This document shows, piece after piece, positions 1 through 64,000 of a stretch of 64,000 nucleotides of DNA (positions are counted from its first letter, which is position 1; each line of letters begins with the position of its first letter). This DNA comes from Antedon mediterranea (taxonomy: Eukaryota; Animalia; Echinodermata), in contig NC_092676.1 of NCBI RefSeq assembly GCF_964355755.1, positions 18,060,871-18,124,870 of the forward strand, written 5' to 3'. The notes beneath the pieces were generated by a model. The model was given only the letters and a program-made list of their open reading frames with translations, was not told where the DNA came from and ran no database searches. The translations under genes and the position numbers were made by a program.

Positions 1-162
1 TCGAAAATCAGTAATAATAAACTGCATTCATAATACATACGGTCACGGAAAAATATCACTTGGAATTCAACAAAAACTGAACAAAATAACAAGACAAGAA
101 AAGTGTGACTGCTACCAAGCGCCACCAGATACCACAATACTGTATGTACAAAACATACTTAC

Positions 163-3100
163 AAGTATTGCAAATTGTTCAATCCATGAAATATAGCAGC
201 TGGTAAATTACTAATTTGATTTCTCAAAATATCATATATGTTACTATAACTCGTGTTCTGCACGGTCTTTTTCTGCCTTAATATGTGGTTTTATACTTTG
301 CATGGACAAGTATAATAACAACGCACTTTAATAAAAGTACTTTGACAAATTATTAAAATGAAAACAAATTGTATCACGAATAAAATTCGGAACTAACTGT
401 ATTTACGGCCATTGGTTTGTTATACACTATCCCTTCACTTTAAAATATATGTAGCTGTGCTGTGTAAATTAGATGATGCTGTGTAAATTAGATGATGCGC
501 GCAAACACACAACGAAAGTATTAAAATGCCAAACTATATCATTAATATGTATTATGTATATGTATATGTATATAATATGTATTAATTATTTGATATGTAG
601 AGATAAAAAAAAAGTGGACAAAAATCAAATGAAAAACACATTGCTGCACAAACACGAATTGTTAAGTTTATTGGGCAGACATCTCGGTCCTAACGGGACA
701 CAGGAAGATAGCCTACAGTTATTCCTGCAAGCTTACTCAATAAAACTCAGCTATCGGGATTTCACTCGAAAAATGTCTTATCAAATCTCCCTATGTAATT
801 TTATAATACAATTCCCCACAATATATTCTGATTCTTTATGGCGTATATTTAATTTGATCTTTATTAATTTGCAGTATAATTCCTATTATTTAACTACTGT
901 ACCTTCACACACGTGTGGTATGTTTTAAAATAAACAAAAAACTGAAATGGCTATGATTAATGGCCAATTTTTTTTTCTTCTTCCAAAGGGACACTGTATT
1001 GATTGATGGAAAGTGCCTGTTTCCAGTCACCTTTAGGGTCAAATCTATTATTTTAACGGCTCCCTTGTGTATAAAAGAGAGAAAATATTTGAAACTAAGG
1101 TGAACTTATCTTAAACCCGGAAATTACTTTGACCGGGAAGAATTGAAATTGAGAGGAAAATCCAATGTTGAAATCATAAATGTTGTTAAAAAACTCTTTA
1201 TAATATCTTCCTAAGATATAAATATGGAACAATAGCGTCGGCGTGCACACTAATGTTATCAAATCTACGTTTCGCGGTACATCTCGGATAGATAAGGTAG
1301 GTATCCAAGGCGGAGATTTGTACCAAAGTTTTTGCATTGTGCTCGCCTACGTCAGAATTAACCATAATTTATATATAGATAATAACGATTTACACACGTG
1401 GGCTTACGCTTTTTTTGCTTACATAAAAAAAAAATGTTAGCCTAGCGTTGCATGCTCCAAGCATGGAGGTCTATTTGTTACATCCAGTGATTTGTAAAAG
1501 TCGGAGGCTGGATGGCAATCTATAGTGTTATCGCAGTTCAAGAATTGATTCTCCATGGAGAGGGAACCAACATGATGGCGGCTACAATCGACCAATCAGA
1601 TATGCCCTACGCAGTACGCACTACGCCTGTGTTAGTTTAGTTTAGTTTAGTTATAATGGGAAAGTTTAGGCGAGTGCCTTTTTAACCCCATATCAACTAC
1701 ATTGTGTCGATGCGATTCTTGAAGGTGTTAGTGGTCTCAGAATTAACAACGTCAGCTGGTAAACTGTTCCAATGGTTTATTACTCGTTGCGAGAAGGTAT
1801 GTCTTCTACAGTTCAATCCTTTATGGAAAATAGGCTTGAAAAATCTCAGGTGATGTCCTCGAGTAATTCTGCTAATATTACTTCTCATCTGGAAAAAGTC
1901 ATCCTTGAGCCTATCTGCATGAGAACGATGCGCAACGCGCGTTAAGCACATGAACGCGAACGCATTCTATATGATCCTCGTCAAAGGTCAAAATTAGGAG
2001 TTTATTGACAGTTTTATGATTTTTATTACATTAGAACAAATACAAACAAATACTTTGCGAGTAATTTGAGACCACAATTATCACTTTTTGACCAGTGGTT
2101 GATGAGATATTCATATGGCCAATTTCTTGACCAGTGGTCAGAAAAGAGTTTCTGTCCACTTTTGGCAACAAATTACCCATTAGAGTGAATAGAAATATGG
2201 GTCTTCTGAGTAGTTTGGCACAAAAATATTCCAATACACCCAGTAGTTACCAAGTTACGCACAGTCCTGACTTTGACCATATTGACCTTTTGGCCCCTGT
2301 ACTGACCAAGCATTCCAATTTTTTTTCGGCCAACAGCAAAAAATTGATTTGTATAGATATAAGGAAGCAAAAAAACATTGTTAACATACTTTGCTAGAGG
2401 GTGCACGTAAACCCTTTCTGGCTCTCCAACTAAATATATTACCAATGGCATTTAACCGATTATTAAAATTTTGTAGTAAATTACTCTCATACTATTTTTA
2501 ATTGGTTTATTTATTTTTTTGGCAGAAAGAGAGGCCAACAACACTGTATTGCATTGTCAGCTGGTATGATATAGCTTATTACTTTATTGGTCTTAAAATC
2601 AAAGAGGCAATCAATAACTTTTCAAGATTGGATTCGAGACAATTACAGTTTCTTGAAAAGGAAAATATACTACTTACTGCAAATAGAAAAACAAATTATG
2701 CAGTTCAGGGCTATTGTTAGGATAGATAAATATGAACTTCTTAGAGTGTTAAAATATAGAAAATTAAAATGTTCAAATAATAACCTCAGTTGACAGTTTA
2801 CCATTTTACTTTTAACAAAGTGAATCACCTGGCTTATATTTTAGGTCACATCTAAGAACTCTGATACTTCATGCAAAACAACACATAAAAACCGAGTGAA
2901 AACATTCTGTTGTTTTAGAGAAAAAAAATTATTGTTATAACACACTATAATAGGTAAATTTAAACTTACATCGATTGAAGACTTGATAAATTATTATCCT
3001 TAAAGATATTTAAAACCCTCTCATCATACCCTTGCAGCCACCTATGAAATAATAAAATAAAACAATTTGTCAAAAACTAAACAAATTTATTATTGTCTTG

Positions 3101-6100
3101 AAGACTGATCATGATGATGGGACTGATATATCAGTTCCATCATTACAATTATGGACAATTTAATATTGGTGGTATAATACATACAAGAACAATTGAAAAC
3201 TATCTTTGGGCATCTTCTTATTAACTATTTATCATTTGGGAAAGTTAAATGTTGATTTTATTTCACATACTTTTTCCAATGATAATGAAATATGAGAGGG
3301 TAAAAACTTACCTGTATAATTAGTGTTCGCTGTAAATTCAGTTTACTTATTAACTACACATACTTTATCTAACTAACAACAGGACGCTGAGCTTGACTTG
3401 CCAACATATGCTATCATAACGAACGTGTATTGAAATGATGTCAACCTTCATTTTGACAATGTTGACATTAAAATGCATAATAAAATCAGATGATGTTTAT
3501 ACTCACTTTATTGTTATGTTTCACCAAAAGCTGCCTCTTATATACATACCTTAATGTACACATTTATTAATTTATATTGAAAGTGGGAAGGGTTTTGTAT
3601 ATTAAAGCAAGGCTATCAATAAGTGTGCGGATTATGGATGGTACCGTTTTGGTACCCACAGATCAGTCAAGCGTATACGGGGTGGAGACTTGTTTCGAAA
3701 CTAGAGTTACCCTGCCTTTGATCTGGTCGAGCTCAGCGTCCTGTTGTTAGATTGCCTTGCACATACACATGTTAGTAAGAGAATATTTTGGCTTTAGTGA
3801 GAAATATGATAGAAATGTATTTTTCTGGAAATAATTCAATATTTTCTGATATTACATAACATCAGATAATTATCAGATATTATTCTATAATTCTTTAATT
3901 TGTATTTATATTGGAAACACAACTAGTAATTCTTTTAATATTAAGCCTATATTATATGATTTGAGAAATGGTAGGAAAGAAACTTGCTGTTGGTGAATTA
4001 GCAATACTGAAGGAAACTAGCAGTAAGAAGACATTGAACATCTTAGGTAGAATAGCCAAGGTGGTAAATTAATGTATATTATAAAGACATCAAAAGTGTC
4101 AAAAAAGAACCCTGAGTTGAATAGAACAATCAGGCTTTCAACTCATGAACATTTTCAATAAAACTATAAAACATTCACAACACATTATATTCTTAACTAA
4201 ATTTTGATTAATTAATCTGTCACTTAAATGTTGAATCGATGTGCATGTTGTAAAGTACTAGACATCTATTAGAGGCCTAAATACTTTAAACTGTGTTATG
4301 TATCTATAAACCTGTTGTAAAGTACTAGACATCTATTAGAGGCTAAAATACTTTGAACTGTGTTCTGTTTCTATAAACCTGTTGCAAAGTACTAGACATC
4401 TATTAGAGACAAGAGTGAGTGAGTGGCCGAGCGGTTAAGATAGTGGAACCGTAATCATGTAGCCATAACATCGGCAGGGGTTCGAGGCTCACTCACTCCA
4501 TGGTTCTGGTGGTAGAACGAGTCTTCTCGGATAAGGACTATAAACCGTAGGTCCAATGTACACAACTTGCTCGTGTGCACTTTAAAGAACCTAGTACATC
4601 TTTCGAGATGAGTAGGGGGTTACCCCGGTGTATTAGTACATCACAGCCACTGATCACCAACTGGGCCCTCTGGGAGATCAGTCTTTGACTGAAGAGATTA
4701 CCCAGTATAAAGATAAAACAAACAAACAAACAAAAATACTTTGAACTGTGTTATGTTTCTACAAACCTGTTGCAAAGTACTAGACATCTATTAGAGGCCT
4801 AAATACTTTAAACTGTGTTATGTATCTATAAACCTGTTGTAAAGTACTAGACACCTATTAGAGGCCTAAATACTTTAAACTGTGTTATGTTTCTATAAAC
4901 CTGTTGCAAAGTACTAGACATCTATTAGAGGCTAAAATACTTTGAACTGGGTTATGTATCTATAAACCTGTTGTAAAGTACTAGACATCTATTAGAGGCT
5001 AAAATACTTTGATCTGTGTTATGTTTCTATAAACCTGTTGCAAAGTACTAGACATCTATTAGAGGCTAAAATACTTTAAACTGTGTTATGTATCTATAAA
5101 CCTGTTGTAAAGTACTAGACATCTATTAGAGGCCTAAATACTTTAAACTGTGTTATGTTTCTATAAACCTGTTGTAAAGTACTAGACATCTATTAGAGGC
5201 CTAAATACTTTGAGCTGTGTTCTGTTTCTATAAACCTGTTGCAAAGTACTAGACATCTATTAGAGGCTAAAATACTTTGAACTGTGTTCTGTTTCTATAA
5301 ACCTGTTACAAAGTACTAGACATCTATTAGAGGCTAAATACTTTGAACTGTGTTCTGTTTCTATAAACCTGTTGTAAAGTACTAGACATCTATTAGAGGC
5401 TAAAATACTTTGAACTGTGTTCTGTTTCTATAAACCTATTGCAAAGTACTAGACACCTATTAGAGGCCTAAATACTTTGAACTGTGTTCTGTTTCTATAA
5501 ACCTATTGTAAAGTACTAGACATCTATTAGAGGCCTAAATACTTTGAACTGTGTTCTGTTTCTACAAACCTGTTGTAAAGTACTAGACATCTATTAGAGG
5601 CTAAAATACTTTGAACTGTGTTCTGTTTCTATAAACCTGTTGTAAAGTACTAGACATCTATTAGAGGCTAAAATACTTTGAACTGTGTTCTGTTTCTATA
5701 AACCTGTTGCAAAGTACTAGACATCTATTAGAGGCTAAAATACTTTGAACTGTGTTCTGTTTCTATAAACCTGTTACAAAGTACTAGACATCTATTAGAG
5801 GCTAAAATACTTTGAACTGTGTTCTGTTTCTATAAACCAAAGTGATTAAAGCACTTGACACAACCAACAATCAAGCACACAAAATTCACTAAATATTAAA
5901 CTATTTCAAAAGATTGATTGTAAAATTTACTTTTTTTAAATTTAATTTATGAATGTTAGTACTAGGAGTGTCAAGAATCATTAACATTGTATACTTACAT
6001 GCGTTCTAAAGGCTTATACTTATTCATCTTAATGATCAATGCTGCTATGTCACTCCATGGCACTGTTTTCTTCACACACTTGATGTCAAAATACAAATTG

Positions 6101-7927
6101 TATTGATCCTCTATACCATAACATATGCAATCAATTGGACATTCTGTGGTTAAAACATAAATGTTAGATAAATATTTAAAAAAAATAGAACTTTACATAA
6201 GCATAGGGATGGTATTGTCCTGATTATGATAGATACGCCCTCCACAAAATGTGTATTTATTTTCATCTTTCTGGTTTTGTACCTTCTTCTTTCTAATTTT
6301 TTTTTTATATATATATTGTTTGAATTGATGGAAGCCAAAGTGAACCATGTTATATATCAAGTAACACAAGTAGACACTTAAGATATTAGATGGAGAAATG
6401 TCAATTGAGATGTTAATAACATTCTTGCATTAACAATGCTATTTTTATCTAAAAGACATTCTGATCACATGATTGGCCATAGAAACAGAAATTTAGCACA
6501 AAAAAAACAAAAAGAAATCGTCATACAGTAGATAATCAGACACAACACAACAGAAAAAAAATCATTTGAATATATCATTACATTTTAAATACATATTTTT
6601 TATTTTTGCTATGTTTTATTTATTCAGTTGAACATTCCATACCTTACCTTATACTGCATGCCAGTATAAAGGAAGTGTAGGTTAAACAGTAGTGTAGGTT
6701 GGAGACAGCATAACAAAAACAGAGTTGGATCATTAGATACCAGTTCAGGGATTTAAGAGTAAATATCAGTCATTAAATTGTATTAGAAGTTAGTAATAGA
6801 ACCACGAAAGAAATCAGTCAATACTAAATACGAGCATTAAGCAAGTATAAGGTTCATTAAACTTACTGATTTCACAATGAAGACCAACATATTTATCAGG
6901 ACAAACACATGTATTATTTGACATGTGACATGTACCTCCATTCTGACATGGATTGCTGTTACACATAGTATCTTCAGTTCCTAACAAAATAAAACAAACT
7001 GTTAAAGTGAGAATTACACACACCATCTTTGATTATAATATTTCTATATACCACAGCCTATAGGCCTACTTTACTATGTACAGTATATTCTAGTCAACTT
7101 AATAGACTTTTTCTTTGAACTCCATCTAAAAGAGGCAATTTCATTTTAATACATAAAAAAAGAAAGTATGGTAATTGAGTCTAAATTGCAAGTAGGCCTA
7201 CTTAAGTGATAACTTTGTCAAAGTGTAGATACTCAGAATGAATGAAAAATAAATGATGAAGAAACCCAAAAGAACTTTACATACTTTTCAATTCAATTCA
7301 ATTCAATTCAATTCAACGTAAACATTTATTTTCTTTCTTTCAATCAATAATAAAACAAATGAATAAGGTATTAAAAAAAAGTAATCCTATCCTTTATTTA
7401 AAGGTAATCAATATTACAGTAAATTGTACAATTCATTTTCCAAATAACAAAATAAAATGCTATAAAATAATAAACATAATTGATTGAAGACTAAAGTTTT
7501 AAGGGGTTATTCACCAATTAGAAATCTTTTTACCACTTATTTACGGTAGTCCAGTAAAAATTGTGAATTTACTACATAACAAGTAACTACTACATAACAA
7601 GTAACGACTACATAATAGACATGCATGTTATTGCTTAAACATAGTTATGGGACTTACAGATAATATGGTCAAACAAAACCTGCTAACCACAAACTTTTAT
7701 CTGTATAAATAACATCTTCCAATTTAAATTTCAAAGAAAACAATTTTGTTACAAAACTTTTGTAAAGAATATAAACAACACAAAAAAAAACATTTAAAAA
7801 ATTTGTTCTCAAACAGTCAATTAATCCTACTGCTGCTACACAATCAAAATAAATGAATCATACCATTTGTGGAACAACTACACAATTTGAATCCAACAAA
7901 AATTATAATGCACTGCAAGGTAAACAT
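163..7927 (-). CDS. Copy 0 of the receptor, 5' part (continues off the left edge)
   Basis: Signal peptide exon 7927-7864, EGF exon 6980-6867, LRRNT exon 6143-5999, LRR1 exon 3041-2970, and a 5'-truncated LRR cassette at 222-163 with an intact GTAAGT donor. Confidence 0.8.
243..1379 (-). mobile_element. Non-autonomous Helitron-like element
   Basis: Minus strand starts A|TCTATATATAAAT at 1379, like the element at 60123. The better-preserved homolog at ~34442 ends in a hairpin (ccgtgcggaacacagg) plus CTAG. Confidence 0.5.
1634..1904 (-). mobile_element. 5'-truncated CR1-like LINE 3' end
   Basis: Encodes TRGH...FSQRVINHWNSLPADVVNSETTNTFKNRID with a (CTAAA)n tail; absent at the homologous site ~36080. 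Confidence 0.85.
3373..3757. mobile_element. MITE-like element with terminal inverted repeats
   Basis: ctaacaacaggacgctgagcttgac at ~3373 is inverted against gtcgagctcagcgtcctgttgttag at ~3726-3750; the right end is deleted in unit 2. Confidence 0.55.
4245..5838. repeat. 67-bp minisatellite (~19 copies), intronic
   Basis: Unit aaagtactagacatctattagaggctaaaatactttgaactgtgttctgtttctataaacctgttgt; interrupted by a SINE. Confidence 0.95.
4413..4730 (+). mobile_element. tRNA-derived SINE
   Basis: A box TGGCCGAGCGG, B box GGTTCGAGGCT, stem gagtgagt/actcactc, unrelated body, (AAAC)n tail. Empty site gagacaaaaatac is seen in unit 2. Confidence 0.88.
6867..6980 (-). CDS. EGF-like domain exon (copy 0)
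   Basis: 114 nt, phase 1-1, six-Cys EGF pattern [31 protein letters not shown]. Confidence 0.9.
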
Positions 7928-7949
7928 TTTATCAAAATCCTTAAACTCG

Positions 7950-8085
7950 CAATAGAAATCCAGCACAAATCGTAATAGAAATCGTAACAGAAATCCTGCA
8001 CAACTCGTAATAAAAATTCTGTACAAATCCTGACAGAAATCCTGCACAAATCGTAATAGAAATCCCACACAAATCGTAATAGAAC
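7950..8085. repeat. Short degenerate tandem repeat (~23 bp) just upstream of the ATG; homolog at ~40340-40475
   Basis: Repeats of aaatcgtaatagaaatcc(a/t/c)gcac. Confidence 0.7.
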
Positions 8086-10739
8086 CTTTAACTCAATCAT
8101 TTGGTTTAATGCGAGATTCATTATTGGAAAAGATACTTCATCAATTTTTAATAGTAAACTTCTTTTTAAAAATTTATATAAATCACTCCACCAGACCATT
8201 TGTTCTTAATAAACAGGATATGATGATCTTGGTGGATGTCAGAATATCTTCATCAATATGATATTTGTTTATTAATTCATTTTAACTTTTTCTCCATTTT
8301 AGTAACAAAACTATAGGTTTAAAAAAAAGATCTTTTATAGTAGAACAAAATAATAATTTATCTTTAAAATCAAATACTGTTAAATACTACAGTAGTTGTG
8401 TATTTAGAAGTCCAGACGCATGCCTCGCAAAATCAAGAAGAAATTCACTACAAGTGACCAAAATTTTATTGCCCTCTCAATTTCTTGGATATGGCAGCCA
8501 AAATGATCAAATATCTAGAGACTTTACTGTTTATTAAACAACTAATGCCAAACATTGTTAAAAAAGTGGTTTGGGATTTATTGAAATACTCTTGATGTTT
8601 TAAACAAATTTAAAAGGTGTTCATCTCTTCTGACTGCATATTTAAACCAAATAAGATACAGTAGTCTTGCTAATTCAGTAATATCACTGAAACTGTGACA
8701 AAAAAGCAACAAACATCAATCATATTGATGAGGTGACCAAAACAAACCTTCCAACTCTGGATATCAAGAGGTTTTATGAAACTATACAGGGCGCTATAAT
8801 AATACATCAAGTCACAGAGATGACTCAAAATATCGGGAGACTATTGGGGAGTTGGGACGTCAAGAATTTTTCATTTTCTATGGATGGAAACTTTACAATT
8901 AGTATTCCTGAAATGGTGCTCTCCTTCCTGGCTATTACTGTAGTCCCCAGTAAAAGGAAATGTCACGACAAATATGGTCCTGGGCCAAAATCGGTTCGGA
9001 CCGATTTTGGTGTGACAGGAATATAAACCTAAACCTTCACAAACCGTAACCGTTTATAGTCACGGTAAATAAAGGTAAATCTATGAACAAAGCAACTCCA
9101 CCCACAATACATTTCCACTCACTGTATTACATTTAACCTTGCAAGATTTGATACAGGAAACACAAGAAAAATGATGAGATATTTTGACTACGTTGCAATC
9201 TTTGACAGTGTTTCCACATGAAAGACTAATTCACAAGTTTACTTTTTATGTGATTCTCCTACTTTAAAGTACTTATGAGGCCTAATTCTAAGGTGTGGTA
9301 TTCAGGATAAAGTCAAAATACTTACAAGGCAGGTGCGAAAGGGAACAAGACTATTGCAGGCCTAGTGCCCACATAAATAAATAGTATAGGCCTAGGCCTA
9401 CCAGAAATTTTTTATTAAAATATATAAAAACACAACCAATTTCAAACGTCTAATAAAGGCATAGGCCCTCCACCTTTTGCCTAGGCCTGTGCTTAGGCTT
9501 ATGCCTAGCTAGGCATAGTAGTAGAGGCCTAACCAGGTAGGTAGGGCCTATGGGAATAATCCGGGCCTATAGGATAGGCCTATCCTACCTATATAGCTAG
9601 CCTTAGGCTTAGGCCTAGGCTAGCTAGGCATATTAATAAGCCAAAGCACAGGCCTAGGCAAAAAAGTGGAGGGCCTATATACATTTATACCAGAGTACCT
9701 GAACTTACAAGGAGATTTACTATACTTAAATAATTCTAAAAGGTTTTAAAGATATAAACTTTAAAGATATTTTCAAGATCTTCCACGTGTTATTCATGAT
9801 CTTCAAAACATTGAAATATCGCCCTCAACTTTTAATGTGGAGTAAACTTTTAATGGTCTTTTACTGTTACATCATCAGAACCCCCTCTCAGTTAAATAGA
9901 TTTTAGAAAAAGACACATTTTAAATGATTACAAACAATAGGCCCTCAAAAAAAATACAAAAATGGCTGCATGTTTATATTTTTACCAGGCTCTGGTTATT
10001 AATAAGAACGAGCCTATGTACTGTCTATAGTTAAATAGCAAATAATTAAACGTTAATTAAAATTAAGCGTTACAGTACAGTAATTATTAATTAGATTTAG
10101 ATTAATATTATCTGTTATATGAAAACAAAATGCTCACTTTCTGGACTCCATCATGTTTTAATTTTACATGTTTTAAGTGCATCCATGATAGTAAAATGAC
10201 AAAAACAGAAAACGTAATGAAAGACTAGTCATAATTACATTACCATTTTAAATCTCAAGCACAATCAAGAATAACAAGAGTGGCTCAGATAAAAGTCTCC
10301 GTCTGGAATTGATGGTCTGGAAAAAGGCCGCAGTTTGTCGGTGATTTTGATGTTTCAATTGGCTTTAGAATAAGATTACACTTTTTATAAAGGGAATGAT
10401 TGGTAGAAGTTACCATACCGCACATCATCGGATCATATGACCTTTACTCCATCACCCAGCTCAACCATTTGAAAAATGACATGCTTGTTAATCACCATAG
10501 CAGCAATCTCTTGGGACCAAAATGTTAAAATTGTCTCAACAGGCATGTTTTTTTAGATCAACCTCTTGATTTCTCATCACCTTATTTCAGCTGGAATCCT
10601 CCTCCAAATGATTCCAACGTTTGGTAGTTATAAACAACTGTACAAACTGGAAATGATAAGAAGTTTGAAATCCAAAAGTTTTAAGTATGTATGTGTTTAA
10701 GATTCATACATCCCATCTTCTCATATCTGCTACGTTATT

Positions 10740-10910
10740 AATAATAATAATAATGTTCAATTTACTATAGCGCAAAATGCAGACGCCTCTAAGCGCTGAA
10801 CAATCAACGGAAAAAAGAAGAGCAAAAACTATAGAAATTGCAATTTAAAAAGATGGGATTTCATGAGTTGTTTGAATGTGGTGAGTGATTCAGTATTCCT
10901 GATATAACAT
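10740..10910 (-). mobile_element. L2-like LINE 3' tail fragment (also at ~43120-43290)
   Basis: Minus strand reads IRNTESLTTFKQLMKSHLF, then an agcgct...gcgctata stem and a (TTA)n tail. Confidence 0.55.
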
Positions 10911-10950
10911 GGAATGACTTTGTTTAGTTCTTAACAGTTCGTGTATTGTA

Positions 10951-11022
10951 GGGGGTGTCTATAAAACTAAGATATCTTGGGTCTTACTTTTTCTTAGACA
11001 GTTCTTAGTTTTCTAGACACCC
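10951..11022. mobile_element. Tiny TIR element remnant flanked by TA (also at ~43333-43403)
   Basis: gggtgtctataaaactaaga ... tcttagttttctagacaccc. Confidence 0.5.
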
Positions 11023-12526
11023 TATTTTAGGGGCCATCATGAGACAAACTTTTGCTTCTAATGAGAAGGTACCAGTTATTATTATTCACTGAATAAATAT
11101 GGAATAAATAATTAATCCACTTTTACTTTTCAGATTATTGGCATGAAAGAAACTGTAAATTAACCAAACGCTCTAAAACCTACCAACACTCAGTGTGTGT
11201 TTACCTGTATGTTTGCCTTTATGCTTTCCTGAATAGTAACATTGTAGGTTTGATAATTTTCTAGTCGATTGATTATTATGAAAATTAACCTGTTATATCA
11301 TTCAAAGGTTGTAGATATAATTATATTGCTGAATTTAATATTATGTTTTTAATAATTGATACTGTAATGTAATGGGATACAAAAAAACACCAATCATGAT
11401 AAACAGGCAGAAATGCTATGTTTAGTAAGTAGGTGGTAAGTAATATTAATAATTGGTAGACGTGACGAAATAGAGAAATCTCCAAGAAATGTTAATTGTT
11501 TTGTAACTTGGCAATAGTGATGCAGTTTCCCTGAAATAATAAAACTATGAGTTGAATTGAATCTGTTAATAAATAATCTGTAGTAATTCATTGATAATAG
11601 TTTATGATGATGGGCTGTTAAATTGCAAAATCGCAGAGTGTGGACACCCACCTCTTTTTCTACCTTTTGATTAAAAAAAACATTTTACAAAAACCCCGAC
11701 ATCATTGCCTACTCTCTGGCTCTCTGTCTATCTGTCTGAGATAGAATGTCCATCCGTCCGTCCCTTTCGTTAGCCTGTTAGTTGGCCACTGTGTATGCTT
11801 TCATTAATCATTTTGCTGTGATCGATGCATGTAATGTCCCTACTAAATCTATTTTATTGTCAAAATGTTTAATTAAAACAATCGTCTAAACTTCACTATT
11901 AACATGGTTAGGTATGAATCGGTACATATTGCACTTCCTATCTTAAGCTCTGTCTACACTATCAAACTTTATGTTAAAAAAATGTGATGTGTCCAAATAT
12001 GGTAGTGATATGACACCATCCTGTCCATATTATGGACAGTGGGCACATCACATTTTTTTGTTGCATAAAGTTTGATGAAATGAATCAAAACTCCCCAGCG
12101 GCCACCATCAGGAATTCCCAATCCTAAAGTTATTCCCAAGCTTCTTACACTTTGATGTTTATTTTTCTTTTAATGAAAATTGTTTTATATCTAATAATCA
12201 CAAGAAAAAGAACTTTATCAATCACAAATTGTTTTATTTCAAAGCCTTTGGTAACACACAATCAAATGTAATCTGAGTACGGTAGGCCTAAGTACATGTA
12301 ATGATCGTATAAGTACAATGGTCAACAGCGACGCATGCGGATCTCATCAATCATAAAACCCGAATTTATTTGAATTTAAACATTATCAATTTACTCAATA
12401 ATAAGTATAGACTGCATAAACACCATTGAAAAGTGCCACTGTCGGACATATTCCAAAACAGCAACATGTCATAGTAAATCAATAGTGTAGGCCTATATAA
12501 ATCGCCCAACAATCAGTACAATACAG

Positions 12527-12722
12527 TATATATATGATATATATATATATAATATATATATATAATATATATATATAATATATATATATAATATATATAT
12601 ATAATATATATATATAATATATATATATGATATATATATATAATATATATATATAATATATATATATAATATATATATATAATATATATATATAATATAT
12701 ATATATATTATATATATATATA
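12527..12722. repeat. Compound (TA)n microsatellite; shorter homolog at 46177-46263
   Basis: Direct reading. Confidence 0.95.
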
Positions 12723-13300
12723 ATTGAAATCTGCCGCAACACAGTATACATTGTGTTTATGAACACATTTTGTAATCTGAAATGGTAATTATAAAAACTA
12801 TAGAGGTGAAATATATATATGTTTTTATTCAATTATTTTTTAACGAATCAAACAAATTGCTACTTATTGGATCCTTACGCTAAGCATAAATCAAGATATG
12901 TATAAATCATCAATAACCTGGAATCCGAGTATAGTAAGTAAACGATCAAAAAGCACCTTATAGTCGAGCTCGGCACCTACTCTAATAACTCTACGTATTT
13001 TTTCCCTAATGGTCTATACGCATGCTATAGCAAGTTATACTCATTTTTAGTGCATGTTCAACTGAACACATGTTATAAATGTATTACCTGGGAAATTAAC
13101 ATTAGAAATCAAATACATTTCAATTCGTTATACTTTGATCAAATATTCAAACTAGAATGTTAATTTGAATCGACGAAGACAAAGCTTATTTAATCATTTA
13201 CAGTAAGGATTAATAGATAGAAAATAGAATAAAAAAAAGTGTACACAACATCAAACAAGAGTCTGCATATAAAGTAAATGATCAAATGAGCATCTCGTTG

Positions 13301-16111
13301 AATAAGCGGTGAACCAATACACTTTTGGCTAACCGTGCTCAACTGATGTATGTACATAATAAGCGGTGCACCAATACATTTGGCTAACCGTGCTTAACTG
13401 ATGTATGTACATAATAAGCGGTGAACCAATACATTTGGCTAACTGTGCTTAACTGATGTATGTACATAATAAGCGGTGAACCAATACATTTGGCTAACCA
13501 TGCTCAACTGATGTATGTACATAATAAGTGGTGCACCAATACATTTGGCTAACCGTGCTTAACTGATGTATGTACATAATAAGCGGTGAACCAATACATT
13601 TAGCTAACCGTGCTTAACCGATGTATGTACATAATAAGCGGTGCACCAATACATTTAGCTAACCGTGCTTAACTGATGTATGTACATAATAAGCGGTGAA
13701 CCAATACATTTGGCTAACCGTGCTTAACCGATGTATGTACATAATAAGCGTTGCACCAATACATTTAGCTAACCGTGCTTAACTGATGTATGTACATAAT
13801 AAGCGGTGAACCAATACATTTGGCTAACTGTGCTTAACTGATGTATGTACATAATAAGCGGTGCACCAATACATTTAGCTAACCGTGCTTAACTGATGTA
13901 TGTACATAATAAGCGGTGAACCAATACATTTGGCTAACTGTGCTTAACTGATGTATGTACATAATAAGCGGTGCACCAATACATTTGGCTAACTGTGCTT
14001 AACTGATGTATGTACATAATAAGCGGTGAACCAATACATTTGGCTAACTGTGCTTAACTGATGTATGTACATAATAAGTGGTGAACCAATACATTTGGCT
14101 AACCGTGCTCAACCGCTGTATGTACATAATAAGCGGTGAACCAATACATTTAGCTAACCGTGCTCAACTGATGTATGTACATAATAAGCGCTGCACCAAT
14201 ACATTTGGCTAACCGTGCTTAACTGATGTATGTACATAATAAGCGGTGCACCAATACATTTAGCTAACCGTGCTCAACTGATGTATGTACATAATAAGTG
14301 GTGCACCAATACATTTAGCTAACCGTGCTCAACCGCTGTATGCACATAATAAGCGGTGAACCAATACATTTGGCTAACTGTGCTCAACTGATGTATGCAC
14401 ATAATAAGCGGTGCACCAATACATTTGGCTAACCGTGCTCAACCGCTGTATGTACATAATAAGCGGTGAACCAATACATTTGGCTAACCGTGCTCAACCG
14501 CTGTATGTACATAATAAGCGGTGCACCAATACATTTGGCTAACCGTGCTCAACCGCTGTATGTACATAATAAGCGGTGAACCAATACATTTGGCTAACCG
14601 TGCTCAACCGCTGTATGTACATAATAAGCGGTGCACCAATACATTTGGCTAACCGTGCTCAACTGATGTATGTACATAATAAGCGGTGCACCAATACATT
14701 TGGCTAACCGTGCTTAACTGATGTATGCACATAATAAGCGGTGCACCAATACATTTGGCTAACCGTGCTCAACCGCTGTATGTACATAATAAGCGGTGCA
14801 CCAATACATTTGGCTAACCGTGCTTAACTGATGTATGTACATAATAAGCGGTGAACCAATACATTTGGCTAACCGTGCTCAACTGCTGTATGTACATAAT
14901 AAGCGGTGCACCAATACATTTAGCTAACCGTGCTCAACTGATGTATGTACATAATAAGCGGTGCACCAATACATTTGGCTAACCGTGCTTAACTGATGTA
15001 TGTACATAATAAGCGGTGAACCAATACATTTGGCTAACCGTGCTTAACTGATGTATGTACATAATATGCGGTGCACCAATACATTTGGCTAACCGTGCTT
15101 AACTGATGTATGTACATAATAAGCGGTGAACCAATACATTTGGCTAACCGTGCTCAACTGATGTATGTACATAATAAGCGGTGCACCAATACATTTGGCT
15201 AACCGTGCTTAACTGATGTATGTACATAATATTGCGGTGCACCAATACATTTGGCTAACCGTGCTTAACTGATGTATGCACATAATAAGCGGTGCACCAA
15301 TACATTTGGCTAACCGTGCTCAACCGCTGTATGTACATAATAAGCGGTGCACCAATACATTTGGCTAACCGTGCTTAACTGATGTATGTACATAATAAGC
15401 GGTGAACCAATACATTTGGCTAACCGTGCTCAACCGCTGTATGTACATAATAAGCGGTGCACCAATACATTTAGCTAACCGTGCTCAACTGATGTATGTA
15501 CATATTAAGCGTTGCACCAATACATTTGGCTAACCGTGCTTAACTGATGTATGTACATAATAAGCGGTGAACCAATACATTTGGCTAACCGTGCTTAACT
15601 GATGTATGTACATAATATGCGGTGCACCAATACATTTGGCTAACCGTGCTTAACTGATGTATGTACATAATAAGCGGTGCACCAATACATTTGGCTAACC
15701 GTGCTCAACTGATGTATGTACATAATAAGCGGTGCACCAATACATTTGGCTAACCCTGCTTAACTGATGTATGTACATAATAAGCGGTGAACCAATACAT
15801 TTGGCTAACCGTGCTTAACTGATGTATGTACATAATATGCGGTGCACCAATACATTTGGCTAACCGTGCTTAACTGATGTATGTACATAATAAGCGGTGA
15901 ACCAATACATTTGGTTAACCGTGCTCAACTGATGTATGTACATAATAAGCGGTGCACCAATACATTTGGCTAACCGTGCTTAACTGATGTATGTACATAA
16001 TAAGCGGTGCACCAATACATTTGGCTAACCGTGCTTAACTGATGTATGTACATAATAAGCGGTGCACCAATACATTTGGCTAACTGTGCTTAACTGATGT
16101 ATGTACATAAT
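13301..16111. repeat. 55-bp tandem satellite (~51 copies), intergenic
   Basis: Unit aataagcggtg(c/a)accaatacatttggctaaccgtgcttaactgatgtatgtacat; period 55 (13361, 13416, 13471). Confidence 0.97.
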
Positions 16112-16514
16112 ACATGTAGCAGTTAAAAACAAAGAGTGTATACAGGCCTACAAATGTGAACACATATTGTAAATATTACCTGACTAACATTAAAAAACCC
16201 AAATTTGTTTTAGCTGAAATATTTCAATTAAGACTGCTTAGCATCATCAAAAGCTCTGCAATCAAACACGCGCATGTTGCACTTATTTAATAATTACAGC
16301 AAACATAATAACAACAAAAAATATATATTAAAAGGTAGTGTATAACGGTTGCGATCCGAGTTGGTTCTAAACTGCCTCGGTCCAAAGTCAAGTTTAGGGG
16401 CGACTTAAACGGCTACCATATAAACTATAGTAAAATATTGCACTCATTAACATTTTTATCACACATGTTTTTTACAAGAAATATTCAATTGTTCTGTATG
16501 TAAGTGATGGACAA

Positions 16515-17420
16515 TACAATAAATAACAATATAGCCACATAATGCCTATATAGCTTCAATATACCGAGTATCACAAACATTACAATTAAGATATACAATT
16601 TATTTTAACGATAGTGCAAAAAATAGTAGGTACATTAATTATAAGTAAGTGAAAACAATACAATAAATAACAATGATAGGTATTTGTAACAATCTATATT
16701 TATAAATTTAAATTTAAATCAAGATATAATCATTAAACAATAACAAGACAGTAGGTTAAATAGGTAAATTATGTAGAATTGATTTGAATACAAACATCAC
16801 AAAATATGATTTTAACATTGCTTCAAGCGACGTTAAAATCATATTAAACAAATGTATTAATAAAGTAAATATTTTTTTTTTCAATATTTTTCTATTATAA
16901 TAATAATATTGACATTATAATTACAATCAAGAGCAACATTAATATATCAAATATTAGAGGTCTACACCATATAAATAAGTGATGTACAATTAATAAATAA
17001 TAATATAGCCACATAATGCCTATATAGCTTCAAACACAAACATTACAATTAAGATATACAATTTATTTTAACGAGAGTGCAAAAAATAGTAGGTACATTA
17101 ATTATAAGTAAGTGAAAACAATACAATAAATAACAATGATAGGTATTTTAAACAATCTATATTTATAAATTTAAAATTAAAATCAAGATATAATCATTAA
17201 ACGATAACAAGACAGTAGGTTAAATAGGTAAATTATGTAGAATTGATTTGAATACAAACATCACAAAATATGATTTGAACATTGCTTCAAGCGATGTTAA
17301 AATCATATTAAACAAATGTATTAATAAAGTAAATATTTTTTTTTTCAATATTTTTCTATTATAATAAACATATTGACATTATAATTACAATCAAGAGCAA
17401 CAGTAATATATTCTATATAT
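16515..17420. repeat. AT-rich direct duplication (~460 bp x2); homolog at ~50155-51050
   Basis: atatagccacataatgcc...caatcaagagcaaca occurs twice. Confidence 0.85.
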
Positions 17421-17755
17421 ACAGTGTAAAATAAATAATCTATAAATTATTAAATATTATATTCTATATGTCAAATAATTAATCTATACATTTCTATATT
17501 TAAGAATTAGATAACATAACATTTAAGAGTGAAAATGAATACATTGAAATGAATTCATGTATAGTATAATCCTTCATCACATTGTAATAATATAAATATA
17601 TATAAAATACATTAAATCTAATTATATGCATGGAACAACTGTGGTAATTAAAACAAATGTATTAATTATTAAAGTGCAATAATAAGAATAATCAAACATT
17701 TGTTAAACTTTGGAATGAGTGCATTGGCACTCAATCTGTGAAAGTCAGTGCATCA

Positions 17756-18074
17756 CAGGCCCGTATGCAGCATTTATAATGGGGGGGTGCGAGCGAAGCG
17801 AGAAACAATGGCTGGGGGCCAGGGGGCCGCCAAGGGCCCCCGGTCAGGGTCCAAAATTTGCGTTATTTGACGTTCTAAAGACTGATTTAAGACTCTCTGT
17901 TGTGGCTTGGGCTAGTTGAACGATGGACACCAGAACTTAACGCTTTCATGATGAGGCCAACTCAGCAGGGGTGGCGCCAGGATCTTCCCGACGCGGGGGC
18001 TACATTCCCCGACGAGGGGGCTATGCGAGCGAAGTGAGCATCACTAGGCTGAGGGCCAGGGGGCCGCCAAGGGC

Positions 18075-18107
<33 letters not shown>

Positions 18108-19913
18108 AAGCAACGCGTTCTAGCGTCATTTGAGGTCTTTTTAATCAGATTTAGGGTAGCCATTTTTTCCATTTTTTTTAATGCATAAATAAAATACTGC
18201 GTGCAAAAAAACGATGCGCGATGACTGTTTCAATCCATATTTTTCAATTTAAAAAATAAAAGTTCAAAGAAAATTTAGAAAAATAGAGTTGGAGGTCCCT
18301 ATCATGGGTTGTGACTGAGCTAAGAAATGTTTGAAAAATAGAGATGTTAGGTCCCGGAAAATGTACTTCTTGTTCTTTGAAATATGACCAGCTTTATTGT
18401 TGGGGCTGAGCTAAGAAAATGTTTAAAACTAGAGCTGCAGGTCTTCAAGAAATTGCATTTTATACTTTGGAAACATCAGGCCTAGAGGCTTAAAAAAAAG
18501 GCAAGCGTAGACCTTTTTCAGTCGGGGAAATAAGTTTATTCCTCCCAGGTGTATGCATGCGTACCATCTGGACTTCCGAGTGGTGAGAAATTCATGACAT
18601 ACAGGATATTGAAAATGTAATAACTATAGCTATAATGTTGGCTAAGCGAAAATGGCATGTTTTTTTGTTTAGTAATGGATGAAAAATTTATTTTAGGTGC
18701 CCCACGGTACAGAAGGTTACTTGTAAATTAAAAAATTGGTGAACAAACGAACAATTAACATAATTCGTTTTTGCTGTAGTGTAGCGTACGTCGACGCAGT
18801 ACACGACGTAACCGTCGGTAAACTTCGTCTGGAAAATAACACATTACACATTTTGGTCCCTGGATGAAACTTGATATCACGCGTCTCGACCCAACGTTGA
18901 ATGATTCGTACAAAGGGATACCGCCAGACTGGCAATAATGAATGCATATAAAGTGCATAATATCACTCTGACGTACTCTAACTGTCAATGAAACGTCGCG
19001 GTTTTCTAGGCGCTGAAGCTAGCTACGAAGTGAACGCGAACGCTTTTTACTGTATATTATATTCCCCGACAAAAAGTTCACGTGTTCCCTTCGGTAACCG
19101 TCGGTAAACTTCGCCTGGAAAATAACTACATTACACATTTTGGTCCCTGGATGAAACTTGATATCACGCGTCTCGACCCAACGTTGAACGATTCGTACAA
19201 AGGGATACCGCCAGACAAGTGCGTACCTAGCTAATGTTTAGTAGTAAGTTAGATCGCTGGCAATAATGAATGCATAAAAGTGCATATTAGCCCTCTGACG
19301 TACTCTCACGGTCAATGGAACGTCGTGGTTTTCTAGGCGCTGAAGCTATATGAAGTGAACGCGAACGTTTTTTACTGTATATTATATTCCCCGACAAAAA
19401 GTACCCGTGTTCCCCGTTTGGGGCTAGGCTCCCCGACGAGGGGATAGAGCCCCCGTAGCCCCCCCCCCCCCGCTGGCGGCAACACTGCAACTCAGACAGC
19501 GTAGTACGACGCTGTCTGAGTTGTAGCGCCGTATTCGATAGTGTCTGTATTTCCAGACACGTCTTTACCGCCGGTTAAGTTGTCTGTATTTCTCCAGCAA
19601 ACACTTTACCGCGTACCGCGTACATGAAGCGCTAAGCTATTCTTGTCGTCACATGATCGACTGCGCATGTTTTACATCGAGTTTGTAGTCAGTTCAGATT
19701 CCGTAATTTAATTACCGGTATTTTTTCATTTTATATTAGCATATTTTTGTTTGTATACAATTGATAATGTAAATTTTGTATATATATAATGATATTGTCT
19801 TTAGTTAAACAAGAAAAGAAAAAATACCAACCGAGGAAATAGTGGACCTTTTTGGACTTAGGGGGGGGGGGGGTGCGTCTGCACCCAACGCACCCCCCCT
19901 GGATACGGGCCTG
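17756..19913. mobile_element. Non-autonomous DNA transposon with 5-bp TSD (superfamily unassigned)
   Basis: TIR caggcccgtat(g/c)cag; CATCA duplicated at 17751-17755 and 19914-19918; empty site at ~51381. Confidence 0.9.
17966..19487. mobile_element. Nested hAT-like non-autonomous element
   Basis: 8-bp TSD CAACTCAG (17958-17965, 19488-19495), imperfect TIR caggggtggcgccag/cagtgttgccgccag, internal ~290-bp direct repeat. Confidence 0.85.
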
Positions 19914-20185
19914 CATCAAAACATCAAGATATTACACATGATATATCACAACAAATTTACAATAAAATACAGCAACAATACCAAACAGCCACAAGAATAC
20001 ATTTCCTGAAAAGTACAACTCAACCCTAAAAGTTATATGCGGGTTGAAATAGTACTTTTGGCTGACTTTAACAATAAACAGATTAAATGCAAGGAACAAT
20101 GCAATTCTTAAACAGAATGCAGATAGAAAGTACAAGATACTATACAACTATAAATTTATAACCTCGATCCACTGACATTAAAGCC

Positions 20186-21170
20186 TTAACGGTTTGTTTT
20201 TTCGCTTGAACACGTATATATGATCGTGTACAGATACGGATTAACTGCCGAGTTGATCGGTAAAATGAAGGTTGCTGCCCAAACATATATTTCTGCAGGG
20301 ATATCCCAATGTTTAGTTTCCGAGCAAATTCCCATTAAAATGATGGGAAACCAGCAACAAAAATCTGTACCAATTATAAACACTAGCTTCCGTGCAATTC
20401 GCAACTGTTCTTCAAGGCTTTTCCTTCTATTAACAGTCGCTGATGATCTTTTCACAGAAAAAAATATTGTGAGATAACTAACGACCATGACCAAGAAACC
20501 GAAACCGTTAAATGCAATGAAGATAGCAGTGGCATACTCCCAGCCTGGTAAATGACTTCGAGTTAGCGGTAACGGAAGGCAGACACTCTGTTTACCATAG
20601 TAGTTCTCTCCAAAGTAAGGCAGGTCGATGAAGCTCAACTTGTTTGCAGCTACCGGTAAGAAACTGATAGCAGCAATAACAACCCAAGCAATGACGATGA
20701 CTATTTTGCATGTTTTACGACTGAGACGTCTAGTGTTAAAAGGACTAACAATGTTTACAGCCCGGTCGACGCTCATAACCATCAACGTAAACACCGAGCA
20801 TTCACTGGAAAGAGTAGAAATAGCACCTGCAAAACTGCAAGTGAAACTACTTTTCCAATATTCTAGAACTTCCGAGTATCTACCTCTATAGTGAATATCA
20901 GCCCCTGCAATAATTAGCAGATACATTGCCATAAGTAGATCAGAGATGGCAAGACTGGAGATCAGCATGGAATCAACAGTTTTCTCTTTATTGCAACACC
21001 TTGATATGAGAACAAGTGCATTGCCAATAATGGAGGAAACACCAATTACGAGCATCAACACCCTAAGCGATTTCCTTTTTAGTAAATCTTGGCATGATGC
21101 GAAAGCATCAGTGGGTTCACAGATCTCAATGTCACCAACAACACAACACAAATGGAAAAAATCTGAATAG
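20186..21170 (-). CDS. Terminal hinge + 7TM exon of copy A (rhodopsin-class, LGR/GRL101-like)
   Basis: ORF 20186..21151 extends to an acceptor at 21171 (tttcattcag). Motifs: YSDFFHLCC hinge, [29 protein letters not shown]; very short C-terminal tail. Confidence 0.95.
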
Positions 21171-24100
21171 CTGAATGAAAAGAAATAGGATAGTTATATA
21201 TTCATTACTGATAATTGTAAAGTGTAAATAGCTAATTGCTAATTTCAAAAAGTGTAAATAGCTAATTTAAACAAATTTAATATTAGCAATTTTTTTCTTG
21301 CCAGCATGTATTTATTATATGGAATTCTTTTTTGATCTGGAATACAACTTTTCCCCTTTTCAGCAGTACAGCTGGGGTCAACATTTTCTATCATAACTCT
21401 TTATCATTACAGGCCTATTACATTATTTTACCGGCCTTTTCACTGAGATTGAGAATTTCACATGTATGAATTTTTTTGATAACTTGTTAACAACTTGTTA
21501 CATTTGAAAATAAAGTGTATCTGTGAAATTTGTACTAAATGGCATTTAAATACAAAAATCAAAGGGGAACAACAGCTCCCATCACACCACCCTACATACA
21601 GCCATTTGCATTCATAATGTCAAATAAATTTACTTACAACTGTGTTAAATTTACCAACTCTTTAAAAGTCTTGTCTTCATAATCTTTCAAGTTGTTGTAT
21701 GTTAGGTTTCTGTAGGATAATAAATTCAGAATGATCATATTCATTTAATAATAACTTTAAATTCACATGTCATGAGGAAACTTTCTGAATGATTGAAATC
21801 AAAACAGTACTGGGTTTGGTTTACTAGCATTCCTGCTCCCAAAAGTCATCCATTCATAGAAGCACTGATGAAGAAAGTCTATCCATGGTGGCCATAGAAT
21901 GGTCCTGAAACATACTTTGGCTTTAGTTGATAGAAGTTTGAAACATTTTATTAGAAATAGAGTATTATGTAAGTTATAAACTTTGTGGCAATGACAATGT
22001 TTACAAAAAGCTGAATGTGCATTAGAGGCAAGAATACAAGCAGGTGTCTTACAACACAGATTATGAACTTACAGAATTAACAGTGATGAAGCAAATGGAG
22101 AAAATGCACCATCCTCTATGTTAGTTATAGAGTTGTTCTGTAACTGTCTGTTAACAAATTAACAACAACAATTATGATACTAAATTTAGTTATTTCAGGA
22201 CTGAAGATGATCAACTGCAATTGCCTTTATTGGTATTTACTGCTCTGTCATAGTACTATATTATTCAATGTAATCAACTAAAGTACATGTTTTAAAGATA
22301 CAGTATACTGTCCCACTGTAAAAATAAATTTACTATTAATCTTTGTTAAATATGCCATTCTAATGTCACATAATAGTAATCATCAGTCAACAAATTTTAA
22401 AATAAATAACAATTATTACTATCAACTATGATTAATGAATTAAGAGTATAACACAATACGTACAAAACATACTTACAATCTTTGCAAATTGTTCAATCCA
22501 TCAAATATACCAGCTGGTAAATTACTAATTTGGTTGTTTTCCAACAATCTGCAAAAACAAAAATAAACAACATTTAAAAGTGAAGTTTGACTACTTTATA
22601 TGCTACCCATCTGCAAAAATAAAATGACAACATTTAAAATTATTACTATCAACTATGATTAATGAATTAAGAGTATAACACAATACGTACAAAACATACT
22701 TACAATCTTTGCAAATTGTTCAATCCATGAAATATATCAGCTGGTAAATTACTAATTTGGTTGTTTTCCAACAATCTGCAAAAATAAAAATAAACAACAT
22801 TTAAAAGTGAAGTTTGTCTACTTTATATGCTACCCATGGTTTCAATATTTTGTTTTCTTTAGTTTATTTTAACATAATTTTGTATTCAACTTTTAAAATG
22901 TATCTATGATCTTGTTTATAAAAGAAAGTTGAAGAATTAATGTTTTTATTTAATATGATTAACTTAAATTAATTATTTCACAATAATTTTACAAATGTTA
23001 TAATAAATTGCAATTATTGCTGTTCATCATCATCACAAACACTGAACGTCATGTGACATAGTGCACTTTTAAGTCTTAAAAGACTTCTCCAATCAGAGAG
23101 ATTATTAGCCAAAGTGTACATAGACTTATTTATTTTTTCTTTTTGCATCATTTTCTATAATTTTTATCCATGTAGTTCTAGGTTATTCTCTTTTGCCATT
23201 GATTCAGATAGAGCTCCTTGTGCTGGGATATCAGAGTCTAGACAAAGAAGGTGTCCACACCATGTCAAGCGTCTTCTCTTTATAACTCTGTTCCATTTTT
23301 CCTCATGTGTGCTGTTATATAAATCTATATTTGTTATTATATTAGGCCATTTGGAATAATTAATGTTTAAGTTAAATGCCTTCAGTTGATTATGTTGCTA
23401 TTAACTATGATTAATGAATTGTGAGTAATAATAATGCAATAAGTACAAAACATACTTACAAGACTTGCAAATTGTTCAATCCATGAAATATATCAGCTGG
23501 TAAATTACTAATTTGGTTGTCATGCAAATATCTGCAAAAACAAAAATGAACAACATTTAAAAGTGAAGTTTGTCTACTTTATATGCTACCCATGGTTTCA
23601 CTATTTTGATTTCTTAAGTATATTTTAACATAATTTTTTATCCAACTTTTGGAATTTATGTATGATTATTTTGTTCAGGGTAAACTTAACATTGCAAGTT
23701 GAAACAGAATTCAGATCTTATAAAAGAGCACTGTGAATATGTCCATTAAATACAATAATTTGTTTCATTGTGGTTAAAATCAACACATCAAATATATTTG
23801 ATTTATATGAAAATAATGTTGAAAAATTTATGTTTTTTTGTTTAATATGATTAACTTAAATTAATCATTTCAAAATAATTTTACAAATGTTATAATAAAT
23901 TGCAATTATTGCTATTTATCATCATCACGAACACTGAACGTCATCTGACATAGTGCACTTTTAAGTCTTAAAAGACTTCTACAATCAGAGAGATTATTGG
24001 CCAAAGTGTGCATGGAATTATTTATTTTTTCTTTTCTATCATTTTTTATAATTTTTATCCATGTGGTTCTAGGTTGTTCTCTTCTGTCATTGATTCTGAT

Positions 24101-27100
24101 AGAGCTCCTTGTGCTGGGATATCGTAGTCTAGACTAAGAAGGTGTCCACACCATGTCAAGCGTCTTCTCTTAATCACTCTGCTCCATTTTTCCTCATGTG
24201 TGCTGTTATATAAATCTATATTTGTTATTATATTAGGCCATCTGGAATAATTAATGTTTAAGTTAAATTCCTTCACTTGATTTAATGTTGCTATCAACTA
24301 TGATTAATGAATTGTTAGTAATAATAATGCAATGAGTACAAAACATACTTACAAGTAATGCAAATTGTTTAATCCATCAAATATACCAGCTGGTAAATTA
24401 CTAATTTGGTTGTTCTCCAACAATCTGCAAAAATAAAAATGAACAACATTTAAAAGTGAAGTTTTACTACTTTATATGCTACCCATGGTTTCACTATTTT
24501 GTTTTCTTTAGTTTATTTTAACATAATTTTTTATCCAACTTTTGGAATTTATGTATGATTATTTTGTTCAGGGAACTTAACATTGCAAGTTGAAACAGAA
24601 TTCATATCTTATAAAAGAGAGCACTGTGAATATGTCCATTAAATACAATAATTTGTTTCATTGTGGTTAAAATCAACACATCAAAAATATTTGATTTATA
24701 TGAAAATAATGTTGAAAAAATAATGTTTTTTGTTTAATATGATTAACTTAAATTAATCATTTCACAATAATTTTACAAATGTTATAATAAATTGCAATTA
24801 TTGCTATTCATCATCATCACAAACAGGGCACTTAAGACTTCTCCAATCAGAGAGATTATTAGCCAAAGTGTACATAGACTTATTTATTTTTTCTTTTTGC
24901 ATCATTTTCTATAATTTTTATCCATGTGGTTCTAGGTTGTTCTCTTCTGTCATTGATTCAGATAGAGCTCCTTGTGCTGGATATCAGAGTCTAGACAAAG
25001 AAGGTGTCCACACCATGTCAAGCGTCTTCTCTTTATAACTCTGTTCCATTTTTCCTCATTTGTGCTGTTATATAAATCTATATTTGTTATTATATTAGAC
25101 CATCTGGAATAATTAATGTTTAAGTTAAATGCCTTCAGTTGATTATGTTGCTATTAACTATGATTAATGAATTGTGAGTAATAATAATGCAATAAGTACA
25201 AAACATACTTACAATCTTTGCAAATTGTTCAATCCATCAAATATATCAGCTGGTAAATTACTAATTTGGTTGTCATGCAAATATCTGCAAAACCAAAAAT
25301 AAACAACATTTAAAAGTGAAGTTTGACTACTTTATACTACCCATAGTTTCACTATTTTATATTCTTTAGTTTATTTTAACATAATTTTTTATCCAACTTT
25401 TAGAATTTATGTATGATTATTTTTGTTCAGTGAAAACTTGTAACATTGAAAGCTGAAACAGAATTCAGATCTTACAAAAAGAGCACTGTGAATATGTCTA
25501 TTAAATACAACAATTTGTTTCATTTTGGTTAAAATCAACATATCAAATATATTTGATTTATATGAAAATAATGTTGAAAAATTAATGTTTTTGTTTAATT
25601 TGATTAACTTAAATTAATCATTTCACAATTATTTTACAAATGTTATAATAAATTCCAATTATGCTATTCATCATCATCATGAACACTGAACGTCATGTTA
25701 CATAGTGCACTTAAGATTTCTCCAATCAGAGAGATTATTGGCCAAAGTGTACATAGACTTATTTGTTCTATAATTTTTATCCATGTGGTTTTAGGTCGTG
25801 TCTTGACTTTTCTAATTGATTCAGATAGAGTTCATTGCGCTGGGATATCGTAGTCTAGATGAAGAAAGTGTCCACACCATGTCAAGCGTCTTCTCTTTAT
25901 AACTCTGTTCCATTTTTCTTCATTTGTGCTGTTATATAAATCTATATTTGTTATTATATTAGACCATCTGGAATAATTAATGTTTAAGTTAAATGCCTTC
26001 AGTTGATTATGTTGCTATTAACTATGATTAATGAATTGTGAGTAATAATAATGCACTAAGTACAAAACATACTTACAAGTATTGCAAATTGTTCAATCCA
26101 TGAAATATATCAGCTGGTAAATTACTAATTTGGTTGCCCCACAAAGATCTGCAAAAATAAAAAATGAACAACATTTAAAAGTGAAGTTTGTCTACTTTAT
26201 ATGCTACCCATAGTTTCACTATTTTGTTTTCTTAAGTATATTTTAACATAATTTTTTATCCAACTTTTGGAATTTATGTATGATTATTTTGTTCAGGGAA
26301 CTTAACATTGCAAGTTGAAACAGAATTCATATCTTATAAAAGAGAGCACTGTGAATATGTCCATTAAATACAATAATTTGTTTCATTGTGGTTAAAATCA
26401 ACACATCAAAAATATTTGATTTATATGAAAATAATGTTGAAAAATTAATGTTTTTTGTTTAATATGATTAACTTAAATTAATCATTTCAAAATAATTTTA
26501 CAAATGTTATAATAAATTGCAATTATTGCTATTTATCATCATCATCACGTACACTGAACGTCATGTGACATAGTGCACTTTTAAGTCTTAAAAGACTTCT
26601 CCAATCAGAGAGATTATTAGCCAAAGTGTACATAGACTTATTTATTTTTTCTTTTTGCATCATTTTCTATAATTTTTATCCATGTGGTTCTAGGTTGTTC
26701 TCTTCTGTCATTGATTCAGATAGAGCTCCTTGTGCTAGGATATCAGAGTCTAGACAAAGAAGGTGTCCACACCATGTCAAGCGTCTTCTCTTTATAACTC
26801 TGTTCCATTTTTCTTCATTTGTGCTGTTATATAAATCTATATTTGTTATTATATTAGGCCATCTGGAATAATTAATGTTTAAGTTAAATGCCTTCAGTTG
26901 ATTATGTTGCTATTAACTATGATTAATGAATTGTGAGTAATAATAATGCAATAAGTACAAAACATACTTACAACTGTAGCAAATTGTTCAATCCATGAAA
27001 TATATCAGCTGGTAAATTTCGAATTTCATTACCATACAACCATCTGAAAAAAATAAAAAATTTACCACATTTAAAAGTGAAATTTGTCTATTTTATCACC

Positions 27101-30100
27101 CATGCTTTTACTAAATTTGTTTTCCTTCGTTTATTTTAACATACTTTTTAAGGCAAATTTGTATGATAATTTATGTATGATAATTTTGTTCAGTTCTTTT
27201 TGTTATTATATTAGGCCATCTGGAATGATTAATGTTTAAGTTAAATGCCTTCAGTTGATTATGTTGCTAATTGCAATCCATGAAATATATCAGCTGGTAA
27301 ATTACTAATTTGGTTGCCCCACAAAGATCTGCAAAAATAAAAAATGAACAACATTTAAAAGTGAAGTTTGTATACTTTATATTACCCATAGTTTCACTAT
27401 TTTGTTTCTTTAGTTTATTTAACATAATTTTGTATCCAACTTTTAAAATTTATGTATGATCTTGTTTAGAGAAAGTATATAAAAAGAAAGTTGAAAAATT
27501 AATGTTTTTATTTAATTTGATTAACTTAAATTAATCATTTCACAATTATTTTACAAATGTTATAATAAATTGCAATTATTGCTGTTCATCATCATCACAA
27601 ACAGGGCACTTAAGACTTCTCCAATCAGAGAGATTATTAGCCAAAGTGTAAATAGACTTATTTATTTTTTCTTTTCTATCATTTTCTATAATTTTTATCC
27701 ATGTGGTTCTAGGTTGTTCTCTTCTGTCATTGATTCAGATAGAGCTCCTTGTGCTGGGATTTTGTAGTCTAGACAAAGAAGGTGTCCACACCATGTCAAG
27801 CGTCTTCTCTTTATAACTCTGTTCCATTTTTCTTCATTTGTGCTGTTATATAAATCTATATTTGTTATTATATTAGGCCATCTGGAATAATTAATGTTTA
27901 AGTTAAATGCCTTCAGTTGATTATGTTGCTATCAACTATGATTAATGAATTGTGAGTAATAATAATGCAATATGTACAAAACATACTTACAATCCTAGCA
28001 AATTGTTCAATCCATGAAATATATCAGCTGGTAAATTACTAATTTGGTTGTTATCCAAATATCTGCAAAAATAAAAATAAACAACATTTAAAAGTGAAGT
28101 TTGACTACTTTATACTACCCATAGTTTCACTATTTTATATTCTTTAGTTTATTTTAACATAATTTTTTATCCAACTTTTAGAATTTATGTATGATTATTT
28201 TTGTTCAGTGAAAACTTGTAACATTGAAAGCTGAAACAGAATTCATATCTTACAAAAAGAGCACTGTGAATATGTCTATTAAATACAACAATTTGTTTCA
28301 TTTTGGTTAAAATCAACATATAAAATATATTTGATTTATATGAAAATAATGTTGAAAAATTAATGTTTTTGTTTAATTTGATTAACTTAAATTAATCATT
28401 TCACAATTATTTTACAAATGTTATAATAAATTCCAATTATGCTATTCATCATCATCACGAACGTCATGTGACATAGTGCACTTAAGATTTCTTCAATCAG
28501 AGAGATTATTGGCCAAAGTGTACATAGACTTATTTGTTCTAAAATTTTTATCCATGTGGTTTTAGGTCGTGTCTTGACTTTTCTCATTGATTCAGATAGA
28601 GCTCCTTGTGCTGGGATATCAGAGTCTAGACAAAGAAGGTGTCCACACCATGTCAAGCGTCTTCTCTTTATAACTCTGTTCCATTTTTCCTCATTTGTGC
28701 TGTTATATAAATCTATATTTGTTATTATATTAGACCATCTGGAATGATTAATGTTTAAGTTAAATGCCTTCAGTTGATTATGTTGCTATCAACTTTGATT
28801 AATGAATTGTGAGTAATAATAATGCAATATGTACAAAACATACTTACAATCCTAGCAAATTGTTCAATCCATGAAATATATCAGCTGGTAAATTACTAAT
28901 TTGGTTATTAGCCAAATATCTGCAAAAATAAAAAATGAACAACATTTAAAAGTCAAGTTTTACTACTTTATATGCTACCCATGGTTTCACTATTTTGTTT
29001 TCTTTAGTTTATTTTAACATAATTTTGTATCCAACTTTTAGAATTTATGTATGATTATTTTTGTTCAGTGAAAACTTGTAACATTGAAAGCTGAAACAGA
29101 ATTCATATCTTACAAAAAGAGCACTGTGAATATGTCTATTAAATACAACAATTTGTTTCATTTTGGTTAAAATCAACATATAAAATATATTTGATTTATA
29201 TGAAAATAATGTTGAAAAATTAATGTTTTTGTTTAATTTGATTAACTTAAATTAATCATTTCACAATTATTTTACAAATGTTATAATAAATTCCAATTAT
29301 GCTATTCATCATCATCACGAACACTGAACGTCATGTGACATAGTGCACTTAAGATTTCTTCAATCAGAGAGATTATTGGCCAAAGTGTACATAGACTTAT
29401 TTGTTCTATAATTTTTATCCATGTGGTTTTAGGTCGTGTCTTGACTTTTCTCATTGATTCAGATAGAGCTCCTTGTGCTGGGATATCAGAGTCTAGACAA
29501 AGAAGGTGTCCACACCATGTCAAGCGTCTTCTCTTTATAACTCTGTTCCATTTTTCCTCATTTGTGCTGTTATATAAATCTATATTTGTTATTATATTAG
29601 GCCATCTGGAATAATTAATGTTTAAGTTAAATGCCTTCAGTTGATAATAGTGGGGTTCACATGGAACTATGTCTAGAAGAAGTGGATTTAACAATTTTCT
29701 ACTAACTGGACTAACCTTGACAAATCCCGTTCTTTGGTACAATTATGTCTAGTTAATTAAATTTCATAAAATCCTGGTATTGGAGATTTTAAATGCTATT
29801 TTATGTAAAAAAAAATCATCTATTTCTTTTATTTATCCCGTATGTTGTTTACTTTTAACTTCTGATTACAAACAATTGGTCATTTTACTTTCTGTGTTAA
29901 ATTTTGTATTCTATTTTTTAGTATAGTAAATATTTTAGGCCTACCATCTTCTAATATCTATTAGACGTCTGTCCTCGTCAGACATAGTTCATTTAATTTT
30001 TTAGGACATTTTATGGGGGTACACAATGAAGAATGACCATATTCTTTGCAATTCAAATGTTAAATATGAAAATGAAATGGGTTAAAAAATTCTTCAATTT

Positions 30101-33100
30101 CATTGGTGCAAATGAGGCTAAAGGCCACCCGCTGGGTTGTTAATTGGATTACCCTCATAAAATAACTGGCTATCCTTGGATTTACTTCTAAATCCAAGCA
30201 GCAATAATTGTCCAGAAAAAAAACATCATCCGGACATAATTGAGCGTTCACATCCAAATTATGGCGAGATCATGTAGATAATCTACTTAAATTAACTAGC
30301 CATCTCCTACGAAGCTCTTCCATACACACTTCGAGAGCGATCGTCAGCTGGTGCTGTCCTTGTTGGTATAGACCGCTTAGTGGGCCTAGCTGGTCGGGGA
30401 GCCGCTGGTCGGTGGTGTTTCCGTCGTGTAACATTGGGCTCAAATTCTTCGTCAATGAGTAAAATAATGGTCGTCAGGAGAAGGCATATTTCGGCAGGAT
30501 TATCGGCGTTAAGAGGCATAAGGTTTGTCGCAAGGATAAGCAGTGTATATTAGGCCATTTGGAATGATTAATGTTTAAGTTAAATGCCTTCAGTTGATTA
30601 TGTTGCTATCAACTTTGATTAATGAATTGTGAGTAATAATAATGCAATAAGTACAAAACATACTTACAAGTATTGCAAATTGTTCAATCCATGAAATATA
30701 TCAGCTGGTAAATTACTAATTTGGTTGCCCCACAAATATCTGCAAAAATAAAAAATGAACAACATTCAAAAGTGAAGTTTGACTACTTTATATGCTACCC
30801 ATAGTTTCACTATTTTGTTTCTTTAGTTTATTTAACATAATTTTTTATCCAACTTTTAAAATTTATGTATGATCTTGTTTAGGGAAAGTATATAAAAAGA
30901 AAGTTGAAAAATTAATGTTTTTATTTAACATGATTAACTTAAATTAATCATTTCACAAAAATTTTACAAATGTTATAATAAATTACAATTATTGCTATTC
31001 ATCATCATCACAAACAGGGCACTTAAGACTTCTCCAATCAGAGAGATTATTAGCCAAAGTGTAAATAGACTTATTAGGTTATATGCATTATCATGCATAT
31101 AACCTCTTGATTCTGTCAAAATCTTTATTTATTTATCTATTTATTCTTTCCTTAGCACTATTTTGTCCGTGAATTATCTTGATATCAGTTTCATCTATCT
31201 AAGTCAATTTTTCAGAGTATATTCCTTATGGCCAGGAATCGATGTGGTTATGTTTTCAGGGTGCGCAATCAAACATTACGCGGTCTACGCGCGATTTAAC
31301 GAAATCACGTTTGTAATCATATCTTCACAAGCATGAATCACTTTTAAACAAAATTTGGTACTCATAAATTTCAGGTCATATTTCATAATATGGCAATACA
31401 ATTACGTGCGTAGCGCATATAACGCATGCGTACGCGCGCTTAAAATGTTGAAAATTGTCAGAATTTATTTTCGATGAAATTAGAGTACGTTTCAGGCAAT
31501 TTCAAGCGTTTAAAAAATTGCCATGAGTGCGCAGATTTTTGCACGCGCACTGCGCGTCAAACGTTAATGCGCACTTTTTTTGTCCGATTACTGTTGTATA
31601 ACCTTTCTTTAATAATATCATCATATTTTATTCACTTTTCAACACGAAACAGCGTTATACGAGCACGTCTAAAGTGACAGTCTACGCACGTGTAAGTTAA
31701 CAAAATGGTGAAAATATGCTAAATTTTTAAATTAATATATATCGTTAGAATGCTCGGGAACACCTATTTTTTATTTCATTTTCTTGAAGTGTATGTATCA
31801 TATGTATGATTTATTATGAAATTAGGAGAAAAAAAGTTGATTAAGTCATCATTAATGGTATATTAAATAAAAAAAAATTAATTATGACAATCAATCAAAT
31901 TATAACATTTTCTTAGGCCGAAATAACAAACTTAACATTAACTTTCTTCCTTAAGAAGTTCATATATTAAAGTTAAAAGTATATAGTTTGACAGTGCATC
32001 ATTTTTTTAAATTTTTAAAAATGTCATCATAGTAAAACATTATAATTCATTGCGGTATGTAATAATCTATCTGCACCAAAGTGGTTACTGCATAGTAAAT
32101 ACACGGAGGAATCTTTCCATAACTTTAGTCAGTTGTGTATGGCTCGATGGTCTTTGCTCGTGTCTATGGCATTCAAGGTACCGAGATCGAGTCTCACCTT
32201 GGGAAACGAAATAAGATTTTTTTTTTTATTATCTGTATTGTTTGTTCAAATTTATTTCTTAGTGTATAGATTATACACATGATTTGTAATGAAATCTAGA
32301 TAAAAAGTAACTTATGTCTTTATTAATATGTAACAACAAATGTGGTTTATGAAATTTTACGCAGAGGGATCTTTGATCGGATTGTGATACCGGCTATTGT
32401 ATTCGCGTTAGCAAGATCCTATCATATATTATAAATAATTAAAGATTCTGAGAAAAAAAAATCAATCAATATATCTTAAATCAATCAATTATCTTTATTT
32501 AAATCAATGCATATAACCTATAATTCGTCATAGTGACGAATTAAATCTAGTTTATTTTTTCTTTTCTATCATTTTCTATAATTTTTCTTCTCTTTATAAC
32601 TCTGTTCCATTTTTCCTCATTTGTGCTGTTATATAAATCTATATTTGTTATTATATTAGGCCATTTGGAATAATTAATGTTTAAGTTAAATGCCTTCAGT
32701 TGATTATGTTGCTATCAACTTTGATTAATGAATTGTGAGTAATAATAATGCAATATGTACAAAACATACTTACAACCATAGCAAATTGTTCAATCCATCA
32801 AATATATCAGCTGGTAAATTACTAATTTGGTTGTCATCCAAATATCTGCAAAAAAACAAAAATAAACAACATTTAAAAGTGAAGTTTGAATACTTTATAT
32901 GCTACCCATGGTTTCACTATTTTGTTTTCTTAGTATATTTTAACATAATTTTTTATCCAACTTTTGGAATTTATGTATGATTATTTTGTTCAGGGAACTT
33001 AACATTGCAAGTTGAAACAGAATTCATATCTTATAAAAGAGAGCACTGTGAATATGTCCATTAAATACAATAATTTGTTTCATTGTGGTTAAAATCAACA

Positions 33101-36100
33101 CATCAAAAATATTTGATTTATATGAAAATAATGTTGAAAAATTAATGTTTTTTGTTTAATATGATTAACTTAAATTAATCATTTCAAAATAATTTTACAA
33201 ATGTTATAATAAATTGCAATTATTGCTATTTATCATCATCATCACGTACACTGAACGTCATGTGACATAGTGCACTTTTAAGTCTTAAAAGACTTCTCCA
33301 ATCAGAGAGATTATTAGCCGAAGTGTACATAGACTTATTTATTTTTTCTTTTCTATCATTTTCTATAATTTTTATCCATGTGGTTCTAGGTTGTTCTCTT
33401 CTGTCATTGATTCAGATAGAGCTCCTTGTGCTGGGATATCAGAGTCTAGACAAAGAAGGTGTCCACACCATGTCAAGCGTCTTCTCTTTATAACTCTGTT
33501 CCATTTTTCTTCATTTGTGCTGTTATATAAATCTATATTTGTTATTATATTAGGCCATCTGGAATAATTAATGTTTAAGTTAAATGCCTTCAGTTGATTA
33601 TGTTGCTATTAACTATGATTAATGAATTGTGAGTAATAATAATGCAATAAGTACAAAACATACTTACAATCCTTGCAAATTGTTCAATCCATGAAATATA
33701 TCAGCTGGTAAATTACTAATTTGGTTGTTATCCAAAGATCTGCAAAAACAAACAACATTTAAAAGTGAAGTTTGACTACTTTATATGCTACCCATAGTTT
33801 CACTATTTTATATTCTTTAGTTTATTTTAACATAATTTTTTATCAAACTTTTAGAATTTATGTATGATTATTTTTGTTCAGTGAAAACTTGTAACATTGA
33901 AAGCTGAAACAGAATTCATATCTTACAAAAAAAATATTGAACATTTATCAATTCATGAAATATATTTGTTGGTAAATTACTAATTTGGTTGCTAGTCAAC
34001 CATCTGCAAAAATAAAATGACCAAAATTTAAAATTTAAATTTCTCTACTTTATGTTAGACATAGTTTCACTATTTAGTTTTCTTTATTTTATCTTCAAAT
34101 AATAAACATTTTTTATAACTTTTTAACAGAATTCATATCTTAAAAAAGAGAACACTGTGAAAATTTGTTTCACTTTTGCTAAAACCAATGCCTTAAATAT
34201 ATTTTATTTACATGAAAAGAGTGTTGCAAAATTTTCTTTAATCATTTCACAATTAATATGCAATTTTTTTTTTTTGCGCAACTATTTCCGTATTAATGAA
34301 TTTAGAGTAATAATAACTATTATATTATAAAACACACGAATACAACGTTTGCATCAAATACATCAGCTGGGCATTTCCATGAGAAATGGACAAAAATGTA
34401 CATGACCTGAAAATTTAATTCTCAAAATATCATATATGTTACTAGCAGTAACCTGTGTTCCGCACGGTCTTTTTCTGCCTTAATATGTTGTTATATACTT
34501 TGCATGGACAAGTATAATAACAACGCACTTTGATAAAAGTACTCTGACAAATTATTAAAATGAAAACGAATTGTATCACGAATAAAATTCAGAACTACTG
34601 TATTTACGGCCATTGGTTTGTTATACACTATCCCTTCACTTTAAAATACTATGTAGCTGTGCTTTGTAAATTAGATGATGCGCACAAACACATAACGAAA
34701 GTATAAAAATGACAAACTATATTATTTTAGGTGTTTTTCGTGTTGTATTAATTATTTGATACGTACAGATAAAAAAAAAAGTGGACAAAAATCGAATGAA
34801 ACACACATTGCTGCAGAAACACGAATTGTTAAGTTTTATTTTATATATATTGTTATATTTTTTTTATTTTTATTTCATTGGTTTTGATATTTTGCAATTT
34901 TTTTCAATGGCAGATTTGTTACGTACTTGCTACTTTTGTAATTAAATTTTGGTCTACCAGAAGCCGTGCTCTGCATGGTTTGTCTACCTTAATAATAATT
35001 TGCATGGCATGATTATTAAGTATAATAAAAGTGTACTTTTCCCGGCCACAATATTTCTTTTCGTACATAAGTTGGGGACCCCTCATGAGACGTCACAAAA
35101 TCAACATGAATATTCCTTAATCATGTCCATAAGCTGTGACGTTAGAAATGAGCTAACTGGGCTTCGAATTCTATGAGCAAGTTCTTTTTACTTTATAGTG
35201 ACAGAGATTATTTAGAGGGTTAGGTTTAGTTATATTTAGAAACTTAAGTAGTTTGGCTATCTTTCACATAAGGGGCCAAACTTCCGTACAAAAAAAAAAT
35301 CGCTTCCCAGCCCCTGACAAATTGGTTTTTTTTTAAACAAACAAATTGTCAACAATACAATTCGGAACTATGTACGGCCTGCCGCCATTGATTTTGTTAT
35401 ACACGGAGTATTCCTTTACTTTGAAATATCTGTAAGCTACAAAATGAAATACTGGATTTGGGGTGCGCCTCAGAAAGTGACAACGTGCATGAGCGGAACA
35501 GACTTGAACGTCCATATCAGGCACGTTGAAGTCTGTCAATCAGTCGGCAGAGATTAAAACATCATAAAATATGAATTAATAATAATAATAACGATTTACA
35601 CACGTGGGCTTACGCTTTTTTTGCTTATATAAAAAAAAAATGTTAGCCTAGCGTTGCATGCTCCAAGCACGGTTCCAAGCATGCTTACCGACGCAACATT
35701 TGGTGTCCTATTGTTACATCGGTAAATAACAGCAAATGCACCTCAGCGCAAACAAAACCAATGCTCTTAATTTTACAAAAATAGTAAAATAATAATGTTT
35801 AATATACTAATTAACAATGTCCTAAACAAAACTATTGTGGCATAATGTTTACCCTGGCTACGAGCCATAACAAGATTGGATTGTTGTCGGTGTCACATCC
35901 TAGCACGTTTTGTTACATCCAGTGATTTGTAAAAGTCGGAGGCTGGATGGAAATCTATAGTGTTACTGTTATCGCAGTTCAAGAATTGATTCTCCATGGA
36001 GAGGGAACCAACATGATGGCGGCTGCAATCGACCAATCAGATATGCGATATGCCCTACGCAGTACGCACTACGCCTGTGTTGAGCATATCTGCATGAGAA

Positions 36101-39100
36101 CGATGCGCAACGCAGCGCGTTAAGCATATGAACGCGAACGCATTCTATATGATCCTCGTCAAAGGTCAAAATTAGAAGTTTTTTGACAGTTTTATGATTT
36201 TTATTACATTAGAACAAATACAAACAACTACTTTGCGAGTAAATTGAGACCACAATTATCACTTTTTGACCAGTGGTTGATGAGATATTCATATGGCCAA
36301 TTTCTTGACCAGTGGTCAGAAAAGAGTTTCTGTCCACTTTTGGCAACAAATTACCCATTAGAGTGAATAGAAATATGGGTCTTCTGAGTAGTTTGGCACA
36401 AAAATATTCCAATACACCCAGTAGTTACCAAGTTACGCAGAGTCCTGACTTTGACCATATTGACCTTTTGGCCCCTGTACTGACCAAGCATTCCAATTTT
36501 TTTTCGGCCAACAGCAAAAAATTGATTTGTATAGATATAAGGAAGCAAAAAAACATTGTTAACATACTTTGCTAGAGGGTGCACGTAAACCCTTTCTGGC
36601 TCTCCAACTAAATATATTACCAATGGCATTTAACCGATTATTTAAATTTTGTGGTAAATTACTCTCATACTATTTTTAATTGGTTTATTTATTTTTTTGG
36701 CAGAAAGAGGCCAACAACACTGTATTGCATTGTCAGCTGGTATGATATAGCTTATTACTTTATTGGTCTTAAAATCAAAGAGGCAATCAATAACTTTTCA
36801 AGATTGGATTCGAGACAATTATAGTTTCATGAAAAGGAAAATACACTACTTACTGCAAATAGAAAAACAAATTATGCAGTTCAGGGCTATTGTTAGGATA
36901 GATAAATATGAACTTCTTAGAGTGTTAAAATATAGAAAATTAAAATGTTCAAATAATAACCTCAGTTGACAGTTTACCATTTTACTTTTAACAAAGTGAA
37001 TCACCTGGCTTATATTTTAGGTCACATCTAAGAACTCTGATACTTCATGCAAAACAACACATACAAAACAACACATACAAACTGAGTGAAAACATTCTGT
37101 TGTTTTAGAGAAAAAAAATTATTGTTATAACACACTATAATAGGTAAATTTAAACTTACATCCATTGAAGACTTGATAAATTATTATCCTTAAAGATATT
37201 TAAAGCCCTCTCATCATACTCTTGCAGCCACCTATGAAATAATAAAATAAAACAATTTGTCAAAAACTAAACAAATTTATTATTGTCTTGAAAACTGATC
37301 ATGATGATGAGCCTGATATTTTTGTGGGGACACAAACATCAGTTCCATCATTACAATTATGGACAATTTAATATTGGTGGTATAATACATACAAGAACAA
37401 TTGAAAACTATCTTTGGGCATCTTCTTATTAACTATTTATCATTTGGGAAAGTTAAATGTTGATTTTATTTCACATACTTTTTCCAATGATAATGAAATA
37501 TGAGAGGGTAAAAACTTACCTGTATAATTAGTGTTCGCTGTAAATTCAGTTTACTTATTAATTACACATACTTAGGCAATCTAACTAACAACAGGACGCT
37601 GAGCTTGACTTGCCAACATATGCTATCATAACGAACGTGTATTGAAATGATGTCAACCTTCATTTTGACAATGTTGACATTAAAATGTATAATAAAATCA
37701 GATGATGTTTATACTCACTTTATTGTTATGTTTCACCAAAAGCTGCCTCTTATATACATACCTTAATGTACACATTTATTAATTTATATTGAAAGTGGGA
37801 AGGGTTTTGTATATTAAAGCAAGGCTATCAATAAGTGTGCGGATTATGGATGGTACCGTTTTGGTACCCACAGATCAGTCAAGCGTATATTTTCTGATAT
37901 TACATAACATCAGATAATTATCAGATATTATTCTCTAATTCTTTAATTTGTATTTATATTGGAAACACAACTAGTAATTCTTTTAATATTAAGCCTATAT
38001 TATATGATTTGAGAAATTGTAGGAAAGAAACTTGCTGTTGGTGAATTAGCAATACTGAAGGAAACTAGCAGTAAGAAGACATTGAACATCTTAGTTAGAA
38101 TAGCCAAGGTAGTAAATTAATGTATATTATAAAGACATCAAAAGTGTCAAAAAAGAACCCTGAGTTGAATAGAACAATCAGGCTTTCAACTCATGAACAT
38201 TTTCAATAAAACTATAAAACATTCACAACACATTATATTCTTAAATAAATTTAGATTAATTAATCTGTCACTTAAATGTTGAATCGATGTGCATGTTGTA
38301 AAGTACTAGACATCTATTAGAGACAAAAATACTTTGATCTGTGTTCTGTTTCTACAAACCTGTTGCAAAGTACTAGACATCTATTAGAGACAAAAATACT
38401 TTGATCTGTGTTCTGTTTCTATAAACCTGTTGCAAAGTACTAGACATCTATTAGAGACAAAAATACTTTGATCTGTGTTCTGTTTCTATAAACCTGTTGT
38501 AAAGTACTAGACATCTATTAGAGACTAAAATAATTTGAATTGTGTTATGTTTCTATAAACCAAAGTGATTAAAGCACTTGACACAACCAACAACCAAGCC
38601 CACAAAATTCACTAAATATTTGTAGAATAATGGAAATGGAAACTATTTCAAAATTTTGATTGATTGTAAATTTACCTTTATGTGTTGCATGAATGCTAGT
38701 ACTAGGAGTGTCAAGAATCATTAGCACTGTATACTTACATGAATTCTAAAGGCTTATAATTATTCATCTTCGTGATCAATGCTGTTATGTCACTCCATGG
38801 TACTGTTCTCTTCTCACATATGATGTCAAAATAATAATTGCTATATTGATCATCTATATCATAACATATGCAATCAATTGGACATTCTGAGGTTAAAACA
38901 CAAATGTTAGATAAATATTTGAAAAAATAGAACTTTACATAAGAAGCATAGGGATGGTATTGCCCTGATTATGTGTATAGATGGAAGCCAAATTGAACCA
39001 TGTTATTTATCAAGTAACACAAGCAGACACTGAAGATATTAGGAAGTGGAGAAATGTCAATTGAGATGTTAACATTCTTGCTATTTTTTTGCCATTCTGG

Positions 39101-40316
39101 TTGGCCATAGAAACAGAAATTGAGCTAAAAAAAACAATGTTAAAGTGAAATCCTTAATCAGACATTAAACAAAAAATCATTTGAATATCATTACATTTCA
39201 AATATATATTTTTTATTTTTGCTGTTTTATTTATTCAGTTGAAAATTCCATGGACACCTTATACTGTATGCCAGTATAAAGGAAGTCATTAAATTGTATT
39301 AAAAGTTAGTAATAGAAACCACGAAAGAAATCAGTCAATACTAAATACGAGCATTAAGCAAGTATAAGGTTCATTAAACTTACTGATTTCACAATGAAGA
39401 CCAACATATTTATCAGGACAAACACATGTATCATTTGACATGTGACATGTACCTCCATTCTGACATGGATTGCTGTTACACATAGTATCATCAGTTCCTA
39501 ACAAAATAAAACAAACTGTTAAAGTGAGAATTACACACACTATCTTTGATTATAATATTTCTATATACCACAGCCTATACTTTACTATACAGTATATTCT
39601 ATTCAAGTTAATAGACTTTTTCATTGAATTCAATCTAAAAGAGCCAATCTCATTTTAATACAAAAAAAAGAAAGTATGGTAATTGAGTCTAAATTGACAT
39701 GTAGGCCTACTAAAGTGATAACTTTGTCAAAGTGTAGATACTCAGAACGAATGAAAAGTAAATTATGAAGAAACTCAAAAGAACTTTACATACTTTATTT
39801 AAAGGTAATCAATATTACAGTAAATTGTACAATTCATTTTCCAAATAACAAAATAAAATGCTATAAAATAATAAACGTAATTGATTGAAGACTAAAGTTT
39901 TAAGGGGTTATTCACCAATTAGAAATCTTTTTACCACTTATTTACGGCTAGTCCAGTAAAAATTGTGAATTTACTACATAACAAGTAACGACTACATAAT
40001 AGACATGCATGTTATTGCTTAAACATAGTTATGGGACCTACAGATAATATGATCAAACAAAACCTGCTAACCACAAACTTTTATCTGTATAAATAACATC
40101 TTCCAATTTAAATTTCAAAGAAAACAATTTTGTTATAAAACTTTTGTAAAGAATATCAAACAACACAAAAAAAAACATTAAAAAAAATTTGTTCTCAAAC
40201 AGTCGATTAATCCTACTCATGCTGCTACACAATCAAAATAAATGAATCATACCATTTGTGGAACAACTACACAATTTGAATCCAACAAAAATTATAATGC
40301 ACTGCAAGGTAAACAT
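20186..40316 (-). CDS. Complete multi-exon EGF-LRR-7TM receptor, GRL101/LGR-like GPCR (copy A, ~797 aa)
   Basis: Exons with AG/GT borders and consistent phase: 40316-40253 (signal peptide [21 protein letters not shown]), 39497-39384 (EGF), 38886-38739 (LRRNT, CPIDCIC...C), 37231-37160 (LRR1). Then 12 x 72-nt cassettes: 33739-33668, 32845-32774, 30739-30668, 28919-28848, 28062-27991, 27043-26972, 26148-26077, 25284-25213, 24424-24353, 23531-23460, 22775-22704, 22548-22477. Then 22147-22073 (75 nt), 21709-21638 and 21170-20186 (7TM). Sum is 2394 nt = 798 codons including the stop. Confidence 0.85.
27259..27328 (-). pseudogene. Donor-less LRR pseudo-exon
   Basis: Acceptor intact; reads [23 protein letters not shown] deletion removed the exon 3' end and the GT donor. 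Confidence 0.8.
29390..29640 (-). mobile_element. RTE-like non-LTR retrotransposon 3' ORF fragment (representative copy; recurs in most cassette introns)
   Basis: Translation [11 protein letters not shown]...[13 protein letters not shown]...RPKTTW matches the C-terminal pattern of RTE-clade ORFs (W..I.N..L, RRL.W.GH, RP..TW). Confidence 0.75.
31074..32550 (+). mobile_element. Helentron/Helitron2-like non-autonomous element
   Basis: 5' hairpin aggttatatgcat/atgcatataacct; the same motif is inverted near the 3' end; then stem-loop taattcgtca-tag-tgacgaatta and CTAG. Inserted without TSD into gactta|tttatt. Confidence 0.8.
33927..34003 (-). pseudogene. Damaged LRR exon ([23 protein letters not shown]); native donor lost
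   Basis: The homolog in copy B (63578-63649) is intact. Here the exon is fused via an A8 run to an intronic cttac, giving 77 nt (out of frame). Confidence 0.7.
38295..38560. repeat. 67-bp minisatellite (4 copies)
   Basis: Homolog of 4245-5838, much shorter. Confidence 0.92.
39384..39497 (-). CDS. EGF-like domain exon (copy A)
   Basis: 114 nt, phase 1-1, [31 protein letters not shown]. Confidence 0.9.
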
Positions 40317-43300
40317 TTTATCAAAATCCTTAAACTCGCAATAGAAATCCCGCACAAATCGTAATAGAAATCGTAACAGAAATCCCGCACAACTCGTAAT
40401 AAAAATTCTGTACAAATCCTAACAGAAATCCTGCACAAATCGTAATAGAAATCCCACACAAATCGTAATAGAACCTTTAACTCAATCATTTGGTTTAATG
40501 CTAGATACATTATTGGAAAAGATACTTCATCAATTTTTAATAGTAAACTCTTTTTAAAAATTTATATAAATCACTCCACCAGACCATTTGTTCTTAATAA
40601 ACAGGATATGATGATCTTGGTGGATGTCAGAATATCTTCATCAATATGATATTTGTTTATTAATTCATTTTAACTTTTTCTCCATTTTAGTAACAAAACT
40701 ATAGGTTTAAAAAAAAGATCTTTTATAGTAGAACAAAATAATAATTCATCTTTAAAATCAAATACTGTTAAATACTACAGTAGTTGTGTATTTAGAAGTC
40801 CAGACGCATGCTTCGCAAAATCAAGAAGAAATTCACTACAAGTGACCAAGATTTTATTGCCCTCTCAATTTCTTGGATATGGCAGCCAAAATGATCAAAT
40901 ATCTAGAGACTTTACTGTTTATTAAACAACTAATGCCAAACATAGTTAAAAAAGTGTTTTGGGATTTATTGAAATACTCTTGATGTTTTAAACAAATTTA
41001 AAAGGTGTTCATCTCTTCTGACTGCATATTTAAACCAAATAAGATATAGTAGTCTTGCTAATTCAGTAATATCACTGAAACGCAACAAACATCAATCATA
41101 TTGATGAGGTGACCAAAACAAACCTTCCAACTCTGGATATCAAGAGGTTTTATGAAACTATACAGGGCGCTATAATAATACATCAAGTCACGGAGATGAC
41201 TCAAAATATCGGGAGACTATTGGGGAGTTGGGACGTCAAGAATTTTTCATTTTCTATGGATGGAAACTTTACAATTAGTATTCCTGAAATGGTGCTGTCC
41301 TTCCTGGCTATTACTGTAGTCCCCAGTAAAAGGAAATGTCACGACAAATATGGTCCTGGGCCAAAATCGGTTCGGACCGATTTTGGTGTGACAGGAATAT
41401 AAACCTAAACCTTCACAAACCGTAACCGTTTATAGTCACGGTAAATAAAGGTAAATCTAGGAACAAAGCAACTCCACCCACAATACATTTCCACTCACTG
41501 TATTACATTTAACCTTGCAAGATTTGATACAGGAAACACAAGAAAAATGATGAGATATTTTGACTACGTTGCAATCTTTGACAGTGTTTCCACATGAAAG
41601 ACTAATTCACAAGTTTACTTTTTATGTGATTCTCCTACTTTAAAGTACTTATGAGGCCTAATTCTAAGGTGTGGTATTCAGGATAAAGTCAAAATACTTA
41701 CAAGGCAGGTGCGAAAGGGAACAAGACTATTGCAGGCCTAGTGCCCACATAAATAAATAGTATAGGCCTAGGCCTACCAGAAATTTTTTATTAAAATATA
41801 TAAAAACACAACCAATTTCAAACGTCTAATAAAGGCATAGGCCCTCCACCTTTTGCCTAGGCCTGTGCTTAGGCTTATGCCTAGCTAGGCATAGTAGTAG
41901 AGGCCTAACCAGGTAGGTAGGGCCTATGGGAATAATCCGGGCCTATAGGATAGGCCTATCCTACCTATATAGCTAGCCTTATTAGGCTTAGGCCTAGAGG
42001 CCTAGCTAGGCATATTAATAAGCCAAAGCACAGGCCTAGGCAAAAAAGTGGAGGGCCTATATACATTTATACCAGAGTACCTGAACTTACAAGGAGATTT
42101 ACTATACTTAAATAATTCTAAAAGGTTTTAAAGATATAAACTTTAAAGATATTTTCAAGATCTTCCACGTGTTATTCATGATCTTCAAAACATTGAAATA
42201 TCGCCCTCAACTTTTAATGTGGAGTAAACTTTTAATGGTCTTTTACTGTTACATCATCAGAACCCCCTCTCAGTTAAATAGATTTTAGAAAAAGACACAT
42301 TTTAAATGATTACAAACAATAGGCCCTCAAAAAAAATACAAAAATGGCTGCATGTTTATATTTTTACCAGGCTCTGGTTATTAATAAGAACGAGCCTATG
42401 TACTGTCTATAGTTAAATAGCAAATAATTAAACGTTAATTAAAATTAAGCGTTACAGTACAGTAATTATTAATTAGATTTAGATTAATATTATTTGTTAT
42501 ATGAAAACAAAATGCTCACTTTCTGGACTCCATCATGTTTTAATTTTACATGTTTTAAGTGCATCCATGATAGTAAAATGACAAAAACAGAAAACGTAAT
42601 GAAAGACTAGTCATAATTACATTACCATTTTAAATCTCAAGCACAATCAAGAATAACAAGAGTGGCTCAGATAAAAGTCTCCGTCTGGAATTGATGGTCT
42701 GGAAAAAGGCCGCCGTTTGTCGGTGATTTTGATGTTTCAATTGGCTTTAGAATAAGATTACACTTTTTATAAAGGGAATGATTGGTAGAAGTTACCATAC
42801 CGCACATCATCGGATCATATGACCTTTACTCCATCACCCAACTCAACCATTTGAAAAATGACATGCTTGTTAATCACCATAGCAGCAATCTCTTGGGACC
42901 AAAATGTTAAAATTGTCTCAACAGGCATGTTTTTTTAGATCAACCTCTTGATTTCTCATCACCTTATTTCAGCTGGAATCCTCCTCCAAATGATTCCAAC
43001 GTTTGGTAGTTATAAACAACTGTACAAACTGGAAATGATAAGAAGTTTGAAATCCAAAAGTTTTAAGTATGTATGTGTTTAAGATTCATACATCCCATCT
43101 TCTCATATCTGCTACGTTATTAATAATAATAATAATGTTCAATTTACTATAGCGCAAAATGCAGACGCCTCTAAGCGCTGAACAATCAACGGAAAAAAGA
43201 AGAGCAAAAACTATAGAAATTGCAATTTAAAAAGATGGGATTTCATGAGTTGTTTGAATGTGGTGAGTGATTCAGTATTCCTGATATAACATGGAATGAC

Positions 43301-44286
43301 TTTGTTTAGTTCTTAACAGTTCGTGTATTGTAGGGGGTGTCTATAAAACTAAGATATCTTGGGTCTTACTTTTTCTTAGACAGTTCTTAGTTTTCTAGAC
43401 ACCCTATTTTAGGGGCCATCATGAGACAAACTTTTGCTTCTAATGAGAAGGTACCAGTTATTATTATTCACTGAATAAATATGGAATAAATAATTAATCC
43501 ACTTTTACTTTTCAGATTATTGGCATGAAAGAAACTGTAAATTAACCAAACGCTCTAAAACCTACCAACACTCAGTGTGTGTTTACCTGTATGTTTGCCT
43601 TTATGCTTTCCTGAATAGTAACATTGTAGGTTTGATAATTTTCTAGTCGATTGATTATTATGAAAATTAACCTGTTATATCATTCAAAGGTTGTAGATAT
43701 AATTATATTGCTGAATTTAATATTATGTTTTTAATAATTGATACTGTAATGTAATGGGATACAAAAAAACACCAATCATGATAAACAGGCAGAAATGCTA
43801 TGTTTAGTAAGTAGGTGGCAAGTAATATTAATAATTGGTAGACGTGACGAAATAGAGAAATCTCCAAGAAATGTTAATTGTTTTGTAACTTGGCAATAGT
43901 GATGCAGTTTCCCTGAAATAATAAAACTATGAGTTGAATTGAATCTGTTAATAAATAATCTGTAGTAATTCATTGATAATAGTTTATGATGATGGGCTGT
44001 TAAATTGCAAAATCGCAGAGTGTGGACACCCACCTCTTTTTCTACCTTTTGATTAAAAAAAACATTTTACAAAAACCCCGACATCATTGCCTACTCTCTG
44101 GCTCTCTGTCTATCTGTCTGAGATAGAATGTCCATCCGTCCGTCCCTTTTGTTAGCCTGTTAGTTGGCCACTGTGTATGCTTTCATTAATCATTTTGCTG
44201 TGATCGATTCGATGCATGTAATGTCCCAACTAAATGTATTTTATTGGCAAAATGTTTAATTAAAACAATCATCTAAACCTCACTAT

Positions 44287-45528
44287 CATTTAAATCATCA
44301 GTGGAGGCTGTAAATTGCGGAGTGCCTCAAGGGTCGGTTTTAGGACCACTACTATTTTTAATTTATGTAAATGATCTCTCTAGATCAAGTGACACTCTGA
44401 AAGTCATATCCTTTGCTGATGATACTACGATTTTGTTTTCTCATTCTGATATCAATGTCTTATATAACACCGTCAACACTGAACTAAATAAAATGACTGA
44501 CTGGTTCATCTCAAATAAGCTTATTGTTAATGGACAGAAAACTAATTACATTTTATTTCGTACTCAACAAAGACAAATTGATTTCTCTAATCTTAATATT
44601 TACATTAACAATAATATTATTGAACGTAAACCCGAAGTTCTATTCCTCGGAGTTTATCTACATGAATACTTGAGATGGACCAGTCATCAAGCGTATGTAT
44701 CTAAAAAGATATCTAAAGTAATTGGCATCCTTTGTAAATTAAGACACTTTTTTCCACAACATATCTTACTCTTGTTATATAACACCCTTATACAACCTCA
44801 TCTTCTTTATTGCAACATTATTTGGGCAGCCGACCACCCATCAAATTTAGAAAAACTTAATAAACAAATTAAACGTGCTGCCCGTATTATTACTTTCTCT
44901 CACTATCTCGCTCCTTCCCAACCTTTACTTAAAAAACTCAATATTCTTAGTCTACATGATCTATTTACAACATAAATTGCTTCCTTTATTTTTCAATTCT
45001 TTAATACCAAACTCCCTGTTACAATGTCTAATCTATTAAGTCATCATACAAAATCACACAAGTACTATTTACGTATCGACAATAAATTTCAGCATCTTGA
45101 TGTACCTCCTTTTAGACTGAAAATTTCCGAATATTTTGTTTCTGTTTCAGGACCGCGAATCTGGAATGATCTTGATGATAAACTAAAGCATTTTAAATCT
45201 CTTTATACTTTTCGTAAAAATTTTAAAAAATATCTTATTTCTTTATACTAATTTTAATATTATTATGATTGTAGTACACTGAAAGTATCTATTTTTATTT
45301 CATCGTTTTTTGTTTTTATTTATTATTTTATGTAGTAAATCGTATTAGTTTAAATGTATGTGTATTGTTTCTGGGGTCTTTCTCGAGACAAGAAACTTGT
45401 TTTCTTCTAGAGAAGACCCCAAATGATGGCTTATTACTATGTTTTCATTTATGTACACACCTATAATTATATTATACTGTATAATGCCATTGTTGAATAA
45501 ATAAATGTTTTTTGAACTTTGAACTTGA
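44287..45528 (+). mobile_element. 5'-truncated CR1/L2-group LINE (RT C-terminal half)
   Basis: GVPQGSVLGPLLF, FADDT, LGV. The ORF continues in frame past a single TAA (44973-44975) to 45251. AATAAA plus (TTGAAC)n tail, ACTAT duplication, absent at ~11895. Confidence 0.93.
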
Positions 45529-46888
45529 ACTATTAACATGGTATGAATCGGTACATATATTGCACTTCCTATCTTAAGCTCTGTCTACACTATCAAACTT
45601 TATGTGAAAAAAATGTGATGTGCCCAAATATGGTAGTGATATGCCCAAATATGGTAGTGATATGACACCATCCTGTCCATATATGGACAGTGGGCACATC
45701 ACATTGTTTGTTGCATAAAGTTTGATGAAATAAATCAAAACTCCCCAGCGGCCACCATAGGAATTCCCAATCCTAAAGTTATTCCCAAGCTTCTTACACT
45801 TTGATGTTTATTTTTCTTTTAATAAAAATTGATTTATATCTAATAATCACAAGAAACTTTATCAATCACAAATTGTTTTATTTCAAAGCCTGTGTTAACA
45901 CACAATCAAATGTAATCTGAGTAAGGTAGGTTTATAAGTACATTTAATGATCTAATAGGTACACCGGTCGATAGCGACGCATGCGGATCTCATCAATCAT
46001 AAAACACGAATTTATTTGATTTTAAACATTATCAATTTACTCAATAATAAGTATAGACTGCATAACACCATTGAAAAGTGCCACTGTCGGACATATTCCA
46101 AAACAGCAACATGTCATAGTAAATCAATAGTGTAGGCCTATATAAATCGCCCAACAATCAGTACAATACAGTACAGTATATATAATATATATATATAATA
46201 TATATATATATAATATATATATATAATATATATATATAATATATATATATAATATATATATTATAATTGGAATCTGCCGCAACACAGTATACATTGTGTT
46301 TATGAACACATTTTGTAATCTGAAATGGTAATTATAAAAACCATAGAGGTGAAATATATATATATTTTTATTTAATTATTTTTTAGCGAATCAAACAAAT
46401 TGCTAAAATGACATAATTCAAAATTGTCGTAGTCCACACCGATGGTACTTATTGGATCCTTACGCTAAGCATAAATCAAGATATGTATAAATCATCAATA
46501 ACCTGGAATCCGAGTATAGTAAGTAAACGATCAAAAAGCACCTTATAGTCGAGCTCGGCACCTACTCTAATAACTCTACGTATTTTTTCGCTAATAGTCT
46601 ATACGCATGCTATAGCAAGTTATACTCATTTTTAGTGCATGTTCAACTGAACACATGTTATAAATGTATTTCCTGGGAAATTAACATTAGAAATCAAATA
46701 CATTTCAATTCGTTATACTTTTGATCAAATATTCAAACTAGAATGTTAATTTGAATCGACGAAGACAAAGCTTATTTAATCATTTACAGTAAGGATTAAT
46801 AGAGATAGAAAATAGAATAAAAAAAAGTGTACACAACATCAAACAAGAGTCTGCATATAAAGTAAATGATCAAATGAGCATCTCGTTG

Positions 46889-49752
46889 AATAAGTGGTGA
46901 ACCAATACATTTGGCTAACCGTGCTTAACTGATGTATGTACATAATAAGTGGTGCACCAATACATTTGGCTAACTGTGCTTAACTGATGTATGTACATAA
47001 TAAGCGGTGCACCAATACACTTGGCTAACCGTGCTTAACCGATGGATGTACATAATAAGCGGTGAACCAATACATTTGGCTAACTGTGCTCAACCGCTGT
47101 ATGTACATAATAAGCGGTGCACCAATATATTTGGCTAACTGTGCTCAACTGATGTATGTACATAATAAGTGGTGCACCAATACATGTGGCTAACCGTGCT
47201 TAACTGATGTATGTACATAATAAGTGGTGCACCAATACATTTGGCTAACTGTGCTTAACTGATGTATGTACATAATAAGCGGTGCACCAATACATTTGGC
47301 TAACCGTGCTTAACTGATGTATGTACATAATAAGCGGTGAACCAATACATTTGGCTAACTGTGCTTAACTGATGTATGTACATAATAAGCGGTGAACCAA
47401 TACATTTGGCTAACCATGCTCAACTGATGTATGTACATAATAAGTGGTGCACCAATACATTTGGCTAACCGTGCTTAACTGATGTATGTACATAATAAGC
47501 GGTGAACCAATACATTTAGCTAACCGTGCTTAACCGATGTATGTACATAATAAGCGGTGCACCAATACATTTAGCTAACCGTGCTTAACTGATGTATGTA
47601 CATAATAAGCGGTGAACCAATACATTTGGCTAACCGTGCTTAACCGATATATGTACATAATAAGCGGTGCACCAATACATTTAGCTAACCGTGCTTAACT
47701 GATGTATGTACATAATAAGCGGTGAACCAATACATTTGGCTAACCATGCTTAACTGATGTATGTACATAATAAGCGGTGCACCAATACATTTAGCTAACC
47801 GTGCTTAACTGATGTATGTACATAATAAGCGGTGCACCAATACATTTGGCTAACCGTGCTTAACTGATGTATGTACATAATAAGCGGTGCACCAATACAT
47901 TTAGCTAACCGTGCTCAACTGATGTATGTACATAATAAGTGGTGCACCAATACATTTAGCTAACCGTGCTCAACCGCTGTATGCACATAATAAGCGGTGA
48001 ACCAATACATTTGGCTAACTGTGCTCAACTGATGTATGCACATAATAAGCGGTGCACCAATACATTTGGCTAACCGTGCTCAACCGCTGTATGTACATAA
48101 TAAGCGGTGAACCAATACATTTGGCTAACCGTGCTCAACCGCTGTATGTACATAATAAGCGGTGCACCAATACATTTGGCTAACCGTGCTCAACCGCTGT
48201 ATGTACATAATAAGCGGTGAACCAATACATTTGGCTAACCGTGCTCAACCGCTGTATGTACATAATAAGCGGTGCACCAATACATTTGGCTAACCGTGCT
48301 CAACTGATGTATGTACATAATAAGCGGTGCACCAATACATTTGGCTAACCGTGCTTAACTGATGTATGCACATAATAAGCGGTGCACCAATACATTTGGC
48401 TAACCGTGCTCAACCGCTGTATGTACATAATAAGCGGTGCACCAATACATTTGGCTAACCGTGCTTAACTGATGTATGTACATAATAAGCGGTGAACCAA
48501 TACATTTGGCTAACCGTGCTCAACTGCTGTATGTACATAATAAGCGGTGCACCATTACATTTAGCTAACCGTGCTCAACTGATGTATGTACATAATAAGC
48601 GGTGCACCAATACATTTGGCTAACCGTGCTTAACTGATGTATGTACATAATAAGCGGTGAACCAATACATTTGGCTAACCGTGCTTAACTGATGTATGTA
48701 CATAATATGCGGTGCACCAATACATTTGGCTAACCGTGCTTAACTGATGTATGTACATAATAAGCGGTGAACCAATACATTTGGCTAACCGTGCTCAACT
48801 GATGTATGTACATAATAAGCGGTGCACCAATACATTTGGCTAACCGTGCTTAACTGATGTATGTACATAATATTGCGGTGCACCAATACATTTGGCTAAC
48901 CGTGCTTAACTGATGTATGCACATAATAAGCGGTGCACCAATACATTTGGCTAACCGTGCTCAACCGCTGTATGTACATAATAAGCGGTGCACCAATACA
49001 TTTGGCTAACCGTGCTTAACTGATGTATGTATATAATAAGCGGTGAACCAATACATTTGGCTAACGGTGCTCAACCGCTGTATGTACATAATAAGCGGTG
49101 CACCAATACATTTAGCTAACCGTGCTCAACTGATGTATGTACATATTAAGCGTTGCACCAATACATTTGGCTAACCGTGCTTAACTGATGTATGTACATA
49201 ATAAGCGGTGAACCAATACATTTGGCTAACCGTGCTTAACTGATGTATGTACATAATATGCGGTGCACCAATACATTTGGCTAACCGTGCTTAACTGATG
49301 TATGTACATAATAAGCGGTGCACCAATACATTTGGCTAACCGTGCTCAACTGATGTATGTACATAATAAGCGGTGCACCAATACATTTGGCTAACCCTGC
49401 TTAACTGATGTATGTACATAATAAGCGGTGAACCAATACATTTGGCTAACCGTGCTTAACTGATGTATGTACATAATATGCGGTGCACCAATACATTTGG
49501 CTAAACGTGCTTAACTGATGTATGTACATAATAAGCGGTGAACCAATACATTTGGCTAACCGTGCTCAACTGATGTATGTACATAATAAGCGGTGCACCA
49601 ATACATTTGGCTAACCGTGCTTAACTGATGTATGTACATAATAAGCGGTGCACCAATACATTTGGCTAACCGTGCTTAACTGATGTATGTACATAATAAG
49701 CGGTGCACCAATACATTTGGCTAACTGTGCTTAACTGATGTATGTACATAAT
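46889..49752. repeat. 55-bp tandem satellite (~52 copies)
   Basis: Same unit and largely the same order of variants as 13301-16111. Confidence 0.97.
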
Positions 49753-51652
49753 ACATGTAGCAGTTAAAAACAAAGAGTGTATACAGGCCTACAAATGTGA
49801 ACACATATTGTAAATATTACCTGACTAACATTCAAAAACCAAATTTGTTTTAACTGAAATATTTCAATTAAGACTGCTTAGCATCATCAAAAGCTCTGCA
49901 ATCAAACACGCGCATGGTACACTTATTTAATAATTACAGCAAACATAATAACAACAAAAAATATATATTAAAAGGTAGTGTATAACGGTTGCAATCCGAG
50001 TTGGTTCTAAACTGCCTCGGTCCAAAGTCAAGTTTAGGGGCGACTTAAACGGCTACCATATAAACTATAGTAAAATATTGCACTCATTAACATTTTTATC
50101 ACACATGTTATTTACAAGAAATATTCAATTGTTCTGTATGTAAGTGATGGACAATACAATAAATAACAATATAGCCACATAAATGCCTATATAGCTTCAA
50201 TATACCGAGTATCACAAACATTACAATTAAGATATACAATTTATTTTAACGAGAGTGCAAAAAATAGTAGGTACATTAATTATAAGTAAGTGAAAACAAT
50301 ACAATAAATAACAATGATAGGTATTTGTAACAATCTATATTTATAAATTTAAATCAAGATATAATCATTAAACGATAACAAGACAGTAGGTTAAATAGGT
50401 GAATTATGTAGAATTGATTTGAATACAAACATCACAAAATATGATTTTAACATTGCTTCAAGCAATGTTAAAATCATATTAAACAAATATGTTAATAAAG
50501 TAAATATTTTTTTTTTTCAATATTTTTCTATTGTAATAAACATATTGACATTATAATTACAATCAAGAGCAACATTAATATATCAAATATTAGAGGTCTA
50601 CACCATATAAATAAGTGATGTACAATTAATAAATAATAATATAGCCACATAATGCCTATATAGCTTCAAACACAAACATTACAATTAAGAAATACAATTT
50701 ATTTTAACGAGAGTGCAAAAAATAGTAGGTACATTTAAATTATAAGTAAGTGAAAACAATACAATAAATAACAATGATAGGTATTTGTAACAATCTATAT
50801 TTATAAATTTAAAATTAAAATCAAGATATAATCATTAAACGATAACAAGACAGTAGGTTAAACAGGTAAATTATGTAGAATTGATTTGAATACAAACATC
50901 ACAAAATATGATTTTAACAATGCTTCAAGCGATGTTAAAATCATATTAAACAAATGTATTAATAAAGTAAATATTTTTTTTTTCAATATTTTCTATTATA
51001 ATAAACATATTGACATTATAATTACAATCAAAAGCAACAGTAATATATTCTATATATACAGTGTAAAATAAATAAATTATTAAATATTATATTCTATATG
51101 TCAAATAATTAATCTATACATTTCTATATTTAAGAATTAGATAACATAACATTTAAGAGTGAAAATGAATACATGGAAATGGATTCATGTATAGTATAAT
51201 CCTTCATCACATTGTAATAATATAAATATATATGAAATACATTAAATCTAATTATATGCATGGAACAACTGTGGTAATTAAAACAAATGTATTAATTATT
51301 AAAGTGCAATAATAAGAATAATCAAACATTTGTTAAACTTTGGAATGAGTGCATTGGCACTCAATCTATGAAAGTCAGTGCATCAAAACATCAAGATATT
51401 ACACATGATATATCACAACAAATTTACAATAAAATACAGCAACAATACCAAACAGCCACAAGAATACATTTCCTGAAAAGTACAACTCAACCCTAAAAGT
51501 TATATGCGGGTTGAAATAGTACTTTTGGCTGACTTTAACAATAAACAGATTAAATGCAAGGAACAATGCAATTTTTAAACAGAATGCAGATAGAAAGTAC
51601 AAGATACTATACAACTATAAATTTATAACCTCGATCCACTGACATTAAAGCC

Positions 51653-52637
51653 TTAACGGTTTGTTTTTTCGCTTGAACACGTATATATGATCGTGTACAG
51701 ATACGGATTAACTGCCGAGTTGATCGGTAAAATGAAGGTTGCTGCCCAAACATATATTTCTGCAGGGATATTCCAATGTTTAGTTTCCGAGCAAATTCCC
51801 ATTAAAATTATGGGAAACCAGCAACAAAAATCTGTACCAATTATAAACACTAGCTTCCATGCAATTCGCAACTGTTCTTCAAGGCTTTTCCTTCTATTAA
51901 CAGTCGCTGATGATCTTTTCACAGAAAAAAATATTGTGAGATAACTAACGACCATGACCAAGAAACCGAAACCGTTAAATGCAATGAAGATAGCAGTGGC
52001 ATACTCCCAGCCTGGTAAATGACTTCGAGTTAGCGGTAACGGAAGGCAGACACTCTGTTTACCATAGTAGTTCTGTCCAAAGTAAGGCAGGTCGATAAAG
52101 CTCAGTTTATTTGCAGCTACCGGTAAGAAACTGATAGCAGCAATAACAACCCAAGCAATGACGATGACTATTTTGCATGTTTTACGACTGAGACGTCTAG
52201 TGTTAAAAGGACTAACAATGTTTACAGCCCGGTCGACGCTCATAACCATCAACGTAAACACCGAGCATTCACTGGAAAGAGTAGAAATAGCACCTGCAAA
52301 ACTGCAAGTGAAACTACTTTTCCAATATTCTAGAACTTCCGAGTATCTACCTCTATAGTGAATATCAGCCCCTGCAATAATTAGCAGATACATTGCCATA
52401 AGTAGATCAGAGATGGCAAGACTGGAGATCAGCATGGAATCAACAGTTTTCTCTTTATTGCAACACCTCGATATGAGAACAAGTGCATTGCCAATAATGG
52501 AGGAAACACCAATTACGAGCATCAACACCCGAAGCGATTTCCTTTTTAGTAAATCTTGGCATGATGCGAAAGCATCAGTGGGTTCACAGATCTCAATGTC
52601 ACCAACAACACAACACAGATGGAAAAAATCTGAATAA
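51653..52637 (-). CDS. Terminal hinge + 7TM exon of copy B
   Basis: 985 nt, same length as in copy A and nearly identical. Amino-acid changes seen in the ORF track: E->Q, R->W, D->N. Confidence 0.95.
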
Positions 52638-55600
52638 CTGAATGAAAAGAAATAGGATAGTTATATATTCATAATTGATAATTGTAAAGTGTAAATAGCT
52701 AATTGCTAATTTCAAAAAGTGTAAATAGCTAATTTCAAAAAGTGTAAATAGCTAATTTCTAATTTAAAAAAATGTAATATTAGCCGTTTTTTCTTGCCAG
52801 CATGTATTTATTATATGGAATTCTTTTTTTATATAGAATACAATTTTCCTTGTTTCAGCAGTACAGCTGGGTCAACATTTTCTATCATGACTCGTCTTTA
52901 CAGACACATTCCATTATTGTTCCGGCCTTTTCACTGAGATTGAGAAGTTCACACGTATGAATTCTTCTGATAACTTTTTAACCACTTGTTACATTTGAAA
53001 ACAAAAGTGAATCTGTAAAATTGGTATTAAATGGCATTTAAATACAAAATCAAAGAGGGACAACAGATCACACCACCCTACATACAGCCATTTGCATTCA
53101 TAATGTCAAATAAATTTACTTACAACTCTGTTAAATTTACCAACTCTTTAAAAGTCTTTTCTTCATAATCTTTCAAGTTGTTGTATGTTAGGTTTCTGTA
53201 GGATAATAAATTCAGAATGATCATATTCATTTAATAATAACTTTAAATTCACATGTCATGAGGAAACTTTCTGAATGATTGAAATCAAAACAGTATTGGG
53301 TTTGGTTTACTAGCATTCCTGCTCCCAAAAGTCATCCATTCATAGAAGCACTGATGAAGAAAGTCTATCCATGGTGGCCATAGAATGGTCCTCAAACATA
53401 CTTTGGCTTTAGTTGATAGAAGTTTGAAACATTTTATTAGAAATAGAGTATATGTAAGTTATAAACTTTGTGGCAATGACAATGTTTACAAAAAGCTGAA
53501 TGTGCATTAGAGGCAAGAATACAAGCAGGTGTCTTACAATACAGATTATGAACTTACAGAATTAAAAGTGATGAAGCAAATGGAGAAAATGCACCATCCT
53601 CTATGTTAGTTATAGAGTTGTTCTGTAACTGTCTGTTAACAAATTAACAACAAAAATTATGATCCTAAATTTAGTTATTTCAGGACTGAAGATGATCAAC
53701 TGCAATTGCCTTTATTGGTATTTACTGCTCTGTCACAGTACTATATTATTCAATGTAATCAACTAAAGTACATGTTTTAAAGATACAGTATACTGTCCCA
53801 CTGTAAAAATGAATTTACTATTAATCTTTGTTAAATATGCCATTCTAATGTCACATAATAGTAATCATCAGTCATTGAAATTTTAAAATAAATAACAATT
53901 ATTACTATCAACTATGATTAATGAATTAAGAGTATAACACAATACGTACAAAACATACTTACAATCTTTGCAAATTGTTCAATCCATGAAATATATCAGC
54001 TGGTAAATTACTAATTTGGTTATAAGCCAAATATCTGCAAAAACAAAAAATGAACAACATTTAAAAGTGAAGTTTGACTATTTTATATTTTACCCGGTTT
54101 CACTATTTTGTTATCTTTAGTTTATTTTAACATAATTTAATAAGCAAAAGTACATATAAGGGCACTATACTGTATTTCATTAGTGATACATATATCAATC
54201 ATATTGATTGAATTATTAGTGTCTATGATTCATGCACCTTTCTGACCATTGATCATTCACTAGAGCACTGTTAATATGTCCATTAATACAACATCTGTAT
54301 CATTTTTTATAAAGCCAACACATTAAAAATATTTCATTTATGTAAAAATAATGTTTCAAATTTATAGTTTTTGTTTAATAATAACACAATACGTACAAAA
54401 CATACTTACAATATTTGCAAATTGTTCAATCTATCAAATATATCAGCTGGTAAATTTCGAATTTCATTACCATTCAACAATCTGAAAAAAAAAAAAAATT
54501 TACCACATTTAAAAGTGAAATTTGTCTATTTTATCACCCATGCTTTTACTAAATTTGTTTTCCTTCGTTTATTTTAACATACTTTTTAAGGCAAATTTGT
54601 ATGATAATTTATGTATGATAATTTTGTTCAGTTCTTTTTGTTATTATATTAGGCCATCTGGAATGATTAATGTTTAAGTTAAATGCCTTCAGTTGATTAT
54701 GTTGCTATAAACTATGATTAATGAATTGTGAGTAATAATAATGCAATAAGTACAAAACATACTTACAAGACTTGCAAATTGTTCAATCCATGAAATATAT
54801 CAGCTGGTAAATTACTAATTTGGTTGTCATCCAAATATCTGCAAAAACAAAAATAAACAACATTTAAAAGTGAAGTTTGTCTACTTTATACTACCCATAG
54901 TTTCACTATTTTGTTTTCTTTAGTTTATTTTAACATAATTTTTTATCCAACTTTTGGAATTTATGTATGATTATTTTGTTCAGGGTAAACTTTGCAAGTT
55001 GAAACAGAATTCATATCTTATAAAAGAGAGCACTGTGAATATGTCGATTAAATACAACAATCTGTCTCATTTTGGTTAAAATCAACACATTAAATTTTTT
55101 ATTTATGAAAATAATGTTGCAAATTAAATTTTTTTGTAATATGATTAATATTACTTAAATAGACGATTCACAATTATTTTGTAAATGTTACAATAAATTT
55201 CAATTCTTATTTTCAACTATGATTAATGAATTGTTAGTAATAATAATACAATATGTACAAAACATACTTACAATATTTGCAAATTGTTCAATCCATGAAA
55301 TATATCAGCTGGTAAATTACTAATTTGGTTATTATACAAATATCTGCAAAAACAAAAATGAACAACATTTAAAAGTGAAGTTTGTCTACTTTATATTACC
55401 CATGGTTTCACTATTTTGTTTCTTTAGTTTATTTTAACATAATTTTGTATCCAACTTTTGGAATTTATGATCTTGTTTAGGGTAAACTTAACATTGCGAG
55501 TTGAAACAGAATTCATATCTTATAAAAGAGAGCACTGTGAATATGTCCATTAAATACAATAATTTGTTTCATTGTGGTTAAAATCAACACATCAAAAATA

Positions 55601-58600
55601 TTTGATTTATATGAAAATAATGTTGAAAAATTAATGTTTTTGTTTAATTTGATTAACTTAAATTAATCATTTCACAATTATTTTACAAATGTTATAATAA
55701 ATTCCAATTATTGCTATTCATCATCATTAAGTCACTTTTAAGTCTTAAAAGACTTCTTCAATCAGAGAGATTATTAGCCAAAGTGTACATAGACTTATTT
55801 ATTTTATCTTTTTGCATCATTTTCTATAATTTTTATCCATGTGGTTCTAGGTTGTTCTCTTTTGTCATTGATTCAGATAGAGCTCCTTGTGCTGGGATAT
55901 CAGAGTCTAGACAAAGAAGGTGTCCACACCATGTCAAGCGTCTTCTCTTTATAACTCTGTTCCATTTTTCTTCATTTGTGCTGTTATATAAATCTATATT
56001 TGTTATTATATTAGGCCATTTGGAATAATTAATGTTTAAGTTAAATGCCTTCAGTTGATTATGTTGCTATCAACTTTGATTAATGAATTGTGAGTAATAA
56101 TAATGCAATATGTACAAAACATGCTTACAATCTTTGCAAATTGTTCAATCCATGAAATATATCAGCTGGTAAATTACTAATTTTATTGTCCCACAAATAT
56201 CTGCAAAAATAAAAAATGAACAACATTTAAAAGTGAAGTTTGTCTACTTTATATGCTACCCATGGTTTCACTATTTTGTTTCTTTAGTTTATTTTAACAT
56301 AATTTTGTATCCAACTTTTTAAATTTATGTTTGATCTTGTTTAGAAGTATATAAAAAGAAAGTTGAAGAATTAATGTTTTTATTTAACATGATTAACTTA
56401 AATTAATCATTTCACAATAATTTTACAAATGTTATAATAAATTGCAATTATTGCTATTCATCATCATCACGAACACTGAACGTCATGTGACATAGTGCAC
56501 TTAAGACTTCTCCAATCAGAGAGATTATTAGCCAAAGTGTACATAGACTTATTTATTTTATCTTTTTGCATCATTTTCTATAATTTTTATCCATGTGGTT
56601 CTAGGTTGTTCTATTCTGTCATTGATTCAGATAGAGCTCCTTGTGCTAGGATATCAGAGTCTAGACAAAGAAAGTGTCCACACCATGTCAAGCGTCTTCT
56701 CTTTATAACTCTGTTCCATTTTTCTTCATTTGTGCTGTTATATAAATCTATATTTGTTATTATATTAGGCCATTTGGAATAATTAATGTTTAAGTTAAAT
56801 GCCTTCAGTTGATTATGTTGCTATCAACTATGATTAATGAATTGTGAGTAATAATAATGCAATATGTACAAAACATACTTACAAGACTTGCAAATTGTTC
56901 AATCCATGAAATATATCAGCTGGTAAATTACTAATTTGGTTGTCCCACAAACCTCTGCAAAAAAAAAACATGAACCATATTCATTAAAAGTGAAATTTGC
57001 CCACTATTTATGCTACCAATTTGCATCATTTTCTATAATTTTTATCCATGTGGTTCTAGGTTGTTCTCTTCTGTCATTGATTCTGATAGAGCTCCTTGTG
57101 CTGGTATATCGTAGTCTAGACAAAGAAGGTGTCCACACCATGTCAAGCATCTTCTCTTTATAACTCTGTTCCATTTTTCCTCATTTGTGCTGTTATATAA
57201 ATATATATTTGTTATTATATTAGGCCATTTGGAATAATTAATGTTTAAGTTAAATGCCTTCAGTTGATAATGTTGCTATCAACTTTGATTAATGAATTGT
57301 GAGTAATAATAATGCAATACAGTAGAACCTCCATTTTACGTACGGTACGGGACCGAAAGGCGTACGTAAAACAAAGGATTCGTAAAATCAAGGTTGACCT
57401 TAAATTGACCCCAAATACGTAGAGATCGTAGCTATAAAGGCTACCCTGTTTGTCTACTTTACTGAACAGCATGCAGGTTGTCACTAGCTAGGCCTTGCCT
57501 AGACTATTCAGGCCAGGCTAGCAGGCCTAGCAAGATGTGAGGCCTAACTAGAAAAGTACAGTACTGTACAGTATATACAGGCTGTGAGATGTTTAAATAA
57601 AGTGTAAAATATCAATGTTCTTGTATTTTCTATCAATAAAAACAGTCGCTGCTTAAATGCACGTGCGTAGCTTGTCTCAAACACACAGCAGAATTCCACA
57701 CACACAGCCACAGCTTTGTTGTTGTGCTTTGTTGTTGTGCTTTGTTGTTGTTAAATTGCGCCCTCAATGTAAGAAAATGATGACGTCATCGGTTATTTTA
57801 AGCGTACGTAAAATCAAGGGAACGTAAAATCAGGGTACGTAAAACACAGGTTCTACTGTATGTACAAAACATACTTACAATCCTTGCAAATTGTTCAATC
57901 CATGAAATATATCAGCTGGTAAATTACTAATTTGGTTGTCCGACAAATCTCTGCAAAAATAAAAAATGAACAACATTTAAAAGTGAAGTTTGACTACTTT
58001 ATATGCTACCCATGGTTTCACTATTTTGTTTCTTTAGTTTATATCAACATAATTTTGTATCCAACTTTTAAAATTTATGTTTGATCTTGTTTAGAGAAAG
58101 TATATAAAAAGAAAGTTGAAAAATTAATGTTTTTATTTAACATGATTAACTTAAATTAATCATTTCACATAAATAAATTGCCTAAAACAGGTGCAAGTGG
58201 GGATCCCATTGACACACCGTCTATTTGATCATAAATATCACCATTGAATTTGAAATTGGTTTTTTCCGTAGCAAGTAAAAACAATTTGCGTAAATCGCTT
58301 TTGTTTAAGCTCATATTATAATTGACATCATTAGTGATATAGTCAACAGCAATGTCAATGCATTCAAACAGGGGGATGTTCGTGAACAAACTAACAACAT
58401 CAAATGACACCATACATTTGTGTGTCAACATGTTGGATTTCCTTCACAAATGTGAATGAATCAGTCGCCACATATTGATTGATTGCACCTGTTTTAGCCA
58501 ATTTATTTATGGGTCATCATGAACAAACATGGTTAAAGAACTTCTCACAAGCTTCGGTCATGTTTTACCGTCGTTATGTTGATGACATTTTTTGTTTATT

Positions 58601-61600
58601 CAATACAAAAGATGATGCAAATACTTTCTTTGACTATATTAACGATCAGCACCCCAACATAAAGTTCACAATTGAATGAGATTGACCATCGTCTTCCATT
58701 TTTAGATATAATTTTAAACAATAATGGTTCTTCTGTCATAACTTCGGTCTTCAGAAAGCCTACCTTCACGGGTCTCCTAACTAATATTAACAGTTTCAAT
58801 TCCTTTTCTTACAAAATTGGGCTTGTTCGTACTTTGATTGACAGAGTTTACAAATTGAATCATTCCTGGTCTAGCTTTAAAAACAATGACATTTCAACTC
58901 TTAAAACCATTTTAAGTAAAAACTGTTTTCCACTCAGTATAATAGAGAGGTTTCGCAATCTTACGAATACGATAACGAAAACGGATACGTCACGCACACG
59001 TATTCGTTTTCGTAAGCCAGTAAAAAATCTGTTTCGCATGACAACGAAATATTGAGGGCGCCGTCTAAACCATGAAAAAAAATTGATTATGTTGCTATTA
59101 TTATCTATGATTAATAATTGTGAGTAATAATAATGCAATAAGTACAAAACATACTTACAACACTAGCAAATTGTTTAATCCATGAAATATATCAGCTGGT
59201 AAATTACTAATTTGGTTGTCCGACAAACCTCTGCAAAAATAAAAAATGAACAACATTTAAAAGTGAAGTTTGTCTACTTTATATGCTACCCATAGTTTCA
59301 CTATTTTGTTTCTTTAGTTTATTTTAACATAATTTTGTATCCAACTTTTTAAATTTATGTTTGATCTTGTTTAGAGAAAGTATATAAAAAGAAAGTTGAA
59401 GAATTAATGTTTTTATTTAACATGATTAACTTAAATTAATCATTTCACAAAAATTTTACAAATGTTATAATAAATTCCAATTATTGCTATTCATCATCAT
59501 CACGAACACTGAACGTCATGTGACATAGTGCACTTAAGACTTCTTCAATCAGAGAGATTATTGGCCAAAGTGTACATAGACTTATTTGTTCTAAAATTTT
59601 TATCCATGTGGTTTTAGGTCGTGTCTTGACTTTTCTCATTGATTCAGATAGAGTTCATTGCGCTGGGATATCGTAGTCTAGATGAAGAAAGTGTCCACAC
59701 CATGTCAAGCGTCTTCTCTTTATAACTCTGTTCCATTTTTCCTCATTTGTGCTGTTATATAAATCTATATTTGTTATTTGGTTGTCCCACAAAAAAAAAC
59801 ATGAACCATATTTAAAAGTGAAATTTGCCCACTATATACACTACCAATGGTTTTGTCTACTTTATATATTACCCATGGTTTCACTATTTTGTTTTCTTTA
59901 GTATATTTTAACATAGTTTTTAAGCCAATCTTTTATGATAATTTATGTATGATTATTTTATTCAGGGAAACTTATAACATTACAAATTGAAAAATAATTC
60001 ATCATATCTTACAAAAGAGAGCACTATGAATATCTTGTTATAATTTGAGTAAGAGAAAAGGGGTTTGTTATAAATTTTATATTAAATTACAATTATTAAT
60101 GAATATAGAGTAATAGTAAGTATCTATATATAAATTTACGTAAGGGCAAAATTCGGTAAATCGCGCCTTACTTCTAGAATTTTCACTCGATGGTATGTAA
60201 AGTTGGTTCGTACTTTCGGTACTTATTTTAACCGCCTGATGTAACCCTGTTTACTAATTAAATTGAGTTAGATAATTAGTTATTGACGATTAAAACGAAT
60301 TTAGGTTCAAAGATTTTTTTCCGATCGTGGTATACACTGTCTAATGGATGTCCATCTTGAAAAATACCCGCCAAAAAAATGCGAGGAGGCTTCGCATTTT
60401 TCTATCTCCTCCTACGATAATTGTTTTTAATAGCTGAAAACCGGTTGAACAGCTAGAGTACACCATCATAATGTTGAAGACAGGCCGATTTTCTTTAAAA
60501 AATACTATTTTGATAGATTTAATATACGATTATACAAATGTATTGATTTGCGATGAATGGAACATCCCAATCTCTCAGTCTGCCAGAGTTGGTTTAACAC
60601 AAGTACTGTAGGTAAATTTATGAGCCCTTGGTTTAACACATACGGTAGGTAAATATATGGGCCCTTTGAGAATAAACTTGCAATACTTTGACAATACTGT
60701 AAATACCTATTAACTATTTTTCATTTGAATCGAACATTTCTTACTGTGAATGTTTGTACTGTTAGATGTAATATAAAAATATATACAAATAAACTTTATT
60801 ACTGAGACTGTGGATAGGCTCTACTGTTAGATATACAAATAAACTTTATACTGACAGTTCCTTCTCAACGTTTGTATTAATTAATAATTACCAAAAATAT
60901 AAACGTCGTAGTGGTGTATCGTGACATGTACTTTAATATTTCAATCGATTATGACAGTGACAATTTTAACAAAGTATTAAATCGCAAATGTTTTAGGCCT
61001 ACTGTATTTAGAGGTATATTATTTATAGGCCTATAAAACATGAACAAAATATTTCGTTACTCAGTGGATAAAGAATATATTTAAAAATTGTTCCTCTTTG
61101 TACCTATCCGCTTTCTCATCCCTCAACCCTAATGTTACATAGCGAGGAGGCTTCGCATTTTCCTATCTCCTCCTACGATAATTGTTTTTAATAGCTGAAA
61201 ACCGGTTGAACAGCTAGAGTACACCATCATAATGTTGAAGACAGGCCGATTTTCTTTAAAAAAATACTATTTTGATAGATTGCTAGAGTACACCATCATA
61301 ATGTTGAAGACAGGCCGATTTTCTTTAAAAAATACTATTTTGATAGATTTAATATACGATTATACAAATGTATTGATTTGCGATGAATGGAACATCCAGT
61401 AGTTTGGTTTAACACAAGTACTGTAGGTAAATTTATGAGCCCTTGGTTTAACACATACGGTAGGTAAATATATGGGCCCTTTGAGAATAAACTTGCAATA
61501 GGTTCCGAAAATGTTAAAAACCAATTTCTATTATTTGAATCGGTAAACAGTTTCCATTTATTATACATTGATAATGAAACATGAAATATTCCTATTTATG

Positions 61601-63649
61601 TCCCTCGAGGTTCATTTCTTACTGTGAATGTTCGTACTGTTAGATGTAATATAAAAATATATACAAATAAACTTTATTACTGAGACTGTGGATAGGCTCT
61701 ACTGTTAGATATACAAATAAACTTTATACTGACAGTTCCTTCTCAACGTTTGTATTAATTAATAATTACCAAAAATATAAACGTCGTAGTGGTGTATCGT
61801 GACATGTACTTTAATATTTCAATCGATTATGACAGTGACAATTTTAACAAAGTATTAAATCGCAAATGTTTTAGGCCTACTGTATTTAGAGGTATATTAT
61901 TTATAGGCCTATAAAACATGAACAAAATATTTCGTTACTCAGTGGATAAAGAATATATTTAAAAATTGTTCCTCTTTGTACCTATCCGCTTTCCCATCCC
62001 TCAACCCTAATGTTACATAGCGAGGAGGCTTCGCATTTTCCTATCTCCTCCTACGATAATTGTTTTTAATAGCTGAAAACCGGTTGAACAGCTAGAGTAC
62101 ACCATCATAATGTTGAAGACAGGCCGATTTTCTTTAAAAAAATACTATTTTGATAGATTGCTAGAGTACACCATCATAATGTTGAAGACAGGCCGATTTT
62201 CTTTAAAAAATACTATTTTGATAGATTTAATATACGATTATACAAATGTATTGATTTGCGATGAATGGAACATCCAGTAGTTTGGTTTAACACAAGTACT
62301 GTAGGTAAATTTATGAGCCCTTGGTTTAACACATACGGTAGGTAAATATATGGGCCCTTTGAGAATAAACTTGCAATAGGTTCGGAAAATGTTAAAAACC
62401 AATTTCTATTATTTGAATCGGTAAACAGTTTCCATTTATTATACATTGATAATGAAACATGAAATATTCCTATTTATGTCCCTCGAGGTTCATTACAATT
62501 TATATTTAGTAGTCCCACGGACTTCATCTTAGCCACTCCCCCGAGTGCTAAGGCCAAATTTATGATACCCTACTTTCTATGTAGTTACAGTTAGTTCTTG
62601 ACGATAATAATAATACAACGAATTTAGGTTACACCCTTCGGCCGCGAAAACGTTTCTGTACAAATATGATACCGATTGGCTTTATTTCATTCAACAGCGA
62701 CCATAATCTCGGCAATTACAGGATAGATAAACTATTTTATTATTGATGTGCTTATAAATTAAGACTCATGTAAACAGCTTGATTACATCATTTTACAGAC
62801 AAACGAAACTTTTTTAAACCTACTGTTTCAATAACTGAGTATAATACTGTATACGTTTTCATAAGTGCATATACATTTTCGTGTTTTCATTGACGAGATT
62901 GTAATAGTAACTTCAGTAACTATTACAGTACTTATTTATTATACGACACAAGACAATTGTATCTGACAGGTACGTACATTATTCTAAAAAATAAGTCTAG
63001 ATAGATCCCTTAGGCGTCATAAATCACAGGCCAACAAATCAGTACTCATGACAGAAATTCGACCCAGTTTGGTTCACACAAATGTTTACAGGAAGTTCAA
63101 CACCACAACCGATGATTTGCCCTAAATATTTAGGTAGACTACAGTTTAATTTTTCACTGAATAGGAGCTTGAATTTCCGATTTCCATTTCGCAGAATGTC
63201 TAGGTCTATTTATTTAGTTTGGTTCTTATAATATATAAATACAATCAACTTTATTACTGCGGTTCCATCACCACCACCACGTGCTGCCGCCCAATTCCCG
63301 TACATACATTTCCATTTCTCCCTAATTTCTTTAATCCACATAAATTAATTGTCCTTTATGGAATCCAGTATTGGTTTTGTTGTCTCTATTTCTGAATACC
63401 CCAATTAGGGGGACACTTCCGTTTTTGTTTAGTGTCCCAAAAAAGTCCCCGTCCGTGGATTCTACTGTATTCGAGAACCATCTGTGAGCACCCCTAGATG
63501 GTACGCGAGCGAAGCGAGCGTGCCATCTAGTTATTACAAGTATAAGTAATAATACAATAAGTTCAAAACATACTTACAATGATTGAACATTTATCAATTC
63601 ATGAAATATATTTGTTGGTAAATTACTAATTTGGTTGTTATTCAACCAT
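51653..63649 (-). CDS. Copy B of the LRR-7TM receptor, 3' part (5' exons lie beyond the window)
   Basis: Exons: 63649-63578; cassettes 59230-59159, 57950-57879, 56954-56883, 56200-56129, 55343-55272, 54838-54767, 54481-54410, 54034-53963; then 53632-53558 (75 nt), 53195-53124 and 52637-51653 (7TM). All introns are phase 2. Confidence 0.85.
57320..57858. mobile_element. Tc1/mariner-superfamily (pogo/Tigger-like) MITE
   Basis: TA TSD; 24-bp TIR cagtagaacctNNNttttacgtac; empty site gcaatatgtac in sibling cassettes. Confidence 0.92.
58169..59080. mobile_element. Penelope-like RT fragment with internal inversion
   Basis: Minus 58478->58169: DSFTFV, SFDVVSLFTNIP, QIDGVSMGSPLAPVL. Plus 58479->~58950: APVLANLFM, YRRYVDDIF, IKFTIE, LPFLD, VFRKPT. 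Confidence 0.88.
60123..63530 (+). mobile_element. Non-autonomous Helitron with internal ~878-bp tandem repeats
   Basis: A|TC 5' end; 3' hairpin ctagatggtacgc...gcgtgccatCTAG|T; internal repeats start at ~60382, 61142 and 62020. Confidence 0.82.
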
Positions 63650-64000
63650 CTGCAAAAATAAAATGACCAACATTTAAAATTTAAATTTCTCTACTTTATG
63701 TTAGACATGGTTTCACTAGTTTTCTTTATTTTATCTTCAAATAAGAAACATTTTTATAACTTTTTATAACAGAATTCATATCTTAAAAAAGAGAACACTG
63801 AAAATTTGTTTCATTTTTGCTAAAACCAATGCCTTAAATATATTTTATTTACATGAAAAGAATGTTGCAAAATTTTCTTTAATCATTTCACAATTAATTA
63901 ATTAATAAATTATTTTGCAACTATTTCCGTATTAATGAAATTAGAGTAATAATAACTATTATAAGTATAAAACACACAAATACAACGTTTGCATCAAATA

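Follow-up and report, generated by a model that had tools for sequence, protein, structure and literature searches.

A spliced leucine-rich repeat (LRR) GPCR of the crinoid Antedon mediterranea, the binding face of which would be retuned in the germline by diversifying selection, is in our estimate (probability about 0.72) a likely fast-evolving recognition receptor. The gene would be a candidate fast-evolving sensor of foreign molecules, with parasite or microbe non-self molecules, which take about half of that probability, as the most likely ligand class, and with allorecognition or gamete ligands and chemical cues sharing the rest. All coordinates below refer to the stretch of 64,000 nucleotides that was analysed (the window), and all features lie on its minus strand.

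Gene Architecture

The window holds three tandem copies (A, B and C) of one EGF-LRRNT-LRR-7TM gene. The array of gene B (22477..33739) comprises 12 intact 72-nt LRR cassette exons starting at 33739, 32845, 30739, 28919, 28062, 27043, 26148, 25284, 24424, 23531, 22775 and 22548, each of the form AG / 72 nt / GTAAGT in phase 2-2 and each different from the others in nucleotide sequence, in exon-plus-intron units of mostly 750-900 bp. Position, order and variable residues of all 12 agree with what the sequence-only reading had reported. The array is followed by tail LRR exon 1 (22073..22147, 75 nt) and tail LRR exon 2 (21638..21709, 72 nt), both phase 2-2, and by the last exon (20186..21170), which encodes a short Cys-rich hinge and a rhodopsin-class 7TM (327 aa; 7tm_1 E=8e-32). 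The 7TM region is identical to RefSeq XP_071956026.1, and the gene B chain is open over 775 codons. On the 5' side lie a diverged first LRR cassette (33932..34003), with its donor lost in gene B and intact in gene C (63649-63578), and three predicted exons: a degenerate LRR exon (37160..37231, 72 nt, phase 2-2; copy at 3041-2970), an LRRNT-like Cys-cap exon (38739..38886, 148 nt, phase 1-2) assigned by its Cys pattern and giving no Pfam LRRNT match, and an EGF-like exon (39384..39497, 114 nt, phase 1-1; Pfam EGF E=1.3e-5, above cut-off; copy at 6980-6867). A copy of the Cys-cap exon at 6143-5999 is open and differs from it in 10 codons non-synonymously and in 2 synonymously. Within the array, 27257..27328 is a broken cassette in which intron sequence replaces the 3' end, with a stop codon and no donor. 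A search for a signal-peptide exon in gene B gave no convincing candidate, the one of copy A being closed by a stop in B; since the EGF, LRRNT and degenerate LRR exons are moreover predicted only, copy B itself may be defective. The RefSeq first exon of XP_071956026.1 was rejected as likely spurious, being an alternative frame of an intronic element common to the repeat units.

Copy C (51653..63649) has its first cassette at 63649 and then 8 intact cassettes (59230 to 54034) against the 12 of gene B, followed by tail LRRs at 53632-53558 and 53195-53124 and the 7TM exon at 52637-51653; its 5' exons would fall outside the window. Copy A (163..6980) presents the EGF, LRRNT and degenerate LRR exons and then an acceptor-less cassette (234-163), and the rest of it would fall left of the window. 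No opposite-strand cassettes were seen in the window. The sequence-only reading had passed over the broken cassette, the donor-less first repeat, the 5' exons and the two tail LRR exons, as well as the two further gene copies, including the one with 8 more intact cassettes.

Splicing and Predicted Structure

GT-AG joints from cassette to cassette, and from the last cassette to the 7TM, are present in the public contigs X5 and X9 (another sample and a second organism label), with joints 21170/21638 and 21709/22073 in both contigs and 22145/22477 in X5. The proposal that the exons are spliced is borne out by these joints, as is, together with the Pfam 7tm_1 assignment, the proposal that the cassettes feed a GRL101/LGR-type 7TM. 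It is the spliced joints that make up the RNA evidence: the RNA origin of X5 is putative, its joints coincide with predicted splice sites, and among the sequence runs listed none is on record as RNA.

The AlphaFold model of the RefSeq protein (pLDDT 90) has a strand every 24 residues at x2-L-x3, x1 to x5 denoting the x positions of the LxxLxLxxN motif. The repeats are thus predicted to form an LRR solenoid with x2-L-x3 as β-strand, and the fold matches LGR4, TSHR and FSHR. In LRR proteins such strands line the concave ligand-binding face. The available text of two studies on other LRR families describes the same arrangement (PMC3341825, PMC3367398). Each predicted strand spans a splice junction, x1-x2 coming from one exon and x3-x5 from the next, so that exchange within the core would move whole strands and exchange within an intron would make new ones.

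Because all cassettes are 72 nt long and in phase 2-2, any subset of them keeps the frame, and diversity might also arise within the individual, through in-frame cassette skipping or somatic array rearrangement, on the model of Dscam splicing or VLR assembly. With forward skipping, the 66 possible junctions of the 12 cassettes would encode 34 distinct strands, compared with 10 for the 11 adjacent junctions, and the joints in X5 and X9 include x2 or x4 codons absent from the window. X5 is another sample, however, so allelic or paralogue differences explain its new codons equally well, and one of its junctions, L-W-L-Y, is what the genomic neighbours 32845 and 30739 would give. Cassettes are moreover joined to each other, so splicing is not strictly mutually exclusive, and the intact splice sites are all strong consensus; whole isoforms cannot be revealed by contigs. 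We regard it as unlikely that this basal deuterostome has a variable antigen-receptor-like GPCR with strands assembled across junctions and cells that differ, by skipping or somatic rearrangement, in a binding face coupled directly to G-protein signalling. If true, LRR-based anticipatory recognition would have arisen by a third, independent route, and some 30 related genes would serve as cassette reservoir.

Variation at the Predicted Binding Face

With the x positions set beforehand by the LxxLxLxxN register of the sequence-only reading, 22 of 29 minimum changes lie in the 15 x-codon nucleotides out of 72 (column permutation, p<=5e-6). The mean diversity between pairs amounts to 0.455 at these 15 nucleotides of the five x codons versus 0.028 in the 57-nt core, and 0.051 in the introns (805 columns, 9 aligned units, genes B and C), which served as neutral yardstick for the x-codon excess; recombination distorts tree-based rates. 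The x codons are some 9-fold more diverse than the introns, the most variable of 783 15-column intron windows reaching only 0.18. Variation is confined, as had been proposed, to the x positions on and beside the predicted β-strands, and an even spread over the exon or equality with intron divergence is excluded; none of the three outcomes that the sequence-only reading had named as refuting it came about. The companion claim, that the core is almost invariant even at silent sites, is correct as an observation (core pS 0.049), but calls for no special constraint, since intron divergence is the same; homogenisation of the whole unit accounts for both. Within the x codons pS is high at 0.30, which is partly a pathway artefact and to which old variants shielded from conversion could contribute. 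Tyr, Trp and His make up 24 of the 80 residues at x2-x5, the Leu codon between x3 and x4 is unchanged in all 20 exons, and not one stop codon occurs at an x site in these exons. Among 89 relatives with at least three repeats, Antedon members of the clade described below account for all of the six highest strand-versus-core contrasts.

Exchange of Units and Selection

The repeat units are recombinant (p=0.0002 in an intron-only test on 40 informative columns and 9 units). In 16 of 166 cassette pairs the downstream 150 nt differ by less than 2% (mean 0.9%), yet 47% of the bases in their 3' x codons are different. In two pairs with 0/150 intron differences, 4 and 5 of the 6 x-codon bases are not the same, and a B and a C cassette form a pair with 0/150 intron differences. 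No correlation links the 3' x motif to the intron downstream of it (Mantel r=-0.07) or to the 5' motif of the same exon (r=0.11, p=0.15); a point on the other side is that the 5' x motif does track the upstream intron (r=0.40, p=0.0005). Purifying selection acts on the 7TM, which has 8 synonymous and 3 non-synonymous differences between B and C, versus 3 and 19 in the other ectodomain exons (Fisher p=0.0014, A-vs-B and B-vs-C pooled); for B vs C alone the non-synonymous to synonymous counts are 4:1 in the ectodomain and 3:8 in the 7TM (p=0.11).

Relaxed constraint or a local mutational hotspot, with x codons drifting or changing through template switching and conversion evening out all other sites, is an unlikely account of these patterns. 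The family is rich in decaying copies, with broken cassettes at 27328, 34003 and 234, a gene B that lacks a clear first exon and R260W in TM6 of copy C, and in most LRR proteins no sites tolerate change better than the x positions. Drift, however, cannot exceed the neutral rate, which the x codons surpass by the factor of nine given above, and it is difficult to reconcile with the unchanged Leu codon, the lack of stops at x sites, the open chain and the constrained 7TM. Hairpin or template-switch pairing between exon ends gave no signal, an exon's own 5' and 3' ends pairing no better than shuffled ends (-5.92 vs -5.85 +/- 0.17 kcal/mol, p=0.33).

Under concerted evolution and diversifying selection in the germline, known likewise from fungal HNWD and Ectocarpus ROCO genes, unequal crossing-over and gene conversion would duplicate units and exchange them, both inside one tandem gene and from one to another, as we infer from the common phase of all exons and the invariant core. 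Selection would retain new x residues and conversion would erase change elsewhere, and a bound ligand would be signalled to a G protein through a hinge and 7TM that stay constant.

Family Placement

The gene has the LRR ectodomain, Cys hinge and rhodopsin-class 7TM of an LRR-containing GPCR (LGR; Pfam LRR_8 and 7tm_1). Its hinge and 7TM resemble those of LGR type C, the nearest names in the annotation are "GRL101-like", and 72-nt phase-2 LRR exons are the usual layout of LGR genes. A quick ML tree of 86 of the 167 fetched proteins, rooted at its midpoint and composed without type A/B or vertebrate references, places the gene in a clade of 31 Antedon and 11 Anneissia rows (SH-aLRT 99), which joins LDLa-bearing crinoid GRL101-like proteins (SH-aLRT 99). 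One or more N-terminal LDLa modules define LGR type C (RXFP/GRL101), according to the accessible part of PMC11863921. No LDLa motif was found in six frames of the window, nor any tblastn match there to the LDLa regions of four LDLa-bearing crinoid relatives. LDLa is likewise absent among the Pfam families shown for 31 clade members (the best 5 families for six of them), many of these models being 5'-incomplete and the 5' end of gene B itself being provisional, whereas the control P0003 scored LDLa. The gene is not a canonical GRL101, and is a member of an expanded crinoid clade that lacks LDLa and has about 30 members in Antedon.

Crinoids are reported, in the accessible part of PMC8286064, to have single genes for GRL101 and two relaxin-type receptors. 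An ordinary relaxin/GRL101-type peptide-hormone receptor, its LRR region expanded through recent exon duplication, agrees with the type C hinge and 7TM, the annotated names and the exon layout, but is very improbable given the LDLa results, a clade of some 30 Antedon members as opposed to single genes, and a hypervariable binding face that a conserved hormone would not drive. In a literature search that covered mainly openly accessible papers, neither this clade nor a GPCR with arrays of hypervariable LRR exons was found described; some members of the clade could be among the LGR sequences listed in the supplements of PMC8286064 and PMC11863921.

Significance

Repeat receptors that diversify are known among NLR-type, ROCO, TLR and VLR proteins, and LGRs are treated as conserved hormone receptors; the crinoid gene would be an LGR-derived GPCR that bears every mark of a recognition receptor in an arms race. 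An unusually clean internal control comes with it, namely the introns and the core within each repeat unit. The gene suggests that a receptor family of an echinoderm class has been overlooked, and independently strengthens the association of parasite resistance with GRL101-like clusters that a snail GWAS has drawn. Since the 7TM offers a ready signalling read-out for ligand screens, the recognition reading is directly testable.

Comparison with Known Systems

LGR type C2/GRL101 receptors and SudRes2 of Biomphalaria sudanica, associated with parasite resistance, share with the crinoid gene the LRRs, short Cys hinge and related 7TM, as well as tandem clusters with presence/absence variation; they carry LDLa (and C-type lectin), whereas the crinoid clade has neither and gene B has a predicted EGF exon instead, and repeat-level hypervariability is not reported for them in the accessible parts of the sources (PMC12297450, PMC11863921, PMC8286064). 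Sea urchin TLRs likewise form an expanded echinoderm family with positive selection on LRR β-strands and a conserved signalling domain, but they signal through TIR and, as far as the available text of Buckley and Rast goes (PMC3367398), their diversity lies between paralogous genes, and not among near-identical cassettes inside one gene. The comparison with the ROCO LRR-GTPases of Ectocarpus, already drawn in the sequence-only reading, is accurate: one 72-nt exon encodes each 24-aa LRR, inactivated exons lie within introns, repeat number varies between recent paralogues and the selected sites are on the concave face (Zambounis et al., PMC3341825, accessible part). These are intracellular ROC-COR GTPases of a brown alga, however, whereas the crinoid gene has an extracellular ectodomain on an animal 7TM; ROC-COR is absent from the best 5 of 7 Pfam families, which are 7tm_1 and LRR families, and the crinoid sequence consists of LRRs, hinge and 7TM only.

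The closest match in evolutionary mechanism appears to be the HNWD/het-d/het-e allorecognition genes of Podospora, in which, in the available text of Paoletti et al. (PMC1805685), repeats evolve in concert within and between loci and a few codons per repeat at the interaction surface are under diversifying selection, though on WD40 repeats of a fungal NACHT protein and not on intron-separated LRR exons feeding a GPCR. Homogenisation and exchange of repeats within and between loci are also seen here, in the intron diversity (0.051) and the recombination test (p=0.0002).

Agnathan VLRs are expressed clonally in lymphocytes, have a stalk with a GPI or single-pass anchor and lack a 7TM, whereas in the crinoid gene the 7TM directly follows the LRRs. 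A PDB sequence search with one cassette ranks VLR chains at the top, a match rejected as a sign of homology and ascribed to generic LRR similarity, the best single-repeat E being 0.22 and Nogo receptor, LRRC15 and LGR4/5 scoring alike. What the crinoid gene shares with VLRs is LRR modules of 24 aa in which the scaffold is constant and the concave-face residues vary (PMC13428168, accessible part; PDB 3wo9, 2o6q). A VLR gene is incomplete in the germline and is completed somatically, by cytidine-deaminase-driven conversion that draws on flanking cassettes (PMC13428168), whereas the crinoid cassettes are ordinary germline exons of an open chain, joined by splicing. "VLR-like" therefore fails as a mechanism: the diversity is in the germline, there is no sign of somatic assembly, and the crinoid gene is not a VLR. 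What it does offer, as analogy and not homology, is a germline arrangement of exons that could plausibly give rise to cassette systems in the style of VLRs.

Results and Discussion

We read gene B, the middle one of three tandem copies (A, B and C; period about 32–34 kb) of an EGF-LRRNT-LRR-7TM gene in the window, as a germline-diversifying recognition receptor, with a probability of about 0.7. Six-frame scanning and exon extraction bore out the twelve intact cassettes (72-nt phase-2 LRR exons, each encoding one 24-aa repeat) that the sequence-only reading had listed, on the minus strand at 33739–22477 in the same order and with the same residues; no cassette was found on the plus strand of the window. 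All twelve run from AG over 72 nt to GTAAGT with phase-2 ends and are distinct in sequence. Two further members of the array are a broken cassette (27328, minus strand) and, at 34003 on the minus strand, a diverged first repeat whose donor is gone. Downstream follow, all on the minus strand, two tail LRR exons (22147–22073 and 21709–21638) and a single exon in which a short Cys hinge precedes the rhodopsin-class 7TM (21170–20186; Pfam 7tm_1, E=8e-32). Three predicted exons with compatible phases lie 5′ of the array: a degenerate LRR exon, one that is LRRNT-like, and an EGF exon with a Pfam EGF match above cut-off. This chain is open for 775 codons when the donor-less repeat is skipped, and no convincing signal-peptide exon for gene B was found in the window. 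Copy C has eight intact cassettes and an intact first repeat, copy A shows its 5′ exons, the remainder presumably lying beyond the window edge, and each B cassette differs in amino-acid sequence from every C cassette.

Four public sequencing runs were compared over 20050–22640, the contigs attesting the presence of spliced sequence only, and not level, tissue or whole isoforms. Joints 21170|21638 and 21709|22073, with GT-AG ends, occur in X5, a different sample bearing the organism label of the best-matching runs, and in X9, labelled as a second organism; neither joint is seen in X1 or X7, both of which behave as DNA. In X5 a 1453-nt contig covers the 7TM exon, and joints of equal depth lead onward through the two tail exons as far as the last cassette. 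Three ‘go-back’ (cassette-to-cassette) junctions in X5 and one in X9 have bridging letters that, read in frame, specify x2/x3 or x3/x4 codons (x1–x5 being the variable codons of LxxLxLxxN), giving W-L-Y, D-L-Y and Y-L-Q in X5 and W-L-Y in X9, with flanking residues taken from the reference rather than the contig. When the aligned x1 context is included, three of the four motifs have no counterpart in the window. Diversification within the individual, through skipping or rearrangement of cassettes, we consider unlikely.

Variation among the gene B cassettes is confined largely to the x codons, pairwise diversity being 0.455 at their 15 nt versus 0.028 at the other 57 nt (the core). Introns and flanks served as neutral yardstick: diversity is 0.051 over 805 intron columns of nine full repeat units (cassette plus intron), at most 0.18 in any 15-column window, and 0.07–0.09 in the short flanks of all cassettes, so that the x codons lie five- to ninefold above it. 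The x-codon nucleotides take 22 of 29 minimum changes in the twelve cassettes (permutation p<=5e-6) and 25 of 34 in all 20. Among 16 cassette pairs with <2% difference over the downstream 150 nt, 47% of the bases in the 3′ x codons differ, as do 26–34% of those in the 5′ x codons among 18 pairs with upstream introns <4% different. Site-wise amino-acid entropy peaks at x4, x2, x3 and x5, with x1 lower and one variable core site (His/Asp); Tyr, Trp and His make up 24 of 80 residues at x2–x5, and Asp 13. The near-invariance of core silent sites claimed earlier holds in that pS is low (0.049), but this equals the intron yardstick. Intron position +18 after the donor (exon-relative nt 90) carries three alleles (pi 0.62–0.71) in an otherwise nearly invariant flank.

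An AlphaFold2 model of the protein P0148 (XP_071956026.1), built on a 48-sequence alignment (mean pLDDT 90, pTM 0.80), predicts a beta-strand each 24 residues (E41–43, E65–67 and so on) at x2-L-x3, then a hinge and seven helices. The model can be aligned to the ectodomains of LRRTM2, LGR4/5 and TLR3 (Z 33–37), and the greater part of it to FSHR (Z 31.9, 524 residues, rmsd 8.1). The x4 and x5 residues sit immediately past the strand, and since the intron splits the Leu codon that follows x2, two exons contribute their ends to every strand. According to the available sections of PMC3341825 and PMC3367398, such strands are established as the concave binding face of LRR proteins; by this precedent the variable residues, which the model puts on or beside the strands, would line that face, as the sequence-only reading had proposed.

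Intron informative sites are incompatible at 0.22 within 50 nt versus 0.47 beyond 400 (PHI-like p=0.0002). The 3′ motif (x codons at that exon end) varies independently both of the intron that follows it and of the 5′ motif, which still tracks the upstream intron; 20 cassettes combine sixteen 5′ and ten 3′ motifs in 19 ways, and an identical 150-nt intron flank can occur on cassettes of different genes. From the recombination, motif-flank and shared-flank tests we infer that repeat units undergo concerted evolution within and between loci. A hairpin or template-switch origin of the variation was unsupported when tested. A 227-bp duplication, in which the intron is much reduced in length, gave rise to the last two gene B cassettes (22411–22837); their x codons are identical, and two codons of the core are not.

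Between gene copies, 7TM exons show 8 synonymous and 3 non-synonymous differences versus 3 and 19 in non-cassette ectodomain exons (p=0.0014 with the comparisons pooled; p=0.11 when only B and C are compared). The family follows this trend too: among 89 relatives with at least three regular repeats, the six with the highest strand-versus-core contrast are all Antedon members of the clade to which gene B belongs, P0148 being the extreme (0.76 vs 0.09). Drift, or a mutational hotspot, in decaying gene copies is in our estimate an improbable source of this pattern. The LRRNT-like exon has diverged to only 89% identity between A (6143–5999) and B (38886–38739), with 10 non-synonymous and 2 synonymous codon differences and one in-frame codon gap, most long aligned flanking blocks being 95–98% identical; it may be a second fast-evolving surface. 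The copy C 7TM exon (51656–52636, minus strand) carries Arg-to-Trp at residue 260, at the start of TM6, which may affect signalling.

The closest matches of the window protein are crinoid ‘GRL101-like’ proteins, and P0148, an ‘uncharacterized protein’ of Antedon mediterranea, matches the window exactly in its 7TM region and contains, in unchanged order, 11 of the 12 cassettes; on this basis the window was assigned to that species. In a quick ML tree of 86 of 167 fetched proteins, its clade (SH-aLRT 99) comprises 42 rows, 31 from Antedon (window included) and 11 from Anneissia japonica as separate expansions, and joins LDLa-bearing crinoid receptors. No LDLa appeared in the 31 clade members scanned, for some among the best families listed and with many models incomplete; the control was positive. 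The gene B product is an LGR, yet shows no sign of the LDLa required for type C membership in the available text of PMC11863921. That it is an ordinary hormone receptor seems very improbable. A separate LRR-7TM clade (P0027, P0035, P0031, P0108, P0094; 14–32 LRRs, no listed LDLa), to which one protein of the brittle star Amphiura filiformis and many ENA proteins belong, suggests that LDLa-less LRR-GPCRs have also expanded independently outside crinoids. For the germline-diversifying receptor, duplication and conversion would supply and shuffle repeats, selection would fix new residues at the binding face, and the conserved 7TM would report ligand binding; parasite or microbe molecules would be the most likely ligand class.

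An intron remnant at 33360–33530 recurs at the corresponding place in most repeat units, with open frames at 29742–29305 and 28785–28399 (minus strand); we take it to resemble the C-terminus of a LINE reverse-transcriptase ORF, and Pfam gave no match to the remnant supporting this likeness. The remnant was copied together with the cassette, and the RefSeq first exon of XP_071956026.1 is another frame of it. Insertions at about 29640–30545 and 31075–32550, probably mobile elements, break up the array and lengthen two introns to ~1.8 and 2.1 kb. Upstream of gene B lies a reverse-transcriptase fragment (44277–44972, plus strand; Pfam RVT_1, E=2e-14). A 55-bp minisatellite of 51–52 copies occupies the equivalent position in two gene units (13301–16112 and 46889–49753), and a 67-bp array is repeated 16.5 times in unit A (4733–5838) versus 4 times in unit B (38294–38561).

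In the portions available of the respective papers, GRL101-like receptors form expanded clusters in Biomphalaria, one linked to schistosome resistance (PMC12297450), have LDLa-only derivatives in Ciona (PMC2396169), and include one gene enriched in starfish sensory tentacles (PMC6267866) and one down-regulated in sea star wasting disease (PMC4503460); sponge and comb-jelly LGRs carry 7–26 LRRs (PMC4079206), and crinoids have one ortholog per irp-receptor type, the Antedon/Anneissia LDLa-less clade not being described in that portion (PMC8286064). Animal protein repeats rarely evolve in concert, a mode of evolution that is associated with host-parasite conflict (PMC5100051, in the part available). 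The literature that we searched describes no GPCR whose LRR exon cassettes are hypervariable. The label ‘VLR-like’ fits the module design, where the likeness stops; the array works in the same way as the Ectocarpus ROCO genes and, from the accessible text of PMC1805685, the Podospora HNWD genes. The observation is real, and its evolutionary design is already known; the receptor class carrying it is unexpected.

Follow-up and report, generated by a model that had tools for sequence, protein, structure and literature searches.

Leucine-rich repeat exons in tandem feather-star receptor genes are likely reshuffled between generations

Results

Tandem copies of an EGF-LRR-7TM receptor gene

The window, a 64-kb stretch of Antedon mediterranea DNA, encompassed at least three tandem copies (A, B and C) of a minus-strand receptor gene with EGF-like, leucine-rich repeat (LRR) and seven-transmembrane (7TM) parts, and the region 21638..37231 was the LRR part of copy A (Table 1). 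Spliced copy A gave a single open frame of 776 codons into the 7TM exon, the sole stop being the terminal one, and agreed across 640 residues with RefSeq XP_071956026.1 (A. mediterranea). The exact limits of the EGF-like exon were found in a contig from run X9, where 102 further letters preceded the exon; further 5' exons (signal peptide) were not located. The predicted protein matched Pfam 7tm_1 and LRR_8, the combination of 7tm_1 with an extracellular LRR array that defines LGRs, and its best Foldseek matches were LGR4 (with the 7TM part of the query model at low confidence). A Pfam search of the N-cap exon gave no match.

The 7TM exon of copy A was 99% identical to XP_071956901.1, was spliced in runs X5 and X9, and differed from that of copy B at 12 of 985 nt (1.2%). 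Between copies A and C the N-cap exon differed by 10%, with replacements in 10 of the 12 changed codons. Copy A held 12 canonical LRR exons and copy B eight, plus B1 and an LRR exon remnant near 59790. The LRR exon of copy C at 143-221 had lost its acceptor and start, and this copy lacked its first cassettes.

Table 1 Features of the receptor genes in the window
Feature	Position	Strand	Description
Copy A EGF-like exon	39384..39497	-	114 nt, phase 1-1; Pfam EGF E=1.3e-5
Copy A LRR N-cap exon	38739..38886	-	CPxxCxC, 148 nt, phase 1-2; frame open with neighbours
L1, divergent first LRR exon	37160..37231	-	72 nt, phase 2-2, AG/GT
A1x, damaged LRR exon	33927..34003	-	Donor deleted; 77 nt to next GT, a frameshift when included
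LRR exon A2	33668..33739	-	72 nt, phase 2-2, AG/GT, open frame
LRR exon A3	32774..32845	-	72 nt, phase 2-2; in RefSeq model
LRR exon A4	30668..30739	-	72 nt, phase 2-2; in RefSeq model; A3-A4-like junction in run X5
LRR exon A5	28848..28919	-	72 nt, phase 2-2; in RefSeq model
LRR exon A6	27991..28062	-	72 nt, phase 2-2; in RefSeq model
A7x, inactivated LRR exon	27268..27328	-	3' end and donor deleted; absent from RefSeq model
LRR exon A8, variant type NEIRN	26972..27043	-	72 nt; in RefSeq model; nearest unit B8
LRR exon A9	26077..26148	-	72 nt, phase 2-2; in RefSeq model
LRR exon A10	25213..25284	-	72 nt, phase 2-2; in RefSeq model
LRR exon A11	24353..24424	-	72 nt, phase 2-2; in RefSeq model
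LRR exon A12	23460..23531	-	72 nt; in RefSeq model; nearest unit B7
LRR exon A13	22704..22775	-	72 nt, phase 2-2; in RefSeq model
LRR exon A14	22477..22548	-	72 nt; 227-bp tandem duplicate with A13; in RefSeq model
Exon P	22073..22147	-	75 nt, phase 2-2; splice joints in runs X5 and X9
Exon Q, last LRR	21638..21709	-	72 nt, phase 2-2; splice joints in runs X5 and X9
7TM exon, hinge and intronless rhodopsin-type 7TM	20186..21170	-	Pfam 7tm_1 E=8e-32
Paralog B, 3' part	51653..63649	-	9 intact LRR exons B1-B9, order unlike A; P, Q, 7TM
Paralog C, 5' part	143..6980	-	EGF, N-cap, L1 and damaged LRR exon

Architecture of the LRR exons

Among the 17 LRR-type exons of copy A, 15 were of 72 or 75 nt in phase 2 and split at LxxL/xLxxN, and two were decayed. 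The exon size that the first-pass annotation had given for all of them thus held for L1, the 12 canonical exons, P and Q, all in phase 2 with AG/GT borders, and failed for A1x and A7x. The intron had been placed inside the middle Leu codon, which was borne out by a split codon (TT/A) reading Leu in 20/20 canonical exons of copies A and B, while Ile, Met or Phe was read at non-canonical junctions. Each strand drew two variable residues from the upstream exon (codons 22 and 23) and three from the downstream one (codons 1, 3 and 4), as had also been proposed. The strand proper of a single-sequence AlphaFold model, reliable over the LRRs alone (pLDDT ~75-92; 7TM <50), ran from about one upstream residue across the split Leu to three to four downstream residues (e.g., E41-45, E65-70).

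The intact counterpart of A1x was B1 (63578-63649), and a search for an alternative in-frame donor for A1x found none; A7x, read on from 27328 downward, reached a stop. Copy A is full length only if A1x is skipped (or if its T run holds a one-base assembly error), and may therefore be a pseudogene.

Recent duplication and exchange of exon+intron units

The near-identity of splice flanks described earlier applied to the canonical exons (ttttgcag at 11/12 and gtaagtatgttttgtac at 12/12 in copy A; 7/8 and 7/8 in copy B), those of L1, P and Q being different. Whole introns were about 94% alike (pi 0.059, 11 standard-length introns), so that the likeness of the flanks, once read as an interchangeable splice-site code, is explained by recent duplication of whole exon+intron units. 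One common inserted piece was present in 13 of the 21 introns flanking canonical exons; Pfam gave no identification for this piece, which may resemble the (GAT)n-tailed 3' end of a LINE.

Nearest units crossed paralogs (A12 with B7, 0.026; A8 with B8). Exon ends showed no linkage with the downstream intron (r=-0.02) or with the start of the next exon (r=0.01; 17 pairs), and exon start compared with exon end gave r=0.13 (p=0.09). Four-gamete failures reached 198/350, although repeated mutation can also produce such failures. Paralogs differing in repeat number and order, with units swapped between them, point to germline shuffling together with likely diversifying selection, and the proposal that shuffling makes new junctional surfaces fits these germline data.

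Splicing of the array

Spliced contigs were found in two organisms, in run X5, guessed to be RNA, and in unlabelled run X9, both from samples other than the sequenced genome. These contigs were few, covered the 3' end of the gene with the array at 22650-33560 outside them, and drop rare variants, so that rare isoforms are compatible with them. Among read matches to 33560-45500, which intronic repeats dominated, no splice partner of L1 or A1x was seen. Both runs showed LRR exons joined in series, exon P being joined to one LRR end only (an A14-like exon end in run X5), and a 1453-nt X5 contig ran unbranched from this LRR end through P and Q into the 7TM exon. None of the four listed X5 LRR-LRR junctions skipped between window exons and one matched a germline neighbour pair; three of the four displayed face codons absent from the 20 exons of the window (hand reading).

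Combinatorial exon skipping, through which each gene would add a wealth of isoforms, regulated or stochastic, to the germline variation, is unlikely, even though the architecture would permit it. All 4096 subsets of the 12 intact exons were open and distinct, with 40 new strand sequences possible, but the broader claim that any subset stays in frame does not extend to the two decayed exons, which have lost their donors: A1x brings a frameshift and A7x runs into a stop. Translation of copy A requires both to be left out, hence the splicing machinery may already skip here. New strands arose from 9 of 12 single skips and from 69 of 78 skips, the remainder recreating germline strands rather than new ones as had been claimed for every skip. 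The first intron bases after the donor were also somewhat more conserved than the intron mean (pi 0.011 vs 0.059, 11 introns), and LRR splice variants have been reported for brown-algal ROCOs (PMC11378527), NLRP3 (PMC6642158) and RXFP1 (PMC7196478). However, these known cases comprise few isoforms, and the RXFP1 variant without exons 12-13 lost ligand binding (PMC7196478). The RefSeq model of copy A kept A3-A14 in germline order with A7x left out, and its cluster held no isoforms; whole-unit duplication accounts for the flank identity; and the listed X5 junctions and the unbranched contig displayed no skip between window exons. Minus-strand self-BLAST of 22001-37300 for Dscam-type docking/selector complementarity, which covers pairings long enough for BLAST, returned short palindromes only, one of 30 nt and an AT-rich one of 34 nt in three introns. 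The Dscam-like combinatorial potential attributed to the array stands as arithmetic, with serial joining and no sign of Dscam-like splicing in the few contigs of X5 and X9.

Variation at the predicted binding face

Nucleotide diversity reached 0.46 at the five concave-face codons, against 0.032 in the framework and 0.059 in introns. Variable nucleotides accounted for 14 of 15 face positions and 8 of 57 others (Fisher p=1.4e-8), and face codons carried 23 extra amino-acid states against 4 synonymous ones. Flanked by two hypervariable codons, the Leu codon was TTG in 20/20 exons; this speaks against a mutation hot spot there, and one at the exon edges was rejected on the same ground. Other Antedon subfamilies showed similarly face-biased variation, each with its own consensus. 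Diversifying selection has likely acted on the five concave-face residues, judging from these sequence patterns. Face pN/pS (Nei-Gojobori) was 1.1 (0.47/0.42) and 0.82 in copy B, multi-hit codons inflating pS.

An unstable, partly decaying repeat, in which variation would reflect relaxed constraint at exposed positions and not new specificities, would agree with face pN/pS near 1, with dead exons in all three copies, with the frameshift of copy A as assembled and with the missing first cassettes of copy C. It is nevertheless improbable: nucleotide diversity at the face was about 7-8 times that of introns and of synonymous sites in the framework (0.46 vs 0.059 and 0.064), which neutrality does not give, the 20/20 canonical exons of copies A and B and both 7TM exons were free of stops, and the gene was spliced in both organisms.

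Somatic DNA rearrangement of the array into clonal receptors, as in lamprey VLRs, whose modules the 24-residue LRRs with their variable concave face resemble, would be favoured by the high identity of units. Such a process has been raised for Ectocarpus as an untested proposal (PMC3341825). It is very improbable here, as ordinary splicing of germline genes already encodes complete receptors, splice sites are intact, exons lie within the gene and not in flanking donor cassettes, inverted LRR exons were looked for in the window and none was found, and germline events can explain all differences seen.

An assembly artefact (haplotypes placed in tandem, or a mis-joined array) behind part of the copy or repeat-number difference is equally hard to credit: a duplication of about 33 kb at 95-98% identity fills most of the window, such repeats assemble poorly and contig depth, rejected as ambiguous, did not settle copy number, but the junction of a gene 3' end with the next gene 5' start occurred twice, so real tandem duplication exists, RefSeq placed three near-identical receptor proteins on one chromosome, and DNA run X1 carried both A-type and B-type variants. 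Were A and B alleles, they would represent exactly the allelic cassette variation predicted by germline diversification.

Relationship to GRL101-like receptors

A 7TM tree was built from 45 rows selected among 162 proteins, with a midpoint root and a long-branched outgroup. In it, the gene belonged to a crinoid clade (100/99) within which Antedon (16 rows) and Anneissia (6 rows) had expanded separately. The crinoid clade supported at 100/98, in which the gene was nested, also held LDLa-bearing Antedon and Anneissia proteins, and the gene grouped with GRL101-like receptors. It shares with GRL101/type C2 LGRs (PMC12297450, PMC11863921, PMC8286064) the LRR ectodomain, the Cys hinge and a 7TM part nested among crinoid GRL101-like ones. 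It differs in an EGF exon preceding the N-cap and in LRRs that are homogenised and variable in number. The multiple N-terminal LDLa repeats that characterise GRL101 were not found among the exons located, which begin with the EGF exon. The lineage-specific expansion also differs from the single GRL101 gene per ambulacrarian species studied (PMC8286064). Snail GRL101 likewise forms a tandem cluster of variable gene content, and the Biomphalaria GRL101-like cluster lies within the schistosome-resistance region SudRes2 (PMC12297450).

Discussion

Other repeat-shuffling systems

The combination of features had been called unusual, which the literature contradicts: exons of 72 bp in phase 2, selection on the concave face, splice variants and a Dscam analogy have been published for brown-algal ROCO LRR-GTPases (PMC11378527), for which the VLR analogy has been drawn as well (PMC3341825, PMC11378527). 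Like those genes (Zambounis 2012, PMC3341825; Teng 2024, PMC11378527), the crinoid gene encodes one LRR per 72-nt phase-2 exon, shows concave-face diversification, keeps inactivated exons in introns, lies in a tandem cluster with birth and death and has near-identical paralogs differing in the LRR domain. It belongs to another family, having a rhodopsin-type 7TM in place of the ROC-COR GTPase domain, as an animal membrane receptor. Its introns split the binding strand itself, no inverted exons were found in the window, and splice variants are known on the ROCO side.

Human NLRP3 and other NLRs (Hoss 2019, PMC6642158) share frame-preserving one-repeat exons, a fixed beta-sheet border, published there as an in-strand position, and some skipping; RXFP1 (PMC7196478) shares modular LRR exons and some skipping. 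Repeats of human LRR genes are old and diverged with few isoforms, whereas crinoid units are about 94% identical including introns, with a hypervariable face. Gonadotropin receptors have phase 2 LRR exons, as cited in a passage of PMC11378527, and intron phase itself is ordinary. Fungal HNWD/NLR genes with repeats of high internal conservation (Dyrka 2014, PMC4986451) evolve in concert both inside a paralog and from one paralog to another, vary in repeat number and have few diversified binding-surface positions per repeat, as does the crinoid gene; they differ in being cytosolic NLRs with WD, ANK or TPR repeats, where the crinoid has LRRs, each on its own exon, on a GPCR. Arthropod Dscam1 and lamprey VLRs also draw on arrays of modules that resemble one another and vary in their binding residues (described in part in PMC11378527 and PMC3341825). 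The mutually exclusive choice and docking site of Dscam1 were not seen in the crinoid array, whose exons were used in series in runs X5 and X9, and splicing alone gives a complete frame, unlike the incomplete germline VLR gene completed from flanking cassettes. The design is thus already described in algae and fungi; for a crinoid-expanded, GRL101-derived clade, a literature search found no published description of the pattern.

A receptor probably diversified in the germline

The array lies in one of several tandem LRR-7TM copies. Its 72-nt phase-2 exon+intron units arose by recent duplication, were probably diversified in the germline and have likely been under selection at the face. Diversification would have proceeded through unequal crossover and gene conversion. 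Phase and in-strand border position may be an old trait of LRR genes, through which gain or loss of whole units would keep the frame, and a crossover within an intron would bring together upstream and downstream half-strands that are both new. Splicing of each allele probably yields mostly one main isoform, dead exons being skipped. From sequence comparison, exons are likely reshuffled between generations, varying what the receptor recognises, probably an external ligand that varies, whether non-self or a chemical cue, rather than a fixed hormone. A bolder reading is doubtful, in which a feather-star GRL101-like GPCR has given rise to a variable-recognition family with binding strands put together across exon junctions, and exon skipping or somatic recombination further enlarges the repertoire in each cell or individual. 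Such a family would give an invertebrate deuterostome an LRR repertoire that is anticipatory and directly coupled to G-protein signalling.

Germline reshuffling would nonetheless make this gene a candidate for a hypervariable, GPCR-based recognition receptor in crinoids, whose immune and chemosensory genetics are little known, and would bring the repeat-shuffling strategy of algal ROCOs and fungal NLRs into an animal membrane receptor. As the gene is expressed, fits one long amplicon and has five variable positions per repeat, it may serve as a cheap test case for splicing versus somatic diversification of invertebrate LRR arrays, the question raised for Ectocarpus.

Gene structure and tandem copies

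On the minus strand, the copy A gene had an exon each for the EGF domain and the LRR N-cap, followed by 17 LRR-type exons and a single hinge and 7TM exon without introns. Comparison of the window with itself displayed a tandem arrangement of roughly 33 kb, with copies B, A and C. The 7TM exon shared 99% identity with an Antedon mediterranea protein listed in RefSeq as GRL101-like, and the last 640 residues of another protein of the same cluster (XP_071956026.1) were identical to the spliced model from exon A3 to the stop; three of the four cluster members sit on one chromosome. Copies A and B differed by 1.2% in the 7TM exon, while their LRR repeat number and order were nonetheless unlike.

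Features of the receptor locus
Feature	Copy	Position	Strand	Evidence or remark
EGF exon	A	39384-39497	minus	Pfam EGF
N-cap exon	A	38739-38886	minus	
N-cap exon	C	5999-6143	minus	
LRR exon L1	A	37160-37231	minus	
Damaged LRR exon A1x	A	33927-34003	minus	
Damaged LRR exon A7x	A	27268-27328	minus	
A13/A14	A	22411-22837	minus	227-bp tandem duplication; spare acceptor near 22610
LRR exon P	A	22073-22147	minus	
LRR exon Q	A	21638-21709	minus	
Hinge and 7TM exon, intronless	A	20186-21170	minus	Pfam 7tm_1
3' part only	B	63649-51653	minus	Window self-comparison
5' part only	C		minus	Window self-comparison
Insertion in intron B2-B3	B	58150-59052		130-codon open stretch
55-bp satellite, between tandem genes		13301-16112; 46889-49753		About 51-52 copies each
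67-bp intronic tandem repeat	C	4733-5838		16.5 copies
67-bp intronic tandem repeat	A	38294-38561		4 copies
Reverse-transcriptase fragment		44277-44972		Pfam RVT_1, E=2e-14

The N-cap exons of A and C differed by 10% plus one codon gap, with replacements in 10 of the 12 changed codons. This difference fell within a block of ~88% identity, a nearby intron being only 1% different, and the block looks like a mosaic or selected one. The block bearing RVT_1 lay upstream of copy A and was absent upstream of copy C. The XP_071956026.1 model lacks four exons (EGF, N-cap, L1 and A2), and its first 18 residues appear derived from the inserted piece that recurs in the introns.

Exon anatomy and splicing

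The anatomy described by the first-pass annotation is real, mostly as stated. Of the 17 LRR-type exons in 21638-37231, 15 were 72 or 75 nt long with phase-2 ends; the exceptions were A1x and A7x. In copies A and B together, every one of the 20 canonical exons had its Leu codon (TT|A) split by the intron, and in the predicted structure the beta-strands would span this junction Leu. Near-identical splice flanks were a property of most canonical exons (acceptor side 11/12 and donor side 12/12 in A; 7/8 on either side in B), but not of L1, P and Q.

The spliced copy A frame was open to the stop once A1x and A7x were left out. A1x ran 77 nt up to the next GT, causing a frameshift, and no in-frame donor was found for it; A7x lacked a donor. 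LRR exon remnants also occurred in copies B and C. The A1x deletion join (33927-33934) is a run of 8 T, where one extra T would give 78 nt, in frame; a sequencing error there would thus alter whether copy A counts as intact.

The suggestion that any subset of exons stays in frame held for 4096/4096 subsets of the 12 intact exons of A, and broke down at the two damaged ones. New strands would be created by 9 of 12 single skips (69 of 78 skips), rather than by every skip as proposed, the remainder not being new relative to the germline order of A; 40 distinct new strands were computed to be obtainable. Contigs came from two runs, neither labelled RNA: X5, from a different sample that has the same organism code, and X9, from a relative. 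In both runs, contigs were spliced with GT-AG ends across 21170/21638 and across 21709/22073, and one X5 contig (1453 nt) joined a single A14-like end to P, Q and the 7TM exon. Contigs from the 5' region backed the EGF exon limits only.

Among 12 of 13 junction entries listed, four were LRR-LRR junctions of X5. On hand reading, one equaled germline A3-A4, three carried face codons not present in the window's exons, and none of the four was a skip between window exons. The contigs and junctions show that LRR exons are spliced serially, and that there is further allelic or paralog variation. A minus-strand self-search for docking or selector-like pairing gave nothing past short palindromes. Rare skipping is compatible with these data, because contigs lose rare variants and the X5 junctions were compared with the window rather than with the genome of the X5 sample. 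A related Anneissia japonica gene has two RefSeq isoforms, X1 and X2 (P0157, P0161), that are one 24-residue LRR apart, which hints that single exons may be skipped in the broader family. Substantial combinatorial splicing appears improbable.

Variation at the binding face

Across the 20 canonical exons, 14/15 nucleotides varied in the five face codons (1, 3, 4, 22 and 23) vs 8/57 elsewhere (p=1.4e-8); flanked by variable codons 1 and 3, the Leu codon was invariant. Pairwise diversity reached 0.46 at the face, compared with 0.032 in the remaining exon and 0.059 in introns (11 introns of 650-950 nt, picked out of 23). Extra states were 23 amino-acid and 4 synonymous at face codons, and 6 and 2 in the framework. 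Diversifying selection on the binding face is likely, judging from these patterns. Nei-Gojobori pN/pS at the face (1.1 overall, 0.82 in copy B) runs against this reading, and was taken to reflect multi-hit codons inflating pS.

Probable exchange of exon units

Likeness covered entire introns, beyond the splice ends (diversity bins 0.011 to 0.114); for all 20 exons, pi was 0.043 in the 20 bases past the donor and 0.106 in the last 20 columns ahead of the acceptor. A common inserted piece, LINE-like in appearance, occurred in 13/21 introns flanking canonical exons; a Pfam search did not confirm this likeness. Whole introns being alike and sharing this piece, exon units were therefore copied whole, recently. 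Several LRR units had their nearest relative in the other paralog (A vs B).

Across 19 units (B3 was dropped owing to its downstream insertion), exon starts correlated with the upstream intron (r=0.36, p=0.0015), while exon ends were uncorrelated with the downstream intron (r=-0.02). Nor did exon ends track their own starts (r=0.13, p=0.09) or the next exon's start (r=0.01, 17 pairs). This pattern would fit frequent germline exchange, to which repeated mutation could contribute. The open stretch in the B2-B3 insertion resembles a retroelement fragment; no convincing Pfam match was obtained for the insertion.

Receptor family and published systems

In a 7TM tree of 45 rows out of 162 fetched proteins, the copy A gene fell within a 22-row crinoid clade (support 100/99). 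This clade was nested inside crinoid GRL101-like receptors that bear LDLa, and within it Antedon and Anneissia had undergone separate expansions. LDLa annotation was absent from this clade, many of whose models are partial; 5' truncation was apparent in many of them. Three other Antedon proteins displayed face-biased variation, each with its own repeat consensus; their heterozygosity was 0.63-0.73 at the face vs about 0.30 in the rest, a weaker bias than in the copy A gene (0.69 vs 0.15).

Intron phase and strand-splitting are already known traits. Published reports describe 72-bp, phase-2 LRR exons with selection at the concave face, splice variants and a Dscam analogy for brown-algal ROCO genes, and phase-2 introns in gonadotropin receptors (PMC11378527); fixed beta-sheet positions of exon borders in NLRs including NLRP3, whose skipping is stochastic (PMC6642158); and few diversified positions under concerted evolution in fungal NLR repeats (PMC4986451). 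They also cover LGR classes (PMC11863921), RXFP1 variants (PMC7196478), a single GRL101 gene per species studied (PMC8286064), a GRL101-like gene in starfish sensory tentacles (PMC6267866), and a resistance region with 12 GRL101-like genes, the validated variant sitting in a neighbouring gene (PMC12297450). A full-text literature search, judged on titles and abstract openings and with most subscription journals outside its coverage, found no report of this crinoid family or of a GRL101-like gene whose LRR exons are homogenised.

For Ectocarpus ROCO genes, exon shuffling and inactivated exons are described and a somatic hypothesis was raised without test (PMC3341825). Somatic rearrangement is very unlikely here. 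The best-supported mechanism, and probably the one at work, is a germline process that shuffles exon units evolving in concert, with the binding face likely under selection.

Follow-up and report, generated by a model that had tools for sequence, protein, structure and literature searches.

Gene organization of the locus

The window that was analysed, a stretch of 64 kb from Antedon mediterranea, carries tandem LRR-GPCR genes of the GRL101/RXFP lineage on the minus strand. Three gene copies (0, A and B) are found within it (Table 1), and the order along the gene is EGF, cap, LRR array, two constant LRRs, hinge and 7TM. Copy B's own 5' exons fall outside the window, as do further paralogs. The eight cassettes that the original prediction had attributed to copy B were all located on the minus strand, as exons of 72 nt with AG/GT ends, and a ninth, divergent exon (B0) was added. 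A cassette is a 72-nt exon of phase 2/2 that encodes a single LRR, and together with its intron it forms a unit of about 0.86 kb. All intact LRR exons share this phase and the AG/GT ends, and they are positioned in order inside the gene. The 23 exons tallied comprised 20 intact 72-nt AG..GT exons on a near-identical framework, the intact and divergent B0, and two damaged exons, A0 (damaged donor, 77 nt up to the next GT) and A6 (truncated). A pattern of 20 intact exons out of 23 is far beyond chance. No inverted LRR exons were seen within the window, and the open reading frames that recur in the introns of each unit lacked a Pfam match and were not counted as gene parts.

The repeats of copy A match the A. 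mediterranea RefSeq model P0063, while model P0031 contains two further repeat types that are not present in the window. The possible start codon reads ATA in copy A (position 39543) and ATG in copy 0 (position 7026), and a scan of positions 39498-46000 gave no candidate for an upstream signal-peptide exon of copy A. Given the possible loss of the start and the two damaged exons in copy A, and the broken first LRR exon of copy 0, which has lost its acceptor, some of the copies may be decaying.

Table 1. Features of the three gene copies, with positions counted from the first nucleotide of the window
Feature	Position	Strand	Remarks
Copy 0, 5' part of third copy	163..7026	-	EGF, cap and 72-nt exons, LRR exon remnant
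Copy A, two constant LRR exons and 7TM exon	20189..22147	-	
Copy A, LRR exon array A0-A13	22477..34003	-	12 intact, 2 damaged
Copy A, 72-nt LRR-like exon	37160..37231	-	sets frame into array
Copy A, Cys-rich cap exon	38739..38886	-	LRRNT-like by eye; no Pfam match
Copy A, EGF exon	39384..39497	-	
Copy B, hinge and rhodopsin-class 7TM exon	51656..52637	-	Pfam 7tm_1 E 4.8e-31; best PDB match RXFP1 8e-46; X1 contig ends at acceptor
Copy B, last constant LRR exon	53124..53195	-	72 nt; depth in run X1 equals 7TM level
Copy B, constant LRR exon	53558..53632	-	75 nt; also in RefSeq models P0031, P0063
B8 (YLAY..QR), last exon of array	53963..54034	-	72 nt, AG/GT
B7 (LLNG..QI), NEIR type, counterpart of A7	54410..54481	-	72 nt, AG/GT
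B6 (YLDD..QV)	54767..54838	-	72 nt, AG/GT; acceptor used in RNA contigs (probable RNA run X1)
B5 (YLYN..QI)	55272..55343	-	72 nt, AG/GT
B4 (YLWD..QR)	56129..56200	-	72 nt, AG/GT
B3 (GLWD..QV)	56883..56954	-	72 nt, AG/GT
B-specific insertion, likely DNA transposon/MITE	57318..57860	.	matching 12-nt terminal inverted ends
B2 (DLSD..QG)	57879..57950	-	72 nt, AG/GT
B-specific insertion, reverse-transcriptase fragments in both orientations	58168..59052	.	RVT_1 E 2.9e-5, below curated cut-off
B1 (GLSD..LV)	59159..59230	-	72 nt, AG/GT
Large block of inserted high-copy repeats, B0-B1 intron	60040..63540	.	very high contig depth
B0, first LRR exon, divergent framework, counterpart of A0	63578..63649	-	

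Variation within the LRR exons

The variable sites are the five x positions of the motif LxxLxLxxN, encoded by codons 1, 3, 4, 22 and 23 of the exon; these codons were chosen after the variation had been seen, and coincide with known variable positions of LRRs. In comparisons between exons, pairs of which are not independent, the x positions were 40-45% different and the framework about 1.8%. Among the 20 intact exons, 14 of the 15 nucleotide sites in variable codons were segregating versus 8 of the 57 elsewhere, and tree length per codon reached 16.3 at the variable codons as against 0.77 in the framework, a 21-fold faster change. The Leu codon that separates variable codons 1 and 3 was identical in all 20 exons, including its silent positions.

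In the AlphaFold model of P0063, a single-sequence prediction, a strand recurs every 24 residues over xLxLx, with pLDDT values mostly between 70 and 92 in the LRR region. Along the beta-strand, whose face is the predicted binding surface, buried leucines and the five variable positions are predicted to alternate. The predicted strand spans the splice junction, so that an altered exon order makes new strands. The 7TM part of the model is of low confidence and whole-chain fold scores, like the match to LGR4 with a low overall TM-score, therefore carry little weight.

Divergence between copies A and B

The original prediction held that the 7TM exons of A and B differ at a few residues only, and we found three replacement differences in the 982-nt exon, next to eight silent codons and one end base (12 differences in total). 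It was also right that no B cassette equals an A cassette: when all variable codons are compared, each of the eight differs from every one of the 14 exons of copy A. The closest pair, B6/A11, is 1 nt and one amino acid apart. Positional counterparts could be assigned to B0/A0, which differ at 4 of 72 nt, all in variable codons 3, 4 and 23, and to B7/A7, with 1 difference in the 150 nt upstream and 8 in the 72 nt of the exon; the intron 3' of B8 matches that of A13 (2 of 149 nt differ). With 100-nt flanks that were 1.3-1.5% different, the adjacent variable codons differed by 33-42%, which agrees with the proposed combination of a constant signalling module and a variable region. One-to-one orthology of cassettes at flank-level divergence, named beforehand as the observation that would speak against it, was not found.

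The near-identity claimed for the intergenic DNA applied to the two intergenic blocks tested (substitutions of 0.7% with 10 gaps in one, and of 1.7% with 7 gaps in the other) and not to three non-array blocks, which differed by 6.6-8.7%. Large insertions also set the two copies apart. Furthermore, a turnover far faster than the age of the duplication could not be established, as exons of A differ from those of B by 0.451 at the variable codons, and exons of a single copy by a similar amount (0.425 in A, 0.397 in B). Grouping of the exons by gene was not evident in three measures (permutation p 0.11-0.40), with p 0.036 for the downstream flanks, and five of the eight 3' motifs of B also occur in A. 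Considering the equal diversity within A and between A and B, the shared 3' motifs and the flank patches of 6.6-8.7%, a good part of the A/B difference is likely to come from a reshuffled shared pool. The exon variants may be older than the A/B split, and homogenisation may have kept the 7TM alike in the two copies.

Windows of copy B match many copy A units in a patchwise manner. Similarity in the upstream flank goes with similarity in the 5' motif (Mantel r 0.33, p 0.002), whereas upstream and downstream flanks were uncorrelated with each other, as were 5' and 3' motifs. The downstream flank correlated with the 5' motif (p 0.019) and not with the 3' motif, where a simple crossover model predicts otherwise.

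One could suppose that the assembler set two haplotypes of a single polymorphic locus in tandem as A and B, which would make the arrays allelic. Heterozygosity of 0.7-3% is within the range of marine invertebrates, and the divergence of the flanks (0.7-3%) falls in it; in addition, a DNA sample contained two intron types at about equal raw depths of 16.1 and 17.3. We consider this quite unlikely, given that the window holds three gene copies and that the RefSeq models of A, P0031 and P0064, with 99% identical 7TMs, all lie on one 30.6-Mb contig, with B as a fourth. Moreover, 7TM variants at about a quarter of the depth (10.9/40.4 and 10.7/41.9) suggest more than two copies in the DNA sample. 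Even if the copies were haplotypes, the arrays would be hypervariable alleles.

Splicing of the array

None of the runs listed with sequence matches is on record as RNA, and a first read mapping, in which high-copy repeats were dominant, gave no exon joints among the 15 of 248 listed. One run, X1, is probably RNA, since it has junctions at exon ends and most introns have no coverage in it (16 of 30 bins are empty). Three of its six listed joints connect the end of one LRR exon to the end of another, with up to seven letters replaced at the variable ends. These data come from contigs of a single run, in which whole transcripts cannot be phased. X1 comes from a different sample and has a distinct 7TM allele (13 differences over 1275 nt). 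A 7TM allele of this LRR-GPCR subfamily appears to be transcribed. The contigs that join LRR exons to each other indicate that the exons are chained and not strictly mutually exclusive. If 'cassettes' was meant in the sense of single-choice alternative exons, the term fits the X1 contigs poorly, as they point to chain splicing.

A near-identical cassette array with variation at VLR-type positions is what one would expect of Dscam-like mutually exclusive exons or VLR-like somatic assembly, which would leave one or few repeats per receptor. The three array-to-array junctions in the X1 contigs argue against a single array exon per mRNA, each intact exon has both splice sites and is ordered inside the gene, and model P0063 chains 11 exons (A2-A5 and A7-A13), although the latter is a prediction and not proof. 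Both options are therefore very improbable.

Somatic exon skipping has somewhat more in its favour. Any subset of the symmetric exons remains in frame, all intact ones being of phase 2/2 with AG/GT ends, and one gene could thus yield many receptors. The three X1 exon junctions all bring together exon ends that are not neighbours in copy A or copy B, a single 24-residue repeat distinguishes the Anneissia isoforms P0072 and P0076, skipping is known in ROCO genes (PMC11378527) and a full-length product requires the omission of the damaged A0 and A6. However, X1 is another sample and more paralogs exist beyond the window, so that different genomic arrays explain the non-adjacent junctions equally well. 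As the main source of diversity we regard skipping as improbable.

Possible selection on the variable codons

Diversifying selection on the variable codons is plausible. In a codon model with free rates, omega at these codons did not exceed 1 significantly (lnL -221.41 with omega fixed at 1, -221.30 when free), and an omega of 4 or 8 gave a worse fit. Silent change was raised at the variable codons too (pS 0.315 vs 0.032). The ratio of replacement to silent codon changes was 20:2 in the one-to-one ectodomain exons versus 3:8 in the 7TM (Fisher p 4e-4), and the former did not differ significantly from neutral expectation (p 0.16, or 0.064 with A7/B7 included).

An omega indistinguishable from 1 would also fit an unstable repeat in decaying copies, with variation tolerated at exposed sites, the remainder homogenised by conversion and no selection for specificity. 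The damaged exons, the possible start loss and the transposon insertions are in line with such relaxation, and variability at exposed x positions is common to most LRR proteins. Yet tolerance alone cannot give codons 20-30 times more divergence than the adjacent intron, the remaining exposed codons of the framework show hardly any variation, silent sites included, and the apparent transcription of a 7TM allele of the subfamily and the 3:8 ratio of the 7TM between the copies do not suggest decay. We therefore attach little probability to a purely neutral origin.

Relation to known receptor families

LGRs are known as conserved hormone receptors, and one-LRR exons are common. The Antedon genes are LGRs, with an LRR ectodomain, hinge and 7tm_1 in one gene (P0063: LRR_8 E 6e-106, 7tm_1 E 5e-31), and belong to type C (RXFP/GRL101), the 7TM matching RXFP1 (8e-46) better than FSHR (3e-29) in the PDB. 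They resemble the type C2 LGR GRL101 (PMC4079206, PMC6267866) and RXFP1 in this nearest structure, in the NCBI name (GRL101-like) and in the combination of LRRs with a short Cys hinge. They differ in having a 5' EGF exon, no LDLa being found in a six-frame regular-expression search of the window or by Pfam on P0063, and are thus not type C2 in the strict sense. Furthermore, the Antedon LRR array is homogenised and hypervariable, and there are at least 29 Antedon models. In a quick tree without characterised reference sequences, from which 2 of 80 proteins were excluded (7TM match below 230 residues), the clade was sister to LDLa-bearing Antedon proteins such as P0002, and Antedon (29 rows) and Anneissia (10 rows) formed separate expansions. 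Searches by tblastn with distant crinoid homologs recovered the 7TM alone.

Shuffled LRR exons have been described for the ROCO genes of brown algae (Zambounis et al., PMC3341825; Teng et al., PMC11378527). Both systems have one LRR per 72-nt phase-2 exon, variable sites that lie, in Antedon by prediction, on the concave face, inactivated exons among active ones (A0, A6 and the copy-0 remnant in Antedon), and young duplicates that are near-identical save for the LRR region (13 vs 17 exons in ROCO, 12 vs 8 intact ones in Antedon). In contrast, the Antedon signalling module is a rhodopsin-class 7TM and not a ROC-COR GTPase, Pfam detecting no ROC-COR domain in P0063, so that these are not ROCO genes, and they occur in an animal. 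The register of the Antedon exons (xLxxNxL...LxxL) equals that of the ROCO 'type II' exons, for which the ROCO authors saw no shuffling. Inverted LRR exons are another difference, at least for the Antedon window, and positive selection at the concave face was shown for ROCO, whereas in Antedon omega could not be told apart from 1.

The exon profile matched VLR and repebody structures, many of them VLRs. Like lamprey VLRs, the Antedon modules have a typical LRR of 24 residues in which the framework is constant and the xxLxLxx positions vary. A VLR has no 7TM, and it arises by somatic joining of cassettes that lie outside an incomplete gene, whereas the Antedon modules are complete, spliceable germline exons of a GPCR gene that is itself complete; the resemblance is one of convergence. 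In the literature we found no description of such LRR exon shuffling in an animal rhodopsin-class GPCR, and PMC7042368 contains nothing on LRR-GPCRs.

A candidate variable recognition receptor

We consider it probable that these are tandem LRR-GPCRs with chained one-LRR exons, likely recombined by unequal crossing-over and gene conversion, and with a face that is likely kept variable by diversifying selection. Unequal crossing-over and gene conversion would add, drop and recombine exon units, and recombination inside the unit would bring 5' and 3' motifs into new combinations, drawn from a pool that the paralogs have in common. Diversifying selection would then maintain a varied, predicted ligand-binding face on a constant 7TM. 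With their different strings of exons, variable almost solely at five positions of the predicted binding surface, the A/B receptors are likely part of a fast-diversifying recognition system that is built much like the candidate immune receptors of brown algae. If so, an invertebrate deuterostome would use a GPCR for variable recognition, with a hypervariable, modular LRR face and a fixed 7TM, in convergence on the brown-algal ROCO genes and on lamprey VLR chemistry. The genetic mechanism itself is already known from algae.

A further-reaching and rather doubtful option is that the GRL101-derived crinoid GPCRs constitute an anticipatory repertoire, in which a VLR-like face on a G-protein module is diversified by germline recombination of exon units among dozens of paralogs and by in-frame skipping, giving each individual its own immune or self/non-self set. 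Under the favoured reading of recombined and selected exons, we lean slightly towards a fast-changing non-self surface, of a microbe, a parasite or a conspecific, as the putative ligand. The next candidates are chemosensory and reproductive cues.

Gene copies and their LRR exons

Comparison of the window with itself revealed a tandem unit of ~32-34 kb, within which three copies of an LRR-GPCR gene (0, A and B) were recovered. The closest protein relatives of these genes are crinoid 'GRL101-like' models, and the 7TM exons of both A and B match Pfam 7tm_1. A fuzzy exon scan yielded 27 minus-strand matches, comprising 23 array exons, one copy-0 remnant and three spurious hits. The array of copy A holds 14 exons (A0-A13; the A0 donor is damaged and A6 truncated) and that of copy B nine (B0-B8), all nine with intact AG/GT. 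Each exon is 72 nt long and encodes a single LRR, with one leading and two trailing bases that jointly form a Leu codon; since all are of phase 2/2, including or omitting any one of them leaves the reading frame intact. The Antedon mediterranea RefSeq model of copy A (XP_071956026.1, P0063) contains 11 repeats, A2-A5 and A7-A13, each found once in the window.

Features of the cluster and joints in sequencing run X1 (window positions)
Feature	Position	Strand	Remark
Copy 0, 5' part	left edge of window	minus	
Copy A, complete	39.5-20.2 kb	minus	
Copy B, 3' part	63.6-51.7 kb	minus	
55-bp satellite	13301-16112 and 46889-49753		~51-52 copies in each unit
67-bp repeat	4733-5838; 38294-38561		16.5 copies; 4 copies
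Reverse-transcriptase fragment	44277-45248		RVT_1, E 2e-14; second unit only
Insertions	29650-30550 and 31080-32580		confined to copy A array
Near-tandem internal duplication, ~0.85 kb	60452-62494		high-copy insertion block of B0-B1 intron
X1 junction	54838 -> 53963		LRR exon ends
X1 junction	54838 -> 56890		seven letters added, A2-type end
X1 junction	54478 -> 53963		three letters added, A7-type start

The difference in exon repertoire noted earlier is real: none of the eight listed B exons is identical to an A exon (the nearest pair, B6 and A11, differs by one base), whereas the 7TM exons differ at only 12 of 982 nt and three residues. The near-identity claimed for the intergenic DNA held for both intergenic blocks tested (0.7% and 1.7%), but three of the 11 non-array blocks differ by 6.6-8.7%. 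At the minus-strand codon at 51859, near the start of TM6, copy B has a Trp, where copy A, the near-identical-7TM models P0031 and P0064 and the sequencing runs have an Arg; the difference might alter signalling, or it may stem from an assembly error.

DNA runs of one sample contain two intron types of similar depth, and 7TM variants reach roughly one quarter of the depth. A false duplication, in which A and B are alleles, is unlikely to account for everything, considering the three copies in the window and the further near-identical 7TM models on the 30.6-Mb contig that also carries A (P0031 and P0064; one diverged 7TM model lies elsewhere). P0031 carries two repeats without counterpart in the window.

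Several peculiarities were observed at the 5' ends. In copy 0 an ATG (7026, minus) starts a signal-peptide-like hydrophobic stretch ahead of the EGF exon, and the matching position in copy A (39543, minus) reads ATA; this stretch also resembles a splice acceptor. The cap exons of A (38739-38886) and copy 0 (5999-6143) differ by ten replacement codons, one silent codon and a one-codon indel, and the sequence flanking them is likewise more divergent, at about 9%. The first LRR exon of copy 0 (163-235) has lost its acceptor, and a deletion fuses it to the upstream intron.

Location of the variation

Among 20 intact exons (A0, B0 and A6 left out), codons 1, 3, 4, 22 and 23 contain 15 sites, 14 of which segregate, versus 8 of 57 elsewhere. 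When A7 and B7 are left out too (18 exons), the difference at the variable codons is 0.425 in A alone, 0.397 in B alone and 0.451 across the two copies, compared with 0.015-0.018 in the framework and 0.07-0.16 in the flanking intron. Read across the splice junction, these codons encode all five x residues of LxxLxLxxN. Five variable beta-strand/beta-turn residues on the concave LRR face, often ligand-binding, are described in PMC3138743. The AlphaFold model of P0063 places a strand over the variable residues every 24 positions (e.g. 41-45), crossing the exon junction. An exon profile matched VLR and repebody structures (41 sequences, E up to 0.01), which is a likeness of shape and does not imply homology.

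In 10 of 190 (non-independent) exon pairs the upstream 100 nt differ by 1.5% and the adjacent 5' variable sites by 33%; in 45 of these 190 the downstream 100 nt differ by 1.3% and the 3' variable sites by 42%. The positional counterparts show a similar contrast: B0 and A0 differ only in codons 3, 4 and 23, and B7 and A7 at 8 of 72 exon nt versus 1 of 150 upstream nt.

Probable recombination and selection

Windows of B match many different A units patchwise. The 5' motif (the variable residues at that exon end) tracks the upstream flank (r 0.33, p 0.002). The downstream flank correlates with the 5' motif (p 0.019) but not with the 3' motif, contrary to what a simple crossover model would predict; among array exon pairs, neither the two flanks nor the two motifs correlate with each other. 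Five of eight 3' motifs of B are also present in A, versus only one of eight 5' motifs, and no sorting of exons by gene was detected (p 0.11-0.40; downstream flank p 0.036). We infer that unequal crossing-over and short conversion tracts would recombine an exon pool common to the paralogs. This weakens the proposed clock, a turnover far faster than the duplication age: the variants could have arisen before A and B separated, and the 7TM could itself be homogenised, given the 7-9% patches in non-array blocks and the clustering of four of eight silent 7TM changes within five codons.

Most ~0.86-kb exon units also carry a co-amplified fragment (55836-56066 and equivalents), which resembles the terminal part of a non-LTR retro-element ORF; Pfam gave no match to it.

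The replacement:silent ratio is 20:2 in one-to-one ectodomain exons versus 3:8 in the 7TM (p 4e-4); the former does not differ significantly from neutral expectation (p 0.16). The variable codons have a 21-fold longer tree than the framework. Silent change is likewise raised there, and in a codon model of these codons omega 1 fits as well as a free omega, and 4 or 8 fit worse. The interleaved Leu codon is unchanged in 20 of 20 exons, which counts against a general mutation hot spot. Old variants held by selection in short tracts amid a homogenised remainder would yield this pattern, as could local hypermutability. On balance we favour, with moderate confidence, a constant GPCR whose predicted LRR binding face is shuffled in the germline and probably selected.

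Splicing

In X1, a putative RNA run from a sample other than the assembled one, a contig of depth 17.6 stops where the 7TM exon has its acceptor; coverage of the last constant exon is equally deep. Over 53740-57060, 16 of 30 bins have zero depth. Three of the six joints listed connect LRR exon ends, the contigs being placed at an 80% likeness threshold, so that exact motifs are only partly readable; the other three lie inside an intronic retro-element fragment. X1 contigs on the 55836-56066-type fragment derive from elsewhere. These LRR-to-LRR joins support splicing of the array exons as a chain and speak against a strictly mutually exclusive choice. In none of the three are the joined exons neighbours in A or B, which could reflect other paralogs, a different haplotype or exon skipping; the last is annotated in the family, as Anneissia isoforms differ by one repeat.

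Relatives and comparable systems

The solved structure nearest to the 7TM is RXFP1. RXFP1 signalling requires its own LDLa module; no LDLa was found in the window or P0063, so activation would have to differ here. For the same reason the genes, although GRL101-derived, fail the domain definition of type C2 LGRs, as worded in PMC4079206 and PMC6267866. The same LRR exon architecture is known from brown-algal ROCO genes, for which PMC3341825 and PMC11378527 describe near-identical duplicates with recombined LRR regions, positively selected concave sites and alternative splicing. Full-text literature searches, covering the main text of largely open-access papers, found no account of such shuffled arrays in crinoids or any LGR; the expansion could be mentioned in supplementary gene-family tables of echinoderm genome papers.

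Of the matches listed, 79 7TM rows went into a quick tree. An Antedon clade (at least 29 rows) and an Anneissia clade (at least 10) both received 99 there, with Antedon proteins including the LDLa-bearing P0002 as their sister. Two other Antedon members (P0006, P0068) show a milder form of the same repeat pattern. Long LRR-GPCRs (P0007-P0030, P0051-P0059) form a separate clade of at least 25 rows among the matches listed, in which the Amphiura models have about 19-21 repeats, suggesting an independent brittle-star expansion.
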